The translations under genes and the position numbers were made by a program. The notes beneath the pieces are model-generated. The model was not told where the DNA came from and searched no databases. It saw only the letters and a program-made list of their open reading frames with translations. Of a DNA stretch of 64,000 nucleotides, positions 1 through 64,000 are shown piece after piece. Numbering within the stretch: position 1 is the stretch's first letter; every line of letters begins with the position of its first letter. The stretch comes from Escherichia coli phage AZ21, in sequence record LC788708.1, one strand, 5' to 3'.

Positions 1-15
1 ATTGGAGGTACACAT

Positions 16-273
16 ATGGGACTCTTTAGAAAGAAAGTTTATTTAACAGAAGAGCAAGAACACAAACTTCTTACTCTATCAGAATACTATCATTTACCAT
101 ATGATTATTTTGTAGATAGAGCAATAGAGGAATTCTTAGATAGAGAATTAGAGGCTATAAAACCTAAGCCTCCTGAGCCGTCTTTAGCATCAAAGGGTCA
201 CCAAAGAGAATCCCCAAGAGTTCCGCCAATGCCCCCAATTCCACCAAAAACTAGAGTTGTAACAGAGTTGTAA
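16..273 (+). CDS. hypothetical protein, Pro-rich C-terminus
   Basis: Complete ORF 85 aa directly upstream of RNase H gene; no recognisable motif. Confidence 0.4.
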   Translation: MGLFRKKVYLTEEQEHKLLTLSEYYHLPYDYFVDRAIEEFLDRELEAIKPKPPEPSLASKGHQRESPRVPPMPPIPPKTRVVTEL

Positions 274-289
274 TAGAAGGTAAAAAATA

Positions 290-769
290 ATGTCGGTTTT
301 CCACATTTACACAGATGGTGCTTGTAAGTCTAACCCAGGTCCAGGTGCTTGGGGTTTTATTGTCTATAATGATAACGACGATCGTTTAGGTTCTAAATCT
401 GGTTATAATCCTAAAACTACAAATAATGAGATGGAACTCACAGCTATTGTAGAAGCTCTACGTTGGTCTGTTAAAAAAGATAATAGACCAATTGCTATCT
501 ATACTGACTCTGCTTATTGCAAAAATGGCATGGAAAGCTGGATGTTTTCTTGGCAAAGGAAAGGCTGGAAGAAAGCAGATGGTGAAGTTCCTCTTAATCT
601 AGAACTTTGGCAGGAAGCATTTAAATTAACACAGCAGTATATCAACTTTCATAATACTAATCCTACCTTTATTAAGGTTAAAGGACATTCTGGTATTAGT
701 GGTAATGAAGCTGTAGACGCCTTATGTAATACAGTTATTACTGAAGCTGAAATGGCTGAGATGTTATAA
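290..769 (+). CDS. rnh: ribonuclease H (RNase HI-like)
   Basis: 159 aa; YTDGACKSNPGPGAWG, MELTAIVEAL, YTDSAY, KGHSGISGNEAVDAL match RNase HI catalytic DEDD/His layout; RBS AAGGT before ATG. Confidence 0.8.
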   Translation: MSVFHIYTDGACKSNPGPGAWGFIVYNDNDDRLGSKSGYNPKTTNNEMELTAIVEALRWSVKKDNRPIAIYTDSAYCKNGMESWMFSWQRKGWKKADGEVPLNLELWQEAFKLTQQYINFHNTNPTFIKVKGHSGISGNEAVDALCNTVITEAEMAEML

Positions 770-786
770 ATAAATTAAAAATTTTC

Positions 787-815
787 TTGCTTAAAGCCCT
801 CTAATTTAGTATAAT
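787..815 (+). promoter_or_regulatory. T5-type early sigma70 promoter
   Basis: TTGCTT-17 bp-TATAAT with AT-rich upstream tract. Confidence 0.6.
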
Positions 816-842
816 ATTCGTATTGAAAGTGAGGAGGGATTT

Positions 843-1121
843 ATGCGAATTTATAACTCAAATTCATTAGGATTTAAACCATTGAGAAAACGTGCACAAT
901 CACCTCGTCAAATAAGAAAGGCTAATATTGGTGAGCCAGAGACACGCCTTCCACCTCCTCCAGAACAACGTTTAGTTTATCTGGACGAAGAATTAGCTGA
1001 ACGCGAAAGAAAAGCTCAAGAAGAGATTGAGCGTAAGAAAATGTGTACTGCTCCAGCGTATAATAAAGGGGCGTATCAATACGTCTCAGATGCCGAACAA
1101 GCTAAGATGGTTGGTAGATAA
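843..1121 (+). CDS. hypothetical protein
   Basis: 92 aa ORF 8 nt after GAGGAGGG RBS and T5-type promoter. Confidence 0.45.
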   Translation: MRIYNSNSLGFKPLRKRAQSPRQIRKANIGEPETRLPPPPEQRLVYLDEELAERERKAQEEIERKKMCTAPAYNKGAYQYVSDAEQAKMVGR

Positions 1122-1137
1122 TTTTTAAAAAATTCAT

Positions 1138-1166
1138 TTGCTAAACGCTTCAAATTCTCGTATAAT
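1138..1166 (+). promoter_or_regulatory. T5-type early sigma70 promoter
   Basis: TTGCTA-17-TATAAT then conserved TTCATAAATTGA leader. Confidence 0.65.
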
Positions 1167-1204
1167 ATACTTCATAAATTGATAAACAAAAAGGAAAACA
1201 AATA

Positions 1205-1720
1205 ATGGCTAAGCAGAAAAACGCAAAAACTCAAGCAGCTCCGGCAGTTAAAACTTTCCCGAAGACTGAGGCTAATCGCAAAGCTCGGCTGGAACGTCAC
1301 CTGCGTAAGCATCCTACAGATGCTCAGGCTGCGCAAGCACTGAATAATCCGGCTCCGATTCGTCAGAAGCCTAAAGCTAAAAATGCCACCCGTAAATCCT
1401 ACAAAATGGTTATGTATGTAGAAAATTACGGCCACAAATCTGTCCCAGTTTCCCTGAGCTTTAACGCTGGGGCTGAATTGTTCTCTCGTAATGGTATGTC
1501 TATGAAAGACTATGAGAAGGCAGTTAACCAGAAGCGTAAACCAACAGCAGATGTATTGCGCGATACTCGTGGACAGTTTGGTTCTGTTAAGCCAAGTATC
1601 TTTGGCGTAGAGTATAGTAAAGATAATGTTCGTGCTCTGTGTTACGGTGTAGGTATTAAGTTCACGGGTGATTCTGCTCGTAAATCTGCTAAACCAGCTC
1701 GCAAGCGTAAAGCGAAGTAA
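1205..1720 (+). CDS. hypothetical basic protein
   Basis: 171 aa, Lys/Arg-rich termini; promoter and RBS AAAGGAAAACAAATAATG; followed by GGGGCGAAAGCCCC hairpin. Confidence 0.5.
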   Translation: MAKQKNAKTQAAPAVKTFPKTEANRKARLERHLRKHPTDAQAAQALNNPAPIRQKPKAKNATRKSYKMVMYVENYGHKSVPVSLSFNAGAELFSRNGMSMKDYEKAVNQKRKPTADVLRDTRGQFGSVKPSIFGVEYSKDNVRALCYGVGIKFTGDSARKSAKPARKRKAK

Positions 1721-1784
1721 TAGATAAATAGGGGCGAAAGCCCCTACAATCGACTAATTCTCTAACTAATCAAGGATATTTTTT

Positions 1785-2000
1785 ATGTTCTCTAAGAAAC
1801 CACGTTCTGTTACTGAAATCGTTGCTTCCTTTACCACTATCACTGATGAGCTTCAAGCTCGTATTGAGGCTGATCAAAAAATCGCTGCTGATATTCAGAA
1901 ACAGCAGGAAGAACTCGCTTTAAAGTTGGCTGAAACCAACAAGAGTGAAAAATCTGCCCAAACTATTATGGAAAATATCCTTAAACTGCTGGGCAAGTGA
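1785..2000 (+). CDS. hypothetical protein (coiled-coil)
   Basis: 71 aa ORF between two GGGGCGAAAGCCCC hairpins. Confidence 0.45.
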   Translation: MFSKKPRSVTEIVASFTTITDELQARIEADQKIAADIQKQQEELALKLAETNKSEKSAQTIMENILKLLGK

Positions 2001-2009
2001 TTTAAATCA

Positions 2010-2034
2010 GGGGGGGGCGAAAGCCCCTCTTATT
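2010..2034 (+). terminator. hairpin terminator
   Basis: GGGGGGGCGAAAGCCCCTC stem-loop then TTATTT; same GGGGCGAAAGCCCC hairpin at 1731-1744. Confidence 0.5.
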
Positions 2035-2044
2035 TGGAGAAACT

Positions 2045-2281
2045 ATGCGTAATTTTGTAGCAAAGAATGATTTTAACCGTGCTAGCACTCATAAGTCCGC
2101 TAGAGATTATACACGACTTTCTAGTCATGAGGTAATGGATACCTGTTATGAAGAGCTGGAAGGTAGCTGGAATGAGTGTCCCGACTTCTCTATGGAAGAG
2201 AACTGGGATGTCAGTGAGGATATGCTTCCTGGTTTTAAAGACCCCAAGAAGTGGGAGTCTATTAAAGAGACAGCTCTTTAA
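2045..2281 (+). CDS. hypothetical acidic protein
   Basis: 78 aa ORF, RBS GGAGAAACTATG. Confidence 0.4.
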   Translation: MRNFVAKNDFNRASTHKSARDYTRLSSHEVMDTCYEELEGSWNECPDFSMEENWDVSEDMLPGFKDPKKWESIKETAL

Positions 2282-2309
2282 TAGTTTTCTACACAATAAA
2301 GGATAAGTT

Positions 2310-3011
2310 ATGAAAGTAAAACCATTTGGTATGCTAGATATTGAATCTCTAGGAACTCCAGGAGATTGTGGTACTACCCATATCGCAATGCCTTCATTCG
2401 CTTTTGTGGCTATGCATGGAATTGATAAAGACCCTGATCTAGTATTTGTTACTTTAGATGTACAAGATCAACTTAATTCTGGTGCCAAAGTTACAGCATC
2501 TACTCTAGCATTCTGGATGGATCAGGCTAAACATAGCCCGTCTGCTATCCACATTATGGAAGCTATGAATGAGCGTAATCCAAAACTGGTTGCCTTCCAA
2601 AATGGTAAACATCATTGCACTAATAAACTTGGCTCTAACCATGCTGCCTTCTCTATGGCTCAAAATATTATGGAGTTGGCTCTAGGCGAAAATGCTTTGT
2701 ATTATGGCAATGGCCCAGAGTTTGATATGACTATCTACTCTGCAAACACTTTCCATGCTGGAACCAATGAAGAAATAGTTCCGTGGAAATTCTGGAACTT
2801 GGGTAATGTTAGATCTCTTCGTAATCTCTGGATGCAAACTGGCTATAGTTATAAAGCTCTAGAAACCGAAGGTATTAGCTGGGCAATAGCTAAAATGGAG
2901 AAGATGGACACCATTCGTTATGGGATCTATCCGGTTAAGCACGACCCAGCATTCGATGCCCTAGTTGAGAGCTATTGTGTTGCAGCTATGATCGAAAAAA
3001 TGAAAATTTGA
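2310..3011 (+). CDS. DEDDh-type 3'-5' exonuclease-like protein
   Basis: 233 aa; MLDIESLG (Exo I D-x-E), YGNGPEFDMTIY (Exo II), KHDPAFDALVESY (Exo III H-x4-D) by eye. Confidence 0.55.
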   Translation: MKVKPFGMLDIESLGTPGDCGTTHIAMPSFAFVAMHGIDKDPDLVFVTLDVQDQLNSGAKVTASTLAFWMDQAKHSPSAIHIMEAMNERNPKLVAFQNGKHHCTNKLGSNHAAFSMAQNIMELALGENALYYGNGPEFDMTIYSANTFHAGTNEEIVPWKFWNLGNVRSLRNLWMQTGYSYKALETEGISWAIAKMEKMDTIRYGIYPVKHDPAFDALVESYCVAAMIEKMKI

Positions 3012-3012
3012 T

Positions 3013-3041
3013 TTGCTTCCGGCTCCAAAATTCTGTATAAT
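3013..3041 (+). promoter_or_regulatory. T5-type early sigma70 promoter
   Basis: TTGCTT-17-TATAAT, leader ATATTCATAAATTTGAGA as in T5 PN25-class promoters. Confidence 0.65.
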
Positions 3042-3081
3042 ATATTCATAAATTTGAGAAAACAATAAAAGGAAAACAAAT

Positions 3082-3264
3082 ATGCCAGTATCTAAAAATG
3101 TTCGTAAAAATGGTAAGAAAGCTACTCGTAATCTGGGTATCCGTCGTATGGCTGAACGTCAATCAGGTATCCAGAAAATCTTTGATCTGCTAAATCGTGC
3201 TAATCCTAAAATTGATAACAGTAACGATACTGTTCTGCGCACCCTGCTGGCAATTGGTCTGTAA
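3082..3264 (+). CDS. hypothetical basic protein
   Basis: 60 aa ORF behind T5-type promoter and RBS AAAGGAAAACAAATATG. Confidence 0.4.
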   Translation: MPVSKNVRKNGKKATRNLGIRRMAERQSGIQKIFDLLNRANPKIDNSNDTVLRTLLAIGL

Positions 3265-3317
3265 TAGACCAAATTTAAACAAATTCAAATCTCAAACTTC
3301 ATATAAGGAAGCAAATA

Positions 3318-3956
3318 ATGACTACTCGTATCTCTAAAACTCGCGCTCTGGCAACTATCAAATCTCTGGAAGCTAAAATCCGTAAAGCTACTGAACAACA
3401 GCTTCTGATCGCTGTTGGTGAAGGTAAGGATAAAAACCAGGTTGTAGTTGGCGCTGCAATCGAAGTAGATGCCCTGTCTACTCGTATTAAAACTGATTTC
3501 CAATCTCTGCTGGATATGATGTCTCAGCGTGATCGTATTAAATCTGCTCTGATTAAGAGCAATGCAGAAACAATCGTTGAGATTGGTTCTCGTAAGATGA
3601 CTGTTGCGGAAGCAATTGAAGCTAAGCGTTCTATGGAGCTTAAAGCTCAGCTGCTGGCTAACATGCGTAAGCAGTTCCATGCCGCTACGATTAAGTTTAA
3701 TACGCAGAAAGCACAGTTTGATGCTAAATATGAGCGTTTGCAGGATAGCATGGCTACCCGCGATAAGAAAACTTCCGAAGATGAAGTTAAAATGCAGCTC
3801 AATCTGCTGGAACTCAAGAATACTCCATTCTTGATTGATCCGCTGGAACTGGAGAAGCTGATTAAGCAGCATGACGAGGAATACCAGGACTTTGCAACAA
3901 ATGTTGACTTTGTTCTATCCGAGTCTAACGCCTCTACCTTCATTGAAGTAGAGTAA
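3318..3956 (+). CDS. hypothetical protein (coiled-coil)
   Basis: 212 aa ORF, RBS AAGGAAGCAAATAATG. Confidence 0.5.
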   Translation: MTTRISKTRALATIKSLEAKIRKATEQQLLIAVGEGKDKNQVVVGAAIEVDALSTRIKTDFQSLLDMMSQRDRIKSALIKSNAETIVEIGSRKMTVAEAIEAKRSMELKAQLLANMRKQFHAATIKFNTQKAQFDAKYERLQDSMATRDKKTSEDEVKMQLNLLELKNTPFLIDPLELEKLIKQHDEEYQDFATNVDFVLSESNASTFIEVE

Positions 3957-4339
3957 TAATTTAAAAGCTAGTAAATCGGTAGACGAAAGCCCAAGCATCT
4001 TACCTCGCAGCAGCGGTTGAAATACGAGGTTAAATAAGACCGCTGACCATACTATAAAGTATAATCTATTGGAGATTATGTTTATTACACCAGCCTCTTA
4101 AGCTGACACGTAAGAACAAAGCGTCGTTGATATTACCGACACAACTTCAAAGATCAACATTTAAGTATGAAAGCTGAAAAGTTTAAAGAACTCAAACTTC
4201 TAAACTTCTAAAGCTAAAAGATGCAAAGTATTCGTTGATGATTCAAACCCTAGATCAAAGGTACATGGCTCATAAGATATGGCCTGTGGCGCCTCTAGGC
4301 TGTTTATCGGTTTACTAGTTTCACAATTTAAAAATGTAT

Positions 4340-4368
4340 TTGCTAATTTACTAAGTTATCTGTATAAT
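4340..4368 (+). promoter_or_regulatory. T5-type early sigma70 promoter
   Basis: TTGCTA-17-TATAAT. Confidence 0.65.
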
Positions 4369-4398
4369 ATATTTTTAAATTGATGAAACGAGGCTATT

Positions 4399-4716
4399 AT
4401 GACTTTTCATATTTTGATTGATGATGTGCGTAATCTTCACGGAATGGACATTATCATTCGAACCCCAGAAGCCGCTGTAGAGTTTCTGAATAAAACTGAT
4501 ACCACAGGCCACTTCGTTTATATGGATAATGACTTGGCTGTAGATGGTATGGAAGGTTATCAAATTCTTCGTTTACTCTTAGAATTTGGGCAGAGACCAA
4601 AGAAAGTGGTACTAGTAACCTCAAACCCAGTAGCTAAGCAAAATATGCGTAATGATTTGCTTGACTTAGGGTATAAAGAAAATCCCAATCGTGTTGAATA
4701 TGATTGGCAGGAGTAA
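4399..4716 (+). CDS. hypothetical protein, CheY-like receiver-domain pattern
   Basis: 105 aa; HILIDDV (acidic pair), FVYMDNDL (Asp), KVVLVTSN (Thr/Ser) spaced like receiver-domain strands; tentative. Confidence 0.4.
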   Translation: MTFHILIDDVRNLHGMDIIIRTPEAAVEFLNKTDTTGHFVYMDNDLAVDGMEGYQILRLLLEFGQRPKKVVLVTSNPVAKQNMRNDLLDLGYKENPNRVEYDWQE

Positions 4717-4721
4717 AAAGA

Positions 4722-5171
4722 ATGAAGGCAGCTTTGCTTTTAGTAGCTGCCCTTACCTTCAGCTTTAGTAGTCAGGCATCGCACGATGCAAAAGAAATAG
4801 ATTGCATTGCTAAAAATATCTATTTCGAGAGTCGCGGTGAGGGCATAAAGGGAATGACGGCGGTTGCACATGTTACTAAAAACCGTGTAAACTCCGGTAA
4901 ATTCCCAGATTCCTACTGTAAAGTAGTATATCAGTCTAACCAGTTCTCTTGGGTATCTAAGAGACCAAAAGTTGATAAAACTGATGAGGCTTGGCAAACC
5001 GCTAAGAATTTAGCTAGAGTGATATACTACGTTGATTTACCACAAGATCCTACGTATGGAGCACTATACTTCCATAGTGGTAAAGATAAACCTTACTGGA
5101 CAAAGAAGTTTAAGAAAACAACTAAGATTAAGGGACATACGTTTTATAAACCTGTTGTCACTAAAACTTAA
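4722..5171 (+). CDS. secreted SleB-like cell-wall hydrolase (Hydrolase_2-like)
   Basis: N-terminal signal peptide MKAALLLVAALTFSFSSQA; IAKNIYFESRGEG...AHVTKNRV...YCKVVYQSNQFSW motif; AGGAG RBS; start moved from TTG 4704 to ATG 4722. Confidence 0.6.
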   Translation: MKAALLLVAALTFSFSSQASHDAKEIDCIAKNIYFESRGEGIKGMTAVAHVTKNRVNSGKFPDSYCKVVYQSNQFSWVSKRPKVDKTDEAWQTAKNLARVIYYVDLPQDPTYGALYFHSGKDKPYWTKKFKKTTKIKGHTFYKPVVTKT

Positions 5172-5179
5172 AAATTTAC

Positions 5180-5208
5180 TTGCTTAGCTACTTAAATTTC
5201 TGTATAAT
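5180..5208 (+). promoter_or_regulatory. T5-type early sigma70 promoter
   Basis: TTGCTT-17-TATAAT, leader TTTCATAAATTAATGAGAGG. Confidence 0.65.
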
Positions 5209-5239
5209 ACTTTCATAAATTAATGAGAGGAAGCGAAAT

Positions 5240-5410
5240 ATGAAATCAGTTGTAATTATTGGTGTTAACACTCGCGGTATTCGTACTACGAAAACTGTTA
5301 AAACTTCTAACGTTGCTGAAATCACTACGAACCCTAAAAAGTTTGATTTCGCCAAAGTCTCAGCAGTTATGACAGAACAATCTTTTAACCAAGCATTGGG
5401 GATGAAATAA
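5240..5410 (+). CDS. small hypothetical protein (56 aa)
   Basis: Short ORF directly behind promoter and GAGAGGAAGCGAAATATG RBS; stop overlaps next start (TAATG). Confidence 0.3.
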   Translation: MKSVVIIGVNTRGIRTTKTVKTSNVAEITTNPKKFDFAKVSAVMTEQSFNQALGMK

Positions 5411-5844
5411 TGGGTGAAAATATTCTAATGACCCTTCGTGGACTGCTTAGTCTAGCACGTACCCACGGTGATAAGGAGAGGGCACTTAATCTTCAGACCA
5501 TGATTGGTGATCTGCAACGTATTGATAAAGACATTGTTACTCGAACCGAGTTCGTAGCCTATCTGAAAGCTCAGATTAAGGCTCTAGAAAATGCAAAACA
5601 ACGCGCTATTAAAGTTGGTACGGAAGTTCCTACTGATGTAGACTATGAGCAACTGCTTTATTCCATGCTGCAAGAGTATCAGCCAAGTCAACTGACTGAA
5701 GTTCAGATTCGTGAGTATTTTGCAGAACTGGTTAAATTAAACCCAGGTATTACCAAAGCTCTATTAATGAAAACTATTAAGGCAGAATTTCCTGGACGTT
5801 ATGACGGTAAAACAACTGCTTTGATTGCTAGTGAATTTTTCTAA
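5410..5844 (+). CDS. hypothetical protein
   Basis: 144 aa ORF translationally coupled to upstream small ORF. Confidence 0.5.
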   Translation: MGENILMTLRGLLSLARTHGDKERALNLQTMIGDLQRIDKDIVTRTEFVAYLKAQIKALENAKQRAIKVGTEVPTDVDYEQLLYSMLQEYQPSQLTEVQIREYFAELVKLNPGITKALLMKTIKAEFPGRYDGKTTALIASEFF

Positions 5845-5852
5845 AAATTCAC

Positions 5853-5881
5853 TTGCTAAATGCTTATAAATTCTATATAAT
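5853..5881 (+). promoter_or_regulatory. T5-type promoter driving tRNA island
   Basis: TTGCTA-17-TATAAT about 80 nt upstream of first tRNA-like element. Confidence 0.6.
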
Positions 5882-5958
5882 ATATTCATAAATTAGATGA
5901 TAATTAGGCATCTAATTTATAAATAGTGGGGTGTGGAAATCACTTATGTAGTAACACT

Positions 5959-6030
5959 GCCGTCCTAGTATAATTGGTATTATCAAGCCGTAACTGGTGG
6001 AAGATGTAGGTTCGAATCCTACGGTCGGTA
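5959..6030 (+). tRNA. tRNA-like element (anticodon arm not resolved)
   Basis: GTAGG-TTCGAAT-CCTAC T-arm and 7-bp acceptor pairing (one mismatch) 70 nt downstream of promoter; no clean anticodon stem found by eye. Confidence 0.35.
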
Positions 6031-6532
6031 AGAACTGGATAACTGATGCTTTTAACGTAAAAGCTTCCGAGGTTAGTTGCGCACTGCCTAAACCACGCGG
6101 TAGTTGGTTCCAGACTAACCAACCAGTCTGCTGAATAGTTTTATTACGATTTAACTATGTCCAGGCTAAAGAAGAACTTTAGAAGGTATTCTAGGATAGT
6201 GAAGTTCTTTCTCCACATCGGAGTAGTTTTTCAAGCTATCCACAAAGTGGGAAATGCTGACATGAGAGATGTCACTAATGGTGCACAATAGCACAGGTAA
6301 TTCGCGATAATTCCTGTTGAGTAGCAGCAAAAGGCGGGAAGTCATGACCCCAAGCCTAACCGAGTCCTCAATATACCGCAGGGCATAACCACTAAGTCAC
6401 CCTGACTTAAACTGGAAAATAATAGACGTTACTGTATTTTGTCTTGAAATACTTAATGAGTGAGACTTATGACTCTCCCGGTATCGTCTGTATTTTTAAG
6501 AGTTTTTACGAGAGTTCTTAAAAATACTTAAA

Positions 6533-6607
6533 CGGGGTGTAGTCTAAGGGAGAGGCAGGAGTCTTCTAAATTCCTTTATGCAGGTTCGAATCCTGTCACC
6601 TCGGCCA
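6533..6607 (+). tRNA. tRNA-Arg (anticodon UCU)
   Basis: Acceptor CGGGGTG/CACCTCG, D-stem GTCT/AGGC, anticodon stem GGAGT/ATTCC with loop CTTCTAA, T-arm GCAGG-TTCGAAT-CCTGT, encoded CCA. Confidence 0.75.
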
Positions 6608-6641
6608 ATTTTATTAACTGTAACTAAAACAAAGGAAACAT

Positions 6642-7589
6642 ATGTTTAATACTAAAAATATGAAAGAATTGACTTCTGAGCAGAAAGTAATTCGTACTAT
6701 TAAACGTTGGGGTATTGGTGCTGTAGTTGGTTTAGCAGGTTTAATCCTAGCTTTTAATTCGTATACCATTGTTTCTGATGGTACGGTTAAAACCCAAACA
6801 TTCCTGGGTAAAGTAGACCCTAATCCAGTATTACCTGGTTTCCATCTTGTAAACCCGTTTGCATCTTTCGATACTTTTAGTACGAAAGATATTTCTATGA
6901 AACTGGATAAACTTCAGGTTCCTAGCCAGGATAAGTTTAAGTCTACAGTTGACATTACCGTTATGTTGCAGTTTGATGGTGCTAAAGCTCCTATTAACCG
7001 TGTTAACGCAGGTACTCAGGATCAAGCTCTGAACAAGTACGTTGAAGAGAAGATGCTGTCTACGATTCGTGAGTTTGGTAAGTCTGTACCAAAAGCACAA
7101 GATCTGTTCGACGCTAAGATTCAGGCTCAACTGCAAACCGCTATTCAGCAAGAAGTAGAAGAGTATGCGCGTCCTTATGGCTACACCGTTAAGCAAGTAT
7201 TCCTTCAGGATATTACTCTGCCACCGGTAATCATGGAACAGGTACAAAACACCAAAGTTCGTGAAGAACAAGTTAACGCTGCAAAAGCTGAACTAGCTCG
7301 TGTTGAACAAGAAGCACAGCAGAAAGTTAAGCAAGCTGAGGCTGATCGTTCTGCTCGTGAAAATATGGCAGTAGCTAACGAACGTGACGCAGATGCTAAA
7401 CTGTATGCGGCTAAGAAAGAAGCTGAAGCTAACACCGCTCTGCAGCGTACCATCACTCCAGAGATGATTCGCTGGAAACAGCTGGAAGTTGATATGAAAC
7501 GCGCTGAAAAATATCAGGGTGGCGTTCCTCAGACTGTTGTAGGTACTGGTTATGATGGCCAGATGATTATGGATATGCGTAATAAGTAA
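6642..7589 (+). CDS. SPFH/band-7 (prohibitin/HflC-like) membrane protein
   Basis: 315 aa; N-terminal TM helix then TQTFLGKV...PGFHLVNPF...TVDITVM SPFH-like core and long Ala/Glu/Lys coiled coil; followed by strong terminator. Confidence 0.65.
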   Translation: MFNTKNMKELTSEQKVIRTIKRWGIGAVVGLAGLILAFNSYTIVSDGTVKTQTFLGKVDPNPVLPGFHLVNPFASFDTFSTKDISMKLDKLQVPSQDKFKSTVDITVMLQFDGAKAPINRVNAGTQDQALNKYVEEKMLSTIREFGKSVPKAQDLFDAKIQAQLQTAIQQEVEEYARPYGYTVKQVFLQDITLPPVIMEQVQNTKVREEQVNAAKAELARVEQEAQQKVKQAEADRSARENMAVANERDADAKLYAAKKEAEANTALQRTITPEMIRWKQLEVDMKRAEKYQGGVPQTVVGTGYDGQMIMDMRNK

Positions 7590-7612
7590 TAGTTACACGT
7601 AATCTTCGAAAC

Positions 7613-7647
7613 AAGCCCGCGTTTCCTCCGAGAGCGCGGGCTTTTCT
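7613..7647 (+). terminator. rho-independent terminator
   Basis: AAGCCCGCG-loop-CGCGGGCTT followed by TTTTCT. Confidence 0.75.
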
Positions 7648-7792
7648 GTATTTAAGGCAAAAGAAAAGCCCATAAGTTATTCAACTAAGGTCTTTAGTAC
7701 TTAATTCTTTAGAATCATATACTATTATTGCAGCAACAACGTGCTACCACTAAATGCCCTACGATTTTCCTCTAAAAAGTTAAAAAATTCGA

Positions 7793-7821
7793 TTGCTTGA
7801 ATGCTAAATTCTCTGTATAAT
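7793..7821 (+). promoter_or_regulatory. T5-type early sigma70 promoter
   Basis: TTGCTT-17-TATAAT, leader TTTATAAATTTGAGAGAGG. Confidence 0.65.
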
Positions 7822-7851
7822 ATATTTATAAATTTGAGAGAGGAATCAAAT

Positions 7852-8148
7852 ATGAAACGCATTGTACTTGCATTGACTCTAGTATCTACTTCTGTATTTG
7901 CTGCTCCACAACAGGAACTTTGTCAAGTTCAAGTTTGTAATAAGCTAGAACGATTTACTTTGGATATTTGGTCACACATTAAAGATAATATGGGTGAGCA
8001 ATGTTTTGATATTGTTCTGCCAAAAGAACAAGCTGTTCCTGGTGCTGTTCTCAGCTCAGAATCACGTTGGTGGCAAGGTTCTTCTATCAATCCAACTAAG
8101 AAGTCAGTGACACGTATCAAACAAGTGTATCAGTGCAGTGTTCAGTAA
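7852..8148 (+). CDS. small secreted protein
   Basis: Signal peptide MKRIVLALTLVSTSVFAAP; RBS GAGAGAGGAATCAAATATG; upstream in-frame extension overlaps promoter so start set at 7852. Confidence 0.5.
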   Translation: MKRIVLALTLVSTSVFAAPQQELCQVQVCNKLERFTLDIWSHIKDNMGEQCFDIVLPKEQAVPGAVLSSESRWWQGSSINPTKKSVTRIKQVYQCSVQ

Positions 8149-8156
8149 AATTTCAC

Positions 8157-8185
8157 TTGCTTAATGCCGAAATTTTCTATATAAT
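8157..8185 (+). promoter_or_regulatory. T5-type early sigma70 promoter
   Basis: TTGCTT-17-TATAAT. Confidence 0.65.
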
Positions 8186-8216
8186 ATATTCTATAAATTA
8201 TAGATAGGAGTCATAT

Positions 8217-8735
8217 ATGACTGTTGACGAGTTAAAACAACATCTTTTATCTAGGGGCTTTGATAGTGATAAGTATCACTGTTGGCTCTCTCCACATGGA
8301 TGGTTAACAGTTCCACTGTATGATTTCTCTGGCATGTTACGTGGATATCAAACATATAACCCTAGTGCAGCTAAAGGTCATGGAAAATGTCCTTCTGAAG
8401 CTAAATATTTTACGCATTCTTCTACTCAATGTCTATGGGGTTTAGAAACTCTTACAGGTAATGAAGACCTAGTATTAGTTGCAGAATCTGTATTTAAAGC
8501 TGTGGCACTACACAACGCGGGATATCCCGCACTAGCAATGCTAGGATCTTCCCCTAGCAAAGCACTGCTAAAGCAGCTAAAATTACAACCTTTTAAAGTA
8601 GTAGCCGTAGGCGATAATGATTCTGCTGGTGAGAAGTTTGCTAAAAAACTAAATGGGTTTACTTCCCTCATGGATTTAGATGAAATGAATACAGAAAACT
8701 TGAAAAATTTTCTTGCCATGAAGCTAAATTTCTAA
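8217..8735 (+). CDS. Toprim-domain (DnaG-like) protein
   Basis: 172 aa; VLVAESVFKAVALHNAGYPALAMLGS...VVAVGDNDSAGEKFAKKL resembles primase Toprim E...DxD motif; no zinc-ribbon or polymerase domain. Confidence 0.45.
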   Translation: MTVDELKQHLLSRGFDSDKYHCWLSPHGWLTVPLYDFSGMLRGYQTYNPSAAKGHGKCPSEAKYFTHSSTQCLWGLETLTGNEDLVLVAESVFKAVALHNAGYPALAMLGSSPSKALLKQLKLQPFKVVAVGDNDSAGEKFAKKLNGFTSLMDLDEMNTENLKNFLAMKLNF

Positions 8736-8741
8736 TATAAT
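8713..8741 (+). promoter_or_regulatory. promoter embedded in 3' end of Toprim gene, driving tRNA-Ser/Met
   Basis: TTGCCA-17-TATAAT then TTCATAAATTTGG immediately before tRNA-Ser. Confidence 0.55.
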
Positions 8742-8755
8742 ATATTCATAAATTT

Positions 8756-8849
8756 GGAAGATTAACCCTAAAGGTAAGGGAGCTGTTTGCTAAACAGCCA
8801 GTAGCTGTGGAGACACGGTGTGCCAGTTCGAATCTGGCATCTTCCTCCA
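8756..8849 (+). tRNA. tRNA-Ser (anticodon GCU), type II
   Basis: Acceptor GGAAGAT/ATCTTCC, anticodon stem GCTGT/ACAGC with loop TTGCTAA, long variable arm CTGTG-GAGA-CACGG, T-arm GCCAG-TTCGAAT-CTGGC, CCA. Confidence 0.75.
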
Positions 8850-8854
8850 AATTT

Positions 8855-8932
8855 GGTTCTCAAGCTCATTTGGTATGAGCCGTCGCCTCATAAGCGAAAG
8901 GTAGGCAGGTTCGAATCCTCCGGGAGCCACCA
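8855..8932 (+). tRNA. tRNA-Met/Ile-type (anticodon CAU)
   Basis: Acceptor GGTTCTC/GGGAGCC (G-U pairs), D-stem GCTC/GAGC, anticodon loop CTCATAA, T-loop TTCGAAT, CCA. Confidence 0.65.
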
Positions 8933-8951
8933 AATTAAATAAGGACAACTA

Positions 8952-9140
8952 ATGGAATTATTCATAGTTTCTATTAAATTTGCACAAGATAGAGAACATT
9001 CGGACGAGTTTAAACAAGGGTACAGACTAGTAAAGGCTACATCTGAACTACATGCTATGGACAAAGTAGTAGACTATATGTATAAAGTAGAAGACGTTTA
9101 CTACGTCAATGCTTTAGAAGCCTCAAAAGTAATTAACTAG
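8952..9140 (+). CDS. hypothetical protein
   Basis: 62 aa ORF immediately after tRNA pair, RBS AAGGACAACTAATG. Confidence 0.4.
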   Translation: MELFIVSIKFAQDREHSDEFKQGYRLVKATSELHAMDKVVDYMYKVEDVYYVNALEASKVIN

Positions 9141-9148
9141 GAGACTAT

Positions 9149-9334
9149 ATGTCCAAATTTCAAGAACTCAAGCAAGAGCTAGAAGAGTGTGCCTGCCCAA
9201 AATGCTTCGGAGTAGGTGAGTGGAACGATGCTGAACCCGGTGATACACGGTATAATACATACGTTTGTACATATTGTAATGGTTCTGGTATTAATCCTGA
9301 ATGTGGTATTTCTCTAGACATTGAGCGAGGTTAA
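9149..9334 (+). CDS. small zinc-finger protein (DnaJ-type CxxCxGxG repeats)
   Basis: 61 aa; CPKCFGVGE and CTYCNGSGI motifs; RBS AGGAGACTATATG. Confidence 0.45.
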   Translation: MSKFQELKQELEECACPKCFGVGEWNDAEPGDTRYNTYVCTYCNGSGINPECGISLDIERG

Positions 9335-9674
9335 GATGGATATTTTTACTACTCCGGCAATAAACCTTTTAGGTGTTGGCTTGTTCCAAGCTACGGTGTA
9401 TCGTACTGATGATTCTACTGATGTGGTAACGTTCATCGTACCTGAGTTCTTCCTAGAAAAGTTCTTTGAAGAGTTTGAGCAGTTCCGTGAAGAACACAAT
9501 GCTCATTCCGATATGGAAGATCTAGCAGCTATGTTCCCTGCGGTTTACGGCTATATCTTTGAAGGTAATGGCCTAGATCTTAATAAATCTGAACTCGTTG
9601 AACTTAACTGGGGCATCAATTTTGAAGTTGGCTCTCCATTCCCTCGATATTTCCAGGGTTTAGAGATTCGCTAA
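9321..9674 (+). CDS. hypothetical acidic protein
   Basis: 117 aa ORF overlapping stop of upstream gene. Confidence 0.45.
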   Translation: MSEVKMDIFTTPAINLLGVGLFQATVYRTDDSTDVVTFIVPEFFLEKFFEEFEQFREEHNAHSDMEDLAAMFPAVYGYIFEGNGLDLNKSELVELNWGINFEVGSPFPRYFQGLEIR

Positions 9675-9682
9675 GATTACAT

Positions 9683-9759
9683 GGGGGTGTAATCGAATTG
9701 GCATAGGTACTGGACTTAAAATTCAGGTTTTGTGGGTTCGAATCCCACCACCCCTACCA
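9683..9759 (+). tRNA. tRNA, anticodon read as UAA (Leu-type) on short-variable-arm scaffold
   Basis: Acceptor GGGGGTG/CACCCCT, anticodon stem CTGGA/TTCAG with loop CTTAAAA, T-arm GTGGG-TTCGAAT-CCCAC, CCA; isotype uncertain. Confidence 0.6.
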
Positions 9760-9774
9760 AATTAAGGAAATAAA

Positions 9775-9897
9775 ATGAAAGCTATTAAGAAAGCACTGCG
9801 TAAATTTATGTATTGTCGTTTTCATAGCATCAAGGCTTCAACTAATGGTACTACTTACGATCGCTATGATCCTAAGTTTGGCTTACATTCTAAATAA
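9775..9897 (+). CDS. small hypothetical protein (40 aa)
   Basis: Short ORF with RBS AAGGAAATAAAATG right after tRNA. Confidence 0.3.
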   Translation: MKAIKKALRKFMYCRFHSIKASTNGTTYDRYDPKFGLHSK

Positions 9898-9910
9898 CTG
9901 GAGAAAACAA

Positions 9911-10117
9911 ATGGCTAATCCTGAAATTACGGCACAACGCTTTATGCTGAAAGGAATTATTGCTGAAGCAGGCATGACAGAAGAAGTTGCAGATTTTCAA
10001 AAGCAATTCCTCAATATTCTCACTCAAGCCAAAGAGCTAGGAGAGAAAGAACATGGCGCGGCTATTATGGCAATCACATTGGTTGGGCTTGATCTGGCTG
10101 AAGAATCAGGAGTTTAA
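9911..10117 (+). CDS. hypothetical protein
   Basis: 68 aa from ATG with RBS GGAGAAAACAAATG; in-frame upstream extension lacks RBS. Confidence 0.4.
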   Translation: MANPEITAQRFMLKGIIAEAGMTEEVADFQKQFLNILTQAKELGEKEHGAAIMAITLVGLDLAEESGV

Positions 10118-10206
10118 CTCCTCCAAGCAGAAATTTTAAAAATGTACTTGCTTTTTGCTTAAGATTTCTGCTATAATAGTTATATAAGTTGATGAGAGGA
10201 ATCAGA

Positions 10207-10482
10207 ATGTTAAAACGTTTTGCAGCAACTGGTATTGAAAGCTCAGTATGTAAATCCTGGGGTGGTTGGGAAGGTGAGATCGAGTGGCTTCAGTTCTACA
10301 ATGTAGAACTTCTTCCAGAGATCAAAGCTCAATGTATTGAGGCTGGTATGGCTCCTGATGCTACGGCTGATGTTGAAATCAGCATGAATAAGCTAGAGGG
10401 TCGAGTAGTCACTGTTACTGATGAAGGTGAAGAGGTATTCGAACTTCCATTCACTTTGAAAGTCACTCCTTCATTTGATTAA
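10207..10482 (+). CDS. hypothetical protein
   Basis: 92 aa; promoter and RBS GAGAGGAATCAGAATG. Confidence 0.45.
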   Translation: MLKRFAATGIESSVCKSWGGWEGEIEWLQFYNVELLPEIKAQCIEAGMAPDATADVEISMNKLEGRVVTVTDEGEEVFELPFTLKVTPSFD

Positions 10483-10518
10483 CTGATACAGCACTGAGCA
10501 AGTTCTTTAAAATTTGAC

Positions 10519-10547
10519 TTGCTCAGTGCCTTAAAACTTGATATAAT
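10519..10547 (+). promoter_or_regulatory. promoter upstream of tRNA-Tyr
   Basis: TTGCTC-17-TATAAT. Confidence 0.55.
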
Positions 10548-10612
10548 ATTTATCTAATTTGGAAACATATTTAAAAGTGTTTAAATGAGAATTTTTGAAT
10601 ACTTCTAAATAT

Positions 10613-10700
10613 GGGCGTTTATTCCGTAAGTGGTAGCGGAGGGGATTGTAAATCCCTGGTCATTGCGACTCGAGTGGTTCGACTCCATTAACGCCCACCA
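10613..10700 (+). tRNA. tRNA-Tyr (anticodon GUA), type II
   Basis: Acceptor GGGCGTT/AACGCCC, anticodon stem GGGGA/TCCCT with loop TTGTAAA, long variable arm, T-loop TTCGACT, CCA. Confidence 0.7.
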
Positions 10701-10717
10701 AATTAAAGGTAAAGGAT

Positions 10718-10909
10718 ATGTATATTGATCGGATAATTCAAGAAGCTGCAAATAGGGGTATTATACAGTTGGGTTCACCCGCTGATATAAATAAAGATCT
10801 AATATTAGAAAGCCTCACATTTGGTACAGCTAACTTTGGTCGCGATAGTAATCGTCGATATAGCTTGAAGTTATCTGCACTATCTTTTATCAAGTATAAC
10901 AAATTATAG
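10718..10909 (+). CDS. hypothetical protein
   Basis: 63 aa ORF between two tRNAs, RBS AAAGGTAAAGGATATG. Confidence 0.3.
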   Translation: MYIDRIIQEAANRGIIQLGSPADINKDLILESLTFGTANFGRDSNRRYSLKLSALSFIKYNKL

Positions 10910-10983
10910 TTAGTTGGCAGAGTGGTTATGCACCTCCTTCATACGGAGCGACTACAGTGGTTCAACTCCACTACTAACTACCA
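10908..10983 (+). tRNA. tRNA-Met/Ile-type (anticodon CAU)
   Basis: Acceptor AGTTAGT/ACTAACT, anticodon stem CTCC/GGAG with loop TTCATAC, T-arm AGTGG-TTCAACT-CCACT, CCA. Confidence 0.65.
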
Positions 10984-11166
10984 AAGATAAGATCAGGCCT
11001 TTGTGCCAGATCTCTGTGTTTATTAAACTGAATGGGACTATCAATCCACAAGCCGGACTACGAGCGATTATCGGGTATTCACTTAATAAACAGCCTGCCT
11101 CCCAGTTTTTATCTTGCTTCTGGGTTAACAAAAAGCTGAGCCAAATTCTAACATCAGGGAGATCTA

Positions 11167-11535
11167 ATGAAAGCATATCAAAGTCTTAAGTCTGGCGTAA
11201 TTAACCTTGTTCATGATAACCAGATCATTCAGCTATATTCTAAAGATGGTGAACTTAAACAAAAGGTTCTAGTTGAAGATCTAGAGGGTATCACACCTCA
11301 TTTTGACCCTGAGGCCTTCCGCATTGTAGATGTAGAAGTGGTTCCTCAAGTCGAGGGTGGTCAGCACCTAAATGTCAATGTGTTAAGCCGTGATCAGCTT
11401 TTGGATGCACAGAAACATCCTGAAAAATATCCTCAGTTGACCATCCGTGTCTCTGGCTATGCTGTTCGATTTAACGCATTGACGCGTGAACAACAGAACG
11501 ACGTTATTAGTCGTACATTTACTCAGGCGATATAA
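11167..11535 (+). CDS. grcA: GrcA-like autonomous glycyl-radical cofactor protein
   Basis: 122 aa; C-terminus [12 protein letters not shown]...[36 protein letters not shown] closely matches the E. coli GrcA/PFL glycyl-radical domain incl. RVSGY glycine site. Confidence 0.8.
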
Positions 11536-11616
11536 TGGGGTTTGGATACGATTTCTCCCAACTACGCAAGGTAGTCGAGCAAACTCCATTTATCTCCCAA
11601 GTTTTAGGAGAAATGT

Positions 11617-11916
11617 GTGGATCGAGCATTAAGACGCCATCACCGGCAACGTGTGAAAAACAATCGCAAGAAGTATTGGACAGTCTTCCCACATGAAGAA
11701 AGCCCTAAGAGGTTAGGCATTATCACTACCACTCCTTGCATCTGTTCTTGTTGGATGTGTGGGAATCCTCGCAAATACTATAAGAATAGTAAAGCAGGCA
11801 TGAAAATTTCGGAGATTAAAAAGATGGATGCAATGATTATGGGCATCACCTTTACAGGTGGTATCTCTGATGAATTCGACGGTTTTGTAACTCAGGATAT
11901 TGTCGAAATTATCTAA
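11617..11916 (+). CDS. hypothetical Cys-rich basic protein
   Basis: 99 aa; TPCICSCWMCGNPRKYY cluster; followed by terminator. Confidence 0.45.
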   Translation: MDRALRRHHRQRVKNNRKKYWTVFPHEESPKRLGIITTTPCICSCWMCGNPRKYYKNSKAGMKISEIKKMDAMIMGITFTGGISDEFDGFVTQDIVEII

Positions 11917-11925
11917 TTAATAATA

Positions 11926-11962
11926 AACCCCAGCTATTGAATACGTAGTCTGGGGTTTTCTT
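11926..11962 (+). terminator. rho-independent terminator
   Basis: AACCCCAG-loop-CTGGGGTT followed by TTCTT. Confidence 0.65.
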
Positions 11963-11980
11963 GTATATAGGATTTTCGAA

Positions 11981-12166
11981 ATGAAAATTTTTAAAGTGAA
12001 CTATAGCGGCCTGTGGTTAGGTGGTACAGCTATTGTTGTTGCGGAAACTGCGGAAGAAGCAATCGAACTGGCTAGAAATCATAGAAGTTCTATAGAATTC
12101 GAGAATGTGACAGCAGAAGAACTCCCTAGCAGTGGGGTAGTATACAACGATAACGGAGACTACTAA
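11981..12166 (+). CDS. hypothetical protein
   Basis: 61 aa ORF after terminator. Confidence 0.4.
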   Translation: MKIFKVNYSGLWLGGTAIVVAETAEEAIELARNHRSSIEFENVTAEELPSSGVVYNDNGDY

Positions 12167-12225
12167 ATGTTATATTTTGAAGTTAGACCACATTAAGTTA
12201 CTTTAACAGACTTAATGGAGGTATT

Positions 12226-12579
12226 ATGAGCCGTACATATCGTAAACAATCGGGGAATCGTCACTGGCGTGATGCACATCGTTCTAAATTCAACTTTACT
12301 CTTGGGTACAATCGTCGTTTCTTTGCTTTGAAGGAGCCAGCAGTCCCGTATACTAGAGAAGAAGTTGAAAAGGAATTACAAGACGATATCATTAAATATG
12401 AGAAGAAGGATGGTTATAACTGGAATTCCATTAGTAAGAATGTTAAGTGGCACTCTAATAAAATGGTTCGTCAAGGGAATCGTCAAGAACTTCACCGCGT
12501 GATGAAAGATCCAGAAAATTACGACTATAATCGCGATCATGACATGCGTAAGCGTGGGTTATGGTGGTGCTATGACTAA
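12226..12579 (+). CDS. hypothetical protein
   Basis: 117 aa ORF, RBS GGAGGTATTATG. Confidence 0.5.
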   Translation: MSRTYRKQSGNRHWRDAHRSKFNFTLGYNRRFFALKEPAVPYTREEVEKELQDDIIKYEKKDGYNWNSISKNVKWHSNKMVRQGNRQELHRVMKDPENYDYNRDHDMRKRGLWWCYD

Positions 12580-12596
12580 ATTCTGAAATAATTCAT

Positions 12597-12625
12597 TTGC
12601 TAAACCTCTCTTTTCTTGCTATAAT
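12597..12625 (+). promoter_or_regulatory. T5-type early sigma70 promoter
   Basis: TTGCTA-17-TATAAT, leader TTTATAAATTGATGAGAGAGG. Confidence 0.65.
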
Positions 12626-12655
12626 ATGTTTATAAATTGATGAGAGAGGTTTGAA

Positions 12656-12937
12656 ATGAAAACTCGTCTAGACTGTGCTGTTCATGTTCTTGAGCATGAT
12701 GTTGCGGGAACCTGTATGTCCTACCATGAAGCAGGTCGTTTAATTAAAGAACGTGTGGCAGATGTGTGCGGATTGAAGATTACTGCTGAGGAAGCTGATG
12801 ATCTTTTAGGTCAAGCACTGGAGAAAACCGAAATGTTCCTCTGCGATTCTTGTTCTTGGTGGTGTGAAGCTCACGAACGTTCTTTCAACGATTATGATGT
12901 ATGTCGTGATTGTAGTGGGGAGGATGAAGATGAATAA
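12656..12937 (+). CDS. hypothetical Cys-rich protein
   Basis: 93 aa; CDSCSWWC and CRDCSGEDEDE C-terminus; promoter and RBS upstream. Confidence 0.5.
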   Translation: MKTRLDCAVHVLEHDVAGTCMSYHEAGRLIKERVADVCGLKITAEEADDLLGQALEKTEMFLCDSCSWWCEAHERSFNDYDVCRDCSGEDEDE

Positions 12938-13229
12938 GTTTATTATTGCACTGATGATCTCCGCAGTTAGTTTCGGTTCTCTGGCGTCTACCAAAGTTTC
13001 TATGAAAAATGGTAATGTTAAAGTCCAACAGAACGGTATTATTACCGAGTATGGTAAAGTTCGCGATGTTAAAGAACGTAATGGTAAAGTAGAAATCTAT
13101 ACTAATAAAAACTTCTCTACTCCAGCCGTTACTATTGGCAAACGTGGTGAAATAACCACTCAACGTACTAATAGTTCCAGCTCTTTTACTTGTCGTTATG
13201 ATTGCGACTTTGAAGGTGAAGATGAATAA
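12930..13229 (+). CDS. small secreted protein
   Basis: Signal peptide MNKFIIALMISAVSFGSLAS; start overlaps upstream stop; ends CDFEGEDE. Confidence 0.5.
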   Translation: MNKFIIALMISAVSFGSLASTKVSMKNGNVKVQQNGIITEYGKVRDVKERNGKVEIYTNKNFSTPAVTIGKRGEITTQRTNSSSSFTCRYDCDFEGEDE

Positions 13230-13617
13230 TTTAGACCCTAGAATTAAATTTGCAATTACAGAAATCCAAGATCAAATTGATGAGGACTTCACTGTTTGGT
13301 CAAGGTCTGGTAATGGGGAATATTGCCAGCTTTATAGCATGAAAATGGGTATCTCAATTGAGCTTAATATCAACTCTGAAGGCAGAGTAGAAGCCCAACC
13401 CATGTTCAGTGTTCCAGGCTTCTCTGGATTTGTTGCAGGTATAAAATTGTGTCTACCAAATAACCATCTTCATCGAATTATTTGTCAGCTAGAGACTATT
13501 AAGCATTTCTTGCCAGAAGATAACATTAATGACTACTACCACGAAGTTGTAGCAGCTCATATGATGAAAGAATCTAAACGTCGGAGAGAAGAACGTGAAA
13601 AGACTAAACATCAATAG
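13222..13617 (+). CDS. hypothetical protein
   Basis: 131 aa, start overlaps upstream stop in same GAAGATGAATAA junction. Confidence 0.45.
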   Translation: MNNLDPRIKFAITEIQDQIDEDFTVWSRSGNGEYCQLYSMKMGISIELNINSEGRVEAQPMFSVPGFSGFVAGIKLCLPNNHLHRIICQLETIKHFLPEDNINDYYHEVVAAHMMKESKRRREEREKTKHQ

Positions 13618-13891
13618 CACAGTGCAGATTCCAGCAACTAAGGATGTTTTAACATTCCTACGGAGTGAAAACGCTCAGTTTTGGCATGATCATGTTGTAA
13701 AGAACGGTAGTATTCCAGATGTAGTTGCCTTTGCCAAAAAACGTATTGAAGAATATAAAGATCCAGAGATTAAAGATGGGATGATCACTATACAATTGTG
13801 GGTAGCCATGAATACGTTTGGGCCTACTATGAGTCTAGGAGTTACTCCACTGTTTACTAATATTCTAATTAAGGAAAAGGATCTGAAATGA
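13595..13891 (+). CDS. hypothetical protein
   Basis: 98 aa ORF in overlapping operon arrangement. Confidence 0.45.
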   Translation: MKRLNINSTVQIPATKDVLTFLRSENAQFWHDHVVKNGSIPDVVAFAKKRIEEYKDPEIKDGMITIQLWVAMNTFGPTMSLGVTPLFTNILIKEKDLK

Positions 13892-14172
13892 TTATCTCTC
13901 CATTTGCTCTTTGGTTCGTCATTGGATCTATAGTAGCTATTTACAGCTTGGTTGATGATCTGTATATTTCTAAGAATAAAGATGTAATATTATACGTTAT
14001 ACATAAAACTCGACCGTTAGATCTGCCTCCTCTTGATGATAAAACATTACTCAGATGTGCTAGATCTATGATATTTGTTGTGGATATTCTTCTAGGCCCA
14101 ACATCTGTGTTTTTCTTTTATAGAAAGACTCGTAATATGAAAAAATTTAAAGCTGAAATGCAGAATACCTAA
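13888..14172 (+). CDS. hypothetical membrane protein
   Basis: 94 aa, two hydrophobic segments; ATGA overlap with upstream gene. Confidence 0.45.
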   Translation: MIISPFALWFVIGSIVAIYSLVDDLYISKNKDVILYVIHKTRPLDLPPLDDKTLLRCARSMIFVVDILLGPTSVFFFYRKTRNMKKFKAEMQNT

Positions 14173-14282
14173 AGAACTCGCGTAGGACCGAGTTGCGTCA
14201 CCTGCAACTGTTACGGATAAGGGAGTCGTGCCCCTTAGTGCGGTAAGTGGTGAGGTGGCTGCTAGCCATAACTGGAGATAAT

Positions 14283-14627
14283 ATGACTATATTACTAATT
14301 CTTGTTACAACTTGGTTTTTAATAGGTGCTGGATACGCAATAGCTATTATTAGACATTTGGACGAATACTCTGCTGAATGGTTTGTTAAATATCTACGTA
14401 TTGATGATCAAGAACAGAAGTTTAAAGATGAAAAGCAGAAAAAAGCAGTAAATAATATGACAGCCAAAGAATGCTTGTTCTACATGCGTATTGTAGGGTT
14501 CTTTGGACTATTAGTTGCTGGCCCAATTGGTTCTACCATTGCTCCCTATAAAGAAACAGTTGCTGACATCAAATTGTGGAGAAATGCAGGGGTACTACGC
14601 AAAGCTAGAGAAACTAATATTACATAA
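14283..14627 (+). CDS. hypothetical membrane protein
   Basis: MTILLILVTTWFLIGAGYAIAII TM helix; RBS GGAGATAATATG; start moved inward from track ORF. Confidence 0.45.
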   Translation: MTILLILVTTWFLIGAGYAIAIIRHLDEYSAEWFVKYLRIDDQEQKFKDEKQKKAVNNMTAKECLFYMRIVGFFGLLVAGPIGSTIAPYKETVADIKLWRNAGVLRKARETNIT

Positions 14628-14781
14628 GATTGATACTAAATCAACTTACTAGCAAAAGCAAATAATGACAAAGTCCAGCCTGCACTTTTGCGACTGGGCT
14701 ATTTTTATAATAAAATTTTAGTTGCTTAGATGCCCAAACTTTTGTATAATATGTTTATAGATTGAGGCAAGAGGATTAAAT

Positions 14782-15480
14782 ATGAGGATTATTTCTAAGT
14801 TCGCCGATGTGTATGATTTGCAGAACAGTTTGTTCGACCCAGATCGTGTTTGGGAACGTAAAACTGAAGAGTTGCTGGTTAAAGTAACCGATGATGCAGA
14901 AAAGAACATTGTGCATACTCGCCAGGTATTTCGTGATGGTTCGCTATCTTTCCGTGGTGATTTCGAATATTTTGTAAACCCACTATTTGTTGCAGGTGAA
15001 GTTTACTGGTTACACGAGCTGTACTGCTGGCATCCAGCATTTAGCTTCAAAACGTTTAATCTCGACACTATGTTCGATAAAATGGAAGAGATGGGATTAC
15101 ATGCTCGCTCTTACTTAATGGATAAGAGTCGTGGAGATGTTCGTGAAACAGTACGTGATTTGCTCTCTGAAGCAAAACCTAAAGCAGAACGTATCTTATC
15201 CGAACTGCGTGTACCGATTGCATATGTGAAAGGTATTAAGAAGAACGATAACGATGATGTTCGTAACTTCGTGATTCAGACTAACATTCGTTTCCATCAG
15301 TCAGGTATTCCGTGGCAGGAAATTGAAAGTAACTTATACCGTTTACACCAAGTTCTCGAACAGTATATCTTCGGTGTACTAGGAACTGGTGAGCCTGATA
15401 TGATTAAAGTATCAGATAAAGACAGGTTAGCAGCGCATGGATTTGATACAAAAACTTCTTTCAGGAATATGGCACGGTAA
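14782..15480 (+). CDS. hypothetical protein
   Basis: 232 aa ORF behind T5-type promoter, RBS AAGAGGATTAAATATG. Confidence 0.5.
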   Translation: MRIISKFADVYDLQNSLFDPDRVWERKTEELLVKVTDDAEKNIVHTRQVFRDGSLSFRGDFEYFVNPLFVAGEVYWLHELYCWHPAFSFKTFNLDTMFDKMEEMGLHARSYLMDKSRGDVRETVRDLLSEAKPKAERILSELRVPIAYVKGIKKNDNDDVRNFVIQTNIRFHQSGIPWQEIESNLYRLHQVLEQYIFGVLGTGEPDMIKVSDKDRLAAHGFDTKTSFRNMAR

Positions 15481-15886
15481 GTGGTATATCCTGGGAGCAG
15501 GTCTAGCGATAGGCATCGGGTTCGGTGCTTATCACTTAGTAGATAAAGTGGAGACTTTAGCAGGAGATCTTGCGGTAGCTACTAAAAAGATTTCTTCTCT
15601 AGAAACTTCCCTTAATAAGGTGAAAGCTGAAAGTGAACTTCGGGAGACTCGGATGAATCAGTATTTCACGATGAATAATACTTCTCAAGCAGATCTAGAC
15701 AAAAAGATTAAGCAGTTAGATAAAGCTCTTAGTCGACAAGATATTATAGCTGCAAAGCCTGGATTGGTAACATTAATTGCTAAAAAGCAGAGTAAAGAGT
15801 TCGAGGAAAGATTAGCGTGTTTAACTGGAAACTTGGAATACTGCTCGCAGCCGCAATCACAATCACAGGCTGTGCAGAAGAAATAA
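15437..15886 (+). CDS. membrane-anchored coiled-coil protein (i-spanin-like)
   Basis: 149 aa; N-terminal TM (YILGAGLAIGIGFGAY) then coiled coil; 3' end overlaps lipoprotein gene. Confidence 0.4.
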   Translation: MDLIQKLLSGIWHGKWYILGAGLAIGIGFGAYHLVDKVETLAGDLAVATKKISSLETSLNKVKAESELRETRMNQYFTMNNTSQADLDKKIKQLDKALSRQDIIAAKPGLVTLIAKKQSKEFEERLACLTGNLEYCSQPQSQSQAVQKK

Positions 15887-16170
15887 AACCAGAGCCATCT
15901 CATGAGTTAAAGCAAGCTCATGTAGACTGGCCTAAAGGACTTCAACCTTGTAGCTTTGACTTTAAGTTTGAAAAGAAATTAGCTACAAATGGAGAAGATG
16001 GCGTAGTAGTTGTTGTACCATACAAAGATTGGAATGCAAAAGCAAAATGTGAGGAAGCAGTTTACTCTTACATTTCACGACTGACTGGTATGGTTTGCTT
16101 CTATCGCCAAGATTTACAAGAAAAACGTTGCTTAGTTTACTATCCACCAATTAACAATAGGAAAGATTAA
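15817..16170 (+). CDS. lipoprotein (o-spanin-like)
   Basis: 117 aa; signal peptide with lipobox AITITGC; start embedded in upstream gene, Rz/Rz1-like layout. Confidence 0.4.
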   Translation: MFNWKLGILLAAAITITGCAEEIKPEPSHELKQAHVDWPKGLQPCSFDFKFEKKLATNGEDGVVVVVPYKDWNAKAKCEEAVYSYISRLTGMVCFYRQDLQEKRCLVYYPPINNRKD

Positions 16171-16922
16171 TGTCAGTATTAGTCGGTTTACATGGTGAAG
16201 CTGGTTCGGGAAAAGATACCGTTGCAAAATTAATTATCGATTGGTGTAATGACACGTATCCAACGTGTTTATCCCGTCGTTATAGTTTTGCTAAGCCCGT
16301 TTATGAACTTGCATCCGTAATCCTCGGTGTAACTCCGGAGTTTCTAGGAGAGCGCAGGGGAAAAGAGATTGACCAATGGTTTACTGTCACACAATCTCAA
16401 TTGGAGCGAGCCAGAGATGTGTGGTTTAAGTACGGTATCGATAAGTTTGAAGACTTCTCGTACATTTGGCCTATTTTTGAGGAAAAGTATCTTAATCCTC
16501 AACAACTTATCTCAGAGAATAAAGAAGACGGATTTTATAGTTTATTTATTTCTCCGAGAAAAATGTTACAGCTCGTAGGGACAGAGCTAGGAAGGCAGCT
16601 GGTGCATGAACGCATTTGGCTCATAATTCTGGAGCAATCCATCGCTAAAGACGACCCAGATGTCGCCGTAATAACAGATGTTAGATTCCCCAATGAAGGA
16701 GAGTTACTCAGAGAAACAAACCATTTAGATATGGATTCTTTGATAGTAAATGTAGTACCCGCTGAGCAGAAGTTCACTATTAAATCAGATCATCCATCTG
16801 AAAGTGGTATTCCTGCAAAATATATTACTCACGAATTAGTTAATAAATTCGATGGTATCAATAACCTTAAACTAGAAGTTTATAACTTCTGTGACTTAGA
16901 GCTAGAACCACTAGTTGGATAA
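16170..16922 (+). CDS. dnk: deoxynucleoside monophosphate kinase
   Basis: 250 aa; P-loop GLHGEAGSGKDT and VITDVRFPNEGE motif typical of phage dNMP kinases. Confidence 0.7.
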   Translation: MSVLVGLHGEAGSGKDTVAKLIIDWCNDTYPTCLSRRYSFAKPVYELASVILGVTPEFLGERRGKEIDQWFTVTQSQLERARDVWFKYGIDKFEDFSYIWPIFEEKYLNPQQLISENKEDGFYSLFISPRKMLQLVGTELGRQLVHERIWLIILEQSIAKDDPDVAVITDVRFPNEGELLRETNHLDMDSLIVNVVPAEQKFTIKSDHPSESGIPAKYITHELVNKFDGINNLKLEVYNFCDLELEPLVG

Positions 16923-16934
16923 TCAAGGATCGCT

Positions 16935-17534
16935 ATGACTAATAAAAAAGAAGAAAAGACTAACCTGTTTCACTCCATTCGCCAATCTAACGAGTATACC
17001 TTTTTCTTTGATGAAGAATTAGGCCCGCCTGATGAATACCGTGATTTATCAATGGTACTTATGCAGGCAAATGAGGACGACGAAATTAATCTGATGATTA
17101 ATGGCCCAGGTGGTTATGTTGATACTGCTGCACAGTTAGCTAACTTAATTGCTAATTGCCGTGGAACAGTTATAGGGCATCTGATTGGTCCTAGTGCTTC
17201 TGCTTACTGCACAATTTTCCTATCCTGTCATGGATGGGTAGTACATCCACATGCTACGTTAATGGGACACACGTTCTCTGGCGGATTCTGTGAGAAAGGT
17301 CAGGAAATCAAGAAAGCCTATGAATCTTACAACAAGTTTGTAGAAGATATGATGCTAGATGTCTACTATCCCTTTTTCTCAATAGATGAAATCGACGAGA
17401 TGGTAAAAGACAACAAAAATATCTATCTAGATAGCAAGGAAATCCATAAGCGTATTGAAATCTTGGCGAAATATCGATCTGAGCAATATAATAAAGCCCA
17501 GTTACCTCAATCCGAGGAGTACAACGAAGAGTAA
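16935..17534 (+). CDS. ClpP-like serine protease family protein
   Basis: 199 aa; INGPGGYVDTAAQLANLI...GPSASAYCTIF resembles ClpP nucleophile region; followed by strong terminator. Confidence 0.5.
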   Translation: MTNKKEEKTNLFHSIRQSNEYTFFFDEELGPPDEYRDLSMVLMQANEDDEINLMINGPGGYVDTAAQLANLIANCRGTVIGHLIGPSASAYCTIFLSCHGWVVHPHATLMGHTFSGGFCEKGQEIKKAYESYNKFVEDMMLDVYYPFFSIDEIDEMVKDNKNIYLDSKEIHKRIEILAKYRSEQYNKAQLPQSEEYNEE

Positions 17535-17544
17535 GTAATTTTAA

Positions 17545-17575
17545 GCCAGGGTTTAACGACCCTGGCTTTTCTTTT
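17545..17575 (+). terminator. rho-independent terminator
   Basis: AGCCAGGGT-loop-ACCCTGGCT followed by TTTTCTTTT. Confidence 0.75.
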
Positions 17576-17637
17576 ATCTAAAATTCTTCTTGACAACGAC
17601 AAAATTTTGTGCTCCAAAGAAAATCTTTAAAAACACA

Positions 17638-17666
17638 TTGTAATTTTCCTCCAAAATTAGTATAAT
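17638..17666 (+). promoter_or_regulatory. promoter for holin-endolysin operon
   Basis: TTGTAA-17-TATAAT followed by GAGGAGG RBS. Confidence 0.5.
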
Positions 17667-17690
17667 GGTACTGGTTAGAGGAGGTTACAA

Positions 17691-18347
17691 TTGGAAAAGT
17701 TCTTACAATTATTAACGGTACTGCTCCAAGAAGCGAAAGATCCAGCATCGCTTCTTAAACGTCTGCTAACTATCTTAGTTGCTGTCATTATTTTCTTATT
17801 TGTTAGTAATACTAGCGAGGTGATGTCATTCTTAAAGACTTTCTCCACGTCTGCGGTTCTACAGGATGTTCAAACTCAAAGGATAGATAACTTTCCTAAT
17901 GTAGCTAGAGAAAAGAGCATGGTACTCTTTTCTCAAACGGGTGCGGATGCTGTTTTTGTAGTCAAGTATAAACCCGATGCCATTAATGATTATTCTAACA
18001 TTATTGCATGGGAAAGCAATGCGCAATTAGATAGGGCTGACTTGGCCGATAAAGCAGTAAATAAAACGTCTGAGCTATACAGACGTCACTTAGAGGGCTT
18101 TAACTACGCATCGGATTTAAGTGTAAGAGTAAATAAATATACGGGGTTAAATATACCTGCGTTTAAGAACGTTACTTTTAATTACATATACACTTGTCCA
18201 TATTTCAATCTAAACAATATCTATGCTGGATATATTGGTATTGCTTGGAAAGATAATCCTGTAGATGCAGCCGATTCTGAGAGATTTAAGGAATATTTAA
18301 CAAAGCTCTGTTCTCCACAACAGAGATCTTTAGGTAGATCAATATGA
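17691..18347 (+). CDS. putative holin
   Basis: 218 aa, single N-terminal TM helix, immediately upstream of and overlapping endolysin; TTG start behind GAGGAGG RBS. Confidence 0.55.
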   Translation: MEKFLQLLTVLLQEAKDPASLLKRLLTILVAVIIFLFVSNTSEVMSFLKTFSTSAVLQDVQTQRIDNFPNVAREKSMVLFSQTGADAVFVVKYKPDAINDYSNIIAWESNAQLDRADLADKAVNKTSELYRRHLEGFNYASDLSVRVNKYTGLNIPAFKNVTFNYIYTCPYFNLNNIYAGYIGIAWKDNPVDAADSERFKEYLTKLCSPQQRSLGRSI

Positions 18348-18757
18348 GTTTTAAATTTGGTAAAAATAGCGAAAAACAATTAGCTACCGTTAAGCCAGAG
18401 CTACAAAAAGTAGCTCGTAGAGCGTTAGAATTATCCCCATATGATTTCACAATCGTACAGGGTATTCGTACAGTAGCACAAAGTGCCCAGAATATTGCTA
18501 ATGGTACTTCATTTTTAAAAGATCCTAGTAAAAGCAAGCATATTACTGGGGATGCGCTTGATTTTGCTCCATATATTAATGGCAAAATTGATTGGAATGA
18601 CTTAGAAGCATTTTGGGCGGTTAAAAAGGCTTTTGAACAAGCGGGTAAAGAACTAGGTATTAAACTTCGTTTTGGTGCTGATTGGAATAATTCTGGAGAC
18701 TATCACGATGAAATAAAACGTGGTACCTATGATGGCGGTCATGTCGAACTAGTTTAA
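18344..18757 (+). CDS. lys: endolysin, L-alanoyl-D-glutamate peptidase (T5 type)
   Basis: 137 aa; peptidase M15-like HITGDALDF...DGGHVE zinc-site pattern; length equals T5 endolysin; followed by terminator. Confidence 0.85.
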   Translation: MSFKFGKNSEKQLATVKPELQKVARRALELSPYDFTIVQGIRTVAQSAQNIANGTSFLKDPSKSKHITGDALDFAPYINGKIDWNDLEAFWAVKKAFEQAGKELGIKLRFGADWNNSGDYHDEIKRGTYDGGHVELV

Positions 18758-18768
18758 TTAATAATTGA

Positions 18769-18791
18769 GGCGGGAATATTCCCGCCTTTTT
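18769..18791 (+). terminator. rho-independent terminator
   Basis: GGCGGGA-ATATT-CCCGCC followed by TTTTT, after endolysin. Confidence 0.75.
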
Positions 18792-18834
18792 AGGCAAAGG
18801 GGGCTTTAATAATTTTTGAAGATAGGAGAAAGCC

Positions 18835-19251
18835 ATGTTTGCAGAACTATTCACTATGATGCTGCTAAGTATCTGGAAAATAAGTCTAGTAGTATTCGTT
18901 TTAATGATAGTCTTTACTATCCTTGCATTAACTACCCGAAATAGCTTATTAATAAAGGTTATTCACGGACTAGAGTATATAATTATGGGTTCATTCGGCG
19001 TTTGTAAATGCAATTGCCATAGAGATACGAAATATTGTTGGTTATGGATGGAACTAGAGAATCCTATATCCATAGCTTTGGCTGTTTCATTCGGCATGAT
19101 TCTTATGGCCCTTACTCTAGCATTAATACCTTTGATGTTAGCTGGGGGAGTTACAGCGTATTTCACCCTTTTCTCCCCGATACTTATGTACTCAATTTAC
19201 CCGATAACTATGTATCTAGTTAGGAAAAGATTTATCCATGCAGTAGATTAA
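18835..19251 (+). CDS. polytopic membrane protein
   Basis: 138 aa with about 4 hydrophobic helices; RBS AGGAGAAAGCCATG. Confidence 0.45.
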   Translation: MFAELFTMMLLSIWKISLVVFVLMIVFTILALTTRNSLLIKVIHGLEYIIMGSFGVCKCNCHRDTKYCWLWMELENPISIALAVSFGMILMALTLALIPLMLAGGVTAYFTLFSPILMYSIYPITMYLVRKRFIHAVD

Positions 19252-19264
19252 GATAAAAAAGTAG

Positions 19265-19293
19265 TTGACTTTTAGCCCTACTTATTATATAAT
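19265..19293 (+). promoter_or_regulatory. T5-type early sigma70 promoter
   Basis: TTGACT-17-TATAAT. Confidence 0.6.
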
Positions 19294-19328
19294 ATATACA
19301 TAAATTAGTTAAGAGAGGTATATATATT

Positions 19329-19757
19329 ATGTCTGATCGTTTCTATACTCAAATGGCGGAACATTTTCGTATACCACATTACGAGCTAAACATTGCACTC
19401 CGTGATCATGACTCTCCTGAGTACAAAAAGCTCGAAAAGAAAGCGGAAAAATCTATTGATACAAAGGTAGGTGCATCTATGTCTAAGGGCAAAAAGTTAA
19501 CTCGTCTTGATCTTAATAAAATTTTAACTGAACTTTTGGGTACTGATATTGAAGGTGCTAAATTACCGCTTCTTGTACTAGAGACTATGATTAAAAAGGT
19601 CAAAAATAAAGAATATAAGAAGGTAGAAGTCCCGGAAGGCAGATTAAAAGCTCCTTATCAGGAAGCATTAACCGAGTGTTTGGGTGTAAATCTTGATCTG
19701 AGCACCGCAACCGTAAAAACTATGAAAAACTTCTTAGAGGCCATTAATAAATTGTGA
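19329..19757 (+). CDS. hypothetical protein
   Basis: 142 aa ORF behind promoter, RBS AGAGAGG. Confidence 0.45.
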   Translation: MSDRFYTQMAEHFRIPHYELNIALRDHDSPEYKKLEKKAEKSIDTKVGASMSKGKKLTRLDLNKILTELLGTDIEGAKLPLLVLETMIKKVKNKEYKKVEVPEGRLKAPYQEALTECLGVNLDLSTATVKTMKNFLEAINKL

Positions 19758-20260
19758 TTACTAGGGAAAGATTATTAGAGGTACTAGAGTATCACGAAGA
19801 TGGTACTCTAACCTGGAAACCTAGACCAGAAGGTACAAGAGGTTGGAATACCAGCCTTAACAATATGCCTGCTGGGTCTATTAATGCTGATGGCTATCTA
19901 ATGCTCTCTATTGATAGAGAACGAATACTTGCGCATAGGGCAATCTTCTTTATGCACAAAGGCTATTTACCTGATATAGTAGATCATGATGATACCAATA
20001 CTCTAGATAATCGTATTGGTAACTTAAGAGAAGCTACAAAAGCTCAAAATGCTTTTAATAGGAAATCGGCTAATAAAAATAACCTATTGGGATTAAAAAA
20101 TATATCTCAAAGAGGGAAGTCTTTTAGAGTAAAAATCTCTAGGGCAGGAATCAATTATATGAAAACGTGCAGTTCTTTGGAAGAAGCAATTGCATGGAGA
20201 GATGAAAAACTAGAAGAACTCCACGGTGAGTTTGCCAGCAAAGGAAATAAAAATGTCTAA
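19754..20260 (+). CDS. HNH homing endonuclease with AP2-like DNA-binding domain
   Basis: 168 aa; LAHRAIFFMHKGYLPDIVDHDDTNTLDNRIGNLREAT HNH core plus LKNISQRGKSFRVKISRAGINYMKTCSSLEEAIAWRDEK AP2-type tail. Confidence 0.7.
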   Translation: MITRERLLEVLEYHEDGTLTWKPRPEGTRGWNTSLNNMPAGSINADGYLMLSIDRERILAHRAIFFMHKGYLPDIVDHDDTNTLDNRIGNLREATKAQNAFNRKSANKNNLLGLKNISQRGKSFRVKISRAGINYMKTCSSLEEAIAWRDEKLEELHGEFASKGNKNV

Positions 20261-20543
20261 ATTAGTCTATCTATTAAAAGGTTCCACCTGTAACCCGTGT
20301 AAACTTTTCGAGCCAGTATTTGATAAAGTAGTCAGTGACTATAATTTGGAAATCCATAAAGAGACTGATAATACAGAATTAATGCAGAAATTTGGTGTGC
20401 GCCAAGTTCCTGTAGTAGTTCTGGCGGATCGCTTACCTAATGGTCGAGTAGAAGCTAATCATATTCTGATTGGACGTCAGCTTCGTAAAGAAACTATGCA
20501 CGAAGCTATTAAAAATTTCCTGGATGATAATCCAGAGGACTAA
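20253..20543 (+). CDS. thioredoxin/glutaredoxin-like protein
   Basis: CNPC redox motif near N-terminus (GSTCNPCK); RBS AAAGGAAATAAAAATG; terminator downstream. Confidence 0.55.
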   Translation: MSKLVYLLKGSTCNPCKLFEPVFDKVVSDYNLEIHKETDNTELMQKFGVRQVPVVVLADRLPNGRVEANHILIGRQLRKETMHEAIKNFLDDNPED

Positions 20544-20549
20544 TAAACA

Positions 20550-20582
20550 AAGCCTGATTTTAGCTGATCAGGCTTTTATTTT
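20550..20582 (+). terminator. rho-independent terminator
   Basis: AAGCCTGAT-loop-ATCAGGCTT followed by TTATTTT. Confidence 0.7.
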
Positions 20583-20584
20583 AC

Positions 20585-20613
20585 TTGCTTTTTGCTAAAA
20601 ATTTTGGTATAAT
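20585..20613 (+). promoter_or_regulatory. T5-type early sigma70 promoter
   Basis: TTGCTT-17-TATAAT. Confidence 0.6.
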
Positions 20614-20640
20614 ACTTATATAAATTGATTGGAGGATTAA

Positions 20641-20886
20641 ATGTTAGCGGAACAAGCAAAACGTTTAGCTAGAATAAATAGAGCTGCACTCCTTAAGAGC
20701 AAGAAGAAAACGTATAAGTATGTTAAAAAGAGAATAGTTTCTTCTGTAGGGATTGGAAGTTCTTTTGTACAGTTTAATCGTGATGAAATTAGTTATGAAG
20801 TTATAAAAGCCCTCTATAAAGAGGGTTATACTCTCCAACTATCTAATGATTATGGCACAACTATTTTAACTGTTATTTGGGAATAA
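20641..20886 (+). CDS. hypothetical basic protein
   Basis: 81 aa ORF behind promoter, RBS GGAGGATTAAATG. Confidence 0.4.
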   Translation: MLAEQAKRLARINRAALLKSKKKTYKYVKKRIVSSVGIGSSFVQFNRDEISYEVIKALYKEGYTLQLSNDYGTTILTVIWE

Positions 20887-20888
20887 TT

Positions 20889-21752
20889 ATGAAAAAAGAA
20901 TTTAATGTACATAAAACTCTAGTAGTGCCTGATGATGCCAACTTGTTTTTCGTTGGTGATATTCATGGATGCAATGATTTGCTAGAAGATGCGTTGAAGT
21001 TAGCTGGGTATAATAGCAAAAAAGATTGCGTAGTATGTGTCGGAGACTTAATAGACCGAGGCACACAAAACCTACAAGTTTTAGCCAAATTCCTGTATAA
21101 TCCACGTTTTATCAGTGTACGTGGTAATCATGACCAATTTATGATTGTAGGAGATTGGGCTAATTGGATGTATAATGGTGGTATGTGGGCTATGAATGAA
21201 CTAGATGCAGACACCATTAAAAATATTGCCGAAGATATGGCTGAAAAAATGCCAGTATTCCTAACTGTTAGACATCGTGGTAAGAAGTTTGGTGTTGTTC
21301 ATGGTGGTGTACCTTTTACGTACAAAGAATGTGGTAATGAAGTAGAAACCCCAGTATGGGATAATCTTATTGCACAAATAGAAGCAGCTAAGGAAAACCC
21401 ACATGACCATCCTGAATACCATATTGAACCATATTTATGGGATCGAGATGTAATCCAAGAAATAGGCTTCTACTTGTCCAAAAATGGTGAGGAACACCCG
21501 TATTTCCAGCGTTATGCAGGATTTAAAGAAAAATACATGGTAGAAGTGCCAGAAGTTAAAGGTGTAGATTTCGTGTTTCACGGACATACTGGAGTTCCTT
21601 ACCCACTTCTTTATAAGAACCGTGTTTATCTTGATACTGGCGGTGTTTTCAACGGGCAGTTGACGGTTGCGCAAGTTAACGATGAAACTGGCAAAATCAC
21701 CACATTTACCACAGATAAAAATAATAGCTGCGGTGTACAGAGGATTCTTTAA
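20889..21752 (+). CDS. Ser/Thr protein phosphatase (calcineurin-like, lambda PPase type)
   Basis: FFVGDIHGC, VCVGDLIDRG, VRGNHD metallophosphatase motifs in canonical order. Confidence 0.8.
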   Translation: MKKEFNVHKTLVVPDDANLFFVGDIHGCNDLLEDALKLAGYNSKKDCVVCVGDLIDRGTQNLQVLAKFLYNPRFISVRGNHDQFMIVGDWANWMYNGGMWAMNELDADTIKNIAEDMAEKMPVFLTVRHRGKKFGVVHGGVPFTYKECGNEVETPVWDNLIAQIEAAKENPHDHPEYHIEPYLWDRDVIQEIGFYLSKNGEEHPYFQRYAGFKEKYMVEVPEVKGVDFVFHGHTGVPYPLLYKNRVYLDTGGVFNGQLTVAQVNDETGKITTFTTDKNNSCGVQRIL

Positions 21753-22273
21753 TGAAAGTTCGCTTTTGGAGTGATCTCCACTTGGGGCATGCAAATATTA
21801 CTAAATTCAGACCAATCTTCTCTACTATGGAAGAGCATGATGAATTTATTATGGATACTATTACATCTATGAAAGATAAGCGTACAGTATTCTATATTTT
21901 AGGAGACGCATTTGTATCTAGAAATGGTTTGGAGAAGTTCGAAAAACTCTTTGGCAATGTTAGAACTACGTTAGTTTTGGGAAACCACGACTTAGAACGA
22001 GAAGGATTATCTTTCAAAGACTTAATAGGGGTTGTAGATAATGTACAATCACTAGTTAAATATAAAAACTTCTGGCTTTCCCATGCTCCAGTGCACCCTG
22101 GGGAGCTGAGGGGTAAAAAGAACCTACATGGACATACTCACTTTGAGTTAATGGGAGACCCTCGTTATATTAACGTTTGTATCGAGTATGCAAAATCTCC
22201 AGTACGCCTGGAAGACATCATGAGTGGTAAGTACACTTCACATGATAAAACTAGCTGGATGTTAAATGTCTGA
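21752..22273 (+). CDS. calcineurin-like metallophosphoesterase
   Basis: 173 aa; WSDLHLGH, ILGDAF, LGNHD motifs; ATGA overlap with upstream phosphatase. Confidence 0.65.
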   Translation: MKVRFWSDLHLGHANITKFRPIFSTMEEHDEFIMDTITSMKDKRTVFYILGDAFVSRNGLEKFEKLFGNVRTTLVLGNHDLEREGLSFKDLIGVVDNVQSLVKYKNFWLSHAPVHPGELRGKKNLHGHTHFELMGDPRYINVCIEYAKSPVRLEDIMSGKYTSHDKTSWMLNV

Positions 22274-22381
22274 GTATATAGCTGAGGGTATTATTAAACG
22301 AATCATACAAGCGATAGCAATACTTATAATCATTTGTATTGCTATTGGTGCGGGATTAGGCATTTTAATTAAAAGTTTTAT

Positions 22382-22410
22382 TTGCTAAAATGCTTAAGTT
22401 TCTGTATAAT
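22382..22410 (+). promoter_or_regulatory. T5-type early sigma70 promoter
   Basis: TTGCTA-17-TATAAT. Confidence 0.65.
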
Positions 22411-22440
22411 TACTTTATAAATTGATGAGAAGGAATCAAA

Positions 22441-22869
22441 ATGAACAAAGTTGATAAAGCTCTAGTTTTCGCAGCAGCAGATAAGTTTGAACAAGTTAAG
22501 GCAACTTTCCGAACCTTGTTCCAGTCTTACGTTCAAGATAAGTCTAATCCTATCTCTGAACGTTTGATGGTCTGGGAATGCTACGCAACTGATGCCCTAT
22601 TAATGGCATATTACAGGGGTGAGGCAGACGAAGAGATCGAAGAACTTTTTACTGAAGATACTCCACGTTATCAGGCAGTTTATTTCCAAGACCTAGCTGA
22701 GCGCATCATTCCTGATGATCTTTGGAATAAATACTACGGTGATCCTGAAGATGAAGGAATGACTCCAGAAGCCTGTATTGAGCTGATCTGCAAAGATCAT
22801 CCTGAAATTGCAGAGAAATTTGAAAAAGTTTTTGCTTCTGAGTTCTCCGGCGTTGTTAACGATTGGTAA
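22441..22869 (+). CDS. hypothetical acidic protein
   Basis: 142 aa behind promoter, RBS GAGAAGGAATCAAAATG. Confidence 0.5.
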   Translation: MNKVDKALVFAAADKFEQVKATFRTLFQSYVQDKSNPISERLMVWECYATDALLMAYYRGEADEEIEELFTEDTPRYQAVYFQDLAERIIPDDLWNKYYGDPEDEGMTPEACIELICKDHPEIAEKFEKVFASEFSGVVNDW

Positions 22870-22886
22870 GTAATTAAAAAATTCAG

Positions 22887-22915
22887 TTGCTTTAAGCCTT
22901 AAAATTCTGTATAAT
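22887..22915 (+). promoter_or_regulatory. T5-type early sigma70 promoter
   Basis: TTGCTT-17-TATAAT, leader TTCATAAATTAATGAGAGAGG. Confidence 0.65.
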
Positions 22916-22947
22916 AAGTTCATAAATTAATGAGAGAGGAAATTCTA

Positions 22948-23226
22948 ATGAAAAACATGACTAAAGACTTCGACGCCTCTAACCTTACCAAGACTGAAAT
23001 GGCCAATGTATTAGCAATTCTCCTCGACATGCAAGGATTTGAGGGGCAACTGATGAAAATGTCTATTCCAGCGATGAAGAAGATGTACGATTCCCTTAAC
23101 AAGAACGCTATGGCCTTTAACTTAGCAAAACAAGAGGCGCGCTTTGCTAAGGAGCATCAAGCAGTGGCAGAACGCCGAGCAGCTAGCTTTGAGCGTGAAG
23201 TTAAGCAACTGAAAGGTAAGAAATAA
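22948..23226 (+). CDS. hypothetical protein
   Basis: 92 aa; promoter and RBS GAGAGAGGAAATTCTAATG. Confidence 0.45.
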   Translation: MKNMTKDFDASNLTKTEMANVLAILLDMQGFEGQLMKMSIPAMKKMYDSLNKNAMAFNLAKQEARFAKEHQAVAERRAASFEREVKQLKGKK

Positions 23227-23248
23227 GGACTAAGGGAGTATATAATTA

Positions 23249-23530
23249 ATGTTAATTGAAATTCTCATTGGATTGCTAGTGCTTATGACACTAGCAGCGA
23301 TTGGTGGGGTTATTGGTATTGTAAGCATACGAAAAAACATGGAGAGTATGCTTATTACTAATAGTGGACTTCACTGCCGCTTAATAGAACAAGAACAAGA
23401 TATTGAACTAGCACAAAGACGCTCGGATATTCTAAAAGAAAAATTAAACAATATTGAAGCAATAGCTGGGAATACAAAACTACCTAATAAAGTAATGCGT
23501 GCTCAGATAATTACGGAGATTAAAAAATGA
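23249..23530 (+). CDS. membrane protein
   Basis: 93 aa, N-terminal TM helix; RBS AAGGGAGTATATAATTAATG. Confidence 0.4.
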   Translation: MLIEILIGLLVLMTLAAIGGVIGIVSIRKNMESMLITNSGLHCRLIEQEQDIELAQRRSDILKEKLNNIEAIAGNTKLPNKVMRAQIITEIKK

Positions 23531-23772
23531 TGATGTTTATTCTAGCGTTTTATCTAATTGTGGTTGGTGTACTGGTTACTAAATATCACACATGGACGCC
23601 AAAGAATGTTGTTAAGGTAGCCTTATTTGTTATTCCAGTTCCACTTATTATCTTTTCTATGTTACTAGTGATGTTAGTTGGTAAAGTAACAAAAACCGAT
23701 ATTAAACGAATTGCGGATGAATTGCAACAGTCTTGTGATATGGTAGAGGATATTCTTAAAGATGAAGCTTAA
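23527..23772 (+). CDS. membrane protein
   Basis: 81 aa with two TM helices; ATGA overlap. Confidence 0.4.
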   Translation: MMMFILAFYLIVVGVLVTKYHTWTPKNVVKVALFVIPVPLIIFSMLLVMLVGKVTKTDIKRIADELQQSCDMVEDILKDEA

Positions 23773-24088
23773 TTTTAATGAATTAAATACCTTACATGAG
23801 ATATTACAGTTTGTGAATAACAATATTAGTATTCCGGACGATACACTAGAAGTTCTCAGGATAATTGAGAAAAAGGTAGGAATTGAAATTGAGGACTCTT
23901 GGAAACCACTTTCTGTATTAACACCACTTAATATGAAAGTGATAGTTAAAAATATCAATACTGGTGAAGAGTGTGAAATGATTCGTAAAGAACTAGCTGA
24001 TAGCTATTCACCAAAGTCTGTAGTAATGTACCATGATGATACTGCTAAGACTCTACAGACAGCTAATTACGTATGGCGTCTCCCATGA
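23762..24088 (+). CDS. hypothetical protein
   Basis: 108 aa ORF in overlapping array. Confidence 0.4.
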   Translation: MKLNFNELNTLHEILQFVNNNISIPDDTLEVLRIIEKKVGIEIEDSWKPLSVLTPLNMKVIVKNINTGEECEMIRKELADSYSPKSVVMYHDDTAKTLQTANYVWRLP

Positions 24089-24187
24089 TTGATTTAGTAC
24101 CAATTACTGCTGGGCTAATAGCACTATTAGTGCTTGCAGTTTTTATTATTGTGGAGCAGGCCAAAGTAATAAGGAGACTTAAAAACA

Positions 24188-24388
24188 ATGATAAAACGTC
24201 TTGTTTATCAGGCACCAAAGATTGTAACTGAGTATTTTGTATTACTGCCTCAGATTGTATTTCTAACAGCATTATTTAATATACTTTTTCGGCATCTAGG
24301 AATAACGGAAAATATCTTCTACACTTCTGAACTACTTCCTTTTATGTACGAAGGCATCATCGTGGCAATTAACGGAGTTCGTAAATGA
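24188..24388 (+). CDS. hypothetical small protein
   Basis: 66 aa ORF, RBS AAGGAGACTTAAAAACAATG. Confidence 0.3.
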   Translation: MIKRLVYQAPKIVTEYFVLLPQIVFLTALFNILFRHLGITENIFYTSELLPFMYEGIIVAINGVRK

Positions 24389-24846
24389 CAGCACTACAAC
24401 AACTACAGAATTACTGGTTTGATAACCAATTTAACGATCTCTTCATCCAGTTGTTTGTCGAAACGAACGGACGCTTCAACTACCGATTCTTTAATAAGTT
24501 TCACGAAACAAAATTCTCGCATACAGAAATTAATGCAGCGATCCAAGACCTAACTGGTTCTAAAGTAATTCAGTATCGTGAAGTAGACTTTACACCAGAT
24601 TGTTTTGGGTTTGAATTGTTTAAGAAAGCATATAAATTTGGTAAGTTTGAGGATGCTCGTCAATGGGTTCATGATTTCTGGTACAACACTGATATTGTTC
24701 CTAGTCGTGTGCTGATTCTTAACTGGATTGCTAAACAACATCCACCTAAAGCTCAATCGTCCTTCTTACCAACTGACACAGGAAACCTTTACCATGACAG
24801 AAAAGAAAAATCCATTGCTGGAGCAGATGAAGGAATGGGAGAGTAA
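24385..24846 (+). CDS. hypothetical protein
   Basis: 153 aa ORF, ATGA overlap with upstream ORF. Confidence 0.45.
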   Translation: MTALQQLQNYWFDNQFNDLFIQLFVETNGRFNYRFFNKFHETKFSHTEINAAIQDLTGSKVIQYREVDFTPDCFGFELFKKAYKFGKFEDARQWVHDFWYNTDIVPSRVLILNWIAKQHPPKAQSSFLPTDTGNLYHDRKEKSIAGADEGMGE

Positions 24847-25165
24847 TATTGAATCTGGTCTGGTAGACGGAGAAGATATTGTTAACTCTATGCTAGAAGT
24901 AACAATAGATAATATAAATCCTATTTTGGCCAGTGAAACCTCAGATCTTATAGGACTTTCTAGTACTTTCGATTCTTTGGCTAAATTAGCCTTAGATGAC
25001 AAAGAGATAACCAAAGAAGATCTCGCCTCAGCTATGAATATGGCTATTAACGCTTACATTGGCAAACGTACCGATGAACTCGACAAACAAATCAAAAAGC
25101 GTGATACAACACTAAATCTTATGGAAACGGCCACTATTTTAAGAAGTGGTAAACAACTTCATTAA
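24794..25165 (+). CDS. hypothetical acidic protein
   Basis: ORF overlapping upstream gene end; start uncertain (24794 or 24827); hairpin terminator downstream. Confidence 0.4.
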   Translation: MTEKKNPLLEQMKEWESNIESGLVDGEDIVNSMLEVTIDNINPILASETSDLIGLSSTFDSLAKLALDDKEITKEDLASAMNMAINAYIGKRTDELDKQIKKRDTTLNLMETATILRSGKQLH

Positions 25166-25171
25166 TTCTAG

Positions 25172-25201
25172 AGGCCGGGACTTGATTGTTCTGGCCTTTT
25201 G
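25172..25201 (+). terminator. hairpin terminator
   Basis: AGGCCGG-loop-CTGGCCT followed by TTTT. Confidence 0.5.
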
Positions 25202-25219
25202 TGTTTCAAGGAATATAAT

Positions 25220-25417
25220 ATGAAAGCACTAGATAATTACTTAAAGGCTAAATATAGTCCTATAGAAGATCAATCTGCTGTAACTTGTGAAATAAGTCGA
25301 AATAATACAGTACGATTAGCTCAAAAAGGCGGAGGAACATCTGCTAATATTATTTGGCTATCCGAAGAACAAGCAAAAGACTTGTACCATAAACTAGACA
25401 AGTTATTTAATAAGTAG
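25220..25417 (+). CDS. hypothetical protein
   Basis: 65 aa, RBS AAGGAATATAATATG. Confidence 0.4.
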   Translation: MKALDNYLKAKYSPIEDQSAVTCEISRNNTVRLAQKGGGTSANIIWLSEEQAKDLYHKLDKLFNK

Positions 25418-25418
25418 T

Positions 25419-25859
25419 ATGAGAGAAAAAGTAAATGAATTACTAATCGAGGAAGCTAACAACTTTCCAATAAATAGGTTTGTCAAATCTGATGGATCTA
25501 TTAATAGAACTAAGATTAAGCAGCTACATCCCGACTTTCAACAAGAAGCACTAAACCTTATATTTATCAAGAAAGCTGTTGCAGTTCATGGGGCTTTCTT
25601 TGGGTATGAGCGTGTAAATTACAAAACAATGCAACAGCAAGTCGAGATCTACTGTCCAGATCATGAAGGGTATTATTGGCAAACTGCTAGATCTCATTTA
25701 GAAGGGCATGGTTGTCGACTGTGTGCACACAAGGTTGTGCAGCGTGTCACGGATTATGGAACTTATACCGTACCAGCATGTTATCATAAATTTGTAGTTG
25801 ACGATAATCATATAGTTTGGTATAATAAGTTTTCAAAGTTAAGAATGGAGATAAAATAA
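25419..25859 (+). CDS. hypothetical protein, possible zinc-binding
   Basis: 146 aa; CPDHEGYYW...HGCRLCAHK Cys/His cluster. Confidence 0.45.
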   Translation: MREKVNELLIEEANNFPINRFVKSDGSINRTKIKQLHPDFQQEALNLIFIKKAVAVHGAFFGYERVNYKTMQQQVEIYCPDHEGYYWQTARSHLEGHGCRLCAHKVVQRVTDYGTYTVPACYHKFVVDDNHIVWYNKFSKLRMEIK

Positions 25860-26044
25860 TGGAAACTCTTTTTCTTTTAATGCTCGTAGGTTCTCTGTTA
25901 CTAATACTAGCACTTCTACTAATCTGCAATATTCTTAACAACAAGAATCTAGAGCTAAAGTGTGAGAACCAAATCCTTAATCGTGAACTTAAACAATATA
26001 ACATCGCAGCCCATAAACTGTTAGACAAACTGGAGAATAAATAA
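25859..26044 (+). CDS. small membrane protein
   Basis: 61 aa; TM helix LMLVGSLLLILALLLI; ATGG overlap. Confidence 0.4.
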   Translation: METLFLLMLVGSLLLILALLLICNILNNKNLELKCENQILNRELKQYNIAAHKLLDKLENK

Positions 26045-26649
26045 TGACTTTTAATACACAACAATCTATTCAAGTAGTGCCAGATCATGAACTGAACACA
26101 TGGGATTATAGCTTTAAAGATTTAACTGCTACTATACAATTTAAATCTATGAAGCTAACATTTGCACACACTGATCTTAGAGCCTGTAAAGATCTTGAGG
26201 ATAAGCTCGAAGATGCTCGTAAGATTTTTGGCAAGGCTCGCATCCCGGCTGATAATCTAATTAACGCATTAATCGATGTAGGATACAAACTCGTGAAGAC
26301 TGAGGTGAACCGCCCTAGTACTCCAGTGACTGTTAGAGATCCGTGGCAGCCAGGGACAATCTCAATGCTAAATAAATCATCGGATATACACAATGTTCCA
26401 TGCGGTGGTGTGGTAAGTAGTACGCAGTCATACAAGTTTGGTGAAGATTACGGCCCTTCTGTGCAGTTGAAACATACTCAAGAAGCTTTTGAATCTGATA
26501 TGCGAAGCGTAGCACCTGTGGATGCTGGAGTTTCTAGGAGTTCTGTTTGTACTATTCATTTTAATAATCCTAGTAAACATGGAAGTTTAGAGGATGCTAT
26601 CCTTGAAGCGTTGGGAGCTGCTATTAATGAAGATAAAAGAGGTAGTTAA
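26044..26649 (+). CDS. hypothetical protein
   Basis: 201 aa ORF in overlapping array. Confidence 0.5.
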   Translation: MTFNTQQSIQVVPDHELNTWDYSFKDLTATIQFKSMKLTFAHTDLRACKDLEDKLEDARKIFGKARIPADNLINALIDVGYKLVKTEVNRPSTPVTVRDPWQPGTISMLNKSSDIHNVPCGGVVSSTQSYKFGEDYGPSVQLKHTQEAFESDMRSVAPVDAGVSRSSVCTIHFNNPSKHGSLEDAILEALGAAINEDKRGS

Positions 26650-27539
26650 TGGGATTTTATAGTAATAGAAAACCAAAAGGTGTAACTGGTAAATTCGCAG
26701 TTGAAGAAAGACCTTTTCCACCGGTCGATGTAGAGAAACTACGTGAACTTCTAGAAATGCTAGAAGGTTGCCATGAACGTTGTTATTCTGAACTCTCTTT
26801 AAATGAGAAACGTGTTGTTGAGATGTTCTGTATTCGTTCAGCTAGAACAGCTAAAGGTACTTCTCCAAAAGATGAAGTAAAAGAGTACAGAGTTCTAGTG
26901 ATGCATGCTTGGGCACAACGTTTTGCAGTTCATTCGCTTCAGGAATGGTTTAATCTTCCAGCCTATAAAGATTTTCATGTTTACGAAGATGAGGTTATGA
27001 ATTATAATGAGTTGTATGGTTTGTCCTTCAAAAAGACAGGCTCACCGATGCATGATGCACTCAATTCATTCCCTGATCATTACCTTCCAGTTCGTGAATA
27101 TAGAGATCGTGAAGGAAATAAACCCTGCTTCACTATTTGGAATAAGTCTAAGACGATATCTGATCTAGATAATTATTGGTTTCGCACAAAAGAAGGATTC
27201 CTAGGAACAGAACCTTTACCTAAGGATCTCAAACCTATCCTTCCGCCTGCGAAACCTAAACATGAAGTAACGATTGCTATTAATAGAATAATTCTAGGAG
27301 CAGATGATCTTACTAAACAAATCGCCGCAGTTATCGCAGTTCTGTTTGACGGTACAAATTCTTCTGCACGTTATGAGAAGCTAACGGATAACAAATTGCA
27401 GATACCTAACGAGTTGTATGAGAGTTCGTGCAAGATCTATGATAACTTTAGTAAAGTAGATTACCCCGTGAGATCCATTAAAGAACTCATGGAGTATGCG
27501 GAGATGGGGATGAAAGGAAATCTCATGTTCGATGAATAA
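26649..27539 (+). CDS. hypothetical protein
   Basis: 296 aa ORF, last gene before the repeat-rich gap. Confidence 0.5.
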   Translation: MGFYSNRKPKGVTGKFAVEERPFPPVDVEKLRELLEMLEGCHERCYSELSLNEKRVVEMFCIRSARTAKGTSPKDEVKEYRVLVMHAWAQRFAVHSLQEWFNLPAYKDFHVYEDEVMNYNELYGLSFKKTGSPMHDALNSFPDHYLPVREYRDREGNKPCFTIWNKSKTISDLDNYWFRTKEGFLGTEPLPKDLKPILPPAKPKHEVTIAINRIILGADDLTKQIAAVIAVLFDGTNSSARYEKLTDNKLQIPNELYESSCKIYDNFSKVDYPVRSIKELMEYAEMGMKGNLMFDE

Positions 27540-27546
27540 ACTCTAC

Positions 27547-27575
27547 TTGACGTTATGATTTCTGCATGTTATAAT
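27547..27575 (+). promoter_or_regulatory. sigma70 promoter firing into the non-coding repeat region
   Basis: TTGACG-17-TATAAT with no ORF downstream for about 1.8 kb. Confidence 0.55.
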
Positions 27576-27903
27576 AACTCTATGAAATAACATAGAATAA
27601 AGAGATCCACCCGGATACGGATGGTGGATGGGAAACTTCTATTTCCCCCGTAGCTTGTCGGAGGGCTAGGGAAATCTTAAGAAGTTTTGTACCATCTCAC
27701 GCAATTCGTATCCCAGGGGTGGAGCATCTCTTCCAATCTTTGGGGATCTTATACTTAAATTAAAGGTAAAACTTTTGGTCACATAATTTACATTCAAGAT
27801 GATACACTGGTTGCCGCCATTCTTCCTAGGATGGCACAACACTTTCTTCTAGACTCCTAAGTTTCTAGGAATACTAACTCTAGAGTTTACACTAAACTTT
27901 GAA

Positions 27904-28641
27904 TCGGATTCGCACATGCTCTAGGGCAGTTTTTCATCTACTATAAATATCCTAGGCCGGTTTTCCTATACAGGGCGGTTATGGGGAGGGCGGTTATTTC
28001 TAGACAATAAAATTTACTCTTGTCAGTCCAGAAATTACTGTCGGATTTGCACATTGTGTTTCTAGAAATTTATGGTCGGATTTGCACAATTGCCTAAGTT
28101 TTTAGGAACATATAATCTCCTGAAAATGGCAGCATTATTTCGGGCCGAAGGCCCATGATTGCCTGAGTTTTTTTAGAGACACAGAAATTTTCACTTGTCA
28201 AGCTATTTTGCCCCATTTTGCTAATAAAATTTTACTTTATCTCCCCTAATCTCAAATTAACCCAAATCTTCTCAACTCTTCTCCAAAATCCCCGCAAATC
28301 AGGTGCTCCGCACCAAACATGCGCCCCTCCCGTAGTTCCCCCAAGTTTCTCTCGATCTCTCAACTTCTCCCCAAACTCATACAATCACACACCCTCCAAT
28401 CGAAGTCACAAAAATCTTGTCGGATTCGCACAAATAAACCCATGTCGGATTTGCACATATTCTAGTTAATTCCACAGGATTGATGCGCAGCATCGGATTG
28501 CTGGAGTTTTTGGGAGAATTCATTGTCGGATTCGCACACTATAAAAATTTTTCGGGTCGGATTTGCACACTACCAAAAATTGTCGGATTCGCACATACAC
28601 GCCCACGCGTAATCCATGGGGGCAAATGTCGGATTTGCACA
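27904..28641 (+). repeat. array of 9 direct copies of GTCGGAT(T/C)(T/C)GCACA
   Basis: Copies at about 27904, 28040, 28075, 28419, 28444, 28525, 28557, 28582, 28628, same orientation, irregular spacing, non-coding. Confidence 0.8.
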
Positions 28642-28647
28642 AAAGCG

Positions 28648-28663
28648 CAGGGCAATTGCCCTG
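28648..28663. repeat. perfect 16-bp palindrome CAGGGCAATTGCCCTG
   Basis: Exact reverse-complement symmetry. Confidence 0.8.
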
Positions 28664-28705
28664 CTTGCCTGAATGCGAATGATAATGAGAATCATTTGCA
28701 TTTAA

Positions 28706-28858
28706 AAAGCGGAATGAGAATGATAATAATTCGCATTTAAGAATGGAAGTGAGAATTATTCAGGAAGTGAAACGATTCTCATTTAAAAAGTGAAACGATT
28801 CTCATTTAGAAAGTGAAACGCGAATGATAATGATTCGTATTTAAGAATGGAAGTGAGA
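28706..28858 (+). repeat. two about 42-bp direct repeats flanking a 23-bp tandem repeat
   Basis: ATGATAAT.ATTCG.ATTTAAGAATGGAAGTGAGAA at about 28706 and 28817; GTGAAACGATTCTCATTTA(A/G)AAA x2.5 at 28767-28822. Confidence 0.75.
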
Positions 28859-28874
28859 AACACTATTATTTAAG

Positions 28875-28964
28875 TTATCCACAGACTTATCAACAGCACG
28901 ATTTGACTTGACAGAATCCTAGCCATTTTGAGGCGTTATCAACAGACTTATCAACAGCTTATCC
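28875..28964. promoter_or_regulatory. DnaA-box cluster
   Basis: TTATCCACA at 28875-28883 plus three TTATCAACA variants within 90 bp. Confidence 0.55.
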
Positions 28965-28984
28965 TACTGTATAAATATACAGTA
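28965..28984. promoter_or_regulatory. LexA (SOS) box, near-consensus
   Basis: TACTGTATAAATATACAGTA, i.e. CTGT-N8(AT-rich)-ACAG, one spacer difference from the E. coli consensus. Confidence 0.6.
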
Positions 28985-29177
28985 TTCCTATGCAGTGAAT
29001 AATTCTAATATACAGCTAAAACGCTCTCAAACGCATTCTAACGCGTTTAATTTTGGTGGGGATACTAAAACAAGGGCAAAATTGGAGGAGGCTTGAAAAT
29101 TAGTTAGCTCGCTAATGATCACACACGGCGACACGTAACACCCTAACCATTAGCAGGCTAACCATCGCGGGCGTGGT

Positions 29178-29200
29178 CAAATGAGAATGATTCTCATTTG
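29178..29200. repeat. perfect inverted repeat CAAATGAGAAT-G-ATTCTCATTTG
   Basis: 11-bp arms around a single central base. Confidence 0.8.
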
Positions 29201-29350
29201 TGGATTGGGGGCGCTTCCTGATAGTTGCGCCCCGTGATTATTATAGTAGGGGGCAACCGTTACGCTTTGCCCACTCCCGCCACTCATCTTGGTGCCTAGA
29301 CTTGCGACGGCGTACTAAAAACCGCTTGTACCAGTGATTAAACCATCGTT

Positions 29351-29554
29351 TCATAAATCCTCCTCCGGTAGTCGATGCGTGATCTTTTCCTCCTCCCCAT
29401 AGGAATCCACCAAATACTGATAATAACCATCGTGATCATAAATCACTTTATCATATTCCCCACGCTCGACCGCTTGCCGATTTTCCAACGTATCAGGCAC
29501 AAAGAAAGTATCAACGGTAACAGTAGTTTTAGTTACAACAATTTTATCACTCAT
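29351..29554 (-). CDS. hypothetical small acidic protein
   Basis: 67 aa; last gene of tightly packed minus-strand operon; start overlaps upstream tiny ORF. Confidence 0.45.
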   Translation of the reverse strand: MSDKIVVTKTTVTVDTFFVPDTLENRQAVERGEYDKVIYDHDGYYQYLVDSYGEEEKITHRLPEEDL

Positions 29555-29680
29555 AATGCCATCGCCCCTAGAATGAGAATGATTATCAATATCATTGTGA
29601 AGCCATTACCAAATCGTAAACGCTGGGAATGTTTCCCAGCGGTATTATTAGACTTATGGCTTTGTGTTTTTCGCCACCAG

Positions 29681-29881
29681 CTATTCACGGTAGACGCTCC
29701 ATCCGTCTAGCTTCCATTCTTCCCCCTTGCGAATATTGAAAAACCAATCATTAAAATTGTAACCATCTTCTGACATGATCACGCCGTTTTCTTTCATGTA
29801 CAAAAATTCATCACTAGTAAAATATTGATTACTAACTTTAAAACCTTGTTTCATTTTTTCTAGTGCTTCATCTTTAGTCAT
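29681..29881 (-). CDS. hypothetical small acidic protein
   Basis: 66 aa; ATGA-type overlap with upstream gene. Confidence 0.45.
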   Translation of the reverse strand: MTKDEALEKMKQGFKVSNQYFTSDEFLYMKENGVIMSEDGYNFNDWFFNIRKGEEWKLDGWSVYRE

Positions 29882-30222
29882 TGCGCCACCTTTCGAAACG
29901 CTGTTTCAATACTATCCGCAGTGGATTGAATATATGCGCCTTTGAGTATCAGCCGCTCGGTGCATATCTTGCGAAAAATATTAATAAAATCGTCCTCATT
30001 TTCTGCGATTAATGCCTCACCCATAACCTGAACGTCGCAAGATGCAAAGGTCAAAAATTGAAACGCTAGTTCACGGGCAACGACCGCATTGATTTTATAA
30101 TGCGCCTTGCCTTCATAGATATTAATAACGCCCTTATAAGCTGGCGAAAGCTGATTTAAGTAGTTTGCTAATAATGCCGGACGGCAATTAGCAACAAAAC
30201 GATTGCCCTCATAAATAACCAT
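29878..30222 (-). CDS. hypothetical protein
   Basis: 114 aa, minus-strand operon member. Confidence 0.5.
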   Translation of the reverse strand: MVIYEGNRFVANCRPALLANYLNQLSPAYKGVINIYEGKAHYKINAVVARELAFQFLTFASCDVQVMGEALIAENEDDFINIFRKICTERLILKGAYIQSTADSIETAFRKVAQ

Positions 30223-30349
30223 TTGATAGTCTCCCGATTAGATAGCCAGATAATAACATAAAGATCCCCAATAAAAGAGGATCATTCTTAAATAAGGTGG
30301 CGGTAAAACCGCCAACCATTGCAAGGAGAATAACAATAATGCTTTTCAT
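30209..30349 (-). CDS. small membrane protein (46 aa)
   Basis: MKSIIVILLAMVGGFTATLF hydrophobic ORF; ATG overlaps stop of upstream gene (ATGA) and its stop overlaps next start. Confidence 0.3.
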   Translation of the reverse strand: MKSIIVILLAMVGGFTATLFKNDPLLLGIFMLLSGYLIGRLSNGYL

Positions 30350-30558
30350 AGTACCCCACGAAACGCAGCGTAAAAGGTGGCAAAGTGTTTAACTGTTTCA
30401 GCAATCACGTTGCCGCGCTTATCAAATTTCTTTTCTGTAACACGAAAGGCATTTTTATTACGTGCTACATATTCGATTTTACAATCTTCCCGCTCGAACG
30501 TGTTAACATCCACCAGCTTAAAGCCTTTCGAACGTGCAAGAGAAACGTTGCGGATCAT
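30346..30558 (-). CDS. hypothetical basic protein
   Basis: 70 aa ORF in minus operon. Confidence 0.45.
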   Translation of the reverse strand: MIRNVSLARSKGFKLVDVNTFEREDCKIEYVARNKNAFRVTEKKFDKRGNVIAETVKHFATFYAAFRGVL

Positions 30559-30560
30559 TT

Positions 30561-30743
30561 TTATTCCCCTTTACTAGTCATGCAGCCCAGCAGATAAGAA
30601 AATACAGCGATGCCAGCACCAATAGTAACCATTGGTTTTATATTTACTAAACCGCAATAGGAATCCTGAATACCATAAGCGGTGGCGAAAAGAGTCAAAA
30701 TAGCGCCCAAGATACCCGCTAAAATAGCTCGAAAAATAACCAT
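30561..30743 (-). CDS. small membrane protein
   Basis: 60 aa with two hydrophobic helices; preceded by GGGGCG-loop-CGCCCC hairpin. Confidence 0.45.
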   Translation of the reverse strand: MVIFRAILAGILGAILTLFATAYGIQDSYCGLVNIKPMVTIGAGIAVFSYLLGCMTSKGE

Positions 30744-30792
30744 TTGTAATACTCCTCTAGTTAGTGGGGCGAAAGTAACGCCCCGTTATTAA

Positions 30793-31023
30793 TTACATTA
30801 AAATAATTTTTGCCGCTTGTTTTTTGGTACAGTGTTCCGCTTTCAGGGTGTCCAGCAAAAAGCCCGCCGTTTGCTGATCGATTTTATCGGCATTATATAG
30901 TTCTTGGATGGTGTTATAAGTTTTAGCAATGCCGTATTCTTGTACCATTTCTTGAATAATCCAGCGATTTGATACCCAGCCTTTACCAGTGAAAAGAGCG
31001 TCAGAAGAAGAGTAAGCAACCAT
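30793..31023 (-). CDS. hypothetical protein
   Basis: 76 aa from ATG with RBS GGAGGCTTAAAATG (minus strand); longer track ORF lacks RBS. Confidence 0.45.
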   Translation of the reverse strand: MVAYSSSDALFTGKGWVSNRWIIQEMVQEYGIAKTYNTIQELYNADKIDQQTAGFLLDTLKAEHCTKKQAAKIILM

Positions 31024-31086
31024 TTTAAGCCTCCAAATTTTTGGGAAAATTTTCAACCGTCCTCAAACGGTGTAAAGGCATTATAA

Positions 31087-31115
31087 CAAAAAAGGCCGCC
31101 ATAAAAGGCGACCTT
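31087..31115 (-). terminator. rho-independent terminator (minus strand)
   Basis: AGGTCGCC-loop-GGCGGCCT hairpin followed by TTTTTT on minus strand, right after the stop of 31130-31624. Confidence 0.5.
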
Positions 31116-31129
31116 TACAAAACTTTACA

Positions 31130-31624
31130 TTAAACTACTTGTAAGGATTCAATATTGAAACATCGTTTCAGTTCGTCATGCAAAACGGCATATTCATCCC
31201 ATCGGGTACTATCAGGAATATAAACAAGCTGTTTTAATCGGTTTGCATATATTACCGCTTTGTTATCAATTATCTCGACGCCACCATATTTAATAATTAA
31301 TTTCATGACGGAATTAATAGGATCGCCGCCGTTTACATATGCGCCGGATTTACTTAATTGATAATGATAAAGGCTTGCATATACGTTTTCATTTTCATAC
31401 CATTCGCCAGTCTCTTCGTCTTCATAGCCATCGCTACCAAAACGAGAAGCATTATCAACAGCCATTTCATGAGCAAAAGCGTCCAGATCCGTACCAGCAG
31501 GAACAAAATATTCCTCGGTATTCCCTTCCCCGCAATAGCCAGTATGACAATCGACTAAAATGATCATATCATGTTTAGCCTTGCTCACTTCCCCTAGCGA
31601 GAAGCCGTATTTTTCTTCTAACAT
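31130..31624 (-). CDS. hypothetical acidic protein
   Basis: 164 aa from ATG with RBS GGAGAC; acidic run DGYEDEETGEWYENENVY. Confidence 0.5.
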   Translation of the reverse strand: MLEEKYGFSLGEVSKAKHDMIILVDCHTGYCGEGNTEEYFVPAGTDLDAFAHEMAVDNASRFGSDGYEDEETGEWYENENVYASLYHYQLSKSGAYVNGGDPINSVMKLIIKYGGVEIIDNKAVIYANRLKQLVYIPDSTRWDEYAVLHDELKRCFNIESLQVV

Positions 31625-31688
31625 AATTAGTCTCCTATTAATTAACAAGGAAATAGTAAAGCGGGGAAATAATCCCCGCTAGATATTA

Positions 31689-31922
31689 TTACTCGTTTTC
31701 GGTGTTAGTGGTAAAAGTAGAGATATCGATACCTTTTACCATTTCATCGATCATCTCAGCGATGTTAAAACTTTGCACCATTTCTAACATTGCCGCTTCC
31801 ATAGCCGCCCCTGCTACCGCTTTCGCTTTCTGATTAGTCGGGGCGTACTGGTCAACCGCTACACTCAGCAGGTTAGCGATCACTACACGACCAATCGGCG
31901 TATCAATATAGCCTTTGATCAT
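31689..31922 (-). CDS. hypothetical protein, possibly C-terminal part of a frameshifted gene
   Basis: 77 aa ORF overlapping end of 31903-32694 by 20 nt; reachable by +1 shift at an A7 run. Confidence 0.4.
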   Translation of the reverse strand: MIKGYIDTPIGRVVIANLLSVAVDQYAPTNQKAKAVAGAAMEAAMLEMVQSFNIAEMIDEMVKGIDISTFTTNTENE

Positions 31923-32694
31923 AAACGGTGCTTTTTTTAGCCGCTACTTTCGTGATTTGAGTTAGTGCAATTTTACCAGCTTCCAGTTTTGCAGCGTTTA
32001 CAACAGCGGATTTATTAGCGGCAACGATATTAGCGATCTTGGTCATGGTATTTTTTCCTTTGTTTTCAGTAGTTTGAGTATTAACGCTTTGAGTGTTAGA
32101 GCTTACAACCTGTTTTTCAATATTGTCAACTGGTTTTAGTGTAAATCCAGCATTTGCAACGTTTGATTCATTCCCATACTCTAAATAATCACTAGGGATC
32201 AACATGTTGCCACTAGCGCGTTCAAAACATAACACGCCAGTTGTAGAAATTACATTACTATCAGCACTTTTGTAATTAGCTGATAGTTCACGCCAAATGC
32301 TAGTTAATAACGATCCGACACTATCAGTCCTGATATTACTTACTTTTGTTGCTGTTACTTGCTCTTTTTCTTGCACGTTATATAATCGCGCAATGTAACC
32401 ACTATTAGATTCACTATAACCAACAATGATAAAATCAATATCTCTTCCACGTTGATTGCGGAAAATGTGATAATCACGGTTGAAAATTACTAGCGCCCTT
32501 TTCTGGTCTAGTAATTGTGTGAAATCTTCAACTGAATAATGAGTACCCTCATCGTCTAAAATTCTATCATGAATCTTTTCGATAATAGTAGCGGTATGCT
32601 GTACGCTTGCCGCGCTACTACCCTCTAACAGATTGCGCAAACTGCCTTTAATAATAGTGGCGTTTGCTGGTACTGCAATTCTTACAGTAGACAT
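31903..32694 (-). CDS. hypothetical protein (first gene of minus-strand operon)
   Basis: 263 aa ORF, Ser/Thr/Asn-rich middle, Ala/Lys-rich C-terminus; ends just after A7 homopolymer. Confidence 0.5.
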   Translation of the reverse strand: MSTVRIAVPANATIIKGSLRNLLEGSSAASVQHTATIIEKIHDRILDDEGTHYSVEDFTQLLDQKRALVIFNRDYHIFRNQRGRDIDFIIVGYSESNSGYIARLYNVQEKEQVTATKVSNIRTDSVGSLLTSIWRELSANYKSADSNVISTTGVLCFERASGNMLIPSDYLEYGNESNVANAGFTLKPVDNIEKQVVSSNTQSVNTQTTENKGKNTMTKIANIVAANKSAVVNAAKLEAGKIALTQITKVAAKKSTVYDQRLY

Positions 32695-32960
32695 TTTATT
32701 TTGTCTCCCTCGTTAATCGGTGAGTGAATGATAAGGGTAATTTTCTAGCATAGGCAAATATTATTTTACTTTTTTATTTTCCTTGCCTAGCGTCTAATTT
32801 TATGCTAACCGCGCAGCGGTGCAATAAAGAGCAAACCACGGCGAAGCCACCAGCCCGACGCATTGAGGCTTTACTTTAATATTACCTTACAGCGTTTAGC
32901 TCGTTAGAATGCGTTTTGGGCCACTTAAAATTGATTGCAGTTGTTAACACTACCTTTCTA

Positions 32961-32980
32961 CCCTGTATATTTATACAGTG
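32961..32980. promoter_or_regulatory. LexA (SOS) box
   Basis: CCCTGTATATTTATACAGTG with perfect CTGT-N8-ACAG core, about 270 bp upstream of the first minus-strand gene. Confidence 0.55.
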
Positions 32981-32988
32981 GAATAACC

Positions 32989-33397
32989 TGTGGATAAGTC
33001 TGTGCAAAAGTCCTTATATCACCGCCTATCGTGTCAAGTTATTTTGTGCTGTGGAAAACATTGTGGATAACTTAAATGATAGTGCTTCTCACTTAGGCTA
33101 ATGATTTCTTATAGTTATTATTTCTCATTAATTTATAAGTATATTATATATTATCAAATAGTTAGTTGGCTAATGAGATTTTCCGTGATTAATAGTCTGC
33201 TAATAATTCAGGTCGTTACAATCCACCAGCATGATTATCATTCTAGCAATTATTAGTCTGCTATCTTTCCGATACATACTAACAAATAAAAGTCAATTAA
33301 TTTATTTCATAAAATAAGTAGTTATCCACTGGAAAATAAAAGTCAAGTGGATAACTAGGAAAATTTCATTTTTGCTTTTGGGGATAAGTTATCAACA
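32989..33397. promoter_or_regulatory. DnaA-box cluster
   Basis: TGTGGATAA at 32989 and 33062, TTATCCAC at 33322, GTGGATAA at 33347, TTATCAACA at 33389. Confidence 0.55.
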
Positions 33398-33799
33398 AGG
33401 CTAGAATGCGCCTAAAACGCTCCAGAACGCGATGAAGTTTTTAGCCACCCCATCATAAGGGGATAGGCCGTTTATCGCTGCCACGAGCTTTTTAGATTTT
33501 GTCAAGTAGGGGAAAGCAAATATAAATGAAAAAATTACTTGCCTATTTGCTTTATTTTGTGGTATTCGCGCCCGTTTCTTTTAATTTTAGGCCGTCGCCG
33601 GACGTGGTGCGGTGAATTTTGTCTTTACGTTTCTTTACAAAAATAAGGTTGCGCCATTTTCGGGAATCCCCTATTATTTATCACGTAGGGCGGCAATGAC
33701 GAACTACACGGCGGGAAGTTTACCGCCACGCTCTTTAAAAATTGGGTACATCTTAAAGCCTATCGGCGGTAAACTTATTTATTATAAGGAATCGACGAT

Positions 33800-34012
33800 A
33801 TGAAACAAACTTTATTGATCACTGGCAAGCCTATTAAGGCACTAGATAGCAAAACAAAAAATTTGTTGACAGTAGCGCAAAGATCGGTAAAATACCGATT
33901 CACGCAGTACAAGAAAGACCGCCAGCAAGGTTTAGAAATGATCTGGCGAAACATTATGATTGACTTGAAAGAAAATCATAAAAAACTGCAAAAAAATTAT
34001 TTGACAACCTAG
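33800..34012 (+). CDS. hypothetical ORF (doubtful)
   Basis: 70 aa ORF but contains internal TTGACA-17-TAAAAT promoter-like sites; may be non-coding. Confidence 0.2.
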   Translation: MKQTLLITGKPIKALDSKTKNLLTVAQRSVKYRFTQYKKDRQQGLEMIWRNIMIDLKENHKKLQKNYLTT

Positions 34013-34233
34013 CCGATAGGTTTTAAGATGTACCCAGTTCGATAAGAGCGATAACTTGATAAAATTTGACGGTCGGTGCTTACCATAATGCGCCCCGCCC
34101 CCTAACGGGATATAGCGGCCTACGTGGAGTTCTTTAAATTGATTATAGCGGCGAGAGGATTGTTACTTATTACCTGCTAGTATTTTCTAGTAGGTAATAA
34201 GTAACAATCCATCAAATAACTGGAGTTTATATT

Positions 34234-34485
34234 ATGCAAAACGTTATTACCGCGCCTAAAATTGGTCAATCCGTCTTTATTCCTTTCGTTACTAAAACGG
34301 ATGAATTAACCGGAAAGGCCGAACGTATTAAAGGTGCGGCGCTTATGCCGTTCGATACAATCGACGCGGTATATGCTGAAAATGAACGCAGTAACAACGG
34401 CAAGCCCGTTTTTAGCGTTCGCGTTAAATCCGGCGATGTTGTAAAGGTTGTTCAACGCAACGAAAAATGGGAAGCTGTGTTGTAA
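34234..34485 (+). CDS. pre-early hypothetical protein
   Basis: 83 aa, RBS AACTGGAGTTTATATTATG; followed by perfect 9-bp hairpin. Confidence 0.5.
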   Translation: MQNVITAPKIGQSVFIPFVTKTDELTGKAERIKGAALMPFDTIDAVYAENERSNNGKPVFSVRVKSGDVVKVVQRNEKWEAVL

Positions 34486-34583
34486 TTTAGTGTTAACTTT
34501 ATATCCCCCTTATTTCAGGGGGATATAACGATTAACATTAAGTTAATCTAATCCCTTAAATTAAACTAATAGGAGTTTTTACC

Positions 34584-34991
34584 ATGACTAACGCAAAAAC
34601 CGCAAAATTCGCATGGAATGAAGAAAACACTCAGAAAGCTGTTACCATGTACCAGCAGTTAATCAACGAAAACGGTTTAGATTTTGCAAATAGCGACGGC
34701 CTGAAAGAGATTGCAAAAGCAGTAGGCGCGGCCTCCCCCGTATCCGTTCGGTCAAAATTGACCAGTGCAAAAGCCTATCAAAAAAGCGATAAGCCGCGTA
34801 AAGTTGGCGGCGGTAGCTCTGTGCGTAAAGCTCACTATGTGCGAGTAATTGCAAAACACGCTATCGATTCCGGTATTATCAAAGACGCCGATGATCTGGC
34901 AAGCCTTGAAAGTGCTAAACTGGAAACGCTGGACGCGGTGGCGCAACTGTTAGGCGTTGCCGATGAAGTAAAACAAGCCGTAGGTGAATAA
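34584..34991 (+). CDS. pre-early hypothetical protein
   Basis: 135 aa, RBS AGGAG; followed by GCCCCCT-loop-AGGGGGC hairpin. Confidence 0.5.
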   Translation: MTNAKTAKFAWNEENTQKAVTMYQQLINENGLDFANSDGLKEIAKAVGAASPVSVRSKLTSAKAYQKSDKPRKVGGGSSVRKAHYVRVIAKHAIDSGIIKDADDLASLESAKLETLDAVAQLLGVADEVKQAVGE

Positions 34992-35081
34992 TAGTTATAC
35001 CTTGCCCCCTTCTAGTGAGGGGGCACTAATATAACTGTTTAGCGATAGTTATTTTCTTCCCTTAAATCAGGAGTTTTAAAA

Positions 35082-35279
35082 ATGGTTTTCTTCCCTACTG
35101 AATCTTTGATTCTAGGCTTGTTTATTATGGCGGCCTCATTATTGTTCGCTTATTTTCAGAATGATTTAGATTCGTATTATTTTAAACGTAAATCTAAATT
35201 AGCAAAACGTTTGGGCTTGCTTTGTTTTATCGCTGCCGTTGCCTGTGGTGTTAGTTCGAGTCTAGTACCATTAAATTAA
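35082..35279 (+). CDS. small membrane protein
   Basis: 65 aa with two hydrophobic helices; RBS AGGAG. Confidence 0.4.
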   Translation: MVFFPTESLILGLFIMAASLLFAYFQNDLDSYYFKRKSKLAKRLGLLCFIAAVACGVSSSLVPLN

Positions 35280-35366
35280 TGTTGCAAATTATAACGCCTA
35301 TTATTCGAGGCGTTATATTTGGCAATATTGCCATTATTAACCTAATCCCTTTAATGGAGTTTTATT

Positions 35367-37037
35367 ATGATTATTTCCGCAGAAAAACAAACCGTTATCC
35401 TGAAAATGGCCGCTGATTTCAATTTCTACGGTAAACGCCTGCGCGCCACTAAACTGGAGGTCTGCGACGATATTTCAAAAGCGGTCTACGATACAACGAA
35501 ACACTCCACCGCTATCTGCGACTGGCTGGAAGCAAATAAACCAGCGAAACCAAAAGCGGCAAAAGTAGCAAAAGCCATTAAAAACGGTGAGCGCCCCGAA
35601 GCGGCTGGGATTGTTTCTAGTACCGTGGAGCAGTGGGAAGTAAAACAAGGTAAACGCTTTATTATTACATCGATTCAGAATAATACTTTCCCGCATAAAA
35701 ACTTTTTAGCCTCACTGGAGCAATTTGCTAAATATATCGGGGCTGATTTGCTCGTTTCTAAGTATATTTATAATAAAAACGGTTTTCAAAATGGGGAAGG
35801 TGCTGACGGAATCAAATATGATTCCGCGTTTGATAAATATATTTGCAGCAAAAACGTGTTTTTGAATAACCGCCGCTTTGCTTTCATGGCTGAAATTAAT
35901 GTTTTGCCTACCGCAGATTATCCGCTTTCTGGATTCGCAGAAACTGCAACGGCTTTAAATATTGAAGGTCTGGCAATTGGTCACGCTAAAATTACCGCTG
36001 AAAGCGTACCAGCTTTAAAAGGTGAAGTAGTGCGCCGTATGTACTCAACCGGAACGGCAACGCTCAAAAACTACATTCAGCAGAAAGCAGGACAAAAGGC
36101 CGAGGCGCTGCATAACTTCGGTGCGCTTATTGTTGAGTTCGACGAGGACGGGGAATTTTTTGTACGCCAGCTTGAAACGATGGACGAAAGCGGGGTATTT
36201 TATGATCTGAATGTGTGTGCTACTCCTGCCGGATGCTATGAAACATCGGGGCATGTTTTAGGCTTGCAGTATGGCGATATTCACGCCGAAAAATTAGATG
36301 AGGAGTGCGCCGCCGCGTCATGGGGGCATGGTGATACTTATGGGCTAGTAGATATTCTTAAACCAAAATATCAGTTTGTGCATGACGTGCATGATTTTAC
36401 ATCGCGCAATCATCATAACCGCGCATCGGGTGTATTCCTAGCAAAACAGTACGCCGCCGGACGTGATAAGGTTATTGATGATCTTATCGATACGGGGCGC
36501 GTGCTGGAATCAATGGAGCGTGATTTTTCTCAAACAATCATTGTTGAATCGAATCACGATTTGGCGTTATCCCGTTGGCTTGATGATCGTAATGCTAACA
36601 TCAAAGACGATCCAGCAAACGCAGAACTGTATCACCGCCTGAATGCTGCAATTTACGAGGCAATCGGTGAACATGACGAAACGTTCAACGTGCTAGATTA
36701 TGCGCTGCGCAAGGTTGCAGGTTGTGAGTTTAACGCCATTTTCCTGACCACTGACCAATCTTTCAAGATTGCAGGCATTGAATGCGGCGTACACGGTCAC
36801 AACGGCATTAATGGCAGTCGTGGCAATCCCAAACAATTTAAGAAATTGGGCAAGTTAAACACTGGTCATACTCATACGGCAAGCATTTACGGCGGGGTAT
36901 ATACCGCTGGCGTAGCTGGTAGTCTGGATATGGGTTACAACGTTGGCGCGTCAAGCTGGACGCAAACTCATTTAATTACCTATGCAAACGGTCAGCGCAC
37001 TTTGATTGACTTTAAGAACGGTAAATTTTTTGCGTAA
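35367..37037 (+). CDS. A1: A1-like pre-early protein, calcineurin-like metallophosphatase (Mre11/SbcD-type nuclease fold)
   Basis: 556 aa (size of the T5 A1 product as I recall it); GDIH, ESNHD, HGHNG, GHTHT metallophosphatase motifs in order; sits with dmp-like gene. Confidence 0.7.
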   Translation: MIISAEKQTVILKMAADFNFYGKRLRATKLEVCDDISKAVYDTTKHSTAICDWLEANKPAKPKAAKVAKAIKNGERPEAAGIVSSTVEQWEVKQGKRFIITSIQNNTFPHKNFLASLEQFAKYIGADLLVSKYIYNKNGFQNGEGADGIKYDSAFDKYICSKNVFLNNRRFAFMAEINVLPTADYPLSGFAETATALNIEGLAIGHAKITAESVPALKGEVVRRMYSTGTATLKNYIQQKAGQKAEALHNFGALIVEFDEDGEFFVRQLETMDESGVFYDLNVCATPAGCYETSGHVLGLQYGDIHAEKLDEECAAASWGHGDTYGLVDILKPKYQFVHDVHDFTSRNHHNRASGVFLAKQYAAGRDKVIDDLIDTGRVLESMERDFSQTIIVESNHDLALSRWLDDRNANIKDDPANAELYHRLNAAIYEAIGEHDETFNVLDYALRKVAGCEFNAIFLTTDQSFKIAGIECGVHGHNGINGSRGNPKQFKKLGKLNTGHTHTASIYGGVYTAGVAGSLDMGYNVGASSWTQTHLITYANGQRTLIDFKNGKFFA

Positions 37038-37093
37038 TTAAATTATTTCCCTAGCGGCTTGAAATACAGCCGCTATTACAGGAGCTAAATTAA

Positions 37094-37372
37094 ATGGCTA
37101 TTAAAATTAATCTTCCCAATATTAAAAACACCGCTGATATATGGTCGATTGATACTATATTGCGTGGCACTGTATACCGTAATTTAAAAGATAATAATTG
37201 TTATATTTATCAAAATGAATTAAACGGCCATATTTACATAATCGAGTCCGATGGTTTTTGTTCTTTTGAGACTGATTATGAAGCGCAAGATCATATACAG
37301 GCAAATGATATTCCTGACGTATGGAAAGAAACAAACCTTGCTTTTGTTGTAAGTCTTGAAGCTAACAAATAA
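37094..37372 (+). CDS. pre-early hypothetical protein
   Basis: 92 aa ORF downstream of A1-like gene, RBS AGGAGCTAAATTAAATG. Confidence 0.45.
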   Translation: MAIKINLPNIKNTADIWSIDTILRGTVYRNLKDNNCYIYQNELNGHIYIIESDGFCSFETDYEAQDHIQANDIPDVWKETNLAFVVSLEANK

Positions 37373-37410
37373 ATTAAATATCTTATTAAATTAATTGGAG
37401 TTTTACAAAT

Positions 37411-37803
37411 ATGAAAAAGCAAAATATTCCATTCGATCGCGCTCAGTCTTCTATTGTTCTGGTTTATTCTAATGGTGAGCGTTACCACGTCGAGGCGGGG
37501 CACGTTATTGATGAATTATTAGATTTCAATGACGCTTTACAGGTTACTACCTTTGCCTACACGCAAGGCCGCGCAAGTAGTTACATTAAGGCCGCAGGCG
37601 TTTATGTTGACACGGTGAAACAAGAAACGATTATCATCGACGCAGTAAAATCCGGTCTAGCCTTTGCAGTTGTCGCGCCTTGCCCCTCTTGTCTTGATGA
37701 TCAGCTAACGAGTGCGAAAGTATACACCTGCGCGGGCATTCGTTCCCATGTATCAGGAGAGGATATTAGTTTTATCGCTGATGCGTTGGCTTATGGTCTT
37801 TAA
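37411..37803 (+). CDS. pre-early hypothetical protein (possible A2 equivalent)
   Basis: 130 aa ORF downstream of A1-like gene; assignment by position only. Confidence 0.4.
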   Translation: MKKQNIPFDRAQSSIVLVYSNGERYHVEAGHVIDELLDFNDALQVTTFAYTQGRASSYIKAAGVYVDTVKQETIIIDAVKSGLAFAVVAPCPSCLDDQLTSAKVYTCAGIRSHVSGEDISFIADALAYGL

Positions 37804-37883
37804 TAGTTGATTTATTATTGCCCGCTGATAGATAGCGGGCAATGCTGGATAAACTACATCCCTTTAATGGAGAACGTAACAAA

Positions 37884-38618
37884 ATGAATCAAGTTAAAAC
37901 GAATATTTCCCGTAACTTCCCGCATATTTCCCGCGTCATGATCTGGGATCTTGATGGCACTATCGTTAATTCATTCCATCGTGTAGCGCCTTGCTTTGAT
38001 AGTGAGGGTAATCTAGATTTAAATAAGTATAAGAATGAGGCTTGCAAACATGATTTAATAATGCAGGATACTTTATTGCCTTTGGTGGAATATATGCGCC
38101 AATGCATGAATGACGCAAATACTTTAAACATTATTTGTACCGCTCGATTAATGAGCAAATCGGATTATTATTATTTGCGCAAACAAGGCTTGCGAGGGCG
38201 TGGGGATAGCAATATCCGCGTGTTTTCCCGCGACACGCTGCATAAATATTTTGAAGCTGATAAGGTTAGCGAGATATACCACAGTAAAGACGCAGTTTAT
38301 AAATCGTATTACTTTGAATTATTTAAACAGCTATATCCGAACGCTGATTTCACAATGATTGATGATCATAAAGGTGTATTATCAGCGGCGGCGTCATACG
38401 GATTTAAAACGCTAGACGCGCAAGCCGTTAACGATATTCTATCAATCGGCGTGGCATTGATAGGCGGAACCTTTATTGATGAATCTCTCGATGATGATAA
38501 TGATTATCAGTTCCTAGCCGATCGATTGAAATTATGTTGGGAAAGTATGACCGAAGAAGAACGCGCAGAATATAGTTGCAGCCCGCAACAATATATTGAG
38601 AAATTAAAAGTTGCGTAA
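37884..38618 (+). CDS. dmp: HAD-family 5'-deoxyribonucleotidase (dmp-like)
   Basis: VMIWDLDGTIVNS (HAD motif I DxDGT); RBS GGAGAACGTAACAAAATG; pre-early context. Confidence 0.65.
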   Translation: MNQVKTNISRNFPHISRVMIWDLDGTIVNSFHRVAPCFDSEGNLDLNKYKNEACKHDLIMQDTLLPLVEYMRQCMNDANTLNIICTARLMSKSDYYYLRKQGLRGRGDSNIRVFSRDTLHKYFEADKVSEIYHSKDAVYKSYYFELFKQLYPNADFTMIDDHKGVLSAAASYGFKTLDAQAVNDILSIGVALIGGTFIDESLDDDNDYQFLADRLKLCWESMTEEERAEYSCSPQQYIEKLKVA

Positions 38619-38782
38619 TAATTAAAGTTGAAATAGTTTCATCCTGCAATTAAAATGGTTGCGGGATGAAACAATTACCCTGCTAATAGTAACGGGGGTG
38701 GCGGTTAGCAGACTAAGTATTCTCCCCCAACCCACTGGACACACCTCCATGTGTAATCCTATGAAATTTGGCAAAAGTCAAA

Positions 38783-39028
38783 TTAGCGCATAGAAGGGTC
38801 ATCAAACCTGTGCTCTGGTCTGAACTCACGGAATCTCTTCCACGACGCCCGAGATCCATCAGACCACTCCCGCTCAAACTCCGCACGTTTCTCGTCAAAC
38901 TTCCGCTCCCTTTCCGCAATCTCTCGCGTCACCCCCGCGATATATTCCCGATGCTTGTTAATTGCCGCAGTTGTCCCGAAAACTCCCGCGAGTATCCCGA
39001 TAATAAAAGCAATTACAATACTAAACAT
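38783..39028 (-). CDS. small membrane protein
   Basis: 81 aa, N-terminal TM helix then charged tail. Confidence 0.4.
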   Translation of the reverse strand: MFSIVIAFIIGILAGVFGTTAAINKHREYIAGVTREIAERERKFDEKRAEFEREWSDGSRASWKRFREFRPEHRFDDPSMR

Positions 39029-39215
39029 CTAATTCCCTCTCAATTTGCAGAATACGGGTACTATCACAACGTTGCAGTAGTGCTAGCTTTTCTAGAGTAA
39101 CTTGTTGTTGTTTTACCTGAGCTTCTAGAGTTTTTAGGCGGAGATACACGATACGAGAGACAATGAGGATTACCCAGACTAATATTACCATTAGTGTAAT
39201 TGCCGCTTCCATCAT
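39021..39215 (-). CDS. small membrane protein
   Basis: 64 aa, TM helix then coiled coil. Confidence 0.4.
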   Translation of the reverse strand: MMEAAITLMVILVWVILIVSRIVYLRLKTLEAQVKQQQVTLEKLALLQRCDSTRILQIERELDV

Positions 39216-39318
39216 TTACGTTTCTCCAATAATAAGGTTTCAATTCTAGCTAAATGATTATCTAAAATACATTGTCCAATAATCACAATCCCTAGTAGTG
39301 CAATAATTACCCATTCCA

Positions 39319-39510
39319 TTAAATCCACCCCGCCATAGCTGCTAACCAAAAACCTACGAAGATTAGGAATAATACAAAACCAAATCCGTAAATATTAATC
39401 CACGCTTCATATACTTCTCCGCGTCTGTTCTTTCTTTTATTTGACATATCTTTCATGCTCCAATAAATGTGGTATCTGGAATATTTTACAGTTTGTGCAC
39501 AACCAACCAT
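39319..39510 (-). CDS. small membrane protein
   Basis: 63 aa, C-terminal TM helix. Confidence 0.4.
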   Translation of the reverse strand: MVGCAQTVKYSRYHIYWSMKDMSNKRKNRRGEVYEAWINIYGFGFVLFLIFVGFWLAAMAGWI

Positions 39511-39623
39511 GCTTGTGACTTCCTAGAAGGACTTCTCATTTTCTTGCATAGTGGTTTCTGCCAATATACCATCCAAAAAATAAAAAATTTAGTTTACTTG
39601 GATGTCGTTTTGCTTTATACTAA

Positions 39624-39890
39624 TTACAGGTAGTTAGATTGCTCTAGTTTAAATTTACAATCACCGTATTTAAGATCAAACTGACTGAGATCCCACCACC
39701 CAAACTTAGTACGGAGCTGTACTACTGGGAAGCGATCTCCCTTAATACGAACTTTTTGAACTTTGAGGCCATAATGTTCTTCTCCTGCACCTCCAAAAGA
39801 TTTTACAAATCCCGTACAAAATGGTTTGGGAGCAGGTGCACAACCAGATAACATAACTGCGGCAACTAGTGCAATCACAAACTTTTTCAT
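39624..39890 (-). CDS. llp: lipoprotein, Llp-like superinfection-exclusion (receptor-blocking) candidate
   Basis: 88 aa; signal peptide with lipobox LSGC; divergently placed immediately upstream of receptor-binding protein gene as in T5. Confidence 0.6.
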   Translation of the reverse strand: MKKFVIALVAAVMLSGCAPAPKPFCTGFVKSFGGAGEEHYGLKVQKVRIKGDRFPVVQLRTKFGWWDLSQFDLKYGDCKFKLEQSNYL

Positions 39891-39975
39891 ATTTATCTCT
39901 CCATTTCTAATTTATGAATCTATTATAGCAAAATAGAGGGATGAAAGCAAATACATTTTTATAATAGGAGATTAT

Positions 39976-41733
39976 ATGGGTTTTTTCGCTGGTAAGTATA
40001 GCGATGGTAAGACCGTACTATCTTTAAATACTGAATCTGGTGGTGACATTAATCGTCACTATAGTCCAAATGCCAATAGTATTTTTCATAGTGATATGCC
40101 ATTTGTCCTAGTTGATGGTACTTATGAGTCTGGGTTAGGTGATGCCGGTAATGGGTTTTTTGTATGTCAGATGCCCTCTGACATAATAAATATTAAATCT
40201 AACGATCCTGGTAGAGTTATACTAACTGCTATTGAAATTAATGGTACTCACAGAGCTTTTCTTAACGGTACTCAGAGTAAAGTAGGTCAAACTATAGCTG
40301 CCACTCAAGCAGATCCTTTTAGATCTTTTGCTAGTGTTTCCCAGACTAGTGGATTTGCATTTGGTAATAGCCTGGCATCTGGTACATATAACTATAATCC
40401 ATCTATAGGGCATGAAGAATCTATTTCTAGAAATGGTACTGGTGGAACCACCCTACATAGTACGTATCATGGTATAGTTAGGCCAGGTGCAGGAGCTCCA
40501 GTAGGGGTTACTGTTGCAGAAGCTTTTGCACAGTTGGGTTTTCCTACTAATAGTAGTACAGTACCTATAGATGGTAATAATCAATATTACTGGGACCCAG
40601 GATGGATGTCTCCTTTAGGATCAGCACACAGAGGGCACGATTGGTTTTATGTTTGTAACTCTAACATACGTGGGTATGGTGGGGTAAGACAAGGTCTTCC
40701 TGGTAGTGTAAATACTATGTATCATGATGGTGGCAACAGATTTGTTTGTAGGGGTTCTACAACTAATTTAGCTAATCAATCTAGTGATTCTACAATACTA
40801 CAAGATTGGTATAACATAACTCCTACTAAGGTTATTTGGTACGTCTTGAATTTAAGATATTCTGGCGGCAATATGAGTATCTCTGGTAATCCTTTTACTG
40901 GTTCAGATATTCTTATATCTCCTTCTAATTTCATAATTAAAGGGGTTAGTCTTCCCAATACTGGATACAAGTTTATTAACCAGAACGCTTTCGGTAACTT
41001 AGGTTATAGACCAGATATGGAATATATTGGAAATAATGCAGCGTACACTGGGGCCTTCGGAGATACTACTGCAAGGTGTGAACTTGTAGGTTCTAGTAAT
41101 GGGGGTTTATGGTCTCCTGTGGACTATGGAGGGGCTAAGTCTCAAATTAGTATTTACAAATTCGGAGCTGGTAAGCAATGGTACGTAAACTCTAATGATA
41201 ATACTATCGGTAATGAACACGGGGTTGTTTGGGGGCCTTCAGCAGTTCCACTACGACTTTTTAGCGGAAATGTTGGTAGTTCTTACATGGGGGATGATAT
41301 TACTCCCAGCTATCCAGGAACTGGAGATAGATACGTTGGTTTATCAACTATTGGGCTAGGTATACCGGGTGGCAATGCTACCGTAATTCTTACCACTGAA
41401 GTTATATCAGGTAATCTTAACTGCGCGGGTGTTCCCGCTAATACATGGAATAACGGTGTATTTCAGGTTCAAGGAAGAAGAGCATATAGTTATAGTAATG
41501 GGGATGCAATATTTCATCAGATTTTAACATTACCAGTAGGGTATTTAGTACCTTTTCATACTACATCTGCTTTTAGATACACACCTAACAATGCCCTAAG
41601 TAGAAATAGTTTTATATACACTGCTAAAAATCTGGGGAATGGAAATGTAGAGCTAGGGGTAGTTATGCACGTAAGTTTAGGTAGTGCAGTTTTCCTACCT
41701 AGATTAAGAGTAACAGTTCAACGCCTAACCTAA
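39976..41733 (+). CDS. oad: receptor-binding tail protein (pb5-like)
   Basis: 585 aa; position next to llp-like gene; N-terminus (MGFFAGK...IFHSDM) and C-terminus (VQRLT) resemble what I recall of T5 pb5, with a diverged central region. Confidence 0.6.
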
Positions 41734-41743
41734 AGGAGGATAT

Positions 41744-42226
41744 ATGGCAAATGATGTATTAGTTCCCGATCTCATGTCTCCCGAAGGCATGGATGTTATT
41801 GAAGCCTATTTACAGTGCGGTAGTGATGTTCCTGCCGCCGCTCGTAGTCTTGGAATGTCCGAGATTGCATTTCGTGATATAATGAATCGTGGGGAAGTTA
41901 AAAACTATCTCAACGATATCTTTATGGAAAGCGGCTTCCGTAATCGTGACCGCTTATTCGGAGTTCTTGATGAAGTTATCAAACGCAAGTTGGAAGAACT
42001 CGAAGAAACTGGCATGGGTTCTGACCAGGATATCATGGATATTCTCTGGAAGGCGCACAAGATGAAGATGGAAGAAATGAAAATGATGGTAGAACTGGAG
42101 AAAGTGAAGGCAGCAGCCCGTACTCCGGCTAACCAGACTAATATTCAGAATAATATTATTGCTGGAAGTGGTGACGAAAACTATATGAATCTTATTACCG
42201 CTCTAGCAGGAGGAGGTAAGAGATAA
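41744..42226 (+). CDS. terminase small subunit (putative)
   Basis: 160 aa, HTH-like [15 protein letters not shown], immediately upstream of and overlapping terminase large subunit. Confidence 0.5.
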
Positions 42227-43542
42227 TGAAAGTCTCTAGAGATTATATTAACACCACAGATGTTATTGACTTTGGTATTGACAAACGATTTTTTCGTCTG
42301 CCAGTCTCTAGCATTCTAGCTCAAGAGGGGATTACACCTAACGCCCCTCAGGTTGCAATTATTAATGCGTTAGAAGATCCTAGACACCGTTTCGTAACTG
42401 CGTGTGTATCACGTCGTGTAGGTAAGTCATTCATCGCATATACACTTGGGTTCCTAAAACTTCTGGAACCCAATGTGAAGGTGCTGGTAGTTGCACCTAA
42501 CTACTCACTGGCTAACATAGGTTGGTCACAGATTCGTGGTCTTATTAAGAAGTATGGATTACAGACTGAACGTGAGAACGCAAAAGATAAAGAGATTGAA
42601 CTAGCGAATGGTTCTCTCTTTAAGCTGGCTTCTGCGGCGCAGGCTGACTCCGCGGTTGGTCGTTCATATGACTTCATCATTTTTGACGAAGCAGCGATTT
42701 CCGACGTTGGTGGTGCAGCTTTCGATATTCAGTTACGTCCTACTCTAGATAAGCCAAACTCTAAAGCTCTGTTTATTTCCACACCTCGTGGTGGTAACTG
42801 GTTTAAAGAGTTCTATGAGAAAGGATTTAACGAAACTCTACCTAACTGGGTATCTATTCATGGTACATATCGTGATAACCCACGTGCTGATCTGAACGAT
42901 ATCGAAGAAGCGCGTCGTACTGTTAGTAAAAACTACTTCCGTCAAGAATATGAGGCTGACTTCTCTGTATTCGAAGGTCAGATCTTTGACACCTTCAATG
43001 CTATCGAACATGTTAAAGACCTCAAAGGTATGCGCCACTTCTTTAAAGATGATGAGGCTTTCGAAACATTACTTGGTATCGACGTTGGTTATCGTGACCC
43101 TACAGCAGTTCTTACTATCAAGTATCACTATGATACTGATGTTTATTACGTACTGGAAGAATATCAGCAAGCTGAAAAGACTACAGCTCAACACGCTGCT
43201 TATATCCAACACTGCATAGATCGTTATAATGTTGATCGTATATTTGTAGACTCCGCCGCTGCTCAGTTCCGTCAGGACTTAGCATATGAACATGAAATCG
43301 CTTCTGCTCCTGCTAAGAAATCTGTCCTAGATGGTCTGGCATGCCTACAAGCACTGTTCCAGCAAGGTAAGATCATCGTAGATGCTTCATGTACCTCATT
43401 GATCCACGCCCTAGCGAACTACAGGTGGGACTTCCAGGAGGGCGAAGAGAAATTATCACGTGAAAAACCACGTCATGATGCGAACTCTCACCTTTGTGAC
43501 GCACTGCGTTATGGAATTTACTCAATTTCCCGTGGGAAATAA
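42226..43542 (+). CDS. terL: terminase large subunit
   Basis: 438 aa; Walker A CVSRRVGKSF, Walker B YDFIIFDEAA, C-terminal nuclease-like acidic motifs. Confidence 0.85.
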   Translation: MKVSRDYINTTDVIDFGIDKRFFRLPVSSILAQEGITPNAPQVAIINALEDPRHRFVTACVSRRVGKSFIAYTLGFLKLLEPNVKVLVVAPNYSLANIGWSQIRGLIKKYGLQTERENAKDKEIELANGSLFKLASAAQADSAVGRSYDFIIFDEAAISDVGGAAFDIQLRPTLDKPNSKALFISTPRGGNWFKEFYEKGFNETLPNWVSIHGTYRDNPRADLNDIEEARRTVSKNYFRQEYEADFSVFEGQIFDTFNAIEHVKDLKGMRHFFKDDEAFETLLGIDVGYRDPTAVLTIKYHYDTDVYYVLEEYQQAEKTTAQHAAYIQHCIDRYNVDRIFVDSAAAQFRQDLAYEHEIASAPAKKSVLDGLACLQALFQQGKIIVDASCTSLIHALANYRWDFQEGEEKLSREKPRHDANSHLCDALRYGIYSISRGK

Positions 43543-43713
43543 ATAAGTATAGGATGGGATACTACTCAGTTGGTATCCCATTCCTGCATTTTAAAATCCC
43601 CTTTACAAATTCGACATGATTATGTATACTATATTCATTGATCGGGAGAACTTCTCCCCTAATAGAACGTAAACAAGAAAAATTAGTGCTCTATACGGAG
43701 TGTAGGAGATTCT

Positions 43714-44388
43714 ATGGGTCGACAAAAGCTAACAATAAAAGATATAAATACTAGATTAGCTGATCGTGGAATCCAAATTGTCGGTGAATATGTAAACCAA
43801 CGTACAAAAACAGTATTTAAGTGCCAAAGAGCACACGTTTGGGAAGCAACGCCACATTCTATACTCCATATTAAGAGGGGTTGCCCACACTGCGCACCTA
43901 ATACTATATTGCTAGATGAAGTTAATAACAGGATATCCAGTATAGGGTATACACTGTTAAATAACTATACTAATGCAAAAACAAAACTACATCTACGCTG
44001 TAATAATGGTCATGAATGCGATATTACCTTAGATGGGTTGACGCAAGGTAGAAGATGTCCTTATTGCTCCCTTAAATGGGATAATGGTGGATTTCTCTAT
44101 ATCATGTCCTCTTCTAGGGGTACTAAAGTAGGTATAGGTTTATACCCCGAGAAGCGATTGAACGAGGTTAAAAGAGAGTCTGGATTTTCAGATCTATACT
44201 TATTTACCACGTATCACTTACCTGATAGAGAAACTGCTCTAGATTTAGAAAAAGAAGTCCATAGAGAATATTATAATAAAAACTGTGGGTTTTCAAAATT
44301 TACAGGAAGCACAGAATTTTTTAATGTTGCTCCAGAGGATATAGTAGTCTTTCTAAGTAACTTTGGATTGGAGGAATATGGCCACTAA
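43714..44388 (+). CDS. GIY-YIG-like (T5orf172-type) nuclease with N-terminal zinc ribbons
   Basis: 224 aa; CPHC/CPYC zinc-ribbon pairs then GFLYIMSSSRGTKVGIG...R...E pattern resembling GIY-YIG. Confidence 0.5.
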   Translation: MGRQKLTIKDINTRLADRGIQIVGEYVNQRTKTVFKCQRAHVWEATPHSILHIKRGCPHCAPNTILLDEVNNRISSIGYTLLNNYTNAKTKLHLRCNNGHECDITLDGLTQGRRCPYCSLKWDNGGFLYIMSSSRGTKVGIGLYPEKRLNEVKRESGFSDLYLFTTYHLPDRETALDLEKEVHREYYNKNCGFSKFTGSTEFFNVAPEDIVVFLSNFGLEEYGH

Positions 44389-44815
44389 TACTAAGTACAA
44401 ACGTGATGCCATTTCCATAATGAGGGATGGTATAAAATCTAGGTATAGTAAGGATGGTTGCTGTGCTATATGCGGTAGTGATGAAGCCCTAGAACTTCAT
44501 CACTATCATACTATATCTCAACTAATTAAAAATTTTGCTAAAGAACTCCAGCTGGATTTCACTGATGAGAATATCGTCCTTTCAAATAGGGAAGCATTCT
44601 ATAAGAAATATGAGCATGAATTAGTTAGAGACGTAGTAACATTATGCCAGCATCATCACCAATTATTACATAAGGTTTACACAAAAGAACCTCCTTTATT
44701 TTCTGCTAATAAGCAAAAAGTGTGGGTTCAAAAGCAGAAAGACAAATTACAGAATCCTCAAGAAAAGACACAAGTCAAGACTGAAACAAAATCAGGATTC
44801 GCAAGGTTCTTATAA
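44378..44815 (+). CDS. HNH endonuclease
   Basis: CAICGSDEALELHHYH...N...LCQHHHQLLH HNH motif; RBS GGAGGAATATG. Confidence 0.7.
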   Translation: MATNTKYKRDAISIMRDGIKSRYSKDGCCAICGSDEALELHHYHTISQLIKNFAKELQLDFTDENIVLSNREAFYKKYEHELVRDVVTLCQHHHQLLHKVYTKEPPLFSANKQKVWVQKQKDKLQNPQEKTQVKTETKSGFARFL

Positions 44816-46032
44816 TGGGTTTTAAAAGCTGGATTACTGAAAAGCTAAATCCGGGTCAACGTATTATAAGAGACATGGAACCAGTTAGTCATCGCACTAA
44901 CCGTAAGCCTTTTACCACTGGACAAGCCTACAGTAAAATTGAGATTCTCAATAGAACTGCTAATATGGTTATAGATAGTGCGGCGGAGTGTTCTTATACT
45001 GTCGGAGATAAATATAATATTGTCACGTATGCCAATGGCATCAAGGCAAAGACTCTAGACACTCTCTTAAATGTACGACCTAATCCATTCATGGATATAA
45101 GCACATTCCGTAGACTTGTAGTCACTGACCTACTTTTTGAAGGTTGTGCATACATCTATTGGGATGGCACAGCACTTTACCATGTCCCTGCTGCACTAAT
45201 GCAAGTAGAGGCAGATGCCAATAAGTTTATCAAAAAATTTATATTTAATAACCAGATAGACTATCGCGTAGATGAGATTATCTTTATAAAGGATAACAGT
45301 TACGTGTGTGGCACAAATTCTCAAATTTCTGGACAATCTCGTGTTGCTACTGTTATTGATTCTCTTGAGAAGCGTTCTAAGATGCTTAACTTTAAAGAGA
45401 AGTTCCTAGATAACGGAACCGTGATTGGTCTTATTCTTGAGACGGATGAAATCCTGAACAAGAAATTGCGTGAGCGTAAACAAGAAGAATTACAACTAGA
45501 TTATAATCCTAGTACTGGTCAGTCCTCTGTCCTGATTCTAGATGGTGGTATGAAAGCTAAACCGTACTCCCAAATATCCTCTTTTAAAGATCTAGACTTT
45601 AAGGAAGACATTGAAGGATTTAATAAATCTATCTGTCTAGCCTTTGGTGTTCCGCAAGTGCTACTTGATGGTGGTAATAATGCGAACATTAGACCAAATA
45701 TCGAACTGTTCTATTATATGACTATCATCCCTATGCTGAACAAGCTGACTAGTTCTCTTACTTTCTTTTTTGGTTATAAGATTACTCCTAATACTAAGGA
45801 AGTAGCTGCATTAACACCAGATAAAGAATCTGAGGCTAAACATTTAACCTCATTGGTTAATAATGGTATTATAACTGGTAATGAAGCTCGCTTAGAGCTG
45901 AACCTTGAACCTTTAGATGATGAGCAGATGAATAAGATTCGTATTCCTGCTAACGTTGCTGGTTCTGCAACAGGTGTATCCGGTCAAGAAGGTGGTAGAC
46001 CTCAAGGTTCCACCGAGGGAGATAAAGAATGA
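44815..46032 (+). CDS. portal protein
   Basis: 405 aa, located between terminase/HNH and prohead protease; ATGG overlap with upstream gene. Confidence 0.65.
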   Translation: MGFKSWITEKLNPGQRIIRDMEPVSHRTNRKPFTTGQAYSKIEILNRTANMVIDSAAECSYTVGDKYNIVTYANGIKAKTLDTLLNVRPNPFMDISTFRRLVVTDLLFEGCAYIYWDGTALYHVPAALMQVEADANKFIKKFIFNNQIDYRVDEIIFIKDNSYVCGTNSQISGQSRVATVIDSLEKRSKMLNFKEKFLDNGTVIGLILETDEILNKKLRERKQEELQLDYNPSTGQSSVLILDGGMKAKPYSQISSFKDLDFKEDIEGFNKSICLAFGVPQVLLDGGNNANIRPNIELFYYMTIIPMLNKLTSSLTFFFGYKITPNTKEVAALTPDKESEAKHLTSLVNNGIITGNEARLELNLEPLDDEQMNKIRIPANVAGSATGVSGQEGGRPQGSTEGDKE

Positions 46033-46517
46033 TTGATTATAGTGGTCTAAAGACCATTTTTGGAGAAAAACTGCCAGAATCTCATATCTTCTTTGCTACG
46101 GTTGCTGCGCATAAATATGTTCCTAGCTATGCTTTTCTGCGTAGAGAACTAGGACTTTCATCTGCGCATACTAACCGTAAAGTATGGAAGAAATTTGTAG
46201 AGGCTTATGGTAAGGCTGGTCCAGTAGACGTTGTCCCTGGAGCCCCTACGTTGCAGGTAACTCCGGGTGAAAATTCAGTAACTTATATAATTACTGAGGG
46301 TACTAATACCGACTCACCAATCACCCAGTATAAAGTATACTATACTGATGGGGTTACTGCGAAAACCTATAACTCTGGATCTTCTAAAACAGGTACTATT
46401 CCTACCTTAGAAGCAAAAGAGTATACTTTCCAGGCAGTAGCTGTTAATGGGGCGGGAGAATCTCCTAAGTCTACAGCAGTAAAAGCTACCCCAACTGCAC
46501 CTGGTGTTGGAGGCTAA
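46029..46517 (+). CDS. capsid decoration protein with C-terminal Ig/FN3-like domain (pb10-like)
   Basis: 162 aa; C-terminal TPGENSVTYII...YKVYYTDG...YTFQAVAVNGAGES beta-sandwich pattern. Confidence 0.5.
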   Translation: MIDYSGLKTIFGEKLPESHIFFATVAAHKYVPSYAFLRRELGLSSAHTNRKVWKKFVEAYGKAGPVDVVPGAPTLQVTPGENSVTYIITEGTNTDSPITQYKVYYTDGVTAKTYNSGSSKTGTIPTLEAKEYTFQAVAVNGAGESPKSTAVKATPTAPGVGG

Positions 46518-46520
46518 TAA

Positions 46521-47153
46521 ATGACACAAGCTGCTATTGACTATAACAAGTTAAAATCAGCACCGGTTCATTTAGATGCTTATATTAAATCTATTGATAG
46601 CGAATCCAAAGAGGGTGTTGTAAAAATCCGTGGATTCGCTAATACAATTAGTAAAGATCGCGCTGGTGATGTAATTCCTGCTTCGGCATGGAAAACATCT
46701 AATGCACTTGCTAACTACATGAAAAACCCGATTATTCTTTTCGGACATGACCATCGTCGTCCAATCGGCAAGTGTATTGATCTTAACCCTACTGAAATGG
46801 GTCTCGAAATCGAATGCGAGATCTATGAAAGTTCTGATCCGGCTATCTTTTCACTAATTAAAAACGGTGTACTGAAAACTTTTAGTATCGGATTCCGCTG
46901 CCTAGATGCAGAGTGGGATGAAGCTACTGATATATTTATTATTAAAGATTTAGAACTATACGAAGTTTCGGTAGTTTCTGTACCTTGTAATCAGGACTCA
47001 ACATTCAACCTCGCTAAGAGTATGAATGGTCATGATTATACTGAATGGCGTAAATCTTTTACTGCAATAAGTTCTAAAGCTGTCCCAGCTCAAGAACGTA
47101 ATCTTTCTGAACTAGAAAAACTTGCGATAGCTTTAGGCTACGTTAAAGAATAA
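46521..47153 (+). CDS. prohead protease (HK97 family)
   Basis: 210 aa; ILFGHD His motif; directly upstream of major capsid gene. Confidence 0.7.
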   Translation: MTQAAIDYNKLKSAPVHLDAYIKSIDSESKEGVVKIRGFANTISKDRAGDVIPASAWKTSNALANYMKNPIILFGHDHRRPIGKCIDLNPTEMGLEIECEIYESSDPAIFSLIKNGVLKTFSIGFRCLDAEWDEATDIFIIKDLELYEVSVVSVPCNQDSTFNLAKSMNGHDYTEWRKSFTAISSKAVPAQERNLSELEKLAIALGYVKE

Positions 47154-47170
47154 CGGAGAATTATTTAAAA

Positions 47171-48547
47171 ATGACTATTGATATTAATAAGCTGAAAGAA
47201 GAACTTGGTCTGGGTGATCTGGCTAAATCTCTGGAAGGTCTGACCGCTGCTCAGAAAGCTGCTGAAGCTGAACGTATGCGTAAAGAGCAGGAAGAAAAAG
47301 AACTGGCTCGTATGAATGATCTGGTTTCTAAAGCAGTTGGCGAAGATCGTCAGAAGCTAGAAGAAGCTCTGGAACTGGTTAAATCCCTGGATGAAAAATC
47401 TAAGAAGAGCGCAGAACTGTTTGCACAGACTGTAGAAAAACAGCAGGAAACTATTGTTGGTCTTCAGGACGAAATCAAATCTCTGCTAGCAGCTCGTGAA
47501 GGTCGTTCCTTCGTCGGTGATAGCGTAGCTAAAGCACTGTATGGTACTCAAGAAAACTTTGAAGACGAAGTGGAGAAACTGGTTCTTCTGTCCTACGTGA
47601 TGGAAAAAGGTGTATTTGATACCGAACATGGCCAGAGACACCTGAAAGCTGTAAACCAGTCCTCTTTAGTAGAAGTTTCTAGTGAAAGCTATGAAACTAT
47701 TTTCTCCCAGCGTATTATTCGTGATCTGCAGAAAGAACTGGTAGTTGGTGCACTGTTCGAAGAATTGCCGATGTCCAGCAAATTGCTGACTATGCTGGTT
47801 GAACCAGAAGCTGGTAAAGCTACTTGGGTAGATGCTAGTGCATATGGTACTGATGCTACTACTGGTGACGAAGTTAAAGGTGCTCTGACTGAAATTCAGT
47901 TCAAAACCTATAAACTGGCTGCTAAGTCCTTCATTACTGATGAAACTGAAGAAGATGCAATCTTCTCCCTGCTACCGTTGCTGCGTAAGCGTCTGATTGA
48001 AGCACACGCTGTTTCTATCGAAGAAGCATTTATGACTGGTGACGGTACTGGTAAGCCTAAGGGTCTGCTGAAACTGGCTGAAGGCGATAAGGCTAAAGTT
48101 ATTACTGAAGCTAAAGCTGATGGTTCTGTTCTGGTAACTGCTAAAACTATCTCTAAACTGCGTCGTAAACTGGGCCGTCATGGTCTGAAACTGAGCAAAC
48201 TGGTACTGATCGTATCTATGGATGCTTATTACGATCTGCTGGAAGATGAAGAATGGCAGGATGTTGCCCAGGTTGGTAACGATGCTGTTAAACTGCAAGG
48301 TCAGGTTGGTCGTATTTACGGTCTGCCGGTTGTAGTTTCTGAGTTCTTCCCGGCTAAAGCTAACTCTGCAGAGTTCGCAGTTATTGTTTATAAAGATAAC
48401 TTCGTAATGCCGCGTCAGCGTGCTGTTACTGTTGAACGTGAGCGCCAAGCTGGTAAACAACGTGATGCGTACTACGTTACTCAGCGTGTTAACCTGCAAC
48501 GTTACTTCGAAAACGGCGTTGTATCCGGTACTTACGCTGCATCTTAA
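47171..48547 (+). CDS. major capsid protein precursor with N-terminal scaffolding domain
   Basis: 458 aa; about 150-aa N-terminal coiled-coil domain; synteny after protease; strong terminator downstream. Confidence 0.8.
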   Translation: MTIDINKLKEELGLGDLAKSLEGLTAAQKAAEAERMRKEQEEKELARMNDLVSKAVGEDRQKLEEALELVKSLDEKSKKSAELFAQTVEKQQETIVGLQDEIKSLLAAREGRSFVGDSVAKALYGTQENFEDEVEKLVLLSYVMEKGVFDTEHGQRHLKAVNQSSLVEVSSESYETIFSQRIIRDLQKELVVGALFEELPMSSKLLTMLVEPEAGKATWVDASAYGTDATTGDEVKGALTEIQFKTYKLAAKSFITDETEEDAIFSLLPLLRKRLIEAHAVSIEEAFMTGDGTGKPKGLLKLAEGDKAKVITEAKADGSVLVTAKTISKLRRKLGRHGLKLSKLVLIVSMDAYYDLLEDEEWQDVAQVGNDAVKLQGQVGRIYGLPVVVSEFFPAKANSAEFAVIVYKDNFVMPRQRAVTVERERQAGKQRDAYYVTQRVNLQRYFENGVVSGTYAAS

Positions 48548-48567
48548 TACAGGCTTTTCAGCCGATA

Positions 48568-48594
48568 AGGAGAGCTTCGGCTCTCCTTTTTTAT
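48568..48594 (+). terminator. rho-independent terminator after major capsid gene
   Basis: AAGGAGAGC-TTCG-GCTCTCCTT followed by TTTTTT. Confidence 0.75.
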
Positions 48595-48606
48595 TGGGAA
48601 AAATAA

Positions 48607-49119
48607 ATGCAAATCATCACAGCCGAAGATTATAGATTATATGGTGGTTTAAAACGACCTGAATTAGAATCTGGTGTAGAAATGATGATTACTGCTGCCA
48701 ATGCGCTGATTACGAGCCTTCTAGGCATGGATGATGCTGATGCGGTAGACCAGTTAATCAATACAAAACCTACACGTAGGAAATATTTTCTGAGCTCACC
48801 ATCTGCTACCTCCGTAACTAAAGTGACGATTAACGATAATGAGATTGACCCAGAGCAGTATAAGCTATACTCTGATGGTATTATCCTTCTCAAATTTAAT
48901 CCTCCAGAAGGTTATATGGATGTAGCATATACACAAGGTGGATTCAATCCAATACCTGAAGATCTCAAACTTGCAGCATGTATGTTAGTAGATCATTGGC
49001 ACAAACAAGATTACCGCCAAGCTAAAACAATTGGTGGTGAAACAGTAACCTTCAATAGCACTAAGTCTGGTATCCCAGAGCATATTCGTACTATTATTGA
49101 AGTGTATAGGAGAGTATAA
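48607..49119 (+). CDS. head-tail connector/head completion protein (putative)
   Basis: 170 aa ORF right after capsid gene terminator. Confidence 0.45.
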   Translation: MQIITAEDYRLYGGLKRPELESGVEMMITAANALITSLLGMDDADAVDQLINTKPTRRKYFLSSPSATSVTKVTINDNEIDPEQYKLYSDGIILLKFNPPEGYMDVAYTQGGFNPIPEDLKLAACMLVDHWHKQDYRQAKTIGGETVTFNSTKSGIPEHIRTIIEVYRRV

Positions 49120-49886
49120 TGTCTCTTTCCGATCTAGCTAAACAAATTATTAAAGAGCAGCTAGATACTGCAGGACGATCTGAAAATAATAAGAATACTG
49201 TTGTGTATTCTGTTGAGACAGGGTTAAAAGATCCTACCAGAGATGGTACTGTTGCTCAAGTATCTTTTAAGTTTTCAAAACCCGTATCACAAGATCTTCT
49301 TGATGTTAGAACAGCCTCTATACTAAAAGCAGTATCCTCTAGTTTAGATCTTTCGGGGGATTTAGGTGCTCTAGAGAACTTAATACAAGCAACCGCGGGT
49401 AAAAAATCCTCTGTAGGTAAAAAACGTTCTACAGGCAGAGTACAGGTAAACTTTGGGGATCCTAGAGACGTAGAGGATGGATACTCAGGTGCAATAACAG
49501 GTGCTTCCGGACGTTTTGTATCAAATAGCAATATGAAGGTTATATTAGAGATAGTTGCTAAAGAGTACTTAATAAAGGATATGAAAAAGACAGGAGCGCC
49601 ATTAAAATTTAGAACTGGCAGGTTTGCAAATTCTCTGAAAATTAAGGATGTTATGCTTAGAGATGCAGAGACTAGTAAAGGTGCTCCTGAATTAAACGTG
49701 ACGTATAATTATATGGTACGTCCATATTCTGTATTTAATCCAGCAGTATCTACATATCGAAGATTATCTCTACGACCTTACCCAGGCGCTAGAAACCCCC
49801 AAAAACTTATTGGTGAGGCTATAGCAAAAGCTGCAAGAGACCTGATTCACTCTAGATATAAAATCAAGGTTAATCAAGGAACCTAA
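49119..49886 (+). CDS. head-tail joining protein (putative)
   Basis: 255 aa, ATGA overlap, structural module synteny. Confidence 0.45.
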   Translation: MSLSDLAKQIIKEQLDTAGRSENNKNTVVYSVETGLKDPTRDGTVAQVSFKFSKPVSQDLLDVRTASILKAVSSSLDLSGDLGALENLIQATAGKKSSVGKKRSTGRVQVNFGDPRDVEDGYSGAITGASGRFVSNSNMKVILEIVAKEYLIKDMKKTGAPLKFRTGRFANSLKIKDVMLRDAETSKGAPELNVTYNYMVRPYSVFNPAVSTYRRLSLRPYPGARNPQKLIGEAIAKAARDLIHSRYKIKVNQGT

Positions 49887-49889
49887 TAA

Positions 49890-50375
49890 ATGGATTATAG
49901 AACAAGTATTGCACAAGCTCTGGTTGACCGTATATCTAAACAGTTGGATGGTTCTCAACCTGACGAATATTTTAATAACCTATATGGAAACGTTTCTCGT
50001 CAAACTTATAAATTTGAGGAAATACGAGAGTTTCCTTATGTGGCAGTTCATATCGGAACTGAAACTGGGCAGTATCTTCCTTCGGGCCAACAGTGGATGT
50101 TTTTAGAACTTCCAATCCTGGTGTACGATAAAGAGAAAACAGACATTCAAGAGCAACTTGAAAAACTCGTAGCGGATATAAAAACCGTTATTGACACAGG
50201 TGGAAATTTAGAATATACTGTTAGTAAACCTAATGGATCGACCTTCCCATGTGAGGCAACTGATATGATCATTACATCAGTTAATACAGATGAGGGTCTA
50301 CTGGCCCCATATGGTTTAGCAGAAATAAATGTAACAGTGAGGTATCAGCCTCCACGTAGGTCACTTCGCAGATAA
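49890..50375 (+). CDS. tail terminator/completion protein (putative)
   Basis: 161 aa, immediately upstream of tail tube gene. Confidence 0.45.
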   Translation: MDYRTSIAQALVDRISKQLDGSQPDEYFNNLYGNVSRQTYKFEEIREFPYVAVHIGTETGQYLPSGQQWMFLELPILVYDKEKTDIQEQLEKLVADIKTVIDTGGNLEYTVSKPNGSTFPCEATDMIITSVNTDEGLLAPYGLAEINVTVRYQPPRRSLRR

Positions 50376-50401
50376 GTTACAGATTAGGAGAAAATAATTA
50401 A

Positions 50402-51796
50402 ATGTCTTTACAACTATTACGTAATACTCGAATCTTCGTGTCTACGGTTAAGACTGGTCATAATAAGACCAACACGCAAGAGATTCTAGTTCAGGATGAT
50501 ATTTCTTGGGGTCAGGACAGTAACTCAACAGATATTACTGTTAATGAAGCTGGTCCGCGTCCAACTCGTGGTTCTAAACGTTTTAACGACTCTTTAAACG
50601 CGGCTGAGTGGAGTTTCTCTACTTACATCCTGCCCTATATCAATAAAGATGATCAGAAGCAAATCGTTCCTGACTATATGTTATGGCATGCACTTTCTAG
50701 TGGTAAAGCTATTAACTTAGAAGGTAATACAGGGGCACACAATAACGAGGCTAACTTCATGGTTAACTTCAAAGATAACTCCTATCATGAGTTAGCAATG
50801 TTACATATTTATATTCTGACTGATAAAGCATGGAGTTATATCGATTCCTGTCAGATTAATCAGGCAGAAGTTAACGTTGATATCGAAGATATTGGCCGTG
50901 TAACTTGGTCCGGTAATGGTAATCAGCTTATTCCTCTGGATGAGCAACCATTTGACCCAGATGAGTTAGGTATTGATGATGAAACTTATATGACTATCCA
51001 GGGTTCTTATATTAAGAACAAACTAACGATCTTGAAGATCAAGGATATGGATACCAATAAGTCTTATGACATACCTATTACTGGTGGTACTTTCACCATT
51101 AATAATAACATCACGTATCTAACCCCGAATATTATGTCCCGTGTAAATATTCCGATCGGTTCATTTACTGGCGCATTTGAACTAACTGGTTCATTAACTG
51201 CTTATCTGAATGATAAATCTCTTGGTTCTATGGAGCTGTATAAAGATCTTATCAAAACTCTGAAGGTAGTTAACCGCTTCGAAATTGCTCTAGTACTTGG
51301 TGGTGAATACGATGAAGAACGTCCTGCGGCTATTTTGGTAGCTAAACAAGCACACGTTAATATTCCTACTATTGAAACTGATGATGTACTTGGTACTTCA
51401 GTAGAGTTTAAAGCTATTCCATCTGATCTGGATGCTGGTGATGAAGGTTACTTAGGCTTCTCTAGTAAATATACCAAAACAACTATTAATAACTTGATTG
51501 TTAATGGTGATGGTGCTACTAATGCTGTAACCGCAATTACTGTTAAATCTGCTGGTGATGTTACTACAGTAAATAACTCGGCTACTCTTCAAATGAGTGT
51601 TGAAATTACTCCTTCTTCCGCAAAGAATAAAGAAGTTACTTGGGCTATCACTGCTGGTGATGCAGCTACTATCAATGCAGCAGGACTATTAACAGCCCAT
51701 GCTAGTAAAACAGGTGCGGTAACTGTTGAAGCTACAGCTAAGGATGGTTCTGGAGTTAAAGGTACTAAACAGATTACTGTAACAGCAGGTGGTTAA
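50402..51796 (+). CDS. major tail tube protein with C-terminal Ig-like (Big_2) domain (pb6-like)
   Basis: 464 aa; C-terminal ITVKSAGDVTTV...VTVEATAKDGSGVKGTKQITVTAGG Ig-like pattern. Confidence 0.75.
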   Translation: MSLQLLRNTRIFVSTVKTGHNKTNTQEILVQDDISWGQDSNSTDITVNEAGPRPTRGSKRFNDSLNAAEWSFSTYILPYINKDDQKQIVPDYMLWHALSSGKAINLEGNTGAHNNEANFMVNFKDNSYHELAMLHIYILTDKAWSYIDSCQINQAEVNVDIEDIGRVTWSGNGNQLIPLDEQPFDPDELGIDDETYMTIQGSYIKNKLTILKIKDMDTNKSYDIPITGGTFTINNNITYLTPNIMSRVNIPIGSFTGAFELTGSLTAYLNDKSLGSMELYKDLIKTLKVVNRFEIALVLGGEYDEERPAAILVAKQAHVNIPTIETDDVLGTSVEFKAIPSDLDAGDEGYLGFSSKYTKTTINNLIVNGDGATNAVTAITVKSAGDVTTVNNSATLQMSVEITPSSAKNKEVTWAITAGDAATINAAGLLTAHASKTGAVTVEATAKDGSGVKGTKQITVTAGG

Positions 51797-51800
51797 TTAA

Positions 51801-52700
51801 ATGTACTACTCTCTAATGAGAGAGTCAAAAGTTATAGTTGAGTATGATGGTAGGGCATTTCATTTTGATGCCCTATCAAACTATGATATACAGACTTCCT
51901 ACGAGGAATTCAAGACTCTTCGTAGGACTGTTCATCGTAGAACTAACTATGCAGACTCTATTATAAATGCTCAAACTCCCTCTTCTATCTCTCTAGCCGT
52001 AAATTTCAGTAATACTCTTACGGAGGCTAACTTCTTTGAATGGTTAGGTTTTGATAGAAAAGGTAATACTTTCTTACTCCCACTATATAGTAGTAATATT
52101 GAACCTATTATGTTCAATATCTATATAGTAAACAAAGATAGTAACTGTGTATATTTTGAAAACTGTTATGTATCTACGGTAGATTTTTCTTTAGATAAGA
52201 ACATACCAATTCTTAATGTTGGTATTGAGTCTGGGAAATTCTCAGAAGTATCTACCTATAGAGAAGCAGCTTCTATTATACAGGGTGAAGTAATGTCTTA
52301 CAGCCCAGTAATAGCTTCTACTAATGGCAGCATCTTACCAGGTCTTATTTCTGCCTCTTTATCTTTCCAACAGCAGTGTTCCTGGAGAGAGGATAAGAGT
52401 GTTTTTGATATAAATAAAATTTATAATAATAAAAGAGCCTATGTAACTGAAATGAATGCTTCGGCAACCATTTCTCTATACTACTTAAAACGTTTTGCAG
52501 GAGATATGGTTTATAATATAGAACCGGAGATAGATATACCTTTAACAATAAGAAATAATAATATTTCTATAGATTTTCCTTCAGCACGTATTACAAAACG
52601 CCTAGATTTCTCAGATGTGTATAGAGTTGAGTGGGATATTATACCTACTGCTTCTTCAGACCCAGTGAGAATAGATTTCTTTGGAGAAATTAAAAAATGA
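51801..52700 (+). CDS. tail protein (p140-like)
   Basis: 299 aa, between tube gene and chaperone genes. Confidence 0.45.
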   Translation: MYYSLMRESKVIVEYDGRAFHFDALSNYDIQTSYEEFKTLRRTVHRRTNYADSIINAQTPSSISLAVNFSNTLTEANFFEWLGFDRKGNTFLLPLYSSNIEPIMFNIYIVNKDSNCVYFENCYVSTVDFSLDKNIPILNVGIESGKFSEVSTYREAASIIQGEVMSYSPVIASTNGSILPGLISASLSFQQQCSWREDKSVFDINKIYNNKRAYVTEMNASATISLYYLKRFAGDMVYNIEPEIDIPLTIRNNNISIDFPSARITKRLDFSDVYRVEWDIIPTASSDPVRIDFFGEIKK

Positions 52701-53101
52701 TTAATTTAAAAGATATTACTCTTGATACTCGTACTATTACTCTTTCCTACCCAGGTATGCCGAACTTTAAACTAGAACTTAACTATATGTCTCGTGCTAC
52801 CTCTAAACGTGTTATTTCTTCTGCTAAACGCGATGAATGGGTTAACGGTACTTTGGTTCAGGTACAGGATGATGATAAGTTCATTGAAGCCTTTGTTGAC
52901 GCAGCTATTAAAGGTTGGACTGGTTTGACTGTAGGTGACGTTGAAAAACTAATGCTGATTGAAACAGATGCTGATCCTGCTACTGAAGTTCCTTTTAGCC
53001 GCGATAATGCTGTAATGCTTATGCAGAACTCTGCTGCGTTTGATTCTTGGATCAACCAGACAGTGTTCCACTTAGACACTTTTCGTAGCCCAAAAGCGTA
53101 A
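52697..53101 (+). CDS. tail assembly chaperone (putative)
   Basis: 134 aa upstream of tape measure, ATGA overlap. Confidence 0.4.
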   Translation: MINLKDITLDTRTITLSYPGMPNFKLELNYMSRATSKRVISSAKRDEWVNGTLVQVQDDDKFIEAFVDAAIKGWTGLTVGDVEKLMLIETDADPATEVPFSRDNAVMLMQNSAAFDSWINQTVFHLDTFRSPKA

Positions 53102-53162
53102 AGAACTTCTGGATGCTGTTGCTGATTTTGCAGATAAATGTATTAAGAGCTCAGCATCTAAA

Positions 53163-53531
53163 ATGACCAAACAACAATATTTAATACTTTGCGAGTCAAT
53201 GGGTATAGAGCCTGATCCTAAGGCTATGCCCGTTGAACTTGAGGATTTTCCACCTATTGTATCTATTAGTATGAATATTTATAACAGTCTGATTGACTGT
53301 TTCATACCGGGTGACTTTCCTATTTTTATAGGTAAGGATAAAGCTGCATTAGGTGTTTTATTTGATATTTATGGGATTACTGATCCTATAGAAAAAGAAT
53401 TTGTTCTACACATTATCAATATATTTGATGCTAAAGCTGTAGACGCTGCACGTAAACATGCTGAGAAGCATAAACCGCAAAACGGGAGGATCCCTAACGT
53501 TAAGCCACATGCTAGATCTCGTGCACGGTAA
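53163..53531 (+). CDS. tail assembly chaperone (putative)
   Basis: 122 aa directly upstream of tape measure gene. Confidence 0.4.
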   Translation: MTKQQYLILCESMGIEPDPKAMPVELEDFPPIVSISMNIYNSLIDCFIPGDFPIFIGKDKAALGVLFDIYGITDPIEKEFVLHIINIFDAKAVDAARKHAEKHKPQNGRIPNVKPHARSRAR

Positions 53532-53565
53532 AAGTTTCCTCCAATGGGCGTTCCACGATGAGGCT

Positions 53566-53597
53566 TGGCTCTGGGTGATTTGCCCAGAGCCTTTTTT
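53566..53597 (+). terminator. rho-independent terminator before tape measure gene
   Basis: GGCTCTGGG-loop-CCCAGAGCC followed by TTTTTT. Confidence 0.75.
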
Positions 53598-53614
53598 ATT
53601 GGGAAAAATAAAAC

Positions 53615-56600
53615 ATGACTGATAAGCTAATACGAGAATTACTAATAGACGTTAAACAGAAGGGGGCAACTCGTACTGCAAAGTCTATTGAAAACGTATC
53701 TGATGCGTTGGAAAATGCTGCTGCTGCTTCCGAACTGACAAATGAGCAGTTAGGTAAAATGCCCAGAACTCTTTATTCCATTGAGAGGGCAGCAGACAGA
53801 GCAGCGAAAAGTCTTACTAAAATGCAAGCTAGTAGGGGTATGGCTGGTATCACTAAATCCATTGATGGTATTGGTGATAAGCTAGATTACCTGGCTATCC
53901 AACTTATTGAAGTAACAGATAAACTAGAAATTGGATTTGATGGAGTTTCTAGATCTGTTAAAACAATGGGTAATGATGTTGCAGCTGCAACAGAAAAAGT
54001 CCAGGATAGATTATATGATACTAATAGAGCATTAGGTGGTACAGCTAGAGGTTTTAACGACACTGCTGGTGCCGCTGGTAGAGCTTCTAGAGCTATTGGT
54101 AATACTTCTGGTTCAGCACGTGGTGCAACTCGTGATTTTGCGGCAATGGCTAAGATCGGTGGTAGTCTACCTATTATGTACGCAGCTCTTGCTTCCAACA
54201 TCTTCGTTTTGCAATCAGCATTTGAACAACTTAAACTAGGTGATCAGCTAAATCGTCTAGAAAAATTTGGTGTTATAGTAGGTACTCAGACAGGTACTCC
54301 TGTTCAGACCCTTGCTAGATCACTACAAGAAGCTGCTGGATATGCTATTTCTTTTGAGGAAGCAATGAGACAGGCATCTTCAGCATCTGCTTATGGATTT
54401 GATGCTGAACAGCTTAATAAATTTGGTTTAGTAGCTCGTCGTGCGGCTGCTGTTCTTGGCGTTGATATGACTGATGCACTTAACCGTGTAATTAAGGGCG
54501 TATCTAAACAAGAAATCGAACTTCTGGATGAACTTGGTGTCACCATCCGTCTTAATGACGCATACGCTGATTATGTTAAACAGTTAAATGCTGCAAACAC
54601 AGGTATAACATATAATGTTAATAGTCTTACCACTTTCCAGAAGCAACAAGCATACGCTAATGCGGTAATTGCTGAATCTACTAAGCGTTTCGGCTACCTA
54701 GATGAAGTACTACGTGCAACTCCATGGGAGCAGTTTGCTGCTAATGCAGATGCTGCACTAAGAAAAATACAACAAGCTGCTGCTAAGTATTTAGGGCCAG
54801 TAATTGATGCTATCAACACAGTATTTTATACGTCTCAGGCTTCTATATCTGCTGAGGCAGCTAGGGCTCAAGAAAAAACTAATAGACAGATAGACCCTAC
54901 CAACGTTGGTGCTGTTGCTTTAAGTTTAGCTGCTTCTGAAGAAGGCTATAATAAAGCTCTAGATATGTATAAGGAATCTCTTGATAAGCGTAATAAGCTA
55001 AAATCTGAGTTTGATAAACGAATGGAACAAGCAGATTTCTATACAAAATTAGCTATACGTCAAGTTGGTGAAGGTATTCCTATTGGTATTGCAGCAGCAG
55101 GTGCTTCGGAGGCCAATAAGCAATTTGTAGCAGAAACTGCAGCTATGGGTCTACAAGTAACTAGACTTGGTAAGGAAGTAGAGGATTCTACAGAGAATCT
55201 CAATGCTTGGAAATCAGCGTATCAAGCTGCTGGGGCTGCTGCTGCAAATGCTAGTCCAGAGTTTCAGAAGCAAATTAATCTCCAGAGAGATACTACTGAT
55301 CCTGATGCTGTATACGATTTTAACTCTACTGTATTAAAAGGACTAACTGAGCAGCAGAAAGCGTACAATCAGACTAAGAAAACTGCTAGTGACTTAGCTA
55401 ATGACTTTCAAAATATAGCTAGTAGCACAGATACTGCTGCTAAAACCAGTGCAACTTTTGAAGAGGTAATTAAAAACATATCGTCTCTATCCGCAGGAAC
55501 TGGTAAGAGTGCTGATGATTATGTTAAAAGCCTCAACTTAGGGTTTAACACTCTGTCTGAAATGAAAACTGCGTCTCAGGCCTTATCTGAGTACGTTAAA
55601 CTAACGGGTAATGAGACTAAGAACCAGTTAGCAGTTCAACAGAAGATAGCGGATGTATATAACCAAACTAAGGATAAAGAAAAAGCACAGGAAGCTGGTA
55701 GACGTTTAGAGTTGCAACAGTTAGAAGAGCAAGAAACTGCTTTACACCGTGTTCTTCAAACAAACCAGGGAAATAAAGCTGTTGAAAAAGAAATTGAAAA
55801 AATTCAGCTGGAGAAACTTAAACTTACTAATCAGGGTATGGAGGCTCAGAAGAAGGTTAAGGATTACACAGATAAAATTCTGGGTGTAGATCGTGAGATA
55901 GCCCTCTTAAATAACCGTACTATGACAGATACTCAGTATCGTCTAGCACAGTTAAATCTTGAATTGACCGTTGAAAAAGAGAAGTACGAATGGTACACAA
56001 AACAAGCTGATAAACAGAAAGAGGCAGAACAGTCTAGACGTGCTCAAGCTCAAATTGAACGTGAAATCTGGAAATTCCGCCAAGATCAGATTGCTTCAAT
56101 GGCTGCTGGTAGAGAGGAAGAACAGCAAAGACAATTTACTGCTAAACCATTAATGGGAAATGCGGAGCGCCTACAGGAACAGCTAAAATTATATGAAGAC
56201 TTAAAGCAGAAAACATTAGGTAATGCTGCGGCACAAGCGGAATATAATAAAAAGATAGCTGAAACTAGGGCACAACTAGCAGGTTTAAGGGCACAGAGAA
56301 ATGCGGAGATGCAAGCTTCTGTTGGATCTTCTTTAGGTGCTGTGTACACCCCTACAACTGGACTATCTGGAGAAGATAAAGATTTTGCTGATATGGGAAA
56401 TAGGATGGCTTCTTATGACCAGGCAATATCTAAACTATCCGAGCTAAACTCTGAAGCAACCGCTGTAGCTCAAAGCATGGGTAACCTAACCAATGCTATG
56501 ATTCAGTTCTCTATGGGGTCTTTAGACACGACTTCCACGATCGCAGTAGGTATGCAAGCTGTATCCTCTATGATTCAATATAGTACTAGTCAACAGGTTA

Positions 56601-57295
56601 GTGCAATTGATCAGGCTATCGCAGCAGAGCAGAAACGTGATGGTAAATCAGAAGCATCTAAAGCTAAGTTGAAGAAGTTGGAAGCTGAAAAGCTGAAGAT
56701 TCAACAAGACGCAGCTAAGAAGCAGATTATCATCCAAACTGCGGTAGCAGTAATGCAAGCGGCAACAGCTGTACCGTACCCGTTCTCTATTCCTTTGATG
56801 GTGGCGGCAGGTTTGGCAGGTGCCTTAGCTCTTGCTCAAGCATCTTCTGCATCTGGCATGTCTTCTATTGCAGATTCTGGGGCGGATACAACTAGTTATT
56901 TAACCTTAGGAGAACGTCAGAAGAATATAGATGTGTCCATGTCTGCTAATGCTGGTGAATTATCTTATATTCGTGGCGATAAAGGCATAGGTGGTGCTAA
57001 CTCTTTCGTTCCCCGTGCTGAGGGTGGTAATATGTACCCTGGGGTTAGCTATCAAATGGGTGAGCATGGTACAGAAGTAGTTACCCCTATGGTTCCTATG
57101 AAAGCTACACCTAATGATGAGCTAAAAATCTCATCTAACTCAACTTCAGGAAGACCTATCATCTTGAATATTAGTGCTATGGATGCTGCAAGTTTTAGAG
57201 AGTTTGCTTCTAGTAATAGTAGTGCTCTAAGAGACGCAGTAGAATTAGCTCTGAATGAGAACGGTGCTAGTCTGAAAACATTAGGAAATTCTTAA
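53615..57295 (+). CDS. tail tape measure protein (pb2-like)
   Basis: 1226 aa; Ala/Gln/Lys-rich coiled coils, hydrophobic segment IIIQTAVAVMQAATAVPYPFSIPLMVAAGLAGALALA near C-terminus. Confidence 0.85.
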   Translation: MTDKLIRELLIDVKQKGATRTAKSIENVSDALENAAAASELTNEQLGKMPRTLYSIERAADRAAKSLTKMQASRGMAGITKSIDGIGDKLDYLAIQLIEVTDKLEIGFDGVSRSVKTMGNDVAAATEKVQDRLYDTNRALGGTARGFNDTAGAAGRASRAIGNTSGSARGATRDFAAMAKIGGSLPIMYAALASNIFVLQSAFEQLKLGDQLNRLEKFGVIVGTQTGTPVQTLARSLQEAAGYAISFEEAMRQASSASAYGFDAEQLNKFGLVARRAAAVLGVDMTDALNRVIKGVSKQEIELLDELGVTIRLNDAYADYVKQLNAANTGITYNVNSLTTFQKQQAYANAVIAESTKRFGYLDEVLRATPWEQFAANADAALRKIQQAAAKYLGPVIDAINTVFYTSQASISAEAARAQEKTNRQIDPTNVGAVALSLAASEEGYNKALDMYKESLDKRNKLKSEFDKRMEQADFYTKLAIRQVGEGIPIGIAAAGASEANKQFVAETAAMGLQVTRLGKEVEDSTENLNAWKSAYQAAGAAAANASPEFQKQINLQRDTTDPDAVYDFNSTVLKGLTEQQKAYNQTKKTASDLANDFQNIASSTDTAAKTSATFEEVIKNISSLSAGTGKSADDYVKSLNLGFNTLSEMKTASQALSEYVKLTGNETKNQLAVQQKIADVYNQTKDKEKAQEAGRRLELQQLEEQETALHRVLQTNQGNKAVEKEIEKIQLEKLKLTNQGMEAQKKVKDYTDKILGVDREIALLNNRTMTDTQYRLAQLNLELTVEKEKYEWYTKQADKQKEAEQSRRAQAQIEREIWKFRQDQIASMAAGREEEQQRQFTAKPLMGNAERLQEQLKLYEDLKQKTLGNAAAQAEYNKKIAETRAQLAGLRAQRNAEMQASVGSSLGAVYTPTTGLSGEDKDFADMGNRMASYDQAISKLSELNSEATAVAQSMGNLTNAMIQFSMGSLDTTSTIAVGMQAVSSMIQYSTSQQVSAIDQAIAAEQKRDGKSEASKAKLKKLEAEKLKIQQDAAKKQIIIQTAVAVMQAATAVPYPFSIPLMVAAGLAGALALAQASSASGMSSIADSGADTTSYLTLGERQKNIDVSMSANAGELSYIRGDKGIGGANSFVPRAEGGNMYPGVSYQMGEHGTEVVTPMVPMKATPNDELKISSNSTSGRPIILNISAMDAASFREFASSNSSALRDAVELALNENGASLKTLGNS

Positions 57296-57302
57296 AACTG
57301 GA

Positions 57303-57326
57303 GGAGGACTTTGAGTCCTCCTTTTC
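57303..57326 (+). terminator. rho-independent terminator after tape measure gene
   Basis: GGAGGACT-TTG-AGTCCTCC followed by TTTTC. Confidence 0.7.
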
Positions 57327-57348
57327 TTTATGGAAAAATAAAAATTTC

Positions 57349-57377
57349 TTGATAAAATTTTCTAATACTATTATAAT
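57349..57377 (+). promoter_or_regulatory. sigma70-like promoter between tape measure and distal tail protein genes
   Basis: TTGATA-17-TATAAT right after a hairpin terminator. Confidence 0.45.
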
Positions 57378-57404
57378 ATTGTTATTAAAGAGGAGAAATT
57401 AACT

Positions 57405-58019
57405 ATGAGATTACCAGACCCATACACGAATCCAGAACTTTCAGGCTTAGGATTCGAAAGTGTTAACCTGATTGATAATGACCCAGTAATTCGTGATGAG
57501 TTACCAAATGGTAAAGTTAACGAAGTTAAGGTATCTGCTCAATACTGGGGTATAAATATTTCTTATCCAGAATTATTTCCAGATGAATATAGTGTTCTAG
57601 ATGCTTTTATTCTAGAATACAAAAGGACTGGTGGTTATATAGATGTTATATTACCCCAATACGAAGCTTTCAGAGTTAGAGGTAATACTAGTCTAGTAAA
57701 TATACCTGCTGGACAGAAGGGTTCTAATATAACTATGGATACAAAAGGACTTCTTACAGGTACTCCAAAACCTGGGGATCTATTTAAGCTGTCTAGCCAC
57801 CCAAAAGTATATAAAATAACATCATTTAACAAATCAGGTAATACATGGTCTATAAACTTATACCCTGATTTATTTATAACTACTACTGGAGCGGATAAGC
57901 CAGTATTCAATGGAATACTATTTAGAACAAAACTCATGAATGGTGATGCTTTCGGATCTACATTAAATAATAACGGAACATATTCCGGCATCTCATTAAA
58001 TTTACGGGAAAGTTTATGA
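57405..58019 (+). CDS. distal tail protein (pb9-like)
   Basis: 204 aa, first gene after tape measure. Confidence 0.65.
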   Translation: MRLPDPYTNPELSGLGFESVNLIDNDPVIRDELPNGKVNEVKVSAQYWGINISYPELFPDEYSVLDAFILEYKRTGGYIDVILPQYEAFRVRGNTSLVNIPAGQKGSNITMDTKGLLTGTPKPGDLFKLSSHPKVYKITSFNKSGNTWSINLYPDLFITTTGADKPVFNGILFRTKLMNGDAFGSTLNNNGTYSGISLNLRESL

Positions 58020-60865
58020 AGAAAATACTAGATAGTGCTAGAAACTACTTAAAAAATAATAGCAGAATAAAAACTGCTAGTCTAATTTCCCTAGAATTAC
58101 CCGGCTCTACTGGTACTAGTACTGCTTTTATTTACTTAACTGACTATTTTAGAGATGTACTATATAATGGTATTTTGTACCAGGCCGGTAAAGTTAAGTC
58201 TATTAGCACACATAAACAAAATAGAGATTTATCTATTGGCAGCCTATCTTTTACTATTACAGGTACAGCACAGGATGAAGTACTGAAATTAGTGCAGAAT
58301 GGTGTATCCTTTTTAGATAGACTAGTATCAATCCACCAAGCAATTATTACAGAGGATGGTTCTATTTTACCTGTAGACCCAGACACAAATGGGCCTTTAT
58401 TATACTTTAGAGGGAGAATTACTGGTGGAGGTATTAAGGACAATATTAGTACTTCTGGGGTTGGAACCTCTACAATTACTTGGAATTGTTCTAACCAATT
58501 CTATGATTTTGATAGGGTTAACGGTAGATTTACTGATGATGCTTCTCATAGAGGGCTTGAGGTTGTAGCAGGACAATTAGTTCCATCTAACGGGGCTAAA
58601 AGACTTGAGTACCAGGAAGATTATGGGTTCTTTCATGCCAATAAAAGTATCTCTATTCTAGCAAAATATCAGGTACAGGAAGAAAGATACAAGCTAAAGT
58701 CTAAGAAAAAACTATTTGGCCTATCTAGAAGCTATAGTCTTAAAAAGTACTATGAGACTGTTACTAAAGAAGTAGATATAGATTTTAACCTTGCTGCTAA
58801 GTATATACCAGTAGTTTATGGTGTACAGAAAATACCGGGAATACCTATTTTTGCGGATACGGAATTACACAATCCTAATATAGTTTATGTAGTATATGCT
58901 TTTGCTGAAGGAGAGATAGACGGTTTTCTTGACTTTTCCTTTGGTGATAATCCCATGATTTGTATGGATTCTAATGATAGCTCTGCTAGAACCTGCTTCG
59001 GTGTTAAAAAAGTAGCAGGAGACACCATGCAAAGAATAGCATCAGGAATATCTTCTAGTAGTCCTTCTGTGCACGGTCAGGAATACAAGTATAATGATGG
59101 TAATGGTGATATAAGGATTTGGACCTATCATGGAAAAGCTGATCAAACGGCTTCTGAAGTATTAGTAAATATAGCGAAGGAACGTGGGTTCTATCTCCAA
59201 AATATGAACGGTAATGGGCCTGAATACTGGGATGCTAGATATAAACTATTAGATACTGCATACGCGATAGTACGCTTTACTATTAATGAAAATAGAACTG
59301 AGATTCCAGAAGTTAGTGCTGAGATTCAGGGTAAGAAGATAAAAATCTATCATTCTGATGGTAGAGTAACTGCTAATAGCACTAGTTTAAATGGTATCTG
59401 GCAAACACTTGACTACTTAACTTCAGATAGGTATGGTGCAAACATTGGTATTGATCAGTTCCCTCTCCAACAATTGGTACAAGAAGCTGCTATCTTAGAT
59501 ATTATAGATGAATCTTACCAAGTATCCTGGCAGCCATACTGGAGATATGTTGGGTGGACTGATCCATTAGCAGAAAATAGACAAATAGTACAAATGAATA
59601 CTATTCTAGATACATCTGAATCAGTATTTAAAAATGTGCAAGGTTTACTAGAATCCTACGGCGGGGCTATTAACAACTTATCTGGTCAATATAGGATTAC
59701 TGTAGAAAAATATTCTAATACTCCATTAGAAATTAATTTTCTGGATACTTATGGTGATTTAGAGCTATCAGATACTACTGGTAGAAATAAATTCAACTCA
59801 GTTCAAGCATCCATCGTAGACCCAGCTCTTAGCTGGAAAACTAACTCTATTACCTTTTACAACTCTAAATATAAAGAGCAAGATAAAAATTTAGACAAAA
59901 AATTACAATTATCTTTTGCAAATATAACTAACTACTATACTGCCAGAAGTTTTGCAGACAGAGAACTTAAGAAATCTAGGTATTCTAGAACCCTCTCATT
60001 TTCTTTACCATATCAATTCATTGGTATTGAGCCTAACGATGCTATTACATTTACATACGACCGTTACGGATGGGATAAGAAGTACTTTTTAGTAGATGAA
60101 GTCGAAAACTCTAGGGAAGGAAAGATAAATGTTACTCTGCAGGAATATGGGGAAGATGTATTTATCAACTCTGATCAGGTAGATAATAGTGGTAATGATA
60201 TACCAGATATTAGTAACAACGTTCTCTCTCCTAGAGATTTTAAATATACTCCTACACCCGGTGGTTTAGTTGGTTCTATAGGAAAAAATGGTGAGTTATC
60301 TTGGCTTCCAAGCTTAACTAATAACGTAGTTTATTACTCTATCGTGCATTCCGGTCATGCTGAGCCTTATATTGTGCAGCAACTAGAAACAAATCCTAAT
60401 GAACGCATGATCCAAGAGATAATTGGAGAGCCAGCAGGTTTAGCAATATTTGAAATAAGGGCTGTGGATATAAACGGTAGAAGAAGTTCTCCAGTAACAT
60501 TATCTATAGAACTTAACTCTGCTAAAAACCTAAGCGTAGTATCTAATTTTAGGGTAACTAATACGGCTTCTGGGGATATAACTGAGTTTGTAGGCCCAGA
60601 TGTAAAACTAGCTTGGGATAGGATACCAGAAGAAGATATAATAGAAAGTATATTCTATACTCTAGAGATCTATGATTCTCAGAATAGAATGCTAAGAAGT
60701 GTACATATTGAAAATCAGTATACTTATGACTATTTATTAATATATAATAAGGCAGATTTTGCTCTCCATAACAGTGGTGCTCTAGGGATCAATAGAAAAC
60801 TATATTTTCGTATTAGAGCAGAAGGAGATGATGGAGAACAGTCTGTGGAGTGGGCATCCATTTAA
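58016..60865 (+). CDS. baseplate hub protein (pb3-like)
   Basis: 949 aa, second gene after tape measure, ATGA overlap. Confidence 0.7.
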   Translation: MKKILDSARNYLKNNSRIKTASLISLELPGSTGTSTAFIYLTDYFRDVLYNGILYQAGKVKSISTHKQNRDLSIGSLSFTITGTAQDEVLKLVQNGVSFLDRLVSIHQAIITEDGSILPVDPDTNGPLLYFRGRITGGGIKDNISTSGVGTSTITWNCSNQFYDFDRVNGRFTDDASHRGLEVVAGQLVPSNGAKRLEYQEDYGFFHANKSISILAKYQVQEERYKLKSKKKLFGLSRSYSLKKYYETVTKEVDIDFNLAAKYIPVVYGVQKIPGIPIFADTELHNPNIVYVVYAFAEGEIDGFLDFSFGDNPMICMDSNDSSARTCFGVKKVAGDTMQRIASGISSSSPSVHGQEYKYNDGNGDIRIWTYHGKADQTASEVLVNIAKERGFYLQNMNGNGPEYWDARYKLLDTAYAIVRFTINENRTEIPEVSAEIQGKKIKIYHSDGRVTANSTSLNGIWQTLDYLTSDRYGANIGIDQFPLQQLVQEAAILDIIDESYQVSWQPYWRYVGWTDPLAENRQIVQMNTILDTSESVFKNVQGLLESYGGAINNLSGQYRITVEKYSNTPLEINFLDTYGDLELSDTTGRNKFNSVQASIVDPALSWKTNSITFYNSKYKEQDKNLDKKLQLSFANITNYYTARSFADRELKKSRYSRTLSFSLPYQFIGIEPNDAITFTYDRYGWDKKYFLVDEVENSREGKINVTLQEYGEDVFINSDQVDNSGNDIPDISNNVLSPRDFKYTPTPGGLVGSIGKNGELSWLPSLTNNVVYYSIVHSGHAEPYIVQQLETNPNERMIQEIIGEPAGLAIFEIRAVDINGRRSSPVTLSIELNSAKNLSVVSNFRVTNTASGDITEFVGPDVKLAWDRIPEEDIIESIFYTLEIYDSQNRMLRSVHIENQYTYDYLLIYNKADFALHNSGALGINRKLYFRIRAEGDDGEQSVEWASI

Positions 60866-62922
60866 TGATTTCGAATAATGCACCAGCCAAAATGGTCTTA
60901 AATAGTATAATGACTGGATATACAATGGCGTATGTCCAGCACTCTATATATACTGACTATGATGTTATTGGTAGATCTTTTTGGTTAAAGATAGGAGAAA
61001 GTATAGATAGACGTGATTATACTGGTATAGATACTTTCTTTGTAATGATTAATAACCTGACCCCTTCAACCTCTTACGAGATTCAAGGGGCTTTCTACGA
61101 CTCTATTATTGATTCAGAGCTACTAGAGGCTAAAATTGGTATAAACTTATCCAATAAAACTACCTTTAATACTAAGAGAAAACCTACTATTACTGCCGCT
61201 AGATCAGAAGCTGATCCAGTAGATGTGGGTATAGGTGCCCCTATAGTAGTTATAGAGACTACAGGAGAAGCTAGTTATTGTACTATTGAGTTAAAAAGTA
61301 CTCAACCTTCAAATAGCCCGTGGGTAAAGTATTATATAGGCCCACTATCTCCGACTATTAGATTTGGTGGTGTTCCTATTGGGGATTATAAAGTACGTAT
61401 ATCAGGGCAAGTTACTATGCCTGATGGTGTAACTGTAGACTCCTCTGGATACTTTGAGTTTTCTAAAGTTCTTACTGTAGAGTATAACTTTGTACCTCCC
61501 ACTGCTCCTAGCAATATTACCTTCAAGGCTGCAAGAATTGCAGATGGTAAAGAACGTTATGATTTACGTGTGCAATGGGATTGGAATAGGGGGTCTGGAG
61601 CCAATGTTCGTGAATTTGTTGTTTCTTATATAGACTCCGCAGAATTTGCAAGAACTGGATGGACTAAGGCCCAAAAAATTAACGTAGGTGCTGCACAAGC
61701 GGCAACTATTATATCGTTTCCGTGGAAAATTGAGCATAAATTTAAAGTCTCCTCTATAGCGTGGGGGCCAGATGCTAAAGATGTAACAGATTCTGCAGTA
61801 CAGACTTTTATACTAAATGAGGATACTCCTCTTGATAATAGTTTTGTTAATGAAACTGGTATCGAAGTAAACTATGCGTATATTAAAGGTAAGATTAAAG
61901 ATGGCTCTACGTGGAAGCAAACATTTTTAATTGATGCCTCTACTGGTGCTATTAATATAGGTCTTCTGGATGCAGAAGGAAAAGCACCAATATCTTTCGA
62001 TCCTATTAAAAAGATAGTTAACGTTGATGGTAGTGTTATAACCAAAACTATCAATGCTGCTAATTTTGTAATGACTAATCTAACTGGCCAAGATAATCCG
62101 GCAATCTATACTCAAGGTAAAACTTGGGGAGATACAAAATCTGGTATCTGGATGGGAATGGATAACACTTCTGCTAAACCAAAGTTAGATATAGGTAATG
62201 CTACTCAATGGATACGTTATGATGGTGATACTCTTCGTATTTCTAGCGGGGTTGTTATTGGGACTCCTAATGGTGACGTAGATATTGGTACTGGGATGCA
62301 GGGTAAACAAACAGTATTTGTTTATAAACTTGGTAAAAGCTTGCCAGCAAAACCATTGGAGCAAGATTACCCACCTCCTGGTTGGTCTAAAACCCCACCT
62401 AATCGCACAGATATGACTCAAAATATCTATGCGACTACAGGTACACTTGATCCAGTAACTAATAAGCTACTTGCAGGTACTAGCTGGTCTGATGTAGTTC
62501 AATGGAGTGGTACTGAAGGTACTATCGGTGCAGATGGGCAAAGAGGTCCTGGCATGTATTCCTTGGGTATTCCAGGTCTTGGTGGTTGGGATGATGGGCA
62601 AGCTAACACCTTCTTCCAGAATAACTTTGGCTCTCCACCAGTTAGATATGATATATTGACTGAGTTTAATAGTAATGCTCCTCAATCTGCGTTTACTCGT
62701 CAATGGAATGGTTCCAGTTGGGTTAGCCCAGCAATGGTATTGCACGGCGATATGATAGTTAATGGCACAGTAACCGCTAGTAAGATTGTAGCAAATAATG
62801 CTTTCTTATCTCAGATCGGTGTTAACGTTATTTATGATAGTAACGCCGCATTATCTGATAATCCGGAAGCCTATTACAGAATGAAGATAGACCTGCAAAA
62901 CGGGTACATCCATATAAGGTAA
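60850..62922 (+). CDS. central tail fibre protein (pb4-like)
   Basis: About 690 aa; start may be ATG 60865 (TAATG overlap with pb3 stop). Confidence 0.65.
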   Translation: MGIHLMISNNAPAKMVLNSIMTGYTMAYVQHSIYTDYDVIGRSFWLKIGESIDRRDYTGIDTFFVMINNLTPSTSYEIQGAFYDSIIDSELLEAKIGINLSNKTTFNTKRKPTITAARSEADPVDVGIGAPIVVIETTGEASYCTIELKSTQPSNSPWVKYYIGPLSPTIRFGGVPIGDYKVRISGQVTMPDGVTVDSSGYFEFSKVLTVEYNFVPPTAPSNITFKAARIADGKERYDLRVQWDWNRGSGANVREFVVSYIDSAEFARTGWTKAQKINVGAAQAATIISFPWKIEHKFKVSSIAWGPDAKDVTDSAVQTFILNEDTPLDNSFVNETGIEVNYAYIKGKIKDGSTWKQTFLIDASTGAINIGLLDAEGKAPISFDPIKKIVNVDGSVITKTINAANFVMTNLTGQDNPAIYTQGKTWGDTKSGIWMGMDNTSAKPKLDIGNATQWIRYDGDTLRISSGVVIGTPNGDVDIGTGMQGKQTVFVYKLGKSLPAKPLEQDYPPPGWSKTPPNRTDMTQNIYATTGTLDPVTNKLLAGTSWSDVVQWSGTEGTIGADGQRGPGMYSLGIPGLGGWDDGQANTFFQNNFGSPPVRYDILTEFNSNAPQSAFTRQWNGSSWVSPAMVLHGDMIVNGTVTASKIVANNAFLSQIGVNVIYDSNAALSDNPEAYYRMKIDLQNGYIHIR

Positions 62923-62925
62923 ATA

Positions 62926-63348
62926 ATGAGTACTGAAAATAGAGTTATAGATTTAGTAATAGACGAAAATGTACCATATGGTTTAATGATGCAGTTCTTA
63001 GACGTTGATGATAGTACTTATCCACCTACAAATACCCCAGTTAACTTAACTGGATACTCTCTGAGAGGTACTGTAAAAAATAGTCTAGATGAGAATGCAG
63101 AGATATTAGCATCCTTTACTACTAAAATTATTGATGCTGCTCAAGGGGCTATAGCTATAAGTTTGCCAGTAGAATCTGTGGAAAATATAGGAGCTAAAGC
63201 ATCTAAAGATAGAGATAAATATAACCCCCGACAGCGATTCGCAGGATACTATGATATAATTATGACTAGAGATGTTATAGGATCTGCAATTAGCTCCTTT
63301 CGTATAATGGAGGGTAAAGTATTTATCAGTGATGGGGTAACTAAATAA
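62926..63348 (+). CDS. tail collar protein (p132-like)
   Basis: 140 aa, between pb4-like and L-shaped fibre genes. Confidence 0.5.
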
Positions 63349-64000
63349 TGGCAGTAACTACTAAAATTATTGTACAACAAATATTAAATATTGATGATAC
63401 TAAAGCTACTGCTAGTAAGTTTCCTAGATATACAGTAACTCTAGGTAATTCTATTAGCTCTATTACTGCAAGTGAATTAGTATCTTCTATTGAGGCAGCA
63501 GCTAAGTCTGCTGCAGCTGCAAAAGATTCTGAGATAGCTGCTAAGACTTCAGAACTTAATGCTAAGAACTCTGAACAGGAAGCTGCTATTTCTGCTGGAG
63601 CTTCTGAAGCCTCTGCCGCTCAGTCCGCTACATCTGCTACTCAATCTGCTGCATCAGCGGATAGATCTGCAAAATCAGCCGCAGCAGCTAAAGTATCTGA
63701 GACTAATGCAAAAGCTAGTGAAACTAAGGCTAAAACCTCAGAGACTAATGCAAAAGTATCAGAAACCAAGGCAAAGTCTAGTGAAACCAAAGCTAAAGCC
63801 TCCGAAACTAATGTTAAGACTAGCGAAACTAATGCATTAGCAAGTAAAAATGCTGCAGCAGCTTCACAAATAGCAGCAAAAACTTCTGAGACTAATGCTA
63901 AGACTTCTGAAACTAATGCTAAAGCTTCCAAATTAGCGGCAGCTACTTCGGCTACGAATGCTGCTACTAGCGAAACTAATGCATTAGCAAGTAAAAATGC
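63348..64000 (+). CDS. ltf: L-shaped tail fibre protein, N-terminal part (partial at window edge)
   Basis: Open frame from ATG (TAATG overlap) to window end; Ala/Ser-rich with SETNAK/SETKAK repeats. Confidence 0.65.
   Translation, partial: MAVTTKIIVQQILNIDDTKATASKFPRYTVTLGNSISSITASELVSSIEAAAKSAAAAKDSEIAAKTSELNAKNSEQEAAISAGASEASAAQSATSATQSAASADRSAKSAAAAKVSETNAKASETKAKTSETNAKVSETKAKSSETKAKASETNVKTSETNALASKNAAAASQIAAKTSETNAKTSETNAKASKLAAATSATNAATSETNALASKN

Follow-up and report, generated by a model that had tools for sequence, protein, structure and literature searches.

Two T5-like phages, BF23 and T5 itself, provide the reference points for the locus analyzed here. The hrs-llp module of BF23, in which the gene for a tail-tip receptor-binding protein (RBP) is paired with a divergently transcribed gene for a lipoprotein, Llp, was reportedly described by Mondigler et al. 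in 2006. The corresponding pair of T5 consists of pb5 (gene oad) and Llp, for which structural work provides the mechanism. According to that account, pb5 stands at the end of the straight fiber, binds its transporter irreversibly and thereby triggers DNA ejection, while T5 Llp acts from the periplasm, where it binds the FhuA plug in a non-native conformation and makes the extracellular loops EL7 and EL8 fold over the site used by pb5 (PMC9586334). The same authors propose that such "jamming" may apply to TonB-dependent transporters in general, and they put T5 Llp at about 20% identity to Cor proteins, disulfide included (PMC9586334). Functional data on the BF23 type come from DT57C. Resistance to this phage arose through btuB-inactivating mutations, which designated BtuB as its receptor, and its cloned Llp inhibited BF23 as well as DT57C while T5 was not inhibited (PMC4728585). 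The DT57C module, with a mosaic Hrs and a conserved BF23-type Llp, was interpreted as the product of recombination within the module, BtuB specificity being kept (Golomidova et al. 2016, PMC4728585).

We analyzed a window of 64,000 nt, the whole stretch of DNA under study, from Escherichia coli phage AZ21 (LC788708.1), which contains a gene pair of this kind. With a probability of about 0.9, we read this cassette as the host-recognition and receptor-blocking module of a Tequintavirus, of the BF23/DT57C "BtuB type". Gene structure, protein families, Llp identity and the clade of the RBP were taken from the sequence, and BtuB dependence and blocking from published work on proteins near-identical or related to these. 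The module is a common and already characterized one, not a new divergent pair; its type, its receptor, its exclusion protein and the combination of a mosaic Hrs with a conserved Llp have all been published.

The comparison with known systems runs from near identity to remote homology. The same RBP allele (95–98.6% identity over the full length), together with an identical or near-identical Llp, occurs in Bas31, JLBYU40, Cit2, AKFV33, phiLLS, SSP1 and some 90 further T5-like phages. The RBP of Bas31 differs from that of AZ21 at 12 residues, and only scattered substitutions separate the phages that share the allele, which at an identity of at least 95% is found in about 95 deposited phages. DT57C and DT571-2 likewise combine an Hrs of mosaic makeup compared with BF23 with a near-identical BF23-type Llp (PMC4728585), but DT57C has another RBP allele, 73% identical to that of AZ21, and an Llp that is off by one residue of the signal peptide. 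With BF23 (DQ097178), the locus shares gene order, divergent orientation, a 100% identical Llp, the hexamers of the llp promoter, and both the N-terminus and the ...QRLT C-terminus of the RBP, whereas the BF23 RBP is longer (595 against 585 aa) and only 67–68% identical, with the lowest identity in residues 91–270 (42–60%) and 56–64% in residues 451–540.

T5 pb5 and T5 Llp (PDB 8b14 and 8a8c) have in common with the AZ21 pair the genomic slot, the architecture, homology over the full length of the RBP, the PHROG of Llp, and a pair of cysteines. The differences are larger, as the two RBPs are 30% identical (BLASTP, full length, E 6e-56), the receptor is FhuA in T5 as opposed to the BtuB proposed for AZ21, and the two Llp proteins resemble each other only marginally in pairwise comparison (30% over 67 aa, E 1e-4). 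Finally, the Cor lipoproteins of T1/phi80-like phages are connected to both Llp types through PHROG 1119, which bears the Cor name and matches AZ21 Llp as well as T5 Llp. FhuA is the target of the Cor proteins, which belong to unrelated siphoviruses, whereas the predicted target of AZ21 Llp is BtuB.

The gene pair and its products

The llp and RBP genes are transcribed divergently from either side of an 85-nt intergenic spacer (Table 1), as read from the list of open reading frames and the sequence. An earlier note on this DNA had recognized a lipoprotein with lipobox LSGC encoded divergently from a 585-aa RBP, a description with which the open reading frames, the sequence and a match to the Pfam lipid-attachment site LPAM_1 all agree. 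The order llp, divergent RBP gene, small and large terminase subunit genes is also that of T5, DT57C, SPC35 and S116.

Table 1. Features of the llp-RBP locus of AZ21 (positions in the 64,000-nt window)
Feature	Position	Strand	Description
llp	39624..39890	minus	88-aa precursor, predicted receptor-blocking (superinfection exclusion / lytic conversion) lipoprotein
Lipobox L-S-G-C	39840..39851	minus	Residues 14-17; Cys17 = predicted acylated first mature residue; +2 = Ala
llp Shine-Dalgarno GGAGAG	39897..39902	minus	6 nt ahead of ATG at 39890; read from sequence
llp promoter	39922..39950	minus	-35 TTGCTT (39950-39945), 17-nt spacer, extended -10 TGC-TATAAT (39930-39922)
RBP gene Shine-Dalgarno AGGAG	39966..39970	plus	5 nt ahead of ATG at 39976; read from sequence
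RBP gene (hrs/oad-type, pb5 family)	39976..41733	plus	585-aa predicted tail-tip protein, BtuB-clade allele
RBP conserved N-terminal part	39976..40245	plus	Residues 1-90; 80-100% identity across BtuB-type RBPs, 96-100% to SPC35
RBP hypervariable part	40246..40785	plus	Residues 91-270; 42-62% identity to BF23/SPC35
Terminase small subunit	41744..42226	plus	PHROG 3802, E 2.2e-90; directly 3' of RBP gene
Terminase large subunit	42226..43542	plus	Pfam Terminase_6N + Terminase_6C

The family of the RBP is defined by PHROG 4815 ("receptor binding tail protein"), which covers residues 1–585 (E 1.4e-272), and by the PDB chains of T5 pb5 in 8b14 and 8a8c (E 8.5e-50); no Pfam family matches the protein. 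Judged by these alignments, the RBP is a full-length pb5/Hrs homologue and not a chance resemblance. With 585 aa against 640 aa, it is 55 aa shorter than T5 pb5, as the earlier note had stated. The accompanying picture of conserved ends and a diverged middle holds in part. Residues 1–45 are indeed the best-conserved part relative to T5 pb5 (53%), and identity falls to 13–27% in residues ~91–270; the C-terminal likeness, however, lies mainly in the common ...QRLT motif (the last 15 residues are 40% identical), and an internal block at residues ~271–360 returns to 37–53%.

The distribution of variable segments can be compared with the T5 structure. Gln115 and Phe170, described there as the tips of the pb5 loops L1/L2 that are inserted into FhuA (PMC9586334), align to residues 114 and 170 of the AZ21 protein, and most of pb5 loop L4 (570–590) is missing from it. 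Since the L1/L2 tips fall inside the most variable stretch and most of L4 is deleted, the variable segments would fit receptor-contact loops, and residues 91–270 likely form the receptor-contact region. More speculatively, residues 1–90 may take part in the attachment to the straight fiber pb4.

The N-terminus of Llp, MKKFVIALVAAVMLSGC, has the features of a lipoprotein signal peptide with the lipobox LSGC, and LPAM_1 is found on residues 1–18 (E 5e-5, 23.9 bits against a cut-off of 20). By the general Lol rule, alanine at position +2 leads one to expect sorting to the outer membrane. Llp is identical at 88/88 residues to that of BF23 (AAZ03643), which is annotated in DQ097178 as "receptor-blocking protein, putative lipoprotein", and 99% identical to that of DT57C, where the sole difference lies in the signal peptide and the mature proteins are therefore the same. 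About 180 phage records contain Llp at an identity of at least 95%. The mature protein is invariant across the compared phages with the AZ21-type RBP allele, and in many phages it accompanies at least three RBP alleles.

BF23-type Llp and T5 Llp have been called non-homologous in the literature (PMC4728585). Nevertheless, the "Cor superinfection exclusion protein" family, PHROG 1119, matches the whole AZ21 Llp (E 1.8e-26), and when only the mature parts are used it still matches both AZ21 Llp (2.6e-16) and T5 Llp (1.4e-11; gene at 2188–2421 of the T5 stretch used for comparison). Moreover, mature AZ21 Llp has two cysteines, Cys9 and Cys62, one near each end of the chain; in T5 Llp, the structural account describes a Cys11-Cys58 disulfide that joins the two chain ends (PMC9586334). 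Because the mature parts of both proteins match PHROG 1119 and have this terminal cysteine pair in common, the two are likely to be distantly related members of the Cor/Llp family. A phmmer search of the PDB with Llp gave chance-level matches only, none at E<0.1, so that plain phmmer fails to detect T5 Llp. AlphaFold2 models of the free Llp are inaccurate, according to the T5 structure paper (PMC9586334).

The llp promoter was recognized only through comparison with the BF23 annotation. Its hexamers are identical to those annotated as the -35 and -10 of llp in DQ097178, and the intergenic sequences are near-identical. A generic sigma-70 promoter and terminator scan of positions 39300–42300 detected no promoter-like site in the intergenic region, and fewer sites overall than in shuffled sequences. 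The scan missed the llp promoter, the -35 of which by our reading fits the consensus at only 3/6 positions, below the scan cut-off of 4.

Receptor clade, mosaicism and competing readings

The receptor of the AZ21 RBP was approached by comparison with RBPs from T5 (FhuA), H8 (FepA), and BF23, DT57C, SPC35, S116 and Bas31 (all BtuB), to which those of JLBYU40 and Cit2 were added. In a neighbor-joining tree, the AZ21 protein falls inside the BtuB clade, where it groups closely with Bas31, JLBYU40 and Cit2, DT57C being sister to this group, and long branches part it from T5 and H8. The multiple alignment gives 97.9% identity to Bas31 (DaisyDussoix), 97.1% to JLBYU40 (receptor not stated) and 96.8% to Cit2 (receptor disputed), followed by SPC35 (73.3%), DT57C (73.2%), S116 (70.8%) and BF23 (68.2%; 67% by BLASTP), and at a distance by T5 (32.5%; BLASTP as above) and H8 (31.4%; 27.9% by tblastn). 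The RBP of Escherichia coli phage AZ23 is 100% identical to that of AZ21. Phage vB_SenS_S124 was considered as the FepA-type S124 and rejected: it is a separate isolate from China, and both its RBP, at 72% identity to that of AZ21, and its Llp are of the BF23/SPC35 type.

Clade membership is informative in this subfamily, in which, as the BASEL study has it, three RBP clusters predict receptor specificity (PMC8594841). In the S5 Table of the same study, Bas31 is entered with BtuB as its terminal receptor on E. coli K-12; the methods state that every isolate was spotted on surface-protein mutants and do not explicitly tie the Bas31 entry to a mutant assay of this phage (PMC8594841). On the strength of these alignments and of that entry, the receptor of the AZ21 RBP is almost certainly BtuB, the vitamin B12 transporter. 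The earlier note had proposed that the receptor is not FhuA and that the lipoprotein is the exclusion protein to match. The first proposal gains support from the placement in the BtuB clade, the near identity to Bas31 and the distance from T5 pb5, for high full-length identity to T5 pb5 was not seen and members of the BtuB clade align at 68–98%. The second is supported by the identity with BF23 Llp, as an Llp of this kind blocks BtuB-dependent phages and not T5 (PMC4728585). What counts against the BtuB reading is that residues 91–270 of the RBP are only ~50–60% identical to BF23 and SPC35, so that by sequence a shifted specificity is conceivable.

The cassette as a whole is mosaic. Its DNA flanks are 82–92% identical to T5, and the llp-hrs cassette itself is essentially unalignable to T5. 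Relative to BF23 and DT57C, llp is 95–97% identical at the DNA level, as against 49–82% for the RBP gene, where identity drops across the first ~300 nt of hrs. Against SPC35, residues 1–90 and 316–405 of the RBP are 96–100% identical, and residues 91–270 only ~50–60%, a pattern that suggests within-gene recombination among BtuB-type alleles.

The most direct challenge to BtuB comes from Cit2. FhuA has been inferred as the receptor of this phage, the Llp of which clusters with those of BtuB phages, and a "decoupling" of RBP and Llp is discussed on that account (PMC12980165). As the RBP of Cit2 is 97% identical to that of AZ21, the same could be said of the latter, which would then bind FhuA like T5 pb5, with the BF23-type Llp as a mismatched partner. 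The inference for Cit2 hangs, however, on a stated identity of 96.9% to T5 pb5 (PMC12980165), whereas BLASTP of the Cit2 protein (OP745948.1, gene at 16561–18318 of the stretch compared) against T5 pb5 (AY543070) gives 30%, and the remaining identities given in the same paper (66.7% to BF23, 73.2% to DT57C and 27.7% to H8) fit a protein of the BtuB clade. These figures weaken the case for FhuA, and the assignment published for Cit2 in 2026 looks like a reference mix-up. Furthermore, Bas31, with its nearly identical RBP, is listed with BtuB, and an Llp without effect on the phage's own receptor would give no gain, yet the mature protein is invariant across these phages. We consider FhuA as the receptor of AZ21 highly improbable. 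Still less probable is FepA, the receptor of H8, in favor of which speaks its standing as the third known terminal receptor of the subfamily, as given in two reports (PMC8594841, PMC12980165). The H8 RBP (AC171169; 637 aa, at 40329–42239 of the stretch compared, in the second half of the draft) is only 27.9–31% identical to that of AZ21 and sits on a separate long branch, and no AZ21-type Llp was found in either searched part of the H8 draft. No RBP was found in the first half of that draft, and tblastn revealed neither an AZ21-type nor a T5-type Llp in the half that holds the H8 RBP. The exclusion protein of H8, if any, must therefore be of another type.

A third reading retains BtuB but loosens the bond between the two proteins. 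In a recombinant cassette, the RBP might still use BtuB through different contacts, to the point that the BF23-type Llp would no longer be fully protective and the pair would be partly decoupled. Both the unequal conservation of llp and the RBP gene relative to BF23 and DT57C and the block structure of the RBP relative to SPC35 are what such a history would leave. Nevertheless, just such a case has been tested in DT57C, and there Llp was still protective (PMC4728585). In addition, the retention of one mature Llp alongside at least three RBP alleles points to ongoing selection, and a periplasmic Llp acting on the receptor need not follow changes in the RBP loops. Partial decoupling is thus an unlikely state for the AZ21 pair, if somewhat less so than FhuA or FepA as the receptor.

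Proposed action of the module

If the AZ21 module works as its homologues do, a single copy of the RBP would stand at the end of the central straight tail fiber, by analogy with T5 pb5, and would bind BtuB irreversibly, DNA ejection being triggered as in T5. Llp would be made early, from its own sigma-70 promoter, then exported, cleaved and acylated at Cys17, and its lipid anchor would finally hold it in the inner leaflet, on the periplasmic side of the outer membrane. From there, it could bind the periplasmic face and the plug of BtuB and cause the extracellular loops to fold allosterically over the RBP site, as T5 Llp does with FhuA. Infected cells and lysis debris would then no longer adsorb phages of the same receptor type.

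The periplasmic and allosteric action on BtuB is an extrapolation from T5 Llp on FhuA, the one pair for which it has been demonstrated. It would explain how one invariant Llp can serve at least three diverged RBP alleles. More tentatively, an RBP with its own version of the contact loops might contact other extracellular loops of BtuB or, on some hosts, turn to an additional receptor, with the one invariant periplasmic Llp blocking all alleles allosterically without competing at the binding site; this extension we hold to be doubtful, albeit more plausible than a partly decoupled pair. A further receptor on S. Infantis is a speculation of the SIA3lw authors.

Genomic neighborhood and database records

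Over the 20 kb surrounding the locus, and again at its two ends, the window matches phage AZ23 (LC788707.1) with 100% identity. AZ23 is given in its GenBank record as a Tequintavirus from sewage in Japan, and a literature search for AZ23 returned no paper mentioning this phage. In the AZ23 record, the RBP, Llp, both terminase subunits and their neighbors are all annotated as "hypothetical protein". The first two can now be annotated, as an RBP of the BtuB type and as Llp. For receptor prediction in phage cocktails, RBP alleles of the AZ21 type should be treated as BtuB-type.

Several features of the surrounding DNA were recorded along the way. A dmp-like gene lies at 37842–38618, ~1 kb from llp, and SPC35 has a dmp-like gene inside its terminal repeat. 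Because a gene that belongs to the terminal repeat in SPC35 is found so close to llp, the terminal repeat of the 104-kb AZ23 record appears to be collapsed. Downstream of llp, at 38783–39510 on the minus strand, small open reading frames of 63, 45, 64 and 81 aa match PHROGs 8596, 5851 and 6447 (the last named "membrane protein") and hold the position of T5.159-T5.162, which are noted in the T5 record as single-transmembrane proteins. On the other side, shortly past the gene for the large terminase subunit (43714–44388, plus strand), a 224-aa open reading frame resembles a homing endonuclease, as it combines a treble-clef zinc finger and T5orf172/MUG113 domains (Pfam) with a match to PHROG 681 ("endonuclease"); DT57C is without an annotated gene at this place. 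Finally, six tRNA genes (Arg, Ser, Met, Leu, Tyr, Met) are clustered at 6533–10983 on the plus strand of the window, a usual feature of T5-like phages.

What the first reader, a model, noticed from the sequence alone, without database searches (positions are those of the whole stretch)
48568..57345. Recurrent terminator + ATTGGGAAAAATAAA module in the late region
After the capsid gene (48583-48606) and before the tape measure gene (53591-53612), a strong hairpin terminator is followed by the identical TTTTTTATTGGGAAAAATAAA and then the next start codon. A related TTTATGGAAAAATAAAAATTTCTTGATA follows the tape measure gene. This could be a late-promoter element, an RNA-processing site, or a translation enhancer setting structural protein stoichiometry.
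Basis: seen in the sequence. Interest (0 to 1): 0.5.

Follow-up and report, generated by a model that had tools for sequence, protein, structure and literature searches.

The report
Terminator-plus-ribosome-site junctions in T5-like phage
The repeated sequence is real, but it is the U-rich tail of a transcription terminator running straight into the weak ribosome-binding site of the next gene, an ordinary and already annotated way for a phage to make little of the proteins it needs in few copies.

Summary
The window is a T5-like phage, 100% identical to E. coli phage AZ23. CCTTTTTTATTGGGAAAAATAAA occurs exactly twice (48585-48607, 53590-53612), each time right after a strong hairpin and right before a start codon. 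The third site shares the exact 11-mer GGAAAAATAAA (3 found, 0.15 expected).

It is not one dedicated element. At sites 1 and 2 it is terminator U-tract + weak Shine-Dalgarno (GGGA) + A-rich spacer + ATG. Across Demerecviridae the same two junctions always read hairpin, T-run, SD, ATG, with 16-23 nt from hairpin to ATG in all but one of 28 junctions. GGAG, GGAGG or GAGG stands where this phage has GGGA.

No promoter candidate lies between either terminator and the gene behind it. The head-completion and tape-measure genes must therefore be expressed by read-through. That fits attenuators between high-copy and low-copy structural genes, as at T7 Tphi/gene 11.

At site 3 the similar sequence is the AT-rich block upstream of a conserved sigma-70 promoter (TTGATA-17-TATAAT).

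A public Tequintavirus record already annotates terminator + RBS (GGG) at both junctions. Low novelty.

One thing stays unexplained: a family-wide conserved non-coding 30-nt CU-rich element just upstream of the second terminator.

The parts
47171..48547 (+). Major capsid protein gene (pb8 homologue). High-copy product and last gene of the head transcription unit.
   Evidence: ORF list. Annotated as major head protein in relatives.
48552..48563 (+). Small 4-bp hairpin GGCU-uuuc-AGCC in the capsid-gene 3' UTR.
   Evidence: Folded. The stem is kept through changes on both sides in PSTCR5 (GGCA/UGCC) and Klebsiella phages (GGC/GCC).
48567..48588 (+). Terminator T1 hairpin: 9 bp with a cUUCGg tetraloop.
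   Evidence: Terminator scan. dG -14.6 kcal/mol, z -3.9. The stem GGAGAGC-UUCG-GCUCUCC is identical or nearly so in enterobacterial Demerecviridae genera, and different but equivalent hairpins stand there in Vibrio phages.
48587..48595 (+). U-tract of T1 (TTTTTTATT). It overlaps the last two stem pairs.
   Evidence: A T-run follows the hairpin in all 16 lineages compared.
48596..48606 (+). Ribosome-binding site of the head-completion gene: weak SD GGGA (48596-48599) plus A-rich spacer AAAATAA.
   Evidence: Duplex with the anti-SD is -4.2 kcal/mol, against -6.4 to -9.1 for the capsid, tail-tube and distal-tail genes. Relatives have GGAG, GGAGG, GAGG or AAGGAG here. Annotated as RBS in NC_134264.
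48607..49119 (+). Head completion protein gene. Low-copy product with no promoter of its own.
   Evidence: Pfam PF24163 HCP, E 3.7e-79. No promoter hit of at least 10/12 between 48588 and 50191.
50191..50219 (+). Intragenic sigma-70 promoter TTGACA-17-TATACT inside the tail-terminator gene, about 180 nt upstream of the tail-tube gene. It restores transcription after T1.
   Evidence: 11/12 match. Found at the same offset in 12 of 15 lineages scanned. In the 12 of 14 lineages aligned that carry it, the codon positions forming the hexamers are fixed even though the residue after the conserved Asp varies (T/S/M/N/R/D), while Tyr is always TAT and Thr always ACT.
53535..53563 (+). Conserved non-coding CU-rich element (TTTCCTCCAATGGGCGTTCCACGATGAGG) between the chaperone stop codon and T2. 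Function unknown.
   Evidence: Conserved from E. coli to Vibrio phages. 1-nt indels between relatives exclude coding. One copy per genome, and only in this family. No Rfam match. No consensus structure.
53567..53591 (+). Terminator T2 hairpin: 10-11 bp.
   Evidence: dG -20.3 kcal/mol, z -6.0. The consensus fold keeps it, with 4 pairs showing double-sided changes.
53592..53614 (+). U-tract (53592-53600), weak SD GGGA (53601-53604) and A-rich spacer of the tape-measure gene.
   Evidence: Annotated as terminator + RBS in NC_134264. The spacer varies among close relatives (AAAACATG, AAAATATG, AAATTATG, AAATG).
53615..57295 (+). Tape measure protein gene (pb2 homologue). Low-copy product, reachable only by read-through of T2.
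   Evidence: No promoter candidate between T2 and the ATG.
57300..57324 (+). Terminator T3 hairpin after the tape-measure gene.
   Evidence: dG -16.7 kcal/mol for the region. A hairpin + T-run stands at this position in all genera compared.
57325..57348 (+). T-rich tail of T3, then the A/T-rich block GGAAAAATAAAAATTTC. The block lies at about -55 to -38 of the following promoter, which is UP-element position.
   Evidence: T5-type promoters are reported to carry an AT-rich AAAAATT block at -43 (PMC3326045). Other genera have different but equally A/T-rich sequence here.
57349..57377 (+). Sigma-70 promoter TTGATA-17-TATAAT for the distal tail protein operon.
   Evidence: 11/12 match. A -35/-10 pair stands at this position in Klebsiella, Providencia, Pectobacterium, Proteus and Vibrio phages.
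57390..57407 (+). Strong SD GAGGAG and ATG of the distal tail protein gene.
   Evidence: Anti-SD duplex -9.1 kcal/mol. Pfam pb9 domains.

Best explanation
Sites 1 and 2 are each a Rho-independent terminator whose U-tract (UUUUUUAUU) runs without a gap into the ribosome-binding site of the next gene. That site is a weak Shine-Dalgarno GGGA, a 7-10 nt A-rich spacer and the AUG. Most host RNA polymerases stop there. This ends the abundant capsid mRNA at T1 and the tail-tube/chaperone mRNA at T2, each with a protective 3' hairpin.

A minority of polymerases read through. Those transcripts are the only source of mRNA for the low-copy genes behind the terminators: the head completion, tail completion and tail terminator proteins after T1, and the tape-measure protein after T2. 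On them a weak SD in an A/U-rich context gives modest translation. A conserved promoter inside the tail-terminator gene raises transcription again for the high-copy tail-tube gene.

The 23-nt identity of the two junctions reflects the same three constraints packed into the shortest possible space: U-tract, SD and A-rich spacer. Copying between the two sites may add to it.

Site 3 is a terminator followed by a sigma-70 promoter. There the similar A-rich sequence is the promoter's upstream AT-rich block.

Shown here: the anatomy, its conservation, and the absence of intervening promoters. Inferred: partial termination, the effect on stoichiometry, and any role of the U/A-rich context (for example through protein S1) in translation.
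For: 1. Hairpins followed by T-runs are the three top-ranked terminator-like sites in the 20-kb scan. They are stable: -14.6, -20.3 and -16.7 kcal/mol, z -3.4 to -6.0.

2. In 16 lineages at site 1 and 12 at site 2, down to 40% capsid identity, the layout is always hairpin, T-run, purine-rich SD, ATG. The hairpin-to-ATG distance is 16-23 nt with one exception of 28. GGAG, GGAGG, GAGG or AAGGAG stands where this phage has GGGA.

3. The T2 stem changes by double-sided substitutions.

4. The SD duplex is only -4.2 kcal/mol at both genes. It is -6.6 for the capsid gene, -7.3 for the tail tube and -9.1 for the distal tail protein.

5. Only 18-23 nt lie between hairpin and ATG, and no promoter hit of at least 10/12 lies between T1 and 50191 or between T2 and T3. 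The essential tape-measure gene must therefore be read through T2.

6. The intragenic promoter at 50191 is conserved at synonymous sites.

7. The site 3 promoter is conserved across the family. An AT-rich -43 block is described for T5-type promoters (PMC3326045).

8. Among 26-28 distinct close relatives the junctions are nearly invariant while flanking third-codon positions vary.

9. NC_134264 (phage Lindwurm) annotates terminator + RBS (GGG) at both junctions.

10. T7 has the same layout: capsid gene, Tphi, 18 nt, gene 11 ATG. Its native terminator is described as inefficient, 62% (abstract of PMC9157156).

11. In T5 itself a 250-aa ORF lies between the T2 U-tract and the pb2 ATG, so the two halves work apart.
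Against: - No transcript-end or expression data for T5-like phages were found in the searchable literature. Termination efficiency and read-through are therefore inferred.
- Conservation is stronger than a generic terminator + RBS needs. The 49 nt of T1 + RBS are 98% identical in Providencia phage PSTCR5. They were the only megablast-detectable stretch between the 6-kb query and that record, although the two capsid proteins are only about 52-55% identical.
- The exact 11-mer GGAAAAATAAA also follows T3, where it cannot be an RBS. Part of the shared sequence may therefore serve termination, or a common factor.
- The weak SD is lineage-specific. Vibrio-phage relatives have strong SDs at the same junctions.
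Confidence: 0.78

Rival explanations
1. The 21-23 nt sequence is a specific operator. A phage or host protein, or an RNA, binds hairpin + AUUGGGAAAAAUAAA on the mRNA or DNA and co-regulates the head-completion and tape-measure genes, by translational repression or regulated antitermination. This would resemble the hairpin-plus-RBS operators of T4 gp43 or regA.
For: - Exact identity of 23 nt at two sites.
- Near-invariance among 26-28 relatives.
- 98% identity of 49 nt in a different genus.
- The 11-mer also follows T3.
- The tails of sites 1 and 2 resemble each other more within a genome than between genomes (permutation p 0.001-0.01).
Against: - In other genera the same positions hold ordinary, different SD sequences, so no common recognition sequence exists across the family.
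- The spacer length at site 2 varies among close relatives.
- T5 lacks the motif at site 2.
- The within-genome similarity test is confounded by phylogeny.
- No Rfam family matches.
Confidence: 0.08
2. The shared post-terminator sequence mainly serves termination rather than translation. The GG after AU(U) makes the polymerase pause at the end of the U-tract (pyrimidine at -1, G at +1). The easily melted A-rich DNA downstream favours release. This would explain why all three late terminators share it.
For: - GGAAAAATAAA lies 9-11 nt after all three late hairpins, including T3 where no gene starts.
- A GG or purine block follows the T-run in every lineage.
- Effects of terminator-distal sequence on efficiency are established for the T3/T7 early terminators (recalled from the literature, not tested here).
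Against: - Site 3 of other genera lacks GG and the 11-mer.
- Strong terminators elsewhere in the window have other downstream sequences.
- At sites 1 and 2 the purine block is always at SD distance from the ATG.
- This explanation can coexist with the RBS role rather than replace it.
Confidence: 0.1
3. The motif is an endonucleolytic processing site. It would separate the capsid or tail-tube mRNA, left with a 3' hairpin, from the downstream message.
For: It is an A/U-rich single-stranded stretch next to a stable hairpin, the usual context of RNase E sites (general knowledge). The region after each hairpin is predicted partly unpaired, with mean unpaired probability 0.47-0.63.
Against: - No RN|WUU-type consensus in the motif (by reading).
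- Stems of 9-11 bp are too short for RNase III.
- Cleavage inside the motif would remove the RBS of the downstream gene.
- The sequence is not conserved in other genera except as U-tract + SD.
Confidence: 0.03
4. The motif at sites 1 and 2 is a late-promoter element, either T4-like TATAAATA or an UP element for a promoter inside the coding region.
For: AATAAATG resembles TATAAATA (6/8, by reading). At site 3 the same 11-mer lies upstream of a real sigma-70 promoter.
Against: - No -35/-10 pair of at least 9/12 was found downstream of sites 1 or 2 within 50 nt.
- A transcript starting there would lack the start codon or its RBS.
- T5 late promoters are reported to be sigma-70 type (PMC7472727).
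- Relatives carry plain SDs at that position.
Confidence: 0.01

Closest known systems
Phage T7 terminator Tphi at the gene 10 (capsid) / gene 11 junction
   Same: The major capsid gene is followed by a stable hairpin + U-run, and the RBS and ATG of the next, lower-copy structural gene follow within about 20 nt (T7: 18 nt from the annotated termination point to the ATG). The downstream genes depend on read-through. The native T7 terminator is described as adapted to be inefficient (PMC9157156 abstract).
   Different: Tphi acts on T7 RNA polymerase, whereas T5-like phages use host sigma-70 polymerase throughout (PMC7472727). T7 gene 11 has a strong SD (AAGGAGG), while here the SD is weak (GGGA). 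Here the junction occurs twice with an identical tail.
Internal operon attenuators of E. coli: the terminator between rpsU and dnaG, and the rplL-rpoB attenuator (textbook knowledge, not tested here)
   Same: A partial intrinsic terminator inside a transcription unit lowers expression of the distal gene. For dnaG this is combined with a poor ribosome-binding site.
   Different: Those are cellular operons with longer spacers. They lack the tight fusion of U-tract and SD seen here and have no repeated sequence.
T5-type sigma-70 promoters with an AT-rich -43 block (UP-element-like)
   Same: Site 3 has TTGATA-17-TATAAT preceded by AAAAATAAAAATTTC. This matches the reported T5-like consensus of an AAAAATT block at -43 (PMC3326045).
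   Different: This applies to site 3 only. Sites 1 and 2 have no promoter hexamers.
A/U-rich, protein-S1-dependent translation enhancers upstream of weak SD sequences (literature knowledge, not tested here)
   Same: A U-run immediately 5' of a weak SD, and an A-rich spacer, are the contexts reported to favour 30S binding through S1.
   Different: Here the U-run is first of all a terminator tail. No experiment links it to translation.

Membership tests
Rho-independent (intrinsic) terminator | G+C-rich stem-loop of about 5-12 bp with a short loop | tested here: met
   T1 has 9 bp with a UUCG loop, T2 10-11 bp, T3 8-11 bp. dG -14.6, -20.3 and -16.7 kcal/mol, z -3.4 to -6.0.
Rho-independent (intrinsic) terminator | Run of U directly 3' of the stem, on the coding strand and downstream of a gene | tested here: met
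   TTTTTTATT follows T1 and T2, and TTTTCTTTAT follows T3. All are on the + strand, 20-36 nt after stop codons.
Rho-independent (intrinsic) terminator | Structure, rather than sequence, kept in relatives | tested here: met
   Different hairpins stand at the same place in 16 and 12 lineages. Four T2 pairs show double-sided changes.
Rho-independent (intrinsic) terminator | Transcripts actually end there, and with what efficiency | not testable with these tools
   No 3'-end data for T5-like phages in the searchable literature.
Shine-Dalgarno ribosome-binding site | Complementarity to the 16S 3' end, 5-10 nt upstream of the start codon of a real gene | tested here: met
   GGGA pairs at -4.2 kcal/mol, 6 and 9 nt from the ATGs of the head-completion (Pfam E 3.7e-79) and tape-measure genes. 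This is weak compared with neighbouring genes.
Shine-Dalgarno ribosome-binding site | Orthologous position holds an SD in relatives | tested here: met
   GGAG, GGAGG, GAGG, AAGGAG and GGGG stand at the same offset in other genera. Annotated as RBS in NC_134264.
Sigma-70 promoter with upstream AT-rich (UP-like) block (site 3 only) | -35 and -10 hexamers with 16-18 bp spacing, kept in relatives, with A/T-rich sequence at about -40 to -60 | tested here: met
   TTGATA-17-TATAAT scores 11/12. A hexamer pair stands at this position in the genera read, and scores at least 10/12 in most of them. GGAAAAATAAAAATTTC lies directly upstream.
Sigma-70 promoter at sites 1 and 2 | A -35/-10 pair placed so that the transcript includes the downstream RBS | tested here: not met
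   No hit of at least 9/12 between hairpin and ATG or just downstream. Only 18-23 nt are available.
T4-type late promoter | TATAAATA at -10 | tested here: not met
   The best match is 6/8 (AATAAATG), overlapping the start codon (by reading). T5 late promoters are reported to be sigma-70 type.
Described RNA family (riboswitch, leader, operator) | Match to an Rfam covariance model | tested here: not met
   No match with E up to 1 in 47000-58500 on either strand.
RNase E processing site | Single-stranded A/U-rich site with the RN|WUU consensus | tested here: not met
   The stretch is A/U-rich and partly unpaired, but no RN|WUU fits within the motif (by reading). Cleavage itself is not testable here.
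SD-presenting hairpin (U-tract paired with the A-rich spacer) | Pairing stronger than composition alone gives | tested here: inconclusive
   Weak helices of 0 to -4.4 kcal/mol. Against spacer permutations, p = 0.06 at site 1 and 0.15 at site 2.

The most novel reading that the evidence does not exclude
The second junction may be more than terminator + RBS. A 30-nt non-coding CU-rich element (53535-53563, TTTCCTCC...GGGCGTTCCACGAG) is conserved from E. coli to Vibrio phages. It contains two anti-SD-like blocks.

In the fold of a 120-nt read-through transcript (MFE and pairing probabilities), UUCC-A-CGAUGAGG pairs with UUUUAUUG-GGAA and encloses T2. That buries the tape-measure SD.

The element could be a cis-acting gate that limits or times tape-measure translation relative to its chaperones. 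It could instead be the conserved body of a 3'-UTR-derived small RNA ending at T2. Alternatively, the 11-mer shared by all three late terminators could be the site of a factor that tunes read-through.
Probability: 0.1. Interest if true: 0.5.

Novelty: already known. Interest (0 to 1): 0.15.

Why it matters
As it stands this is ordinary gene punctuation, not a new regulatory element. Its use is practical.

It gives a coherent transcription map of the late region of T5-like phages:
- Head unit, ended by T1.
- Read-through genes (head completion, tail completion, tail terminator).
- Intragenic promoter, then tail tube and chaperones, ended by T2.
- Tape-measure gene by read-through, ended by T3.
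- Promoter, then the tail tip genes.

This map matches the known copy numbers of the virion proteins.

It also tells people who engineer these phages that the 20 nt after each hairpin carry both the terminator tail and the next gene's RBS, so the two cannot be edited independently.

If the conserved element upstream of T2 proved to gate tape-measure translation, that would be a modest new example of RNA-level coupling between a tail chaperone and its client.

Tried and rejected
- **SD-presenting hairpin.** The U-tract (UUUAUU) can pair with the spacer (AAUAAA), leaving the SD in the loop, and several genera show mirrored substitutions. The helices are weak, and against spacer permutations the excess is not significant (p 0.06 and 0.15).

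- **Long-range helix between the element upstream of T2 and the U-tract/SD.** It is predicted with high probability in one context. Total stability does not exceed shuffled upstream elements in 11 lineages (z between -0.7 and +1.2). RNAalifold keeps only T2 and a weak U/A helix.

- **Concerted evolution of sites 1 and 2.** Within-genome similarity exceeds cross-genome similarity (p 0.001-0.01), but shared ancestry within clades can produce this. I treat it as suggestive only.

- **A mobile or widespread motif.**
  - The exact 19-mer was found in viral contigs almost only at the two orthologous T5-like positions.
  - The 9 other viral hits and more than 120 bacterial hits are mostly AT-rich chance matches, some behind unrelated terminators.
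  - One marine siphophage contig has the identical 27 nt before its tape-measure gene, but it has no DNA match in the phage collection and only a distant (at most 32.5% identical) tape-measure relative. I treat it as coincidence or convergence.

- **The CU-rich element as a trans-acting seed.** Complementary sites in the window are at chance level (26 found, 25.5 expected). TTTCCTCC itself is not enriched (4 found, 1.86 expected).

- **Pattern search for the element elsewhere.** All hits outside Demerecviridae were chance matches without a terminator.

- **Structure-blind alignment of site 1 across the family.** It gave no consensus fold. I replaced it with per-sequence folding.

- **Literature.**
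  - No 5'/3'-end maps of T5 late transcripts were found.
  - Brunel et al. 1983 on late-region regulatory elements is cited in PMC7472727 but is not held.
  - The morphogenesis-gene paper looked up by DOI from memory (10.1128/JVI.02262-13) is not held.
  - The promoter alignment supplement of PMC7472727 held no sequences.

- **Metagenome search with tape-measure N-termini.** It failed because conservation was too low. The capsid-based scan added few new lineages.


Full report
**Identity of the window.** The region is the late (structural) gene block of a T5-like phage. It is 100% identical over 6 kb to E. coli phage AZ23 and 84-96% identical to many Tequintavirus and Epseptimavirus genomes. 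On the + strand the genes run in this order:
- major capsid protein, 47171-48547
- head completion protein, 48607-49119
- tail completion protein p143, 49119-49886
- tail-tube terminator, 49890-50375
- tail tube protein, 50402-51796
- a 299-aa tail protein
- two chaperone ORFs
- tape-measure protein, 53615-57295
- distal tail protein pb9, 57405-58019

**Check of the observation.** The description is accurate.
- CCTTTTTTATTGGGAAAAATAAA occurs exactly twice, at 48585-48607 and 53590-53612. None is expected in shuffles.
- Each copy begins at the foot of a strong hairpin (T1 48567-48588, T2 53567-53591). Each ends at, or 3 nt before, a start codon.
- The third site is a weaker match to the 15-mer, with 3 mismatches. 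At that stringency the window gives 12 hits against 7.1 expected.
- The third site does share the exact 11-mer GGAAAAATAAA. That 11-mer occurs three times in the window against 0.15 expected, always 9-11 nt after one of the three top-ranked late-region hairpins.
- An independent repeat search groups the three sites as one family.

**Anatomy of sites 1 and 2.**
- Each hairpin is stable: -14.6 and -20.3 kcal/mol, z -3.9 and -6.0. Each is followed by UUUUUUAUU, so both meet the sequence definition of an intrinsic terminator.
- Next comes GGGA, then an A-rich spacer of 7 or 10 nt, then ATG.
- GGGA pairs with the 16S 3' end at only -4.2 kcal/mol. The capsid, tail-tube and distal-tail genes score -6.6, -7.3 and -9.1.
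- So the 'motif' is terminator tail + weak Shine-Dalgarno + spacer.

**Comparative evidence.** I collected the orthologous junctions from Klebsiella, Providencia, Pectobacterium, Proteus and Vibrio phages and from uncultured relatives, down to 40% capsid identity.
- At both junctions every lineage has hairpin, T-run, purine block, ATG.
- The hairpin-to-ATG distance is 16-23 nt in 27 of 28 cases.
- Where this phage has GGGA, others have GGAG, GGAGG, GAGG, AAGGAG or GGGG. That identifies the block as the SD.
- The hairpins differ in sequence between distant lineages while staying equally stable. T2 shows double-sided changes at four pairs.
- Among 26-28 distinct close relatives the junctions are almost invariant, while third-codon positions in the flanks vary.
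- A public record, phage Lindwurm NC_134264, already annotates 'terminator' and 'ribosome_binding_site' (the GGG) at both junctions and a terminator at the third.

**Site 3.** Here the hairpin and T-rich tail are followed by GGAAAAATAAAAATTTC and then TTGATA-17-TATAAT, an 11/12 match.
- A hairpin followed by a -35/-10 pair stands at this position in every genus examined, but the A/T-rich sequence between them differs.
- T5-like promoters are reported to carry an AT-rich AAAAATT block at -43 (PMC3326045).
- At site 3 the similar sequence therefore belongs to a promoter, not to an RBS.

**How it most likely works.**
- There is no room for a promoter in the 18-23 nt between T1 or T2 and the next ATG.
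- No candidate of at least 10/12 lies between T1 and 50191, or between T2 and T3.
- The head completion, tail completion, tail terminator and tape-measure genes can therefore only be transcribed by polymerases that read through T1 or T2. The terminators must be partial. This step is inferred, not shown.
- These are the proteins needed in few copies, while the genes just upstream encode the capsid and tail-tube subunits needed in hundreds. The copy numbers are literature knowledge, not tested here.
- The picture is completed by a promoter, TTGACA-17-TATACT at 50191-50219, inside the tail-terminator gene and about 180 nt before the tail-tube gene. It sits at the same offset in 12 of 15 lineages scanned.
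- In the 12 of 14 lineages aligned that carry it, its hexamers are held by fixed synonymous positions. Asp is always GAC, Tyr always TAT and Thr always ACT. The first base of the following codon is A in 11 of 12, whichever amino acid it encodes.
- The late region thus reads: head unit | T1 | low-copy genes by read-through | internal promoter | tail tube and chaperones | T2 | tape measure by read-through | T3 + promoter | tail tip genes.

**A natural experiment.** In T5 itself, T2 and TTTTTTATT are intact. A 250-aa ORF follows, with a CapR-homology domain and a treble-clef zinc finger. The pb2 ATG abuts its stop codon (...CAGGAAAACATTAGATG). The terminator tail and the RBS therefore work when separated, which argues against one indivisible element.

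**Rivals.**
- *A shared operator for a binding factor.* This is suggested by the unusual conservation. 49 nt of T1 + RBS are 98% identical in Providencia phage PSTCR5 and were the only megablast-detectable stretch between the 6-kb query and that record. The tails of the two sites are also more alike within genomes than between them (p 0.001-0.01). Against it: that test is confounded by phylogeny, other genera have no common sequence beyond U-tract + SD, the spacer length varies among close relatives, and T5 lacks the motif at site 2.
- *A termination-related role for GG + A-rich DNA.* This would explain the 11-mer at T3 and can coexist with the RBS role. It is not supported outside the T5-like and Klebsiella lineages.
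- *A processing site.* No support. There is no RNase E consensus by reading, the stems are too short for RNase III, and cleavage would destroy the RBS.
- *A promoter at sites 1 and 2.* Excluded by geometry.
- *A known RNA family.* No Rfam model matches.

**Comparison with known systems.** The closest analogue is the T7 gene 10 / Tphi / gene 11 junction. I read it directly: capsid gene, hairpin, TTTTTTG, CTGAAAGGAGGAACTAT, ATG. Its terminator is described as naturally inefficient (PMC9157156 abstract).
- Here the polymerase is the host sigma-70 enzyme (PMC7472727).
- Here the SD is weak.
- Here the junction is used twice with the same tail.

Internal attenuators of E. coli operons (rpsU-dnaG, rplL-rpoB) work the same way. 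That is textbook knowledge.

**What remains unexplained.** Between the chaperone stop codon and T2 lies a 30-nt CU-rich sequence, 53535-53563.
- It is conserved from E. coli to Vibrio phages.
- It is non-coding, because 1-nt indels occur even between close relatives.
- It is present once per genome and only in this family.
- It has no Rfam match and no consensus structure.
- In a 120-nt read-through transcript it is predicted to pair with the U-tract and SD of the tape-measure gene. This is no more stable than shuffled controls.
- Complementary targets in the window are at chance level.
- This is the only part of the locus that might hide something new.

**Verdict.** The feature is an ordinary, deeply conserved terminator/RBS junction (twice) and a terminator/promoter junction (once), already annotated as such in a public record. 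Interest is low.

Noticed in passing
window 50191-50219: A sigma-70 promoter (TTGACA-17-TATACT) is embedded in the tail-terminator protein gene, about 180 nt upstream of the tail-tube gene. It is conserved across Demerecviridae, with synonymous codon positions fixed to keep the hexamers.
   Followed up: yes
window 53535-53563: A non-coding CU-rich element (TTTCCTCCAATGGGCGTTCCACGATGAGG) lies between the chaperone stop codon and terminator T2. It is conserved from E. coli to Vibrio phages and occurs once per genome. It has no Rfam match and no conserved structure, and its function is unknown.
   Followed up: partly
L025 15020-15772 (phage T5, orthologous to window 53601-53614): In T5 itself a 250-aa ORF (CapR-homology domain + treble-clef zinc finger, probably a mobile or selfish gene) is inserted exactly between the T2 U-tract and the tape-measure ATG. 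Its stop codon abuts that ATG.
   Followed up: partly
L106 9485-9560 (minus strand); same sequence in L141: An unrelated 42.6-kb marine siphophage contig has a hairpin followed by CTTTTTTATTGGGAAAAATAAATGAC. These 27 nt are identical to site 2 of Epseptimavirus-type relatives, and they stand directly before its own tape-measure gene (PHROG E 9e-104). No other similarity was found, so this is probably coincidence or convergence.
   Followed up: partly
window 48552-48563: A second, small hairpin (GGCU-uuuc-AGCC) lies between the capsid stop codon and T1. It is kept by compensatory changes in Providencia and Klebsiella phages and is absent in Proteus phage Stubb.
   Followed up: partly
L001 2996-3050 (Providencia phage PSTCR5): The 49 nt of T1 + RBS are 98% identical to the window. 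They were the only megablast-detectable stretch between the 6-kb query and this genus, so the junction is more conserved than the genes around it.
   Followed up: yes
window 52697-53101 and 53163-53531: The two tail-chaperone ORFs lie in different frames (the second is +1 relative to the first) and are separated by 61 nt. Neither has a Pfam match. Whether a frameshift product links them, as in lambda G/GT, was not examined.
   Followed up: no
window 63515-64000: There are arrays of imperfect 21-nt-period direct repeats (7-residue repeats rich in S/E/T/N/A/K) at the start of a gene that runs off the window. It is probably a fibre protein.
   Followed up: no
window 17545-17600, 20552-20610 and 25173-25225: Early-region terminators show the same two layouts. 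At 17545 and 20552 a terminator is followed by a promoter-like -35 hexamer. At 25173 a terminator is followed within 25 nt by AAGGAA and an ATG.
   Followed up: partly
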